Part shown: in pieces, positions 1 to 54,079 of the stretch
Position numbering within the stretch: position 1 is the first letter of the stretch
How the letters are laid out: each line of letters starts with the position of its first letter
Assembly (NCBI GenBank): GCA_001938485.1
Contig: MQRK01216488.1
Coordinates: 1 to 54,079, forward strand
Reading direction: 5' to 3'
DNA length: 54,079 nt
From: Girardia tigrina
Lineage: Eukaryota
The notes under the pieces: generated by a model
Told to the model about the DNA's origin: nothing
Database searches by the model: none
What the model saw: only the letters and a program-made list of their open reading frames with translations
Program-made: the position numbers and the translations under genes

Positions 1-19
1 AACAATTATTATTGCTGAG

Positions 20-490
20 TTACATTGTTTAATAAACGCTATATGAAAATTCCACTGTTCAATAAAAGTTATATAAAAATAACACATATACAATAATAAC
101 ATTACACTGTTCAATAAAATTAACATATATATAAAAATAACATTACACTGTTCGTTAAAAGTTATATAAAAATTGTATATATATATATTGTATATATGTA
201 ATTTTTATATAACTTATACTGAACAGTGTAATGTTATTATTGTATATATGTCATTGTTATATAACTTTTATTGAACAGTGTAATTTTCATATAGCGTTTA
301 TTAAACAGTGTAATGTAATTTTTATATAACTTTTACTGAACAGTGTAATGTTATTATTGTATATATATATATATATATGATTTTTATATAACTTTTATTG
401 AACAGTGTAATGTTATTATTGTTTAGATGTTATTTTTATATAACTTTTATTGAACAGTATAATGTTATTATTGTATATATGTAATTTTTA
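20..490. repeat. AT-rich ~55-60 bp unit repeated in tandem, with the array switching orientation near 180-190 (fold-back/MITE-like)
   Basis: ttacactgttcaataaaagttatataaaa-type units at ~20-170, then reverse-complement units ttttatataacttttattgaacagtgtaa at ~200-470. Confidence 0.75.
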
Positions 491-2838
491 TGTAATTTTT
501 AAAAAAAAATTAAAACAACATTCTGTCCTGACTGATTCCCATACTCATTATTATTATCTTTGACAGATTATACGCCTAATTAGGATTCTTTGGTTAGAGG
601 CATGTAAACACAATCTTCTTAATATTTAAAAATAAATTCTTAGTCTGTCTATTTTTTGTAGCTAATTTGAATAATCAAATATTGTTAATTACTCATATTG
701 TTTTAAATTTATCTTCAAAGTGTGGAAACACGGAATTTTTGCAGTAGTGTATCGTGTATTATAACATAATGTAAAAACATAGTATGTATTTCTAACTTCC
801 CAATCTCCCCTTAAACTACAACTATGACAACAAGTCGATCGCGACACATTTTTAAGAAAAAAAGTCGATCTTACGTACACTAAAGTTGGGCAGCACTGGG
901 ATATATTGTATTTAATCCTAGAAGTAAATTAATATTTTGATATCGTAATTTTATGTAATTAATATGTTACATGTGACAATTATCCTGTTCATCTATTAAT
1001 TCTATGTGGTCTAATATATTTTATTTGATAATTATCCTATTCATTTATTAATTCTGTGTGGTTCAATATATTTTACTTCACGATTATTCTATTCCTTTAT
1101 TAATTTCTTTATTTATTCGACTTTATTAATAGTGTACCTCGAGTTTATTAATAACGTACATCTTTCGTTTACCGGCAGTGGGGTATCCGTATGAAAGGCA
1201 ACGACGACCCCTACATTGAATCTTTCGGGGGGTGGGGGAGTTTGATGGCGCCGTAATACTCCCTAGATTATTTGAACCATATATGCGAGCACGAAGCGAT
1301 GGGACTTTAACAGTAGGGAAAGGGGTGACATCTATATGTTTGTAAAAAAAATTTGTAAAAAAATTTTGGCGATTATGATGATTATTTGTGTTATAGATAT
1401 CGATATTTTTCTATTAAAAGTTTTGTTATTTTTTTAAATTTGTTTGACAATTTTCTATTCATTCGTGAATTGTAGAATCGATTAGCTACTAAAATTTAAT
1501 GACCATCCCAGCTACAACTATTGATGCGCAACTGCTTGTGCCAAAATCAACTCGGCACCACTCCAAGTTAAGTGTCGAGGTAGTCCCCAAGGTGTAATTG
1601 GAATGTAGCATTGTACATATTTTGTATAGACTATGCCTTTCAAACGTACACCTGTCTTAATTCAACCTTAACGGCTTTACGATTAGAGTTTGTATATCGA
1701 GAGAGGTAGTCTTTATTAGCATTAGTTAGAAATTAATTAATTATAAATTATTTAAGTATAAATTATTTTATTTAAACCATATGTACATAAAGATTAATCT
1801 ATGGAAAACGATTGAAATATTAATTAGGATGGAATAAGTCAACTGACGGAAAGTAACCGGATTGGGTTAATAAATGTAGCTCAATTATTTTGTTTCATCT
1901 TTTGTTTATTAATTCAGTTCGATGCGAATGAAATTTTTAAGTAACCGTATCTCGATTATAATAAATACCTCTAATAAATTTTACTGAATTAGATTTCTTT
2001 TAATTAATTTCTCCGTTTATTTTGAATATATTTGTAAACGATGATCCTAGTCGCGCGAGATAACTAATTCGATTTTTCGACGAAAGTAAACGAGTTTGAT
2101 TTCTTAGCAATGATTGTGTTCGATGCATCGACAACCTATTATTTAAAGATGATTTTGTTCGAATAATTTTAAGTAATGTTACTGCACTTCCTTTTCATTT
2201 AGTTTTATTAGTATTTGTTGTGGTGTCGTGGTGTTTAAAACATGTAAACATATCTTGGGAAACTGAGTCGTTTGGCTTTGAGCCCCCAGGTTATCGGTAA
2301 CCAACCATAAAACAATATCATACTAATACAACCTCTGCATGTATATTTTAATTCCTGCTGTCTCAATATCTATGACCACAACTTGCCTCTCGCCCAGCAT
2401 ACCATCTGCACGCAGTGATAAGTGATGAGGACCTTCCAGGTTCCAGATCTACACAGGTTTAAGACCAGATAGACCAGATCAGCCCTAATGGGTATGATGT
2501 GATGTTAGATTAAAACGATTTTCATTAATGTAGTAACCCCATGATGTGTTGTGTCGACCCCAACTACTGTCTGTTACATTTTACTATGTTGAACCCCCTT
2601 AGCAGGTATAATAGCTATGACAACATTTCATCTTTTATTATTTTAATCATTATAAAACTATTTACAAAAGTATGGGCTCGAATACCCTAACGTAAATCCT
2701 CCATTCATGTATATGATTTTAGTGTCAAGATAAAGAGTTATAGAAGAAAGAAATGCTAACAAAATTTTAAACTAATCAGTGCATGCAATATTTTATAAAC
2801 AACACATCAACAACCCATATAAAACTCATATAAAAATT

Positions 2839-3267
2839 TTATTTCGAAAAACATTTAACTACATTATCTATGCTCTTACGGAGACTTTGTCGTTTTCGTC
2901 TATTGACATAATCCTCTCCGCGATAATCCGCGATACACCATTGAGTGCCTAAGGTGCGCGACTCTTTCCCTTCGTCGACCCTTAACTTTTCCCTCATGCG
3001 AATCTGCAACTGCTCAGAGTATAATCGCTCGAGCTCTCGTATGCGACTCTCCATTGCTACGCCTCGTCTCACTACGCGAGCGTATTCATCAGGCTCGATG
3101 GAGGCTTCCTTAGTAACCTTTAACTTCATCGATAAGCGCTCCACACTATCTGGCAGATTCAATATTTCTTGGCGATCTGTTGCCCTGGCTTTCTTTAATA
3201 CTCTGTTCTCTTGCTGTAATTTCTCAATTGTTCTCTTAGCTTCTTGCAATTCTATTTCTTGTATCAT
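2839..3267 (-). CDS. Small coiled-coil protein of unknown function (probable retroelement accessory ORF)
   Basis: 142-aa ORF with E/K/R-rich heptads; TTTTAG immediately precedes the ATG; AATAAA overlaps the stop. Confidence 0.55.
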   Translation of the reverse strand: MIQEIELQEAKRTIEKLQQENRVLKKARATDRQEILNLPDSVERLSMKLKVTKEASIEPDEYARVVRRGVAMESRIRELERLYSEQLQIRMREKLRVDEGKESRTLGTQWCIADYRGEDYVNRRKRQSLRKSIDNVVKCFSK

Positions 3268-3667
3268 CTAAAATTATAACGGTTAAAATACGAGTTGTTG
3301 ATTTATTATTTAAGCCTTATTCTACGTGAGCGGTCATGAAAGATAGCAGTCGGATTCCGAAACTGCCTTCCGGTATGAATTCTTGAGCTTTGTTGTCACT
3401 CAGAGACTTCATAAACCGGGGAATTATTCTGGCCGCGCTAAAACGCATGCCGGAACCAGCCTTCAAGAATTTTAATGAAATGATTTTAGGTGTTGCCCTA
3501 CCCGAGGGTATTCGAGCTGAATTAAATCATAAAAAAAAATAAATTTTTGTGAAATATCTATAATTGTAAAATAAAATAGTTAGACATAATTAATAACAAC
3601 AAAAAGAAACATAATTAATAATCGGGTGACCGACCGCTTCGGTAAAATAAATTCAAATGTTCGGAAC

Positions 3668-3703
3668 CCGAGAGAGAAAGTAATCCATTACTTTCTCTCT
3701 CGG
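3668..3703. repeat. Perfect 17-bp inverted repeat (hairpin/cruciform)
   Basis: ccgagagagaaagtaat-cc-attactttctctctcgg. Confidence 0.9.
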
Positions 3704-6700
3704 ACGCGAAAATTCTAACAATACCAACCTAATAGATTTTTCCAAGAGTTGTCTCAAAATTAAGTGTTTTAGTGCGATTTTTAAATCTCAAATTTTAAGT
3801 GTGAATTTTGTCAAAAACTGTTCAGTATTTATACTAGGATTTCAGTCTAAAACTGTCGCGTGTTGAATCTTTATTGGTCCACGTCGAGTTCCAAAACGCT
3901 GGATCCAATTCTGTTAAAGCACGTCACTTCCAAATTTAGTGACTGCCAATTTTAGCAACTTTTAGAAAATCTGTATCATGATGATTCAGCGATTTTCTAA
4001 GTTTAAAAGTACGTTTGTTTTATTTTTTGTTTTAATTTTAGTAATTTTATCATTTTTTCCAGCCTGTTTCCGGACCTTCGGATTGCTCTTGTTTTACCAG
4101 ACCAAATGTATCCCATCGGTGACGATGTCCTGCGCGCGCACTTCAAACCGCGTTATCGGATTCCAACGCAAAGTAAGTTATATTCGCCTTTTCCGTTTGA
4201 CCTTTAACTTTTTATATATTTTAATTCGTTTTTTACCTCACGGAGCCAGCATAATGCATCGGCCCGCCTCTGTGACGATCCGGAGGAGAGTTGAGGATAT
4301 ATTTATTGATTATATTCATGTAAATTTGACTTTAACTCTTTCTGGAAATTTTTGATTTTTAGGTAAAATTTTCGATTTTATTTTTCAGAATTTTTGGTAA
4401 TTGTATCTCTCGTTAATCCTTACGTTAATTGATTATGCGTTTTGAATTATTTTATGATTTGGTTGATATTCGTTATGTGCGTAATTTCTTCGGATTTTAT
4501 TTTTCACCTCAATTTTCGTCGGATTTTCGTGCGGAGTTCGATTATTTCCGTTAATCTGTTTATTTCCGATTTTTGGTGATTTTTTCAGATTTTTTCCGCA
4601 TCTAATTCATTCTGTTTGATATATTTCCAATTTATAATTTATTGCGGCTTCGATGGATATTAATTATTATTATGTTTTTGCAGCTTTTTACGTCGCTCCA
4701 GATCGATTGGAATTTATTTCCGTGGCGTCCGCATAATATTGGACTCATTGATTGATTATTTTGAATGATTTTCGATTTAATTGATTTTTATGTTTCTTTT
4801 CCTATTTTTCTATTTTCGCTGCATATTTTTTCATGATTTCTATTCCATAATTTTTATCATAATTTTTACAAATTTTCTCTGCTCTGATCGATCGATTTTC
4901 ATTCATATTTACGTTTTTTGATCACAATATTGCAGTAAAATACAATTTTATTAATTTTCAATTATTTTCATTCGAAATCTTGATTGATTAGTATTGATTA
5001 TAATGTTTTCGCATCTTGTTGATTTTTCTACGATTTTTCCGATTATTTTATGAATTCGTCTTCATTTTGTGAGATTTTCATCGTTATTTCTCTATTTGGC
5101 GATGTTCCAATTTATACTATTTTGTATTGACTCGCTTATTTCTCTCATTTTTCGATGCGATGATCTTTTATTATCTGTTGGTGTTTTACGAGTATTTTCA
5201 TGATTTTTCCGACTATTTTACTCGTTTATTTCATCCAAAACCGTTAATTAATCGTTCTTTATTTATTATTTTTACTTCGATTTTGCTATTTTTCTGCGAA
5301 TTCTTAACGGATTTTCGTAATTTTTGTTTTGTTTTGCTCGTAAAATTATTTGGGAATTTGTCATTATTTTTGCGGATTTTTATCTATTCATTTGCGCGCG
5401 TTATTCTGATTTTATCGATTATTTGTCTGTAATTATTTACTGTTCCGCCAATATTTACACTTTTTATCCCATTTATATTCATTTTAGCACTTTTTATTGC
5501 TGATTTGTTACAATTCTTATGCTTTTTGTGTGATTTCTCTTGTTATGTTTTATACTAAATTTTGATTCTAACGCAACATATTCTACAAAATCTGAGAATG
5601 TTTTGATTTAAATATTCTGTGGTTATTAATCTATACAATTTTATATAACTTATATAATTTCCGGAACAAAAAGTGCTGAGTATTAGTTGAAGGACCAAAA
5701 TTTTGGTGATTAAGGAGAAGATTCTACTTATCGAGTCCTTTTGACAAATTGAAATGAATGTTGCGATTAAATTACTTAGCCGTTACGAATACAGTTATCA
5801 ACTTAAATTACACTCAAGATGATTTTGTTAATAAAAGATTAATTGAATAAAGCCTGACGTTATTAGAGTAATTGTACGATCAGTATTTTGACTTGTTTAA
5901 TAGTCATTCTACAAAAGTGGACTCTGAAATACCTCCAATGATTTATGTCCCTCTAAATCTGGGTCATTCTGTTTAGCCCATCTGAGTAGACGTGTTTCTT
6001 CTTTTATCTATTCTATACATTTTTCTAATGATGACCGAAACTCAATTTATAGAATGTAAAGATAAATAAAGATTACTTAAGAAACCATAAAAGGAAAATA
6101 AATTCGTATTACTGATAATGTCAGTTGTAACCTTTAATGAGTTATAACCATGCCCTGATACTCTAAAATAAAACTATATGTAACAAATTTAAAACTGTAA
6201 ATTTTAAATTTGAAGTTAAGGGATCTACACAGTGAACTAAAATCCAAAGAGGGACTACGGTCGAAAGTTAAAGAAAGGTAAACGTCTAATGAACAATTTA
6301 CGCTGATTCGGACAATCAATTTCAAAGATATCTAAGATATGATGTCAATATTGAAGCAAAGTTAAACTTCAGTAAAATATAAAATATAGTTATGTAAGTA
6401 AAAGATTAATGGCGAGAATGAAGAACTCTTCGGAGAAGGCGCGGGTTGACTGCAGCATGCAAGGGGCACGCGGTTCGATCGTCGCCTACTCCATTGGAGC
6501 ACTCTTCCTTCCATATAATTTAAAGTGAGAACTCGTGAGTAAAATTCATAACGACAAAATTAAATTATCAACCCCTCAGAAGCTGAGACTACCAGTCGGG
6601 CCATACTCGGTAACTGGTAGAGAACCAGAAGGCGCTCCGATGCGCACACAACTTGTTGATGTGAGCAAGAGGCGCGTTGGCTCCCCAAGCTTGAATCGAA

Positions 6701-6928
6701 ATTAATTGAGTTTATAACAGAGTTGCCGTTTGACTCTAAAAGCGGATGGGGGCTCTGAGCTTTTGAAAATGTTGCTTTAAAGGGGGAGCACAACATTTTG
6801 GGGGCTCAGTCGGGATTACTGCTTTTGAGTATCCCCAAGACGAGCAAAAACCGTTTAAAATAATCCAATCAATGCAAAAATGACTTAGAAAAGGAAATTC
6901 GCGACAAAATTAAACAATTTAAATTCAG

Positions 6929-7345
6929 ATGGAGATAAATGGAGCAACAGTGAATATCGACGAGTCGAAGCCGCAACACATCAATTTTCAAGCCGTGATT
7001 GAAGACCAGGAAATCGAGGAAAGAATCGAGGCAATAACAAAGACGTTAGATGAGATACAAGGGATGATGGGACGATCGAAGAAAGCACAAGAATGTCTAC
7101 GGAAAATGAAAGAGCGGCGATGTCCACAAGAAGATGTCAAGTGCGCCAAGACAAGGATAATAAGCAGAGACCTTTCGATAATGCGGAGACTTGATAATGC
7201 CCACATGAGCATTTGCAAAATCTGCCGGAGACAATTCCTCAAATGGAGCGTGAAATTTAATCCCCAAATAGAAGAAAGAGCCCTCCGATGCCAGCAAATG
7301 AAGTGTCAGCACCGACGAGACCGTTATGATGAGCCAGATGAATGA
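6929..7345 (+). CDS. Small helical Cys-containing protein of unknown function
   Basis: 138-aa ORF with coding-like composition; TTCAG directly before the ATG; AATAAA at 7394. Confidence 0.55.
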   Translation: MEINGATVNIDESKPQHINFQAVIEDQEIEERIEAITKTLDEIQGMMGRSKKAQECLRKMKERRCPQEDVKCAKTRIISRDLSIMRRLDNAHMSICKICRRQFLKWSVKFNPQIEERALRCQQMKCQHRRDRYDEPDE

Positions 7346-7510
7346 GAACAATAATCATGACGATCATAGTATTTAATTAGTTAAAAAAAATCAAATAAAT
7401 GTATTAACGAAAGACTTTCTTTAGTTTTATTAAATTTATATATAAAATAATGAGTTAAACGTTCATAAAATCTCCATCGATAACGCTAATCGGATCAATT
7501 TCTTTTAGAA

Positions 7511-7950
7511 ATGGCTGAAATGATTGAGAGCATCCGTGAAGTAGAAAGTGACGATAAAGCCGCAGAAATAGTCGAGAAGAGTATATCCGAAGGAAGAGTC
7601 GTCAGCGCCCCTTCAACATTGAGTGGAGATGAGCTCTACCAACAAAAATAGCGGTGGAAGGCTATTTACATATGGTAGAAGAACGTCGAGTGGCACCAGC
7701 GCCAACTAAATAACAAACGGCAGAGGAGAAAAACCCTCCTCCGAAACGTATCCCAAGGTCACCATCGATATAAGCGACTGACTCGGTTGATTAATGAACA
7801 GCAGGCCTACACACAAAAGCGACAAGAGCAAATCATCCAAGAGCGAAATTCCCTGCCACCTTACGAGGGAGAAGCCCGATGACGATTAAACAAGATAGAC
7901 TGGCATTATACTTTCGATAATGACAAATACGTGTTCTTCCAACACCCTTG
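7511..7950 (+). pseudogene. Degenerate small ORF (MAEMIESIREVESDDK...), interrupted by stops
   Basis: TTTTAG at 7503-7508, ATG at 7511, premature TAG at 7649, coding-like sequence continues to ~7950; AATAAA at 7989. Confidence 0.45.
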
Positions 7951-8176
7951 ATGTGTTTCTGATGATACTACTTAACATTAAAAATAGTAATAAATAGAAC
8001 GTTTTGATAATTAGAATTTTGTTTTGCTCGTTTTAGTGTTTTGTTTGTGTTGTTCCGATTTACAATTAAAATAAAGGATTAATTATAATGATGGATCAGT
8101 TAATGGATCAATATAGCAATAATTATGCGAAATAATTTAGCAATGGTTGTACTAATCTTAAATAATTCAGGGAACA

Positions 8177-8512
8177 ATGAAAATAAATCGACAGGAACTG
8201 GTACAAAAGTTAAGAGAAACAAGAGAAACCATCCTCTTTATGACCCAGAAGAAAGGTGAACTTTTAAATACCATTGGAAAAGCCCGAGGGACGCTCCAAA
8301 GATTAGACCCGAGAGACCCGTGCCTAACTATGCTAATAAAAGAAAAGAAACATTGGATTACGAAACTCGAGGAATTAATGGCACAGTGTGACGAAAACAC
8401 AAGAATTCTACAAGCCTTAACGACAAGACACAAAAAACAATTACGGGTTTTAGAACTCCTTAACCATATTGTTATCTGTGACGAAAGTAATGAGTTCACT
8501 GTTAAATTTTAG
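8177..8512 (+). CDS. Small coiled-coil protein, paralog A
   Basis: 111-aa ORF MKINRQELVQKL...; TTCAG at 8166-8170; AATAAA at 8519; aligns by eye with the ORF at 8695. Confidence 0.6.
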   Translation: MKINRQELVQKLRETRETILFMTQKKGELLNTIGKARGTLQRLDPRDPCLTMLIKEKKHWITKLEELMAQCDENTRILQALTTRHKKQLRVLELLNHIVICDESNEFTVKF

Positions 8513-8694
8513 TATTTCAATAAATGTTTTAAATGTTTATACTGAGTATCGTTTTATAACAATTTTAACGTGAACGAATTTATTTTAGTGATATTAGTGA
8601 TAAAGGTGAAACTTGATAAATTAATTTTATATGTTGTTATTATGCTCGTCTCCGTCTTATAACTATTAACAGAGAGTGAAATATTTTAGAAGAT

Positions 8695-9004
8695 ATGAAA
8701 ATCGACCGATTACGGACGTTCAGAAAACTGGATGAAGCCAAGCAAGGGCTTCCAAAACTGCTACAAGAATTGGAAAAATTAATGGCAACAAAAGAAAGGA
8801 TACAACTCCGGTTACGAGTCCTCAGAGCACACCAGCCCTACCGGATAAAGCTCATCAGGGAAAAACAGAGATATATTTAAGGATAGTGTTAAAAGAGTTA
8901 TAGCCATTATCGAGAAGAGTCAAAAGGAGATGCGAACCTTGAGGGATGTCAACTTTAATAGATCCTTCGGTGAAACCGACAAAAGCAGTTATGAGGAAGC
9001 GTAA
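8695..9004 (+). pseudogene. Small coiled-coil protein, paralog B (frameshifted at ~8878)
   Basis: MKIDRLRTFRKL...PYRIKLIREKQRYI, then a shifted frame KDSVKRVIAIIEKSQKEMRTL...* at 9004; matches paralog A (MKINR..KL / P..LIKEK); TTTAG at 8685, AATAAA at 9017. Confidence 0.55.
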
Positions 9005-9184
9005 ATGTGATAAACAAATAAATGTATCCCCTGAAAAATATTTTTTGTTTTACAAATAAAACTTGCGGTGAGAAACGTTAATAAAGATTTCCTAAGGAAA
9101 CAAATTGTAATAAAAGGGTATATAATTGCACCAAGGAGAAAAAATTAAAAAATTTAGAAAAGAACATCGAAAATGAAAAATTTT

Positions 9185-9370
9185 GAGCCTTTGGAAGGCG
9201 AGTAAAGGATATATTTATGCCTTTATAGGGCAACTGTGGAATAAAATTGACTTAATCATGCCTATTGGAGGCGATTAAAATAAAAATTTACGTCTCATGG
9301 AGACGATTGGAAAAAACTTTTGCCTTGGAAGGCGATTAAAAGGAATGACTTATGCCTGTATGAGACGAAA
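9185..9370 (+). repeat. Six degenerate short stem-loop repeats upstream of a PPT
   Basis: gcctttggaaggcg, gcctttatagggc, gcctattggaggcg, cgtctcatggagacg, gccttggaaggcg, gcctgtatgagacg. Confidence 0.6.
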
Positions 9371-9425
9371 GTCCCTTCAAATTGGAAAAAATTGGTTCAC
9401 CGCCGAATATAAAGGTCGAGATGTT

Positions 9426-9770
9426 AAGAAAGGGATGTAAGGATCAGACCAGGTTGGGCTCCGACTCGCAGAGACGCAAACGGCCGCCCTCGTTACAATA
9501 CGGGATCGATTAGCGAGGAGTCTTTTCTTTCTTTAAAAGTGGGAATTATTTTTTTATCGTTTCGGAGAGTCCGGCGCCATCCTAAAGGGACACCGCTCGA
9601 GCGTGTATCGTTCACCCGAGGAGTTGGTGGAAACCTGGGAGAACAAACCGTTACGATACATAGACTCAAAGGAGTACGAGATTCATTGCTGAATATACTT
9701 TGAATTTTGTAAGATTTAGAAATGATTTTTAAATTCAAATTTTTACTATCGATTGATTTTAAAATAGACG
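9426..9770 (+). mobile_element. Polypurine tract and start of a 3' LTR of an LTR retrotransposon (right boundary obscured)
   Basis: AAGAAAGGGA at 9426-9435 directly followed by TGTAAGGATC and a GC-richer block; a possible TTACA end at 10984-10988 is unverified. Confidence 0.55.
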
Positions 9771-9773
9771 ATT

Positions 9774-10247
9774 TCAATTTTTGTAACCATCTGAATAAGG
9801 AACGATTAGCGTATATCCAATATTAAAATTTTCATTAGATAATTTATCGGGTTTTAATTCGTCTTTACCCTCATGTTCTTTATTTATTAATTTATCTATC
9901 GTCTCATTAGTTAATTTCTCTAAAAATGATTTCGAATAGCCATTTTTCTGCAATACTTCTGTTAGTTTAGCTATGCTTGCATCTGCTTTTTCATATGTTG
10001 ATGATAGAGACCAACACCTAAATAACAAACCCTTTATCAAACTTCTATTGTACTTAGGTTCACAGAAGCTTTTAGTAGTAGTATATAGACTTGTATCTGT
10101 TTTCTTTCTATAAATCTCTGTCTCGTAACGACTCCCTTTTCTCTCGATTAACAAATCTAAAAATAGTAAAACACCATTCTTTTCAAGCTCAACCGTGAAA
10201 ACAATATTAGAATGAAGGGAATTCATATAAGCTAAAAACGGCAACAT
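9774..10247 (-). pseudogene. Penelope-like element reverse transcriptase C-terminal fragment
   Basis: MNSLHSNIVFTVELEKNGVLLFLDLLI...TEIYRKKT...L.KNGYSKSF matches the PLE RT motif (N..H..I.FT.E.E....L.FLD...YRK.T). Confidence 0.85.
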
Positions 10248-11139
10248 GCTTTCACGCTTTGATTTTAATGGCGTTCTTAATTATAAAATTTTGCCATTAT
10301 TTTGTAAATTTCTTATTAAGAACATAATAATCGTAAAAATAATAATAATAAATTAATAATAATAAAATAATATTAATAATAATGATAAAAANNNNNNNNN
10401 NNNNNNNNNNNNNNNNNNNNNNNNNNNNNNNNNNNNNNNNNNNNNNNNNNNNNNNNNNNNNNNNNNNNNNNNNNNNNNNNNNNNNNNNNNNNNNNNNNNN
10501 NNNNNNNNNNNNNNNNNNNNNNNNNNNNNNNNNNNNNNNNNNNNNNNNNNNNNNNNNNNNNNNNNATTTTTCAAGCCTTCAACAGCTTTTTCTAACCGAC
10601 ACAGGCGTGCCCCCTTAATGAACGGGCCCTTGCTAGAGAGGAAAAACTCGTTGACAAGGTGCTAAATAAAATAATAATAATGGTTTCATATAAATATATA
10701 ATAATAATGACTAAATAATATTAATAAATTGATAATATTAAAAAAATAATCAAAATTAATAACAATAAATCTAATAAAAATCTAATAATTATAAAATAAA
10801 TAATAATAATAAAATAATAATAATATAATAATAATAATAATAATGAAATAGTTATAATTTTAATATAATAAATAATAATACTAAAATAATATTATTAATA
10901 TTGGTAATATTACTTATACAGATACAAATTATCCCTATTAACTACCTTGAGTCCCTGAGCACTGAGCTCAAACAAAAGGGAAGTTACAAAGGGATTTATC
11001 ACCACATTTTATTTTACTTATAATTTATTATTTTTTATAATTTATTTTTTTTGGAGAGTAAGGTTACTTATTTATTTATTTTTAAAAATTTTTTTTAAAT
11101 ATTTTTTTCAATTTCAGGACCTTAACAATATAAAAGTGG

Positions 11140-11605
11140 AAATCAGTCGAAAAATATTGAAATAGGTGCATTTATTGGGGCGTTGTTGACAGCTGGTCAT
11201 CTAAAATCGTCAGATGTTAGTATTGACAGATTATGGAGCAAAAGATACGGGCCTCCAATGTTTCGAACGATCATGTCCAAAAATAGATATCATGAAATTT
11301 GCCGATTTATTAGATTCGATGATAAAAATTCAAGAAATGAAAGGCGTGTCAATGATAAACTTGCACCTATCAGAGACTTGTGGGAACGAGTAAATAATAA
11401 TTTTGGAAAATTTTACATGCCATCATGTAATCTAACTGTAGACGAACAATTGTTTGGGTTTGATGGAAAGTGTGCATTCAAACAATATATGCCATCAAAA
11501 ACAGAAAAATATGGAATAAAACTATTTTGGATCAATGATTCGCAAACCGGATTTCCATTAGGAGGGATTCCATATTTAGGAAAAGAAGGAAACCAACGTG
11601 CTATC
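11140..11605 (+). pseudogene. piggyBac (PGBD-like) transposase fragment
   Basis: MSKNRYHEICRFIRFDD...DKLAPIRDLW...TVDEQLFGFDGKCAFKQYMPSKTEKYGIK; truncated on both sides. Confidence 0.9.
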
Positions 11606-12116
11606 TGTTGGGGTAATATAAAAATAAACTTTTTTCTTTCATTGTTAATTGAATTATTTATTTCTCTCACCTTATTTTATCTTGAACTCTTTGTAAATAA
11701 ATGAAAATTGTTATGTTTACTTTTTGAAATATTTTCGATTATGTGGGAATTATCATATTTGTTTTGTTATTATTTTATTATGCTTATTTATAATTTTATA
11801 TAAAATAATTTAATTTGAATATTTATTATTTATTGATTTAAAAATAATTATTATTATTATATTTTACGTGGTCGCACATATTTTTATAAGCCACGCATAT
11901 TTTGTTATAGCGCATCGTGGCCACGCATTTCTCTCGTGCGATTAGGCCACGCATCCGTCACGCTGCGACCATTTCTAATTTGTTTTTCTACGCGATTTAC
12001 TACGCAAGAACACGCAGTATAAAAATAACCGATAGAGTGCGTCAAAGTGCACATTTATAATTTTATTGCAGGTGAGGTTTTTCTCTTAAGTTGGCACATT
12101 TATAATTTTATTCCTA

Positions 12117-12249
12117 GGAAAATTTGGAAATCATTTGCATAGCGGAAAATTTAGAAATCATTTGCATAGCGGAAAATTTGGAAATCATTTGCATAGCGGA
12201 AAATTTAGAAATCATTTGTATAGCGGAAAATTTGGAAATCATTTGCATA
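12117..12249. repeat. 27-bp minisatellite, ~5 copies
   Basis: ggaaaatttggaaatcatttgcatagc repeated at 12117, 12144, 12171, 12198 and 12225. Confidence 0.95.
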
Positions 12250-12899
12250 CGATTATTGGAATATCTTAACGAACTCTGTTTTGACGAGCTTAGCACAAGG
12301 TTATTACTTACCCCTTTTAAGTTAAAGTATTTTAAATTTAATAAAATCAATAATTTAAATTTATATTAAACTAATAATCATTATTTACCAAAATACAGAA
12401 CACTTTGAAACGGTGTTTTCGAAGTGCTCTAATTACATCACACATTAGGTTATCTTCTTATATTTCATTTAAAATAAATTGTATAATATTGTTTATATTA
12501 TAAATAAATCTTATCGTCTTGCATTGTTGTTGATTAATATTAATTATTCGTTATAATTAAAACCAAGGAATATTTCATTTAATAAACTCCATAGGAGATT
12601 AAACAAATTAGTAGAAGATTTATTGTCTTCTTTTGTTAAGCACAGTAGTAGAGTAAGGGAAAGTGTTTCTCCTTTACCCGTGTCTTAACATATCAAAGCT
12701 GAATATTTCTGGAACGGAACATTTTCGAAATATGAATCAAGATGACAGAATGCTTAAAAGAAAAGTAAATTTTTATTTTCATGTGTGAGGGTAAGTTGCA
12801 AAATTTTCCCCATGTCTGCTTGGGGTATCTCAGTTGAGAAAGTAAAAAATGCTTTGAATGAATCTCTAACGAGACGAGCTTCCGTGGTTTATCACATAA

Positions 12900-13060
12900 T
12901 CATGACAACTATACAGTTAAATGATGAACAATCGTCAAAAAGAGCTACCATTGATATTGCAACCAAATATAAAATTGTGAAAAACTCGAAAAAGGAATAA
13001 CTATAAGAAACATCGCAGGTAAATTTAGTGTTTCTAAAGGCACGGTACATTTTCAATACA
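12900..13060 (+). pseudogene. pogo/Tigger-like transposase N-terminal HTH remnant
   Basis: KRATIDIATKYKIVK, then after a frameshift RNIAGKFSVSKGTV (CENP-B/psq-type HTH pattern). Confidence 0.5.
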
Positions 13061-14274
13061 AGATACGATAGTTTATATATTGTTTTACGATAATTTTGGT
13101 TGAAAGTTGGGTGATTTTTTAGGGGAAATTCTCTAAATTAGGAAGGAAACAAAAATTTTTAATTCCATGAATCCAGCGAGTCGCCAGATTGAAAATTGTG
13201 CCAAATCGATTTGGAGAGTGGTCGGTGGGACAAATTAAACAATCAATGGTTTCTATTTTGATGTTTGATAGTGTGAATCTGATTAAATTTTTATTATCAA
13301 TTTTGTTGGGGAAAAACATTTCATTAATTTAATTTTTATTATTTTTGATTTAATGTTTTTTTATTTTTTTAAATATGCCTTTATTATGAAATAATAAAAA
13401 AATGTTCGTTTGTTCAAATAGATCAAAGTTGTAAATGGAAAAAGATTTGAATTGGGTTTTAAAAATATCGAAATTTGTTTTTGAAGGGAAAATAAATGTT
13501 AAGCTTGTGGTTCGTGTTAATTTAAAAATGAATAAAAATTGTAATTTCAAAACCACTTTAAAAAATTATTTCAAGATTATTGAAAAAATTGCTGATTATG
13601 AATTCCGACAAAGACCGAGTAATCACCGATGACAACGCAAACGATCGAATTTCGTGGGAGATTAGCACGAGTGAGTAAAAAATAAGTTACTCCCCCGACC
13701 CCGAAACCACCACACGACTACATGATGCCATGACATCACTCGTTCATCTATCATTTCTGGTAACAGAGTATGGTTGCCGCGCTCTGGTGTTGGTGATGAT
13801 CTTGGCAATCGGGTGTTTGAGACTTATTGTGAACATACTCCTCCTGATGGAGAAGTTTTATATCAAGCTTGAATTGGCTGTGTATGTTTGGAGTGGATGA
13901 CTTTTTTCGCGTTCAGTGCAAATCTCTCCCTGATTCGAATGTACGGAGCATGCATGAGGTTACATATTGGATGACGAGTATGAATTTATGGGATATTCTA
14001 AAAGAACATTTTGGGGGGATTAAAAAGTTTCAGAGTAAGAGTTCTTAAAATAGAAAATCAGCGTCATCAATGTTGTGTGCAGGCAAGAGTGTCAAGGGAT
14101 GAAGAACCAAACTTATAAAACGGGCCCAATACCAGGGTGCAATCCATCCCTTGGGGCTCTCGACTGAGAATGTATGTGAATGAGGTAGTTTGAGATTTGA
14201 ATGATGATTTTTTGAATGTGTTGATTGGCGGTATGCTTGAATGGAATAACGAAACCCTACCGACCGGACACCCG

Positions 14275-14454
14275 TTACATCTATCAGTAAATAAAATAAC
14301 CAGAAAAACAATCGCAATAGAAGCAGTTTCTGACTGCACGATTAACGAAGTAAAGGCGAAGATCAGCGAGAAGGAAGATGTGCCAGTTACTTTACAACTA
14401 CTACTGTGCAACGGAAAACAACTGCGTGACAACCGGACGATCTCTCCTCAATAA
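14275..14454 (+). pseudogene. Ubiquitin-like domain fragment
   Basis: LSVNKITRKTIAIEAVSDCTINEVKAKISEKEDVPVTLQLLLCNGKQLRDNRTI aligns with ubiquitin residues ~3-56; C-terminal LRGG absent. Confidence 0.75.
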
Positions 14455-14797
14455 AAAATATCGTCCTCGATATTTAGACGACAGTCAAATAATAATATAA
14501 TATCACTAAAAAATCATTTAAAATCTTATTTTTAATTTTCTAAAATATTTAAAATATATTTTAAATAGTTATATTAAAATATTAATAAATAAGTTGGATT
14601 TTCTTAATTGAAAATTTATTTTGATTGTCCATCGTAACAATCACAACAACGTCACCCATTATTTTCTAAAACAAAGTATGAAATAATAGTCATTATTTTC
14701 TAATTGTTTTTCTTATTATCTACATTTTATGATTTGTATGAAGACTATGAAGATAATATATCACAGAACAATGTAATTTGTTTGTTATTCCAGTGTC

Positions 14798-14832
<35 letters not shown>

Positions 14833-14889
14833 ATTATACACATATATGGATTTCTCTTTTCAAAAACGATTATGTAATGGTAAGTTTTA

Positions 14890-15200
14890 TATATATATTT
14901 TTGATAATAATAATAATAATAATAATAATCATAATAGTACTATTTATAATAACAATAATAAAAATAATAATAATAAATATAATAATAATGTTAATATTAA
15001 TATTAATGATAATGATAATAATAATTATAACTGCAGTAATAAATGATAATAATATACTGCAATGAATAATAATAATAAAAGATACTAATAATAATAATAA
15101 GAAAAAATAATAATCTTTAATGATGATTATGATAGTAGAAAAATAATAAAAATCATATCTAAATAATAATAATAAATTATCTTTAATAACTACAATAATT
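14890..15200. repeat. (AAT)n-rich microsatellite/low-complexity DNA
   Basis: Direct inspection. Confidence 0.9.
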
Positions 15201-15467
15201 ATAACTTATTATTGATAAAATATAAATTATTTTTTCAAGGGAAATTCCCATCAACAAAAATTATAAATTATCTTTTCATGGGAAATTCCCATCAACAAAA
15301 TTTAAAAACAATAAAAAAATTCTTTTTATTAATAAATGGGAAATTACGCAAATAATTCCGACTGTTGAAACAAAATCGTGGGAAACCATTCAAAAAAAGG
15401 AAACAATACCAACGAAATCGTGGGAAACTATATATTAAACACATAAAATGATATGTTAAATTCAAAA

Positions 15468-15472
<5 letters not shown>

Positions 15473-15502
<30 letters not shown>

Positions 15503-15552
15503 NNNNNNNNNNNNNNNNNNNNNNNNNNNNNNNNNNNNNNNNNNNNNNNNNN

Positions 15553-15602
<50 letters not shown>
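15473..15602. repeat. (TA)n microsatellite spanning an N-gap
   Basis: Direct inspection. Confidence 0.9.
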
Positions 15603-15605
<3 letters not shown>

Positions 15606-17388
15606 AATGGAAAATAAAAGTGAGTTGATGTCTATCTTCCATTATCTAAATAAATTAAATAACACAAAATAATCTGGAAAAATTTATTGTTTAATTAGAT
15701 TTACATAAGTTTATTTCAGGATGATTGGCGTTAGTGGTTTGAAATAAATAGATTGTTTTCTGAAGTCCCAAATCAGTATTAAGTATATTTCTGTACCCGT
15801 AAAAATGTGTTAATTGAAATTATCAACATGAGATTTGCTTAACAAATGTCGATTCCATGTTTAGACAGCTACTAAACATTCATCGGGCGAAACTCACTAT
15901 GCGAGTTGTTTTAGATGTCGGCAGTTTGATAGAAATTCGTCGGCGAGAGTGCCAAGTGTGACGCATTTCGGGTACCGACTAAACCTGGAAACCCGATAAA
16001 TGATTAGTGATCCGGTTGGATGCGTCGCAGCTAATGTTATGGAAATCGATTTGTGGATTTTTTCCATGTGATAAAATTCTGCTGGCATTGTCGGGTACAA
16101 TATACTTACGTACTACTTTGGAACGATATAGATCCGTTATGTGATCGCATTGTGATACTTGTAACAACATACACAAAAATAACATTGCCGTACTTATAAC
16201 AAAACTTACACATTCATTTCAGGAAATGAAAGACAGATTAATTAAATCAAATTCTAGATAAAAGTTACACATAAAAATTCGGATTATCGGTAAGACAGTA
16301 AAAAAAATATAACAATAATAAACCGTGTCATATGATATTTGTGAGGTAGTCAATCAATTCATAGATGGACACGACACAACTGTATGTTATCACAGGATCT
16401 GACATGGAATTCTCTCTTCGAATTTGACAAATTCTGACGACTTGTGACCCGTTATGCGAACAAATATCATCCAATACGGTACTAATGCGATCCGAATCTG
16501 AGAATCTCCAACATTGTATTTCGGAAAAACAACATATCTTCTCCAAAAAAGGTATATTTGAATTTCGAGAAATTACCTCCGCCAATTTATAGCAATATTA
16601 AATAATCAATTTAAAAAAATTGATTAATTATTTAATATATATATATATATACATATATAAATACATATATTAATATCGATATATATTTATATTAAAAAAT
16701 GTCGATCACTACATATATATATATGTCTCCGCTCGATAAGTTAATTTCTCCAAATAATAGATTTTCCAAACGACTTCTATTTGATTTTGCGGGGTTAAGT
16801 TTGCAACCTGCGTTGATTATTCGGCCACCGTTGGTCTTAAGGTTTTCTTTTTATTTATATTTTTTTAAATATTACATTTTTTTTATCTTCACCCATACGG
16901 GTTACTCTTGAAAATATAAAATAAAAGATCAGAAAGAAAGCTGATTATGAACACCTTTGAAAAAAAATTAATCTTTGATACTCTAATTTTAAAAATGAAA
17001 TTTGTGAAAATATTTTATTTTATTGTTAAATTTTTTCATACTATGCTTTGATCATATCACTCGTTTTGGAACCTTTTACAACCTCACACACCCATAAAAA
17101 AGTTTAAAATCACAATGTTTTCAAAATGTTCGTAATGTTATTAAGATAAAAGTGCATCAATAAATAAATGAATGTAAATATATACAAAATATCAATTGTT
17201 ATCTCACGATTTACACCGCAGCAATCAAGTTCATTTGGATTCCTTGTGTTTCGAAACACAACAATCGACACAAGCAATCCGACTAACTCTTGATCACAAA
17301 ATAAGTAATAGATACTGAATCCTGAATAGTTTGAGCCTGTTTTGTTCTATTATCGAAATATAAATTAATAATTAGATGATCTAAAGAT

Positions 17389-18200
17389 TTAGGTAGAGTA
17401 ATAGTAATCTCTTGGTGTTAATTGATAGACATGATCTCTTGTAATGGATTTATTCTCTTTATGTAAGATTTTTCGATCAGATATAGATACCAAATTTCCA
17501 CTTTTTAAATCTAGAGAAACACCTTCTAATTGTTGCAAAACATCAATGCCAAGCAACAATGATTCTGGGCAACTTTTTGAAATTAATACATTTGTTGTAA
17601 TAGTCTTGCCACCAATTTTAATTGACACTTGTACAGTTCCTTCAATAGCGAGATAATGACCCGTAACTGATTGTAATCTTTCAATACAAGGTGCCAGATT
17701 TAATATTTCAGATGCCAGAAGCATCTTTTCATCGACAATTGTGACTGCTGAACCAGTATCAACTAAAGCTGTAATATATCTATCATTTAGTAAAACAGTT
17801 ATTGTTAATCTTTGACCGAATTTAGTTCTTACAGCAAAAACATAATTACTTGGTAAACCCCATTGATTTCTTATTTCCACTTCTCTTTTTTGTTTTTCCT
17901 CTGAATTTATAGTTTCATGATTTGGATCAACAGGTTTCATTTCTTTAAGTTGTAAGAATGGATAGTAATTCGGTAATGGTCGAAAACTTGTCATATTGAA
18001 TGGTGCACCTGAATTTAACATTTCTTGATTCTTTATCATTTGTAGTTGATTCTCGTAATCTTTACACTCGCTTTTAGATATTGTTGATGTCGTTAAATTA
18101 CTATTACTTACAGTTTCATTTCCCGTTTCACTTTTTCTTCCATCACTTGTTACACTTGGATCGCTGTTGGAACTATCTGAGACAGATTCAAATTGTACCT
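17389..18200 (-). pseudogene. LTR-retrotransposon retropepsin (aspartic protease) fragment
   Basis: ITALVDTGSAVTIV catalytic motif, LQSVTG flap and LLLGIDVL motif; the frame stays open upstream of 18039 to ~18200. Confidence 0.9.
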
Positions 18201-18272
18201 TTTAATTTCCTTTTTTAAACTTTTACGACTTTTATTAATTTTCATTTCTGATTTTAATGTATTTATTTCTTT

Positions 18273-18688
18273 ATGATGATGATGAATTATAAAAAAATTT
18301 GCTATCATAAGAATGCAAAATTGATCAAAGGAGATGTATACCGAGTAATAAAAGAAAATGAAAAGGGTGCAAATGATGATGAAGTTTTACGAAATTTACT
18401 AAATACAGATATAGATAAAAATAAAATAGTCACTGCACTATTATATATTGTAATACGGGCACATGAAAAGATAGTCTTCTTTCCAACAGCGAAAAATACC
18501 TATGTGGAATTGGCAGTTGGACTAATAAATGGATAAATCCATGGATTCAAAAACAAGGAGGATGGCTAAAAGCATTCCGAGGAGAGGAAAACCGGAACGA
18601 GGATTCCGAAGAAGATATATTAATCAAAAATCTCAAGGAAAAGTTATACAGTTTAAATGACAAAAAGAAAAAATCAACTTCATGGCCA
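18273..18688 (+). pseudogene. Bcl-2-like domain (BH1-like and BH2), one frameshift, in frame with the downstream glycoprotein
   Basis: EVLRNLLNTDIDKNKIVTALLY (BH1-like); after a frameshift at ~18533, INPWIQKQGGWLKAF (BH2; TGG at 18542 is in the same frame as ATG 18689 with no stop between). Confidence 0.7.
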
Positions 18689-20254
18689 ATGATATTAATG
18701 ATGATAATGATGGTGTTTGAAGCATTACAAGGTGTAAATGCTATTGTCGCATATGATTGCGAGAAACCGAAATTCGGACAGAAATATTCTCTTCTCGATG
18801 TAGAAGAATGCACAGAAGCAAGTCCGATCAGTATTGAAACATTACCTGATAAAACATTAAATGTGTATCAGGAATCAGATGTTATATACACGGAAGCAAG
18901 AGAGTGTATAGTTAAATTTGTGGAAAGTGTATTCCATTGTGGAGGAACATTTGACACACCATTAAAACCCACTTATACTCCTGACCAAATGCAGATTTCG
19001 ACAAGTCAATGTGATGAAGCTTTTATCACAAAGAAAATCAAATTAGATGGAAAGGAAATGAATGTTCAAGTGGGAGCAATAGTGAAGGAAGCATTTAATA
19101 TAAAAGGATGGATATCCGGATCAGGACGATGTGCAGGAGAACCTGGTGAATTGTGGGGAAAGAAATGGCCAAATCTTGTCATAAGACGACAATATGTTGT
19201 GGGATTAAGAAAATTTGAAGCAGTATTTGATAGTGTCACAAGAAAAATGATGACACACCCATTTTGTATCGCAGACGATGATTTCTGCGACACTGGTGAA
19301 TCAATAATTTTATACAAAATAAATAAAAGAGAATGCCATTTAACCTTGTTAAAGACTACGAGTTTTAAAGAAATATCGGGATCAATGTTTAACAATAATG
19401 CTGAGGAAAATGTTCGTGATCAAAAAAGAGACAAAACAACAATAAAGAAATTGGCAACGCCAACAATTTATATTTCTGCTGATCCAAAGGATATGATGAA
19501 ATTTATACAAAAGGATCGAGTAGCTAAGTGTTATACTATGGTTTACGAAACTAATTATAAAGGGATATACATATCCACAACTGTAATTAAAGATAGTAAG
19601 GATAAAGTGAAAAAACAAGATGTTAATATAGTTACTTATTTTAATAATAAATTGGATTATTTATATCATACGTCATTACAAATGATATATAAATTGTATC
19701 ATGAAACAATAGCTGCAGATTGCAGGCTAAATAGACAAATTATACAATCAAAGATATCTTCAGCAACAGTCAATCCAGATATGATCACACCAATGTTGTT
19801 CAATGAAAAAGGATCATATGCCCGAGTAACTGGTGAAACGTTACAAGTCTTTAGCTGTACACCAGTACAAGTTTCAATAGCAATTACCGGAAAATGTACA
19901 AATGAAATGCCGGTCATGTATAAAGGGAAGCAAGTTTATATGTTACCTGTTACAAGAATATTAACAGATGAAAAATATATTCCCAAGGTAATAGAAAAAT
20001 GCACAAATATAGTGGATCCAGCTTACCAGATTGGAACGGATCATTGGATAACTGTATCAGATCGAAAAACGATAGCTACGCCCAAGAAGTTAGAATTGAT
20101 GACCTTGGAGAGAAAATTACAATTTACAGAATTTGACAAAATGGAGCAAAGTGGCTTATATTCACAACAAGCATTAGAAAGTGCCAGAAAATATGCACTA
20201 TTTCCCGTACAACGGGACAGGGTATTAACGATATACCGCAGAAAAGAACGCTAG
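18689..20254 (+). pseudogene. Chuvirus-like (class III, gB-related) envelope glycoprotein, C-terminally truncated
   Basis: Hydrophobic signal followed by AIVAYDC..YSLLDVEEC..ECIVK..HCG, C.L central helix, GETLQVFSCTPVQV, CTNEMPV..YMLPVTRIL; no C-terminal TM; compositional break at ~20230. Confidence 0.85.
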
Positions 20255-21714
20255 AAATTCAAGTTCTACGTGTAAAAGAACCAGATGAGGTAGACCAATT
20301 GAATGATATTTGGATATCCCAAGCAGCTGAAATTGGAGTTTTCGCTGTCGAATATTTTTTGGAGGACCACACACCAAATCCCTTATTAAACACGCAATAT
20401 CTTTCTATCATTTCTGACGTCGAAATTTCCAATCAAATAATAGCACAACGTGCTTCATTTTTACGCAGATCCTTAACACAATCAGAAATTCAATCCAGGC
20501 TTCGTTTTATGGACGCAGAATTTGGCATGGATGTGTACAAACGGCATCGACTCTTATCAGTCGCCATTCTCGATTATGATAAGCAGACCTTGTTGCACAC
20601 CCTAGTAAAACCCAGAGTCCGTATTAAGGATTTTTTAGAGCAATATCACGGAATTAAGGAGACTGACGTGACAGCTCAAATGGACGAGTATGATACCATT
20701 AATGCAATACATCGTCTTCTCGCGGGTAACATCCTGGTAGGACATGATGTCCAATTAGAACTGAAGGGATGCGCAATTCCGGTTCAAACCCTCTTGGGCA
20801 TACGTGATACCGCAGCCGCTCCCGTTTTCGATTCCTTTAATATTGATAAAAAAAGGTGACTTTTACTCCCTTAAAGTGTTGACCAGAACACTCTGCAACT
20901 TCGACATTCAAGGATCAAAGCACTCAGCCATAGAATATGCACGCGCAGTATGGCATGTCTATAAAAAAGTCGAGGACATATGGACCGACACAATCGATAT
21001 CCCAAAAGCAGTTACCTTCTTTGGCCAGGATACTCCCACAACTATACCCAAAGTAGAGATCCCCACGACCGCACCTCAAGTAGAGGACGATGCGCAATCA
21101 GTCACATCACAAAATTATTTACCCTCAATAACGGCGGGAACTTGGATCCAAGACAATATGTCGACACTCCAAGCTCATTCCATGACCAAAAAGGACGTAC
21201 CAACTCAGAACCATAATCATGAACCGCCTATCGTGCCTATCGTTTCTCCTAATCAAAAATATCAAAATGGCTTGGCGACGGTGTACCAGCAAAGCGTGCA
21301 TGTACACGCAATGAGTTGTTGAGAACCCATTTACCTATCGTTGATCTGGACGCTAGTTCAATATCATCGTATACGACAGCCCTCCCCGAACTCGATGAAG
21401 ACGAAGTCGACAACACTTTATTAGAGGAGGAGATCTTAGATATCAGCACTCCAGCTGATACAGAGATGAGTGAACTCCTAACCTTTCTTGCCGACGAGTC
21501 ACACGTCGAAGGCTTTCAATCCTTCTTAGATAAGCAATTTCAAATAGAAAAACTTGCGCCCCTAACAACGTCTTCTTTCGTGCATGCACGAAGCAAGCAC
21601 ACATTTACAATACATACACCGCATATAAATAACAAATTCGCAGGAGATACGATACCACCACCTCAGAACCCGATCCGGCCGAGACATTCGAAGAGGAGGT
21701 CCCAGATCAATTGA
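20230..21714 (+). pseudogene. REX4/ISG20-like DEDDh 3'-5' exonuclease with a low-complexity tail (frameshifted)
   Basis: FMDAEFG (ExoI), LVKP..I.D....HGI, ILVGHD, RDTA, SLKVL...DIQG.KHSAIEYARA (ExoIII Asp replaced by Tyr); frameshift in the A-run at ~20848-20855. Confidence 0.85.
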
Positions 21715-21784
21715 TGAATTGATGAACATTTGTGATCCTTTATGACCTTTATTATTTTGACTTTTGTTTTCTTTCCTTGATTGT

Positions 21785-22981
21785 TGTTATGAGGTCATAA
21801 CAAAAATGCCCCCCCCCACGAATGTTGAGAATGTAAATAGATTGTTTATTATTGATAATTGTAATTTTTTTATTATTTTGATTACTATTTCATTCATATG
21901 CTTACTAACAATATATTTTTTATTTTTTTGTTATATTTTGTTATTTTCAGTAAATAATAAGATTTATTATTTACTACCAAGGGTAATATTATTATTTATA
22001 TTTAAAGGAAAATAAGTAATATTATATTATTATTTATATTCAAAAGGAAAATATTATTATTTATAAAGAGAAAGAAGCAAGTGAGATTTAAAAAGGTCAA
22101 GAAAAAGTTTTAAATTAAAAGGTTGAAAATTCAAACCTACGACACTCAAACCTACGTTTTCAAAAAGAAACAAGCTCAACCTACGCTGATTCAAGAATGT
22201 ATAAAAGTAGAAGTAAAAAATCAATCTTGAACCATTAAGCAAAAAATCATTCTACTGAATCACTAGGCGAGAAGAAACAAATCTATTGAACCGTCAAGCG
22301 AGAAGCAAAAATCAATAACCAAGCAAGAAGCAAAAAAATCAATTGATCCGTTAAGTTGCTGAACAGAACTATTGTTCGAAGAATCCCATACGTCTGAATA
22401 ACTAGGCAAGAAACAAAAAAAATTCGATTGATCAGTCAAGTTACTGTACAGAATTATTGTTCGAGAATTCCATACGTCTGAAAAAGGAGGAGATTAAGGA
22501 GAATTCTTTGTCTATCAGTTGAATCAATAGGTTATTATAATTCATAAACTTTTAAAATCCTTAATTTTTATTTATATTAATAATTTCATTATACCTTGTA
22601 TTTATTTTAATTGGGATAAACCCGCACCCCAAATATTGAAGGCTCTGGACGAGAACCAGACCTTTAACGTAAATAGGGCATAAGTAGGGGGCTTATATAT
22701 TTCTATCTAACCTTTTGTTACAATCTGTTTGTAGATAAAAGATTATTTGTAATTGTTATAAATTTCAAAATATTATCGTACTAAATTAACTCGTCTTTTG
22801 ATTTGATTTGAATTTATTAAATACTAAATCGAATTAGTAATTGAGTATTTGATTAAATTTTATCGGTCGAAAACCTTATTTAATATCAATAACTGTTAGA
22901 TAACCCCTTTGTTAGGTATCGCCAGAGGGTTATATTAAAATTTAACCCCAGATAATCTAACACATTCATCTGGGAATAACA
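21785..22981. mobile_element. Putative LTR (~1.2 kb)
   Basis: TGTTAT...ATAACA termini, internal direct repeats at 22240-22480, abrupt junction into a Tc1 coding frame at 22982; no partner LTR, PBS or clear PPT seen. Confidence 0.4.
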
Positions 22982-23254
22982 ACCCCAAATCACTTGGAAA
23001 TTATGCAACTTCCTCCGTACTCCCCTTTCCTGAATCCGATCGAAGCGGTTTTCAGCAAGGTCAAACAAAGCGTCCGGAAGAGTANNNNNNNNNNNNNNNN
23101 NNNNNNNNNNNNNNNGCATCAGAAAGTGGAGTGCTTGGTCAACCTCATTACAACTGAGGTTGCGAAAGAGGAATACTCGAATTTATCGAAGTATTTTAAG
23201 CACATCAAGACATTTTTTCCGGAGTCACTTTTAAAAGAGGATGTCTTAGATTAA
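22982..23254 (+). pseudogene. Tc1/IS630-like transposase C-terminal fragment
   Basis: LPPYSPFLNPIEAVFSKVK motif. Confidence 0.9.
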
Positions 23255-24735
23255 ATGTTATTTTATTTAATAAATGTTATTTTATTTAATAAATGTTATT
23301 TTAAAAAGGTCTTATTATTTTTTTTAAAAAAATTTATAACTGATATATAAAAAATTATTATATAAAAAAATATTATATAAAATAAAATCCTTACTTCGCA
23401 TAAAATTAGCATAAAAAATGGATGACATAAGAGATGTTTATGTCATTGTACATAAGTCATCTGACATATATAAATGCCTTGTTGGCATAATAAAACAAGA
23501 ATAGGTGTAGACCTGATAAGCTTTTAGTACACAGTCGGTTTTCGATTTAACTGAGAAGCTTTGTACTTTAGAAGTGATCGACACGAATCTTATTTTGTTT
23601 TTATGAAGTTTTTCAACGCTCTGAAACCTTCTGAATATGGAATTTTAAGAATAATTTTGTGTTTATCAATTACGTCATTTTCTATTCGTTTTTGAGTGAT
23701 ATTCTGCATGTATATTTCATTTAGTGTGACCCTAATGTTTTCTTCAATTTGCTTATTTGTATACAAATTATTTCCGCACTCTTTAAGGCACTATAATGCA
23801 TTAATTAACATTCAAATTTGATAAAGTAAAGCCGCCTCAATTTGAAATATCTTTACTTAATTTAAAATTCAAAATTTAGAACCAATAATATCTCTAAAAT
23901 ATAATTAATTTATATTATGTTATCATTTATTACCAATTATCAGAAATTACATAATTCAATTAAAATCATTGATCAAACTATTTGTAAATAAAATAAAACT
24001 AACGTTCACGAGAATAAATATATTTATATACATAAATAAATTTTAGTGCGGTATCATGTCGAAGTACAGCCAAATAAAATAGATAAAAAATTCAAACTTG
24101 ATAATTGATGATTTTAACTGACAATCCATACAGTCACTCGTCTTTATCAAATATTGTCTGGTAACAACATGAAACTGTAATACAAAAGATTTACAAATGG
24201 AATTAATAATTAGATGCATTTAAACAAACCAGAAAAAATGTGTAATATTTCAGTTATTAATTTATAAAATTAATTGTGAGATTATTTAAATCAAAATTTT
24301 ATATTTAGATTTTATATCGTTAATAATTACCGAATATTTTACTAAATAATTTTTAATTTATCTGGTTAATTTAATACAAAAAAAGAAAAAAATAGATCTC
24401 TCTTAAATAATTTGTCCACAATTAACGGACATTATAGATGGGGTTTTTTGTAGAAATGTTCGATGTTGTAATTTTTTAAGTAGGCGAATAAATAATAAGA
24501 TTAGTTTTTTGTGTAAAAATATTTATTTAATAAAATCAATTTAAAAGCAGGTATTATAAAAATGGGCATTTTTAGGTCGATGGATTTAAAATTAAGAAAT
24601 TAATAAAGATTGTTCCTTTCATTCATAAAAAATATCGAGTTTTAAAAAATAGAAAATCATGACTTAGATATAATAAAAATAATTAAAATTAGTGTTGAAT
24701 CTCAGCAGAGTTTTTTACGTTTTCTTTATAAACTT

Positions 24736-25670
24736 TCAATTTGAGAGGTTTAATCGCATATTGGGAATCATAGCTCGATCGATATTAGCTGCAGTGATTG
24801 ACTTCATATGTCTGATATCCTTTGTCCAGAACAGAAATTGTCGATTGAGATTTGAATTTTGAGATATGACTTTGATTGGAGAACTGTCCAACGATTCATG
24901 GAGCTTTAATTGCGCAAGAACTCTATCGATTTCCACATCATCAGGATTGAAGAGACGTTCATCTGGTTCATCAATACTGTTAATTTTCATATTCTTATAT
25001 CGTTTTAATTTTAAAGAAAATGTTGGATCTGAGACGGTTTCAGCAGATCTCCACTCACAATGAATGTAAGAAAGTCCGCGATCTTTTAGAAAATATTTAT
25101 CAAATTCTATTTCCGAGTCTTTCGATATTACGTCTAATATGTCATAAACGTTTTCAATTTGCGATCCAAGAATCTTTTTAACAACTTTACGTTGATTTTC
25201 TAAATTTAGTTCAAAATTTGAATCATCATCACTATTTATTGTTTTGGCCAATTCATACAAAGTTGGTAAATCATTTATATTCATTATGAGATCAGGGAAC
25301 TCATCACTTATAACATCATTACTGAGTGGATGCATACCAGAGTTCACTTTGGCTTCCTGATCGATCAGATCTTCCGAGGTACTCGAATTCGATTCTCGGT
25401 GTTTCATCAATTTCTTTTGTTTAACATAGTCGAGGATACAGTCGACCGAAGCGCAGTTGTCGTAATTTGGGAATTGAAAAGACTTCGAAATATCTTTTTC
25501 GTTTAGTTTCTTCTCGGAACATCGATCTGATTTGTTCAGTTTTACTTTCATTGTCGGGCGGGAATTGTTATTTGATTGATTGATTCCCATTTTACTGGCG
25601 ATATTGTCGAGGTTCTCGGTGACATCGGGATCATTTGAATTGTCATTCGAATCGTTAGACACACCATTGT
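24736..25670 (-). pseudogene. CHD6-9/kismet-like remodeler fragment (first chromodomain and start of the second)
   Basis: VVKKILG...YFLKDRGLSYIHCEW...KLKRYK...LFNPDDVEIDRVL; no helicase domain follows. Confidence 0.75.
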
Positions 25671-38325: not shown

Positions 38326-39078
38326 TTAACGAGCTGCTCGAGGGGGAGAAGATGATCGAGGAGGAGGATAAGTAATAGCTTTATCAGTTAGTTTTAACTC
38401 TTTAATACTTCTTATTCCTATAACTAAATTAATTTTACAACCATTAAAATTAATTAAATTTCCATTTTGATCTTGTATTCTAAATTTGACCTCTGCATCA
38501 TCATTCCTACGCTCAAATTTGGCAAATATGGGATAATTTACTTCTTTAATATTTTTTTTCCCAAAAGAAATATCTTCTAAAGGAAAGGAATACAGAATGC
38601 CACTTTCTTGCAATGAATCACACCAAATATTTATCGTATCAACGGGATATATTTCTGGAAGTTTTACACCAATGTTAATACTATCTTTATAAACTTTCTC
38701 TTCAAAACCTAATAAGTTATAGAAACCATGTTTAAGATCAACTTGATAATTTGGAGAAAGTTTCATTATAACTCTGCCATTATAGGGTTGTATATAAAAT
38801 GATATTTTTCCTTCCCCAACTTCTTTGGCTATTTCAGAATTTAAATCTTTTAATTCATAAAATCCATTAGGTAGTTGAATAGCCAAAAATGTATCCCCAT
38901 TATCCGCAGAATATAGGAACAGATTATTTTCATCTGTAATATTATAAATTGTATTATAACAAGAAAACCAAACTACTCCAAACTCTGTATTATCCGGAAA
39001 CATAGTTCCTAGACGTAATTTTATTTTAAACTCTGATGAGTAAGTTGTTGTTTTGACTATGTCAGATGTCACGAACAT
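38326..39078 (-). CDS. Penton/minor capsid protein 2 (paralog)
   Basis: WFSCYNTIYNITDENN.F...PNGFYEL...ILYSFP...RIQDQNGNLINFNG, colinear with the adjacent penton. Confidence 0.85.
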   Translation of the reverse strand: MFVTSDIVKTTTYSSEFKIKLRLGTMFPDNTEFGVVWFSCYNTIYNITDENNLFLYSADNGDTFLAIQLPNGFYELKDLNSEIAKEVGEGKISFYIQPYNGRVIMKLSPNYQVDLKHGFYNLLGFEEKVYKDSINIGVKLPEIYPVDTINIWCDSLQESGILYSFPLEDISFGKKNIKEVNYPIFAKFERRNDDAEVKFRIQDQNGNLINFNGCKINLVIGIRSIKELKLTDKAITYPPPRSSSPPRAAR

Positions 39079-39094
39079 TTTCTTTCTTTAACAT

Positions 39095-39907
39095 CTATTT
39101 ATAATTTTTATCTAAAATCTTTTTATATTTTTCAGTTGTTATAATTTTTGTCTCTAATAATCTCTTCAAGATAGCATTTACTTGATTGTAAGTGTTGTCA
39201 TGTCCAGCTTTCTTCGCAGCTAATAACTTTCTCAACTCGATAAATAGTAAAATTGGATTATCTGGAAGATAGTGGATGTATTCTTTATCCTCAAGATCAT
39301 AACCATCGCCTTCAATTTCTTCAAATTGTACACCAGCTTTAATTTTAAGATGTTTATGATATTTTCCTGTATTTTCTTTTACTTTTGCATCTTTTAATAT
39401 TTGTAAATACTTCTTAATCTCTTCTTTATCTTCACTACCATGACCACCTATTAACTTCTTTAACTCATGTGTAAACGGGAATATGCCTTCTTTTCCATTA
39501 CTAATTCCATATTTTGATAGATTGATTATTTTAGGATTGTTTTCATCATCACCAGCTATCATATGTACAACACCATTAATTGTCATAGCATGGTTTCCTC
39601 CAACTTTATGAATAATGGGGCGTATAGTTGTTGGAAGATTCTCTAAGATTTCAAAATCTATGTTAAATGATTTATAACTATTTTGTCTTAAAAATTTATT
39701 TACTATCTCTTCTTTATTTTTGTCCAAAATTTGAAGTTGGTGAGGTGGATTAATACTTTCCATCTGATTAGTTGCTTCTTTTTTAATCTTTTCCATCTCA
39801 ACAACTGTATTAACTAAACCTAAATGTTGATTTGCTTTCTCCGTTTTTATTTCTTTTTGTTCCTTCACTAACTTTTTTAAATATTCTAATCTTTCTTCGA
39901 ACACCAT
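39095..39907 (-). CDS. Conserved Polinton PZ-like protein
   Basis: C-terminal LPDNPILLFIELRKLLAAKKAGH....NQVNAIL..L motif, preceded by IEGDG. Confidence 0.7.
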   Translation of the reverse strand: MVFEERLEYLKKLVKEQKEIKTEKANQHLGLVNTVVEMEKIKKEATNQMESINPPHQLQILDKNKEEIVNKFLRQNSYKSFNIDFEILENLPTTIRPIIHKVGGNHAMTINGVVHMIAGDDENNPKIINLSKYGISNGKEGIFPFTHELKKLIGGHGSEDKEEIKKYLQILKDAKVKENTGKYHKHLKIKAGVQFEEIEGDGYDLEDKEYIHYLPDNPILLFIELRKLLAAKKAGHDNTYNQVNAILKRLLETKIITTEKYKKILDKNYK

Positions 39908-39922
39908 TTTTTTATTTAAAAA

Positions 39923-40159
39923 ATGGAAAAAAATTCTGAAACTGAATATTATTCACAAGTAATTATATTTGAAGATGGCTCTCGTGGAAAAATATTAATC
40001 CCGAAAAGAGTAATTATGGATACATTAGCTAGTAGTGAAATTGACAAAATGTCCATAAATTCTGACTATATCGGTGTTTTTGATAAAGTTCAAGAACTTT
40101 TAAACGAAGAAACAAATTTATTAAAACAGATAACCGAAAATAAAACAATCATAATTTAA
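39923..40159 (+). CDS. Small hypothetical protein
   Basis: 78-aa ORF with the same TAAAAAATG start context as other element genes. Confidence 0.5.
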   Translation: MEKNSETEYYSQVIIFEDGSRGKILIPKRVIMDTLASSEIDKMSINSDYIGVFDKVQELLNEETNLLKQITENKTIII

Positions 40160-40346
40160 TAACTAAATTAAGTCATCATGCATTTGAATATTTTTGTTCG
40201 CTTGAGCCTATTGGGGATGAGAAATATAAGAAAGTTTTTAAAATGCTGCAAGAAACTTTAATGTTAGAATTAGAATTATTTAATAAATTCATCAAAGTTA
40301 AAGACGATAGTATGAAGATATTAGCATGTATAGATAGTGAACCTCC

Positions 40347-41135
40347 TCAATAACTAAAAATATCATTTCGAATAACTAGGTCACCTTCTCGGTTAAATGC
40401 GAGATATCCATACTTTTCTTGCCATACTTTTGTCAAATCATTAAATTCGTCCGCTTCAATTTCATTACTTAGTAAATCTGAATAGATTAAACTCTTGTCT
40501 TTTTTGTTCAATTTAAACAAAATTACATAGTTAGAGTTTGCTCTGATACTACGTTTGTCTAAATCGAACCAAGATTGTGAAAGATAAATGACATTTACAT
40601 TTTGATGGCGTCCTCTTGTGAAATATTTTTCCATAATATTTTGGTTTTTCTCATTTTTACAATCATCAAAAACTATTAAATTTTTCTTATTTTTCGGTAA
40701 CTTCTCTGGAGGAATGACGTCATTCACATTATCGAAAAACTTTACACTTATGTTCTCGTTATCGGGGTGTTTAATTGCATACTGTTCTACAACTTCTTCA
40801 ATCGAAATATTTTCATCTTTAAACAATGTTTCTTGATTTTCAAAGATATATCTTATAGATTTTTTACTTAAATTATTTTCAAAACCGTTAAAAACTATCT
40901 GATATTCAGGTTGTGACAATGTTTTACTGAATATTATTAAGTTGTTATAATCGAGAAAGTTGTCAGTTAATAACATTCTTAACAATAAATTAGTCTTTCC
41001 ACACCCTGATGAGCCAACGATTAGCATCCTAAAACAAGATGGCAAGTTAGGATGATGAGAAAATGTAATTTTATTCATCTTGAAAATTGGATTGAACGGC
41101 TTTACCCCTTTAGTTTCAGTGGAAAATAATGCCAT
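40347..41135 (-). CDS. A32/FtsK-like DNA packaging ATPase
   Basis: Walker A GSSGCGKT, Walker B LIVFDD, FTRGRH...YLSQ, IRAN. Confidence 0.95.
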   Translation of the reverse strand: MALFSTETKGVKPFNPIFKMNKITFSHHPNLPSCFRMLIVGSSGCGKTNLLLRMLLTDNFLDYNNLIIFSKTLSQPEYQIVFNGFENNLSKKSIRYIFENQETLFKDENISIEEVVEQYAIKHPDNENISVKFFDNVNDVIPPEKLPKNKKNLIVFDDCKNEKNQNIMEKYFTRGRHQNVNVIYLSQSWFDLDKRSIRANSNYVILFKLNKKDKSLIYSDLLSNEIEADEFNDLTKVWQEKYGYLAFNREGDLVIRNDIFSY

Positions 41136-41151
41136 TTTTATGCTTTAAAAA

Positions 41152-41340
41152 ATGGAAAACACGACAAATGTTTTAAATTATGAATTCGAAAAAGTCTTAT
41201 CAGTTTTTGACAAGTATTCAATAAAAATAAGTAGTGATGTTTTATTTTATAAAATAGTAAGTTTTGTATTATTTATGTGTTTTATTTTTAGTTTTTTATT
41301 TGTTTTCCGTAAAACTGACCAGCTTGCTTCATTCTTCTAA
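41152..41340 (+). CDS. Possible small membrane protein
   Basis: 62 aa with one hydrophobic stretch and TAAAAAATG context; the hydrophobic part overlaps the 3' end of the antisense ORF. Confidence 0.3.
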   Translation: MENTTNVLNYEFEKVLSVFDKYSIKISSDVLFYKIVSFVLFMCFIFSFLFVFRKTDQLASFF

Positions 41341-41674
41341 GTAATCGATTTTTAGAATCGTCACTGTTTACAATAATAGATTCTTGTTTCTTTATTGCTG
41401 AAATCTTTTGAATTTTCTCTAAGTTTGGAATTGAGATTAATTCTTTCATTTTACTGTTTTCTTCCTCTAAGACTTCTATTTCTTTATCCATAAATAAAAT
41501 TGTATTGGTTTGTTTCTCGACCACATCTCTTAATAAGAAAGCATCAACCATGTTTTGCTTTCCAATGATTTCCTTTGTCGCATAATTACATTTATTATAT
41601 TCTTCAAGTTTCAATTCTAAAGCTTCTTTATTTCCTTGATCTTCTTTAGCTTGATTATAAAGCTCGATTTCCAT
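41288..41674 (-). CDS. Coiled-coil hypothetical protein
   Basis: 128-aa ORF with the conserved start context. Confidence 0.6.
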   Translation of the reverse strand: MEIELYNQAKEDQGNKEALELKLEEYNKCNYATKEIIGKQNMVDAFLLRDVVEKQTNTILFMDKEIEVLEEENSKMKELISIPNLEKIQKISAIKKQESIIVNSDDSKNRLLRRMKQAGQFYGKQIKN

Positions 41675-41692
41675 TTTTTTAAGGAAAAAATA

Positions 41693-42202
41693 TTATAATT
41701 TGGAAGCTTCGAGTAAATCGCTTAGTTCACTAGGATTTTGAGTGAGCTGCTTTGTATTCTGAGCATTTATTCGTTGTTTATTTTGTATCGACTCGTTGTT
41801 GACTAAATGCCCACTTTTGTCCACTTGTGGCATTGAAGATATTTCAATCTGCTTTTTATATTCTGAATAAACATCGAGATGTTTTGCTCTTGTATGTGCC
41901 AACATTCCAGCTGTATTTTTGGAAACAAACTCACAACTACTGCACTTAGATGGTTTAAAGGATGTTTTTTGTTTTCTTTTCTTAAAGACTTCTTCATTTA
42001 TATCAGATGAATACCTTTGTAAAGTTCTCTCAGAAATATTTAGCTGTTTTGCTACTTCTTTCTTTGTAGTTTTTGGATTGTCTAATTTAATAGACAATGC
42101 TTTATCTAAAGTAGCAAGTTTGTAAAATGTATTTATTGACCTTGTGTCAACACCATTATAATTATTCATGGAATATTGTAAAAATGAAATGTTATTTGAC
42201 AT
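41693..42202 (-). CDS. HTH plus C2H2 zinc-finger DNA-binding protein
   Basis: TKKEVAKQLNISERTLQRY (HTH); CSSC...AHTRAKH (C2H2). Confidence 0.8.
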   Translation of the reverse strand: MSNNISFLQYSMNNYNGVDTRSINTFYKLATLDKALSIKLDNPKTTKKEVAKQLNISERTLQRYSSDINEEVFKKRKQKTSFKPSKCSSCEFVSKNTAGMLAHTRAKHLDVYSEYKKQIEISSMPQVDKSGHLVNNESIQNKQRINAQNTKQLTQNPSELSDLLEASKL

Positions 42203-42217
42203 TTTTAAAACAAAAAA

Positions 42218-42760
42218 TTAAATATTTTTATAAGGATTTAAAAATAATCCATCTCCGGAATGTTTAATTTCTATTCCACGCTTCAAATTTTTAAGAATTG
42301 TCTTAATGGTTTTCTTTTCTGGATTTTGAAGATTTGAAGTTTTTAAAATATTTCTCAAATAATCAGAGATTCCTCTTCCTTGATAAGGATCTAAAAATAA
42401 TCCCGATGCTGCTTTTTCTATTGTTCCAGATGTCCCAGATGTTCCAGATGTTCCAACTTTTTCTTTCAAACGTCGCAACTCTTCTTCAGCTAATTTTTTC
42501 TGAGCATCAGCTTTTTTACTCTCTTTTACAGATTGTACAACTCCAGCAACTCCTCCAGCTGCTCCAGCTGCTCCACCAACAACTGACATAATCAGAGGGA
42601 TTATTGCTGCTAATGGTAATATTCCTCCTTTTTCTTGTAAATGTTTTTTTATATGTGCAATTATCTTTTTCGAGATATAAACTCTTTTCCCATCTAAAGT
42701 TATAGCTTTTGGAACACCTGTTGCAATTATATTTTTTAACTCTTCTTCCAAATTCGACAT
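42218..42760 (-). CDS. Virion core/membrane-lytic precursor (adenovirus pVI/pX-like, cupiennin-type)
   Basis: KGG followed by amphipathic ILPLAAIIPLIMSVVGGAAG; two GLFL.PY motifs. Confidence 0.7.
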   Translation of the reverse strand: MSNLEEELKNIIATGVPKAITLDGKRVYISKKIIAHIKKHLQEKGGILPLAAIIPLIMSVVGGAAGAAGGVAGVVQSVKESKKADAQKKLAEEELRRLKEKVGTSGTSGTSGTIEKAASGLFLDPYQGRGISDYLRNILKTSNLQNPEKKTIKTILKNLKRGIEIKHSGDGLFLNPYKNI

Positions 42761-42825
42761 TTTATTCCTTTTTAAAGTAAAAAATTTAAAGATATTTTAA
42801 AATTTTTTTATTAAAAAATAAGAAA

Positions 42826-44136
42826 ATGGAAGAAGATTTATCACAGAGGCAATTGTTTAATTTGGACAGAACTTTAAATTTTCTCCACGATTTAAAGAAA
42901 GAAGATTATTTAAGAGTTGCTGCTAGTGTAGATTCTTCAACAAATTTAAATAAGAATGGTGATATAAAGTTTCAAATTAATCAAACAAGTAATCCTTTAA
43001 ATTTAGGAGCAGAATTCTTTTATTACAAGATTAAACTATCAGGATTTGTTGTAGACTCGACTGTAACTTTAGAAAACAATTTTTTCCCGAGAATGTTTGA
43101 AAATATGAGATTACAATTAGGATCAGCAGAAATTGAAAACATAGGAAATTGTGGAGAATTTTCAAGTATGTTAAATTTTGTAATGTTAGACAAACCAACA
43201 GTTGAAACATATGGAGAATCGATAGGATGGATACCGGATACAGGTAAAGGAAGTGAGAAGAATCCTAATTTTGCTATAAGAAAAGAATTATATCAAGGTG
43301 ATGGAAAACTGAAAGCTGATACATCTTATTCATTCGATGGAAGATTCCCATTAAATACTTTGTTTGGATTCTTAGAAAATTATAATAGAGTTGTATTTTT
43401 GTTACCTATCAATATTATTTTAAATAGAAGGTTAAATGATGAAGATATTTTATATGGAACTGGAACAGGAGCTGGTGCAGATGCAAAGAAACCAACAGGA
43501 AAAGTTGAAATAGAATCATTAGAGCTATGGATTCCGGAATTAACTGTTAATCCAAGAAGTGAGGTAACTTTATTGGAAAGATTGAATAAAGATAAACCTA
43601 TCTCTGTAAATTTTCTAAATAGAAATGGAACCACAAATGAACTTTCAGCTGGAAGTACAAATATAAGTTGGAAAGTAAGTTTAACAAATTCTAGACCGAG
43701 ATATGTTTTAGTAGCTTTCAAAGATTTAACTACTTCAATTGAGAAAAATAATTCCTTGTTTATTCAAAAAGATGGAGCTAATACTATAACAAGTTTAAGA
43801 GTTCAGATTAATAACTCTTACTATCCTATAAATAAGATGGAGTTTGACGCTGTAGGAAATAAACAGATGGAACCGTATTTAGCTTATGTGAAAATGTGTA
43901 AAGAATTTAATGTTTTGCCACAGTTAAATATTAGAGATTTTAAAAATTTATACTCAATTTTCTGTTTTGATGTTTCTGCTCAAAATGAAAAACTTTCTGT
44001 AAATGGTTGTGATATCACAGTTCACATTACAAAATCAACTGATTTTAAAGCAAAAGCATATTGTTTAATTTTAGAAGAGAAACATTGTCAGATACAAACA
44101 AAGAATGGAAAGATGTTTACTGTTGAAATGATTTAA
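42826..44136 (+). CDS. Major capsid protein (double jelly-roll)
   Basis: 436 aa, intact; IESLELWIP, RPRYVLVAF, LRVQINNSYYP, FKNLYSIFCFDVS motifs of Polinton MCPs. Confidence 0.88.
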   Translation: MEEDLSQRQLFNLDRTLNFLHDLKKEDYLRVAASVDSSTNLNKNGDIKFQINQTSNPLNLGAEFFYYKIKLSGFVVDSTVTLENNFFPRMFENMRLQLGSAEIENIGNCGEFSSMLNFVMLDKPTVETYGESIGWIPDTGKGSEKNPNFAIRKELYQGDGKLKADTSYSFDGRFPLNTLFGFLENYNRVVFLLPINIILNRRLNDEDILYGTGTGAGADAKKPTGKVEIESLELWIPELTVNPRSEVTLLERLNKDKPISVNFLNRNGTTNELSAGSTNISWKVSLTNSRPRYVLVAFKDLTTSIEKNNSLFIQKDGANTITSLRVQINNSYYPINKMEFDAVGNKQMEPYLAYVKMCKEFNVLPQLNIRDFKNLYSIFCFDVSAQNEKLSVNGCDITVHITKSTDFKAKAYCLILEEKHCQIQTKNGKMFTVEMI

Positions 44137-44211
44137 AAAGTATGAGTAAAACGATGAGAAAACGATGAGGCAAAAAAAGTGATGAGAAAACGATGATTTC
44201 AAACACAAAAA

Positions 44212-45516
44212 TTACGATTTTTGTAATTCATTTGTATAAAATCTTCCTAATATTTTTTCTCCATTTAAATCAATAATCGAATAAACTATAGGATTTGTTT
44301 TATGAACTTCACTTATAACAAACACCTCTTTAGACCACTTATGGGTAAAACCTTTTTCAAATTTGTTTTTCCATTTAAAAATTCTAACATGATCACCAAT
44401 TTTAAATTTTGGAATATCTTTTTGGATTTCTTCTTTATTTTCTTCTTTGATCACATCAGGATTATCAGATGCTTCTTCAGGAGAAACTCCTATTGTTCTG
44501 TGGATTTTATGGTTGTAAAAATTTAACACTTTAGGTAATATTTTTAACCATTTTTGATTTCCTTGCATTGTAAACTCTTTCCACATAAAATTTTTTAAAG
44601 TTTTATTAAATCTTTCTATAACAGGATTATGTGATGGACCTTGACTTCTTTCATCGGGTTGATTAAAAGTTGAATAGATTTCTATCTTGTTTTGCTTTAA
44701 GAAGTCTAAAAATGTTTTGTTGTAAAATTCTGATCCGTGATCAACGTATAATTTTTTAGGAATTCTTTCTTCTTCAAATAAAATTTCAAAAGTATTTTTA
44801 ATCGCATTTCCTGTTTTATTTTTTAAAGGGAAAGCCCATGCGTATTTTGTATATAAATCTATAATTGTTAAAATGTATTTATAATCTTCATCTTTTTTCA
44901 TTTCAACTAAATCCGCTCCCCAAATATCATCTTTGTTAAAAACTTTAACTTTTAAAAATGTTTTAGGTTTTCTATATTCTTTATGTAATTCTTGTGTAAG
45001 ACGAAGTCTATTCCCTTCCGAGGAAGCCAGAAGTTCATTTTTATTTTCATTTTCATTAGATATTTCACCACCAAACATAATTTTTAATTTCATAGCATTT
45101 TTGACAAGTGTTCTTGCAATTCTTTCTCCAAATGTTGGCTTTTTAATTTCGTTTAAATCCTGAATTAAATCAATATCCGCCTTTTGCCTTGAACGAATAT
45201 CTTCGTTGTTATAAGCAATATCATGTTTTAAACATGCATTATCAACACGATTTATTGGTTCTTCTCCAGGATTTGGTTGATTATTCCCATCTAATCTGAT
45301 GTCTAAACGTGTTCCAGGTCCTGCATAAGCATAGCCCGGAAGATGATGTTCTCCTTTATATTTAGACCATGGAAAGTCTGGTAACTTTTTTGAAATTGTT
45401 TGAAGGTCTCCTCCTTTTGGAGAAAGACTTAAATGTTTTTTAGTTTGTTCGTGCCTAACTTTATTAGCTTTTGAAACAAATTTTCCACATATTGTACAGA
45501 AATGATTATTACTCAT
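44212..45516 (-). CDS. C2H2 finger - parvovirus-type phospholipase A2 - retroviral-like (rve) integrase fusion
   Basis: CTIC..HEQTKKH; HLPGYAYAGPGT..DNACLKHDIAY..AD; WGADLVEM, YVDHGSEFYN, VIERFNKTLK; one uninterrupted ORF; no chromodomain. Confidence 0.92.
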   Translation of the reverse strand: MSNNHFCTICGKFVSKANKVRHEQTKKHLSLSPKGGDLQTISKKLPDFPWSKYKGEHHLPGYAYAGPGTRLDIRLDGNNQPNPGEEPINRVDNACLKHDIAYNNEDIRSRQKADIDLIQDLNEIKKPTFGERIARTLVKNAMKLKIMFGGEISNENENKNELLASSEGNRLRLTQELHKEYRKPKTFLKVKVFNKDDIWGADLVEMKKDEDYKYILTIIDLYTKYAWAFPLKNKTGNAIKNTFEILFEEERIPKKLYVDHGSEFYNKTFLDFLKQNKIEIYSTFNQPDERSQGPSHNPVIERFNKTLKNFMWKEFTMQGNQKWLKILPKVLNFYNHKIHRTIGVSPEEASDNPDVIKEENKEEIQKDIPKFKIGDHVRIFKWKNKFEKGFTHKWSKEVFVISEVHKTNPIVYSIIDLNGEKILGRFYTNELQKS

Positions 45517-45789
45517 TTTTTAATTCATTAAAATAATAAAAATAGATTTATATATTTATTTACAAATACTCTTAGCTGCATATTCAGCGATTAAATTATT
45601 TCGAACTGCTTTATCAATATCTTTGGAAAGTTTCATTACTTGATTCTGATGTCGCACAGTAGCAAGAAACATTCTTTATTTTATAATCGCCATATTTTTT
45701 ACAATTCCTTTTTTAATTTGAAAAATAAGTTTATGTTTTTACTAATAACCCATTCCCATGCTGTGGGAATCTATAAATAGTAACATATA

Positions 45790-45987
45790 TTAGATCTCTT
45801 TTAAACAAGTAGAACATCTCCATATATCTTTACTACAATCACAATCCTTGTAACATCCAACACCCCAATTTGAACCTGAACAATCTTTACCTAATTTAAT
45901 CACAGTACATAAAGTTTCTTTCTTACAAAAACCACAATACACTTCATTTTGAAAACCTACACCAAATACATTCTGATTAGTATTCAT
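45790..45987 (-). CDS. Small Cys-rich (putative Zn-ribbon) protein
   Basis: 65 aa with CGFC, C...CDC and CSTC; TAAATG start. Confidence 0.5.
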   Translation of the reverse strand: MNTNQNVFGVGFQNEVYCGFCKKETLCTVIKLGKDCSGSNWGVGCYKDCDCSKDIWRCSTCLKEI

Positions 45988-46031
45988 TTATTTTTTATCA
46001 TATTTTTTGATAAATCCTTGTGTTAAATTTC

Positions 46032-46130
46032 GCTAAAATTGCTAAAATTGCTAAAATTGCTAAAATTGTTAAAATTGTTAAAATTGTTAAAATTGTTAAA
46101 ATTGGTAAAATTGTTAAAATTGTTAAAATC
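46032..46130. repeat. 9-bp tandem repeat, 11 copies
   Basis: gctaaaatt x4 followed by gttaaaatt-type x7. Confidence 0.95.
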
Positions 46131-46242
46131 GTAGCAGTAGTAATAGTAGCCTTCGAACAGACGCACCAAATCTGAGTAGTAAGGAAATGGCAGACATAAG
46201 CCAATATGAATTTCATGGGTTTTTTGGCAAAATTTTGACAAA

Positions 46243-46934
46243 TTTTACAGATTTTAAAAAATTAAATTTTTCACTAAAAAGTCAGTTTTTTTTGAAAATT
46301 TTTATTTTTTGAAAAGTTGTATTTTTGGGGTAATTTTGGTGAAATTTCATTATTTTTAGAGACTTAAGAAAATTTTAATTTTTTTAAATTTTCTATAAAT
46401 GAGATGGAAAATGGATTAAAATGTGTGATTTCTAGAAATTTTAAATTTTTTTATTTTTTTTCATATCATTTTTACCAGTTTTTAGCAATTTTTACAGATT
46501 TTAAAAAATTAAATTTTTCCCTAAAAAAGTCAGTTTTTTTGAAAATTTTTATTTTTTGAAAAGTTGTATTTTTTAGGGTAATTTTGGTGAAATTTGAACA
46601 TTTTATTGGAGTTAAGAAATTTTGAATTTTTAGTAATTTCCTATGAATGAGATGAAAAAAGGATTAAAATGTGTGATTTCTAGAAATTTTAAATTTTTTT
46701 ATTTTTTTATAAGTTGTCCGGAGTAGTATAAAAAGGGGGGACTCTAGATCCACAGCGAATGAGTGAGTTTCGAGGGGCTTTGAGGGAGGTTTGAGGAGCG
46801 AGCGACGAAAAACCGGACGAAAAGACACCGAAACGAACGAAATGAGCGGTTTTTTCGGCCTTGAGGCGCGAGCGAAGCGAGCGACGAAAAGGTCGAAAAA
46901 AGTTGGGTCTAGAGTCCCCCCTTTTTATACTACT
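46243..46934 (-). repeat. Right TIR with a tandemly duplicated ~220-245 bp subterminal unit
   Basis: 46243-46460 resembles 46490-46710; terminal cassette at 46722-46934. Confidence 0.88.
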
Positions 46935-47510
46935 ATGGAAGGACATGGAAGAAATTTAACCTGGTCTCTATTGAGACAGAAATAATTTGGCTCAACAGAG
47001 GAACAGAGTTAGGTAAAATTACAAACTGGTGGGCGAAAATAAATTTTGTATTACAAAATATTCAGACTGCACCAAATCAAGATAGAGTTGTTGCAAAATG
47101 AACACGGTATCTGTGTAAATGTACACTAGAGTCTAGATTGGGAGAGACGACTTACTAACGGAGAAACAGATATAATAAGGGTTAACACCGATGAACATTT
47201 ACTGCAAAAGTCGATGCTCAACAAAAGTGTGTCCATGACACTTAGAAGGTTTGTAGAAAAGTAATGGACACACAAATGGCTTAAGTGGAGCGATGCCGGG
47301 GGATTTGCAAGAAGTCTATTCTCCTTGGTTAATTTTCACGATGTAGTATATGACGGAGGGCTTAAATACACTGAATGGTACTTTGTTCACAAAACAATAA
47401 CATGCACAGTGCCCATCAACTACCAACCTGGTGTTCGTATTAATTGCTGACACTGTAGAAGATGTTCACAGAAGAAAGAAACTGGGCGCACGTCTTGACC
47501 GAGTGCCCTA
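46935..47510 (+). pseudogene. Degenerate R2/NeSL-type non-LTR retrotransposon, right half (CCHC knuckle)
   Basis: CRRCSQKKET/AHVLTEC at 47454-47506 with a 1-nt frameshift; colinear with the GGLG half left of the Polinton. Confidence 0.65.
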
Positions 47511-48861
47511 ATTGTAAGGAATATTTTAAATTGTTTGCATGTGTGAAAGTATTGATGCTGTATGTTGATTTGTGTATGCTGAACTTAGAATGGTGATTCT
47601 CCCACCCAGATGGAAATTGGTATTTTATAAAATTTAAAGTAATTGACAAATTCGAACATAATTAAAATAATAAGTTTTTATTTTTTAAATTAACACTTTA
47701 AATTAAGTTTAATATTTTTTTAAGAAAAGAAAATCATTTTATTAAATTTAAATAAATTTAATAAGATTTAAATTAAAGTCATTTTAATAATTTGATATGT
47801 TGCGGTCGAAAATCACTTACGCGTTTTACGTATTAACACAAACATATAAAACACAACACTCAGTAAACACGAAGAAAAAGAAACGAGAAAGGCGTTACTG
47901 CAAAATATTTATTTGATCATCATACCACAAAAGTTACAGACCAAGTTCAGAAAGTTCCAAAAGCAGTATTAGTCCCCTCGTAGACCGATAGAACAGTGAA
48001 GACACCACATCAAAACTGAAACATAACCTAAAGGAAATAAATAAAGTTGAATAAAAATGCACCTAATAGCAGAAACTGAGTAGACGTTCCCGTCTGAGTA
48101 GAGCATCGTTGGAGAAATCTGCGACGAATGCTCGTCTGAAAATTGCACTGACCTGGGAGAAGTTATCAACCCTGAAAGAATAAGAATTAATTAACAACCA
48201 GACAAAAAATTACAAAGAGCGTAACCGAATTATCCAGTAGAGTTAGGAGGTCATCTGACCCTCTCCTGAGAGCTCTCCGTGTACCGAATCCCTGAGTAAG
48301 TCCGGAGAGTCCGTAGCACATTCTCGTGACGAAGATATAAGACACTGAAATAAGATAAAAAGTTAATTGAAATTACCAAATTAATTCAGGACTTACATGA
48401 GTCAACCAAAAGTCTAGAAAAATAATCACGCGATTATTCACTATGAATAATCCGTGATTCACGAGGCACATGATACTAACAACCTGCAAAGCATAGTTAA
48501 AAAATTCTACAATAAATCAAAAACTCACTTCCAAAATCGTAGACACACAGACACGCACACCACAAGCATAGCTCGAATAGACCAACCATTATTGCAGAAA
48601 TTATTGAATTCCTCGTTGGGAGACAGCGATGGGGTGAAGCAGAACATCATGACATGAAATCTGCAGTATAAAACCCTAGACAGTTTTAGAATTGACTGAC
48701 GGAGAAGTACAAATTTAGAAAAAAGAACACACAAAATTTCTAGAAAATCTTAATTAGAACGAGCATTTTTGCAATAAGCGAAACAAATTCAGAGTGAATG
48801 AAAAAAAATCGAACGCAGAAAGCCATTACGCCATCAGCAGACAGAGAGTTTAAATCCGAAT

Positions 48862-49660
48862 TTGATGTATTTAGATTGTGGAAAATCGTTCCAATCCAAA
48901 GTTATGAAGGAACTAGCAGAACATTATAAAATTCAGATAAAATATTCAAGCCCATATCATTACAACACCAATGGGCTAATCGAAAGACAATTTAAGACAA
49001 TTCGAGATTTTATATCTTCCTCTTTAAAAGATAAAAATGGAAATAACTTTGATCGACTTATTGCCAGAAGTTGGATATTCCTTAAATGCCACAACACAAA
49101 AGTCAATCGGAATGAGTCCAGCAGAAGTCGTATTTGGTTTTCCGATAAATAGACAATGAAATAGTAATAAAGAAATAGGAAAAAATCGTGACGATATTTT
49201 AAATATCGTTAGGCAGAATCAAAGTAAAATTGCATATGATAATATTAAACGGGGAAATAGAGAATTTAATGTGGGAGAACATTTTCTAGAAAAAGTTGAA
49301 AACAGAAGTAATAAAGATGATAACCGTTACGAGGGGTCGATGAAAATTCATAAAAAGCGACATGACAGAAGCTATGAATTACAAGATAAAAACGGAAAAT
49401 TATTGGTCAGGAATATAGAGTCGTTGAATCCTTCTAAAACGAGGGGGGAAGTGAGATATTATAAAATTAAATTTAAATTAATTAAATAAAATATTACGCA
49501 ATTAACAAATTTAGAATAATTCTAAATTTGTATTATATAACTATTACGGGGTCGAAAGCAGAGTTAACCTTTAACTCTCCCTTTATTCTGTATATAACTG
49601 ATGTATGTGTGTTTGTAATTTAGTTTATTAAATATATTCTAGTGTAGATCTTTTGTCTTC
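48862..49660 (+). mobile_element. Ty3/Gypsy 3' remnant: integrase core, C-terminal module, PPT and LTR start
   Basis: DCGKSFQS..SSPYHYNTNGLIERQFKTIRD, SPAEVVFG, RSYEL..VRNI; GAGGGGGGAAG at 49441-49451 then TG at 49452; LTR end uncertain. Confidence 0.8.
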
Positions 49661-52600
49661 TAACAGTCTTTTTTATCGAAATCAATTACCATTTCTAATT
49701 TAAATTATTTTGTAATAAATTTATATTTTTTATAAAAAATTTATTTAAATTTATTTTTAAAATTCTTATATTTTAATTTATATTTTATAATGTTCTTGAA
49801 ATTTCTTTTTCTTGATTTACTTAAAAAAATTTATAGGAGTTTCTCAAAATCCTCACACGAACTACTGAACCATCTGAAAGTGATACTGAACTGAATGGTT
49901 TTCTCGGTGAACCGTCCGAGACATCATCTACGATTCAGAACGAGGGGCTCTATTTGCCAAGGCAGAATTCAGAGATCTATGCTATCATCAATGGGAGGCG
50001 CGGTCGAGCAGGAGTGTTGTAATCGTGGGAATTGTCACACCACCGAGGTGATTCATTGAGAGCACAATAAAAGTGGGATCCGATCGACTCACCAAAGCCA
50101 ACGCGATTTCCGATCGAGATTTCCAGCTGATAGGACTTTCCACAGTTGAGTTTCCCAGAGCGGAGCTTACTCGAGTGACCGGCTGGAACACAGTAATATT
50201 CAAATGAAGGAATTCTAGAAATATTTTCGTTGCTAATTTTGTCTTTCTTTTATTTTAAAATTTCAAGTTGCACTTCCCGGTATATACAGTTAAATATTTG
50301 AAATCGAGTATCATCAAATCTTCTACAATCCCTAAAATAAGAGAATCAAGCATTGATAATTTTGATTGTTTGAAGGGGCCTAATTATTAACCACAGATTT
50401 TATTTACTAAAAAAATCAAATATAATTTTTCAAATAGTATTTATCAAATTTATTATTATATTATTCATTAATATATTTTTTGTAAAATTTTAAAAACGAA
50501 TTTATTTTTTCATTTTTTACAAAAAAAAACTAAAATTAACAAAAGTTAATTCATTAAAAAAAACGAATTTCGTAAAATTTTCAAAAGACAAAAATAAATT
50601 TTTGTCAATTAAAAACGAGAACAATTAGCGTTCGGTTTGTTGTTGTTGTTTTTATTCTAAATCATGAAATTGCTTCATGGTGAAGATCATAAAAATCATC
50701 GAATGATTTATGGCTTCATTTCCTGTTGTCAAAATTAACAAAACAAACTTCTTTCTTGCTAAGATGCGTGAGCCGATGTACCGTTTTCGTTCAGTTTATT
50801 CAATAATTCTCAATTTTCCTAAGTGATACTTTGTATCGATTATGTTACAAAGCAGTATAAAAGCAGCCTCTCCCAAGTGCCATTGATGCGTGTATTGTTT
50901 CATTCTTGAATTTTTATGAGTAGGCCTCGTAGAAAATCGTCATTTTAAGACCCACCGGACTCTTGATTTCATTAATTAACACGAATAGTGGATACTGCAG
51001 CTCTTCAACTGCTTGTCGACAATGCTCTGGTAATTATCGGATAATTGGATTCGGTTTCTGACATTTATTTGAGTATTTCTGCACGAATAAGGCGAAAATT
51101 AACTTTATTATTCGTTAATTATTATTTCCCATAAAAATTGCTTATGGAAAATTTGTTCATTTGGTTTTGAATAGTTTTTTCCCGTTTTAACATTGGAATA
51201 AATTAGGCGATTCATTCGACCGTGAATCCATTTTTCGTCTTCCTGTTACTTGACCTAATAATTCGAGATGGCTTAATTTATGTTTTCTAACACAAAAATG
51301 ATGGACATTTAGTTATAAATTAATTATTATATATTTTTCTTTTAATTTGAGTTCTTTGTTAATTTTTTGTAATAAAAATAATCAAATATTTTTTTGTTAA
51401 TTTTATTTTTGTTTTAGTCTCTATGTGAAAATATTAATACAAATAATTATAATAATTTTTTTTAATGATAAAACCGCTAATGTTTTTTTGTAATACATTT
51501 CAATGGATTAACCCTTATTGGGTTCTTGATCAAAAGACATTATCATGAACACAAAAATTTATTTCTATAACAATTTGAATTTCTTAAACAAATATTTTTG
51601 AGGAACTTTTGTACTTTCTTTTTTACACAACTATTATAAATAAAAATATGATTAGTACATTTTTTACAAATTAAAATATTTCAACGATCATCCGACTTCT
51701 ATATATTTTCTTTAATAAAAAATTATAGTGAATAAAAATTTTGTCACAAAGATTTTGTTGCGTCTTTTATTAATTTTTCAATTTTATGGTACATTTAAAT
51801 TTACCTGTTTCTCAATTACATTTTCCAAAAAATTAAAATCGCATTTTTTATTTAAGTCGAGTTAATGGTTTTACAATTATTTTTTAATTCCCATTTTAAT
51901 TTCCAAAAAAAATTATAATTACTTTTTCCAAAAAAAATATAAGCACATTTTTAATTTACTTTGATTTAAAAGTTACCAAAATGGTTTAGTTTACTTTTAT
52001 TTCGCAAATAAATATCAAAACTTAAATTACTTTTTATTTTATTCCAAATAAATATTTTCATCAAATTTGAAATTAACTTTTTTACTTTATAATAAATCTT
52101 TACATAAATATTTTAATAACCCTACCGTAAAATTTATTTATTTCTTACTTAAATTAATTTTTTACATTAAATTTCTGAAAATCTTATTTTCACATATTTA
52201 TAACAATATTTTACGGAATGTAATTGTTTATTTAATGATTTGATAAGATTCAAAAATTTTATATTTTATGAACGCTCCCAACAACCCTCATCTTCAGACA
52301 AAATACACAAAGCCTTTACATCATTTATACACTCTTAGTTTTTTGAGAGCTGGCCATAGGGTTCCGCCATTTATCTGATGTTCGTTTATGTTATAAAAAG
52401 TTTTCAACTAACTTTATTTAATTTAGTTTATTTTGAAATACTGTCAAAATAAAAACAGTGAAAATGACGACTTCAACTGTAGAGTTAACTTGTATTTACA
52501 TTATTATCTCTTGCAAATATTTAAAAAATATATTTTACAAATTTTAAATATTGATTATATTTTTTTTATTTAAAATGAATTTTAGTTAAATCAAGACAAA

Positions 52601-54079
52601 AATGAAGCTGGAAACTAGATTATATTTAAGAACATAATTTTTAAAAATACAGATTATGTTTTGGTTAACTAACTTTTGGTGATACCCCTAGAATCCTGAT
52701 GTAGTCCCTTAACTAGTTTATCACCATACAAGTCCGTTTGCATATAGTTATGATTGTTACTCAGCATGACACTGAGCTTATATTGGGAACAGCCCATGAG
52801 ATTTATGAGACTGCAACACGATTTTTATGTATTGGATTTCATACAAGATATTTTAAGCTATACTAGTATTTTTCCGCTTAACTTTATTGGAAAAGTACAA
52901 AAAAACATTGGACCAAAATCGAAAATAGACTTAAAATTCCCAAAGAAAATTCGTCCATGTAATCGACTTTATGCTAAACAAATAAGTTAACAGTAAATAT
53001 ATTTTATGAAATATAAAGCGTTTAGAGTGTATATTTATGCTTTGTTTTTAATGCATATATGCTTAAAAGAACTTACAATAATTATATATTAGCCAAATAT
53101 ATAAAAAAATGAAGTTGAATTTATTTTCATACATAATCAATAGAATAATGAAATATTGTTTAGAATAATATTGTTTGCCACACGCTCCGGAAGTGGATTC
53201 TGGAGAACTTTAACACTTAGAGGTGCATCGCCACAGAGATAATCCGGATCGATATTCTGTTCAGAAATGATGTCAAGAAGATGCAAAGACCTACCAGGAA
53301 CTTTTATTTCAGAGACCTTAAATGATTTCTCAGCCTTTTTTTCTAATAAAAAAACAATATTTCTCTTTTACACAGTTTTGAGCCCCATCTAGGGGTCAAT
53401 ATTACCCATAGAAACACACAAAATTCTCTCTGACTCTTTCTTTGCACATTGACATTCGGCACTTTGAAATAGTAACTGAAATAAGACTCGCCAGAAATTT
53501 TATTGAACAGTCGTTGACGGAAACTATTTCATAGTAATATCTCGTAACATTTCGGACAGCTGTCTTCATGTTTTTGAAACATAAAGTCATAACGCTTATC
53601 GCATATGGAATCACCGCAAAATTAGCAGCAAAATGTCAAATATATAATAATATTATTTGCACTCTGACGTTTTGGGTAAATTTGAATTACATCTTCCATA
53701 ATCTTGCAATATCAATTTATTAAAGAATTATTTGAATAAATCAATGCTAAGATAAATGTAAAAGATAAATCAAATTCAGTTAATTTCAAAACAAACAAAG
53801 GATAATTTTCAAATCTTTATTTTTGTCACGTACACCTATTCACTCTGACCACTATCACCAAATTAACAAGCGAAATCTATTATCAATCACAATTTAAAGC
53901 CGACATATTTTTCATTCTATTCATGCGTTTAAATAACCAAAATAAGTGCATAACCTGCAGCGGCTCTAGCGGTACTAGAACCCCGATGCAAGTTTCTGTT
54001 TAGCGCCCTTTATCAAAAAATATATCAAAAAACTCAAATACAAATTAAACAGTATATTGATTATTGTATAATATTTAAT

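Follow-up and report, generated by a model that had tools for sequence, protein, structure and literature searches.

How does the integrase of a Polinton reach a new nucleus, and which proteins does the element's protease cut? Both questions are raised by a single reading frame in the 54,079-nucleotide stretch of Girardia tigrina DNA analysed here (the window, by which we mean that whole stretch), in which a parvovirus-type phospholipase A2 (PLA2) runs on into an integrase. The locus offers a defined substrate and a candidate site for the protease, in a group of elements for which no virions have been observed so far, according to the available sections of PMC8097293 and of a 2026 framework preprint. 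A sequence-only reading had proposed that the integrase is packaged as a fusion with the PLA2 and then released by the element's own protease, in the manner of Gag-Pol. (Published work is cited throughout from those sections of each source that were available.)

The element and its fused reading frame

The reading frame belongs to a Polinton (Table 1) that carries the terminal motif described for such elements (PMC8097293) and has ATGGAA on either side, a 6-bp target-site duplication indicating that an integrase acted on it. Its sequence-based assignment to the Polintons and adintoviruses draws on a PolB (a broken gene), an rve integrase (PF00665), terminal inverted repeats and a capsid/ATPase/protease module, all of which were found, the capsid protein being of the double jelly-roll kind. 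The copy is decayed, as is evident from a PolB broken into four ORFs. The penton label is putative, drawn from position and from matches in related loci; the two ORFs that bear it are tandem paralogues, and a third related stretch of DNA lies at 38193-38267. The protease gene looks intact and belongs to a large family (150 scored matches genome-wide, mostly open frames), and a search of the PDB with its sequence gave no match. The pX-like protein resembles the C-terminal half of a canonical PLA2X, that of locus L107 (37% over 90 aa, E 3e-7); in the window this part is a gene of its own and is absent from the PLA2 chain.

Table 1. Positions of the element and its features in the window
Feature	Position	Strand	Basis
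Polinton/Maverick (adintovirus-type) element, 18,850 bp	28085-46934		AGTAGT...ACTACT ends, terminal inverted repeats
Protein-primed PolB in four ORFs	29766-34146	+	PF03175; frameshifts and stops
Maturation protease	36989-37402	-	GSHW, FDHYG, QIQ, MCG motifs (His/Asp/Gln/Cys)
Two penton-like (minor capsid-like) ORFs, 37421-38020 and 38326-39078	37421-39078	-	Position, related-locus matches
A32-type packaging ATPase	40347-41135	-	PF04665
pX-like core protein (KGG|ILPL...), 180 aa	42218-42760	-	BLASTP to L107 PLA2X
ORF	42826-44136	+	PF21738, E 6e-29
PLA2-integrase fusion ORF, 434 aa	44212-45516	-	ORF call, Pfam, AlphaFold model
rve integrase, D202/D259/E301, C-terminal beta-barrel, without chromodomain	44215-44991	-	Pfam, model, fold searches
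Linker, GG to ELHKEY	44992-45066	-	Disordered and of variable length; in frame, A6 run absent
MFGG, aa 147-150, candidate protease site releasing integrase	45067-45078	-	Sister copies, homologues
Parvovirus VP1u-type PLA2 domain	45070-45408	-	PF08398, AAV VP1 profile matches
KGG, aa 34-36, candidate N-terminal processing site	45409-45417	-	Segment pLDDT<50
C2H2-like finger, aa 6-29, C-x2-C-x11-H-x5-H	45430-45501	-	Sequence, model

Inward of the right terminal repeat (46752-46934), the first ~30 bases of that repeat recur in inverted orientation at 46723-46751. The left end is similar, so that each end of the element could form a long hairpin. A 9-nt tandem array and a 248-nt direct repeat occupy 46016-46150 and 46211-46706 inside the right end, the direct repeat being mirrored at 29456-29729, and a small Cys-rich reading frame of about 64 aa (45790-45987, minus strand) sits just upstream of the fusion gene. 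Elsewhere in the window, at 17389-20254, a retroviral-type aspartyl protease ORF (minus strand) adjoins a 521-aa viral fusion glycoprotein ORF (plus strand; Pfam Monjiviricetes_fusion, E 1e-60), probably an env-bearing retroelement. An intronless cis-prenyltransferase-like fragment (PF01255) adjoins a 324-aa ORF at 24736-26414 (minus strand), possibly as processed gene fragments, the end of this ORF being presumably akin to a CHD-type chromodomain. A piggyBac-type transposase fragment (PF13843) lies at 11258-11704.

In the 434-aa product, Pfam assigns aa 57-138 to Phospholip_A2_4 (PF08398; E 1.2e-11) and aa 197-281 to rve (E 8.7e-14) and finds no match to the chromodomain (PF00385) that the adintovirus integrase of Buck et al. 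possesses; the PLA2-domain profile also matches AAV VP1 entries (E~2e-4). All that the sequence-only reading had listed for this intact ORF, namely the finger, the KGG, the PLA2, the MFGG and a complete DDE integrase lacking a chromodomain, is indeed present, with one correction of position: 45067-45078, which it had given for IMFGG|E, spans MFGG, and IMFGGE occupies 45064-45081. The PLA2 carries YAGPG at aa 64-68, HDxxY at aa 98-102 (H98-D99-Y102) and D114, and its last helix runs from aa 129 to 149. The YxGxG loop, the HDxxY and the second Asp of the parvovirus type are thus all in place, and Ca-dependent lipolytic activity is predicted.

An AlphaFold model of the ORF (84 aligned sequences, mean pLDDT 87.3, pTM 0.60) shows a helical PLA2 and, in the integrase part, a core followed by a C-terminal barrel, pLDDT falling below 50 at residues 31-36 and 150-162; fold searches with the model returned integrases as the sole matches. 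The finger, which has no Pfam match at E<=0.01, is modelled as a hairpin and helix (pLDDT 81-87). It is shared with close relatives, elsewhere being replaced by a CxxC ribbon or by nothing, and that it binds DNA for packaging is our guess. The ORF has no Met between the GG and the first catalytic Asp. A raw-read run returned 8 partial reads, all outside the ORF.

Sister copies, homologues and earlier descriptions

Given the broken PolB of this copy, one might suppose the fusion to be a lesion or an assembly artefact peculiar to it. Such an origin, to which we assign a vanishingly small probability, is refuted by the presence of the fusion in 94 of 99 sister copies and in about 100 database homologues. 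The sister copies were drawn from the 1.43-Gb genome, in which the whole protein found 101 matches and the PLA2 alone 150 scored matches out of 1,482 candidates: 19 were taken by whole-protein score and 80 from the best ~95 rows of the PLA2-only list, whole-protein picks, three copies at contig ends and two near-duplicates being left out of the latter. The junction is open in frame in the 94, frameshifted in one and unscorable in four; for the 80 copies chosen by PLA2 score alone, the number open in frame is 75.

The linker past the GG has 17 lengths (24-96 nt) among the 99 copies, 16 of them multiples of 3, and many of these variants are 6-nt repeat steps, which preserve the frame without selection. 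Since 24 of the 46 complete integrase regions in the sister copies are broken by decay, a single break among such short linkers is unremarkable and gives no sign of per-base protection. The codons of G149 and G150 show 49 synonymous differences each and 2 and 0 non-synonymous ones, respectively (counts of copies, not of events). Helix 139-150 is conserved throughout, beyond the GG, and conservation ends immediately after it. By this sequence comparison, the fusion is a heritable family trait under selection and no lesion.

The architecture is not rare either, its being common having been one of the outcomes that the sequence-only reading had itself named as refuting. A protein search with the fusion ORF yielded 562 homologues at E<=1e-20, both domains being found in 100 of the best 120. 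After clustering at 50% identity, 28 of the 150 best representatives have both, proportions that are not frequencies because both lists were ranked by a two-domain query. By sequence, the PLA2-integrase architecture is plainly widespread. A scan of viral_contigs with the single protein found no relatives, the integrase-start pattern had 0 matches there, and the phage collection searched gave no match. A quick integrase tree (72 rows, one left out, with 25 of 69 inner branches open) places the window integrase in a 19-row clade of in-frame, chromodomain-less fusions (SH-aLRT 99), other fusions lying in a separate, chromodomain-bearing clade. In-frame protease-integrase fusions (L105:2740-4251; P0131, P0164, P0176) occupy at least two positions in the tree.

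The fusion has, moreover, been labelled before. In the available part of the supplement to a preprint (Buck et al., 2024; PMC11071296), 2 of 59 PLA2 entries are labelled 'PLA2-Integrase' (Adinto15303 and Adinto6405), with the same in-frame architecture as in the window; more fused sequences stand there under different names, alongside PLA2X-Adenain forms. For penton and for hexon-adenain, section 16 of the preprint suggests slippery sites of the -1 type, and its available text holds no treatment that we could find of the PLA2-integrase fusion, of a cleavage site there or of a PLA2/integrase frameshift. The adintovirus/Polinton PLA2X (Starrett et al., 2021; PMC8502044) is like the window in its parvovirus-type PLA2 and in its gene module of capsid, penton, ATPase, protease, PolB and integrase; it differs in bearing a pX-like tail and in being separate from a chromodomain-bearing integrase, whereas the PLA2 in the window is joined to a chromodomain-less one. 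Polinton PLA2 was mentioned by Yutin in 2013 and 2015, the later paper proposing that it is packaged. The fusion is absent from the available sections of PMC5803895, PMC11131425, the 2026 framework preprint, PMC11161782, PMC12220804, PMC8097293 and PMC10748475, and within the openly accessible full-text literature searched no paper was found on junction cleavage or on a PLA2-to-integrase frameshift. The PLA2-integrase fusion is real and conserved, yet common and already labelled.

The glycine motif at the junction

The junction had been described as a canonical adenain site, a description that holds for this lineage: MFGG|E fits (M/I/L)XGG|X, which adenain cuts along with (M/I/L)XGX|G and some cases of relaxed P4 (PMC4246237), and MFGG is retained in 96 of the 99 sister copies. 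It does not extend to the family. Of 126 fused proteins, 118 passed a filter that required H98, D202 and a filled junction column, and thinning to below 70% identity left 75; D99, Y102 and D114 are kept in all 75, H98 being a requirement of the filter. Of their junctions, 53 read GxG and 15 read GG, while 5 have one G and 2 have none, so that GG/GxG stands in 68 of 75, and the GX|G form, the alternative in adenovirus, is the usual one. The P4 residue is M, I or L in just 8 of the 68. Of 18,153 control segments from the homologues' integrase parts, 24 carry such a pattern, a control by which the motif exceeds chance. What is conserved, to judge from these alignments, is a GG/GxG signal of clan-CE type, and the match to the adenain P4 rule is a local or lineage coincidence. 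Adenoviruses are not known to have an integrase or a PLA2.

A closer parallel is provided by mavirus: its protease, a relative, cleaves at GG|X and at GX|G but leaves two other GXG sites uncut (Born et al., 2018; PMC6048507). GG and GxG alternate across our homologues like the two patterns cut by adenain and by this enzyme, and because GG/GxG fits the related mavirus protease, cleavage at the fusion junction appears likely. The mavirus virion contains its integrase beside a predicted hydrolase, the latter cleaved near GK|G (PMC6048507); unlike the PLA2-integrase of the window, these are products of separate genes, and the hydrolase is of the alpha/beta type, not a PLA2.

On balance we favor, with somewhat better than even confidence, a model in which one in-frame PLA2-integrase protein is packaged as a virion-core precursor and cut after Gly-Gly by the element's own cysteine protease. 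Synthesized as a single core precursor and taken into the virion, the protein would be cut between residues 150 and 151, after the Gly-Gly that ends the PLA2, and probably a second time between 36 and 37, after the KGG ahead of it. The freed PLA2, a predicted breacher of membranes, would act at entry, and the freed integrase would travel with the genome and be delivered with it. The site would be a clan-CE signal of the general GG|X / GX|G kind, carried over from stand-alone PLA2X, rather than an adenain-specific one. In keeping with this, the motif lies at a domain boundary, between a folded helix and a disordered linker of variable length, in the model and among homologues.

The main rival to the cleavage model, though a rather unlikely one in our estimation, holds that the fusion works uncut, with GG/GxG as a helix cap only and the PLA2 as a permanent N-terminal domain and packaging tag of the integrase. 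G149 does cap the modelled helix, which ends there, placing P4-P2 in the folded segment. P4 is unconserved, 7 of the 75 homologues lack GG/GxG altogether, and the spacing from motif to integrase start is very short in some. Yet one Gly suffices for a cap, and a second follows at +1 or +2 in 68 of 75; G150, moreover, is the residue with no non-synonymous difference in 99 copies.

The wider distribution of the motif cuts both ways. The PLA2 of adintovirus PLA2X ends in K-x-K-x-G-x-G (PMC8502044), and the stand-alone PLA2X domains found here (L101-L103, L107, L108, L110) end in the same glycine motif, a close stand-alone PLA2 relative (P0231) having the same MLGG end. Since stand-alone domains also end in it, the motif is, by these comparisons, older than the fusion. 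It is present as well in L129, L152 and L192, where nothing or a stop comes next, and so may be partly structural, as the uncut alternative would have it. Against that alternative, the motif recurs elsewhere: at the KGG position on the N-terminal side of the PLA2 (GG/GxG in 35 of 75 homologues, 17 beginning at the PLA2), in the pX-like protein, and, as GxG, ahead of the integrase start in the protease-integrase fusions L105, P0164 and P0176. Within the window element, the 180-aa pX-like protein has five GG/GxG motifs and the PolB pieces, 1,230 aa in all, have none; that the capsid protein has five as well counts against the cleavage model. Under that model, we would regard the PLA2 as a cleavable core module, and its terminal glycines as the point behind which any fused cargo would enter the virion and later be set free.

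Out-of-frame junctions in relatives

As the protein databases show only in-frame fusions, a scan at the DNA level was chosen for relatives. A PLA2-loop pattern found at least 120 stretches in a metagenome collection, and a MAG contig and a pair of loci from IMG/VR brought the set examined to 123; 56 had no PLA2 end in reach, 15 had no subsequent integrase start motif, and the 52 scorable ones came to 43 once 95% duplicates and broken-PLA2 loci were dropped. Among the matches listed, 25 of these 43 non-redundant loci have the integrase at -1 relative to the PLA2, 14 have it in frame and 4 have it at +1, and an A6+ run stands at the junction in 24/25, 2/14 and 4/4, respectively (-1 versus in frame, Fisher p 3e-7, the loci being related and p-values indicative). 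An in-register X_XXY_YYZ heptamer (A_AAA_AAN or T_TTA_AAN) follows just past the G-x-G in 12 of 13 otherwise intact -1 loci, that of L109 being imperfect. The window's own family has no out-of-frame overlap and no A6 run at its junction, and L106 is in frame with a later break. A G_GGA_AAC-type slip at the GAGN-stop loci was rejected, the integrases there having their own ATG.

These junctions are the new lead to emerge from the locus, suggesting as they do a Gag-Pol-like recoding, and we consider it quite probable, from the sequence pattern, that the -1 junctions at A-runs are sites of recoding. In the chromodomain-bearing clade, the PLA2 and integrase genes overlap in -1 at an A-run, and recoding is there the likely source of the fused product. 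It could come about by tRNA slippage, by sliding of the ribosome on AAA codons, as described for lysine codons (PMC4363877), or by polymerase slippage.

A possible but improbable alternative, confined to these relatives, is that the -1 junctions are homopolymer deletions, by copy decay or assembly error, of an in-frame fusion. A single-base loss from an A-run would leave an identical signature; four non-redundant loci are in +1, and L170, L198 and L233, although nearly identical, cover the three possible frames between them and have A-runs of unequal length. No downstream stimulatory RNA structure was detected at the -1 sites in 13/13 loci (z -1.96 to +2.12, pseudoknots being outside the model). 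Random deletion, however, sits poorly with 30 A6+ junctions of which 24 are at -1 and just 2 in frame, or with a ratio of -1 to +1 of 25 to 4 (binomial p 1e-4, the loci being not fully independent). Among the matches listed, the -1 linkers, moreover, have many lengths, from 14 to 62 nt, and seven have only A6, and in 13 -1 loci of the first set neither frame has any other interruption within the DNA examined.

The same loci bear on another reading, in which the open frame is incidental and the integrase is a product of its own, translated from a spliced RNA or beginning at an internal Met (M142 or M147). M147 is retained in 98 of the 99 sister copies, and L129, L152 and L192 carry PLA2 and integrase as neighboring genes, each with its own ATG. 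We nevertheless hold separate synthesis to be very improbable: it leaves the family-wide lack of a stop without a reason, a Met is missing at the M147 position in most homologues, and in 11 of 13 scorable -1 loci, among the matches listed, the first in-frame Met lies beyond the first catalytic Asp, so that the integrase there would have no usable start of its own.

In retroviral Gag-Pol, a virion protein is extended by an enzyme, through -1 recoding or in frame according to lineage, and the viral protease then releases that enzyme. The Gag-Pol-like idea of the sequence-only reading gains support from the -1 overlap in relatives, and together with the processing logic of GG/GxG this overlap makes the analogy stronger. 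The differences are that the present case concerns a dsDNA element, that the protease is a cysteine and not an aspartic one, and that the signal is an A-run without detectable 3' RNA structure; the steps themselves are inferred. We would put at about even the chance that a true Polinton Gag-Pol strategy exists, in which the integrase is loaded by appending it to PLA2, through -1 recoding at an A-run or in frame, and released at GG/GxG, the same applying to PLA2X-protease. If recoding is true, many integrases of such elements that are now called 'broken' or truncated would be wrongly annotated, and a group of dsDNA viruses would have arrived convergently at the retroviral control of the ratio of enzyme to structural protein. 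The 14-62-nt junctions of the relatives are directly testable.

Three further observations concern the relatives. At the PLA2X/protease junction, a -1 overlap at a long A-run is seen in L101, L102 and L107, the junction being in frame in L108 and L110 and +1 in L103. In L204, a single reading frame matching the pX-like protein and the protease adjoins a PLA2-integrase fusion. Finally, L246, a contig filed in a bacterial MAG, carries a Polinton-type PLA2 and a chromodomain integrase, both open and in the +1 state; it is probably eukaryotic-virus DNA binned into that MAG.

Follow-up and report, generated by a model that had tools for sequence, protein, structure and literature searches.

Why does each end of a Polinton/Maverick element in Girardia tigrina carry a second, inverted copy of its own tip? 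The element occupies positions 28085-46934 (18.85 kb) of the window, which is the whole 54,079-nucleotide stretch of DNA that was analysed.

Host element

The element is a Polinton/Maverick, with a protein-primed family B polymerase (pPolB), an integrase, a capsid protein, a packaging ATPase, terminal inverted repeats (TIRs), and a 6-bp target site duplication (TSD). Both ends read AGTAGT, or (AGT)2, and the same TSD, ATGGAA, is present on each side. Feature coordinates are listed in Table 1. The N-terminal pieces of the polymerase gene gave a zinc finger only, with no OTU match, in a Pfam scan at E 0.001. Two adjacent, similar genes (37421-38149 and 38326-39078) have no Pfam match, both match the same regions in relatives, and are probably minor capsid (penton) paralogues. 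A 9-bp tandem array is located at 46016-46150, between the integrase gene and the right TIR.

Several other features lie outside the element. A Monjiviricetes-type fusion glycoprotein gene (18689-20254; PF24664, E 1.3e-60) is adjoined on the opposite strand by a retroviral-type aspartyl protease (17389-18039), and together the two genes probably represent an LTR retrotransposon that has captured an envelope gene. Upstream of the Polinton is a cis-prenyltransferase fragment (25866-26414; PF01255), probably an exon of a host gene. The DNA targeted by the Polinton insertion (46935-47300) is a many-variant repeat in the host.

Table 1. Features of the Polinton/Maverick element and its two ends, in window positions.
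Feature	Position	Strand	Basis or remark
Left TSD, ATGGAA	28079-28084	+	Identical to 46935-46940
Left outer terminal arm with AGTAGT end and one additional G	28085-28112	+	Alignment to right end
Left unit interior, two CGCTTCGCTC motif copies, in right-unit orientation	28113-28281	+	Alignment
Left inner inverted copy, first part, one substitution	28282-28303	-	Alignment
Secondary insertion at TA	28304-29439		1136 bp, 26-bp TIRs, TA duplicated, N-gap 28419-29327 inside
Left inner copy, last part, last base differs	29442-29446	-	Alignment
Left TIR inner part, AT-rich	29447-29694	+	80-84% match to 46207-46728, reverse strand
Protein-primed family B polymerase gene, four open frames	29766-34146	+	PF03175 E 1.5e-10, last piece
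Adenovirus-like protease, probable	36989-37402	-	Weak Peptidase_C39 match below cut-off; matches in relatives
A32-like packaging ATPase	40347-41135	-	PF04665 E 1.1e-9
Double jelly-roll major capsid protein	42826-44136	+	PF21738 E 6.2e-29
PLA2-domain and rve integrase fusion	44212-45516	-	PF08398; PF00665 E 8.7e-14
Right TIR inner part, AT-rich, about 248-bp tandem duplication	46207-46721		TIR counterpart of 29440-29694
Right inner inverted copy of 27-bp terminus	46722-46748	+	Alignment
Right unit interior, GC-rich, internal stems	46749-46907	+	Fold
GAGCGAAGCG motif	46870-46879	+	GCGAAGC (46872-46878) predicted as apical GNA tri-loop when the 3'-terminal strand folds
Right outer terminal arm, true element end	46908-46934	-	Alignment
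Right TSD, ATGGAA	46935-46940	+	Identical to left TSD

Structure of the terminal units

The right end is a 213-bp unit in which 46722-46748 is the exact reverse complement of 46908-46934. The inverted copy reported in a first-pass annotation of this DNA is exact at all 27 positions, and the pairing extends to 30 of 31 positions with one G-T pair. A scan of the window for inverted repeats (16 bp or longer, GC of 25% or more, span of 700 or less) gave five matches, and the right-end pair is the sole exact short-range inverted repeat of at least 27 bp. The score of the terminus against its inner copy was reached by none of 200 shuffles. The 213-nt strand has a predicted fold of -53.5 kcal/mol (z -9.6; 0/200 shuffles as good), and the opposite strand folds at -40.8. 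These predicted single-strand folds support the suggestion that each end can fold back on itself.

As had been described, the left end is built likewise, and it lies in the same orientation. Its inner copy is split by a transposon and carries 2 substitutions in 27 nucleotides. From its TA duplication and CAGGGTG ends, we take the 28304-29439 insertion to be Tc1/mariner-like. Without this insertion the left unit is 224 bp long and not 213, because it differs from the right unit by indels of 9, 1, and 1 bp. Within the window the GCTCGCTTCGCTCGC motif is confined to the two units, with two copies in the left (28138 and 28217) and one in the right (46868, minus strand). Since there is one inner repeat per TIR, the element contains four copies of its terminus, the number first described, one of them broken.

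The description of the unit as self-contained did not hold. The TIR runs about 250-500 bp further inward (AT-rich repeats, 29440-29694 against 46207-46728) for a total of about 0.5-0.7 kb, and ATGGAA flanks the element, not the unit. The sequences on the two sides of the unit, GTCCGG and ATGGAA, differ. No TSD therefore belongs to the unit itself, and its origin as a separate insertion was dropped for this reason. Because the TIR continues past the inner copy, the unit lacks a TSD, and both ends have the same orientation, the unit is best described as the outer part of the TIR.

Occurrence in other Polintons

Other Polinton TIRs were surveyed for inner copies of the terminus, and some of them carry one. 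Eleven other elements with testable ends were obtained from integrase-alignment scans and fetched regions. Together with the window element, 5 of 12 elements and 6 of 16 ends carry the inner inverted copy, and at each positive end 0/200 shuffles reach the score. The positive elements are the window element, three elements of bin G001 (E1, E2, and E3), and L019. Their units range from 119 to 690 bp and are otherwise unrelated in sequence.

E1 (19044-36328, TSD GAAATT) has units of 596 and 690 bp in the same orientation at both ends, with an exact 86-bp arm at the right end. In E2 the unit is 663 bp long and its arms measure about 98 bp. E3 ends in a 364-bp near-complete palindrome, and L019 has a 119-bp unit at the start of its contig; both are almost wholly palindromic. 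E1-E3 are on one contig (G001:C3), and the ends of E2, E3, and L019 were assigned without a TSD.

No inner copy was found at 10 ends of seven elements, which are L027 and six G002 elements. L027 lacks it despite AGTAGT ends and a PLA2 integrase. The six G002 elements belong to two families that are more distant; their ends lack TSD confirmation, and some are ragged. These elements come from 33 contigs examined, of which seven have paired TIRs and six were tested (C382 was left out). As seven related elements do without it, the inner copy is dispensable.

L013, with 73% integrase identity, starts inside an apparent unit with a variant of the motif and an inner ATACTACT; it lacks the outer arm and is not counted among the 12 elements. 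L166, L167, L202, and other short contigs with no definable end were likewise left out.

In the integrase tree, the window element, E1/E2, and L019 fall on three separate branches of an unresolved part, and L027 is on another; E3 was left out of the tree. Compared with the window element, the E1 integrase is 33% identical along its full length, and the integrase cores of E1, E2, and L019 are 37-46% identical. E1 and L019 encode pPolB. In five units, from three branches, the inner copy stops at the terminal motif.

Broader scans added no further units. A terminal-motif palindrome scan gave 47 matches in 4558 motif starts, mostly duplicates of the five units or host palindromes, and a second scan gave one in 1121, which is the L084 repeat. 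The L084 palindrome was rejected as a Polinton end, as it is a high-copy repeat in G002 (149 matches). L001 and L002, which match the terminus pattern, have no Polinton genes and were rejected as relatives. No relatives were found by single-protein scans of viral contigs or by a capsid alignment scan, the phage collection gave no match, and Rfam gave one chance match below the gathering score.

Other features of these sequences were recorded. The ends of E2 and E3 (L087, 17899 and 10861) read ACTACT and not AGTAGT, in outer and inner copies alike; ACTACT is not among the three end-motif types given in the available text of PMC8097293. Contig G001:C3 (L085/L087-L089) holds three Polintons, one nested in the TIR of another. 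Bins G001 and G002 are titled as bacterial MAGs yet contain Polinton-rich, eukaryotic-looking DNA, and G002 has about 45 strong integrase matches. Two G002 Polintons (C30 1001-23886 and C77 2501-25350) end in GGGTAATG and carry subterminal tandem repeats of 53 bp; a 6-bp TSD is not visible in them.

The fold-back design is a recurrent, real structure and not a quirk of the window copy. No inversion of its interior was seen. Left and right interiors are concordant in the window, in E1, and in the surviving part of E2, which are the 3 of 3 elements with two comparable ends, and strand-changing joints number 0 of the 8 listed from 946 host contigs. The terminal flip-flop proposed earlier is therefore not seen in these elements. 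Because host contigs are short and drop rare variants, rare flips could still occur. Rare solo or flipped copies may also exist elsewhere in the host genome.

Concerted change of the arms and the interior motif

Between elements, only 1-9 leading bases of the arms agree, with 7-16 matches among the first 30. Within an element, they match at 90-100% over the first 20-80 bases. The two copies in an element therefore change together. Arm identity peaks at the tip and decays inward in all five units.

Host contigs show a similar pairing of changes. From two runs, 423 and 523 contigs were placed on 46470-47300 at 80% likeness; a third run (X3), from another organism, gave no coverage of the unit. 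The inner arm has G in place of C at 46742 in most of the host depth (9022/13751 and 9272/12479), and three host contigs have C in place of G at 46914, its pairing partner. This swap is seen at the level of the family, and the two changes were not seen together on one molecule. The inner copy is thus a family-level feature kept in step with the outer copy, and to this extent the suggestion that it could serve end repair is retained.

In three of the five units (window, E1, and E2), the GAGCGAAGCG motif is carried by the strand that has its 3' end at the element tip, and the core of the motif is predicted to form an apical tri-loop. GCGAAGC is an unusually stable DNA mini-hairpin. The motif is absent from E3, which has other C-GNA-G loops, and from L019, which has none. 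In other loci, which partly overlap and total about 1.63 Mb, there is a single occurrence of the GNA tri-loop motif. Because GAGCGAAGCG is also found in bacterial and phage DNA unrelated to Polintons, it is suggestive only. The folding advantage of the 3'-terminal strand is large in only two of the five elements, and G-T wobble pairs show no bias toward it (17 against 13). The available text of PMC5449611 describes GNA loops that contain sheared G:A pairs.

Further copies of the GAGCGAAGCGAGCGACG motif are found in DNA of bacteria and phages (L154, L156-L163, and L155 at 2741-3026), with two copies within 260 bp in L155. L154-L163, found as motif pattern matches, have no Polinton genes and were rejected as relatives.

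Proposed role of the inner copy

The preferred reading, given a probability of about 0.5, is that the unit is a fold-back terminus, in which a single-stranded end would form a panhandle locally, giving back a duplex origin and providing a spare copy of the tip. A Polinton strand would be single-stranded when excised or when displaced during protein-primed replication, and its end would pair with the inner inverted copy 0.1-0.7 kb away. The panhandle would act as a duplex origin for the polymerase and terminal protein, so that the two ends, 18 kb apart, need not meet, and it would also shield the tip. The inner copy could serve as a template for recopying or correcting a damaged tip, which would keep the two arms identical. 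Initiation would still be protein-primed at the 3-bp repeat end, and for that reason the interior would not be flipped.

Such a local panhandle would account for the concerted arms, their inward decay, the kept 3-bp end repeats, and the absence of flips. We infer both its formation in vivo and its role. The window element keeps the 3-bp end repeats and a pPolB gene. Repeats of this kind are used for jump-back priming (PMC8097293, available sections), and panhandle origins are treated in the available part of PMC4046053. In the accepted model, as given in the accessible text of PMC4196379, a single-stranded Polinton pairs its two TIRs and is copied by protein priming. Fold-back telomere repair in Streptomyces offers, by analogy, a precedent in another terminal-protein system. 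The functions first suggested for the cassette are kept in part: fold-back, and an inner copy that fits end repair or origin regeneration, were retained, and flip-flop and mobilisation as a MITE were not.

Alternative explanations

Rather unlikely is a parvovirus-like mechanism, in which the folded 3' end primes the second strand and a nick at the inner copy, made by the integrase or another nuclease, regenerates the end. The predicted geometry fits, as pairing with the inner copy leaves the 3' end flush and directed into the element. The terminal stem and inward-pairing 3' end of a parvovirus-type hairpin are thus present here in the predicted fold, and the almost wholly palindromic E3 and L019 favour the same reading. 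We also presume a likeness to parvovirus/AAV ends in the outer stem with small inner hairpins and in GAGC-like repeats that resemble a Rep-binding element. Symmetric hairpin transfer inverts the interior in AAV biology, but 0 of 3 elements with two comparable ends are inverted, no strand-changing joint is among those listed, and Pfam detected no Rep/HUH domain, and hence no such nickase, in the 16 element proteins. Left-right concordance is a weak test because the TIRs are homogenised, and single-orientation resolution occurs in some parvoviruses. The same model has been proposed for the terminal palindromes of Halocafeteria virophages and PLV, but in the available text of that preprint (10.64898/2026.07.28.741278) these palindromes are mostly with non-pPolB elements, and the present elements encode pPolB.

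A self-priming terminal hairpin in a broad subset of animal Polintons, with the end regenerated by a single-orientation cut at the inner copy, is judged rather unlikely. If true, a protein-primed-type polymerase would be combined with parvovirus-like hairpin ends, a replication mode that has no description for Polintons in the literature searched.

An unlikely explanation is that the unit is a neutral by-product, with template switching occasionally making an end palindrome and in-stem recombination keeping the arms alike without benefit. Its patchy occurrence (5/12 elements), the variation in size (119-690 bp), the inward decay of the arms, and the disrupted left inner copy of the window element agree with this. 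The left disruption can, however, postdate integration, and the ending of the inner copy at the terminal motif in five units on three branches, together with a tri-loop motif on the same strand in three units, argues against a by-product.

Very unlikely is a role for the inner copy while the DNA is double-stranded, in which the integrase or terminal protein would bind or cut it as an additional site during excision or synapsis. The end is reproduced exactly and inverted in both TIRs, but arms of 80-100 bp in E1, E2, and E3 are longer than a binding site needs, and cutting should leave unit-less elements or solo units, none of which were seen in the window, G001, or the host contigs.

Mobilisation of the unit alone by the Polinton integrase, as a MITE, is highly improbable: the unit has two correctly facing ends, and summed contig depth in run X2, which is not copy number, is 10,000-43,500 over the unit against 2,000-6,400 over 46470-46637, but no TSD belongs to the unit itself, the window and bin G001 gave no solo copies, contig depth does not fall at the inner boundary (46722) and stays high over 46666-46721, about 55 bp inward, and there is no loose end at 46722 among those listed, with 258 further loose ends beyond these.

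Significance

Polinton replication has so far had only a model that pairs the far-apart ends of one strand, and a conserved, concertedly evolving inner copy of the tip points to a local alternative to it. The inner-copy design may show how Polintons copy and repair their tips. The units are short, defined DNA substrates with clear predictions (flipped against unflipped, hairpin against protein-blocked ends). Annotators may take ends of this kind for MITEs, and calling of the element end may become ambiguous.

Comparison with known systems

Animal Polinton/Mavericks, as described in the available text of PMC8097293 (Barreat and Katzourakis 2021) and 10.1101/2023.08.22.554363 (Jeong et al.), share with the window element a 6-bp TSD, an (AGT)2 end, a TIR of several hundred bp, and the pPolB, integrase, ATPase, and capsid genes. 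The vertebrate Maverick end motif and TSD in PMC8097293 match those of the window element. A partial match is also seen to Alpha adintovirus (PMC8502044, available text), which shares a pfam03175-type PolB and a PLA2-like gene; both are present in the window element, where the PLA2 domain is fused to the integrase. Alpha adintoviruses are further described by an OTU domain at the N terminus of PolB and a pX-like tail on PLA2X.

Palindromes and hairpins have no occurrence in the available text of PMC8097293 and 10.1101/2023.08.22.554363, and no spaced inner copy of the terminus is described in the available sections of these two papers, PMC8363768, PMC8547959, PMC11296320, and PMC4061559. No description of such a copy in Polintons was found in the literature searched; the founding papers and Repbase, outside its scope, might note it. 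The standard Polinton model (racket or panhandle), as far as the available sources describe it, pairs the left TIR with the right TIR, whereas here each end can also pair with itself. Bidnavirus ITRs are Polinton-derived and do not form such hairpins (PMC4061559, available part), and some casposon TIRs contain internal palindromes (PMC4046053, available part).

The nearest prior report is the 2026 preprint on protist virophage/PLV palindromes (10.64898/2026.07.28.741278). In its available text, Halocafeteria virophages/PLV of subtype 4 likewise have a self-complementary TIR tip beside the TSD, for which hairpin priming is proposed. The Halocafeteria palindromes are tight (52 nt in subtype 5; search gap limit of 10), come from a protist, and are mostly found with non-pPolB replicases. 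The present units, in contrast, have arms that enclose a structured interior of 28-520 bp and occur in pPolB-encoding elements.

Streptomyces telomeres, in the available text of PMC5449611, are likewise the ends of a terminal-protein replicon in which the 3' strand tip pairs with an internal copy, with GNA loops and repair on a fold-back template. They differ in being bacterial, without a family B polymerase, confined to end-patching, and without homology to the present units. The repair described there used a short terminal hairpin, and the longer-range pairing of the same telomeres would be the closer analogue of the units described here.
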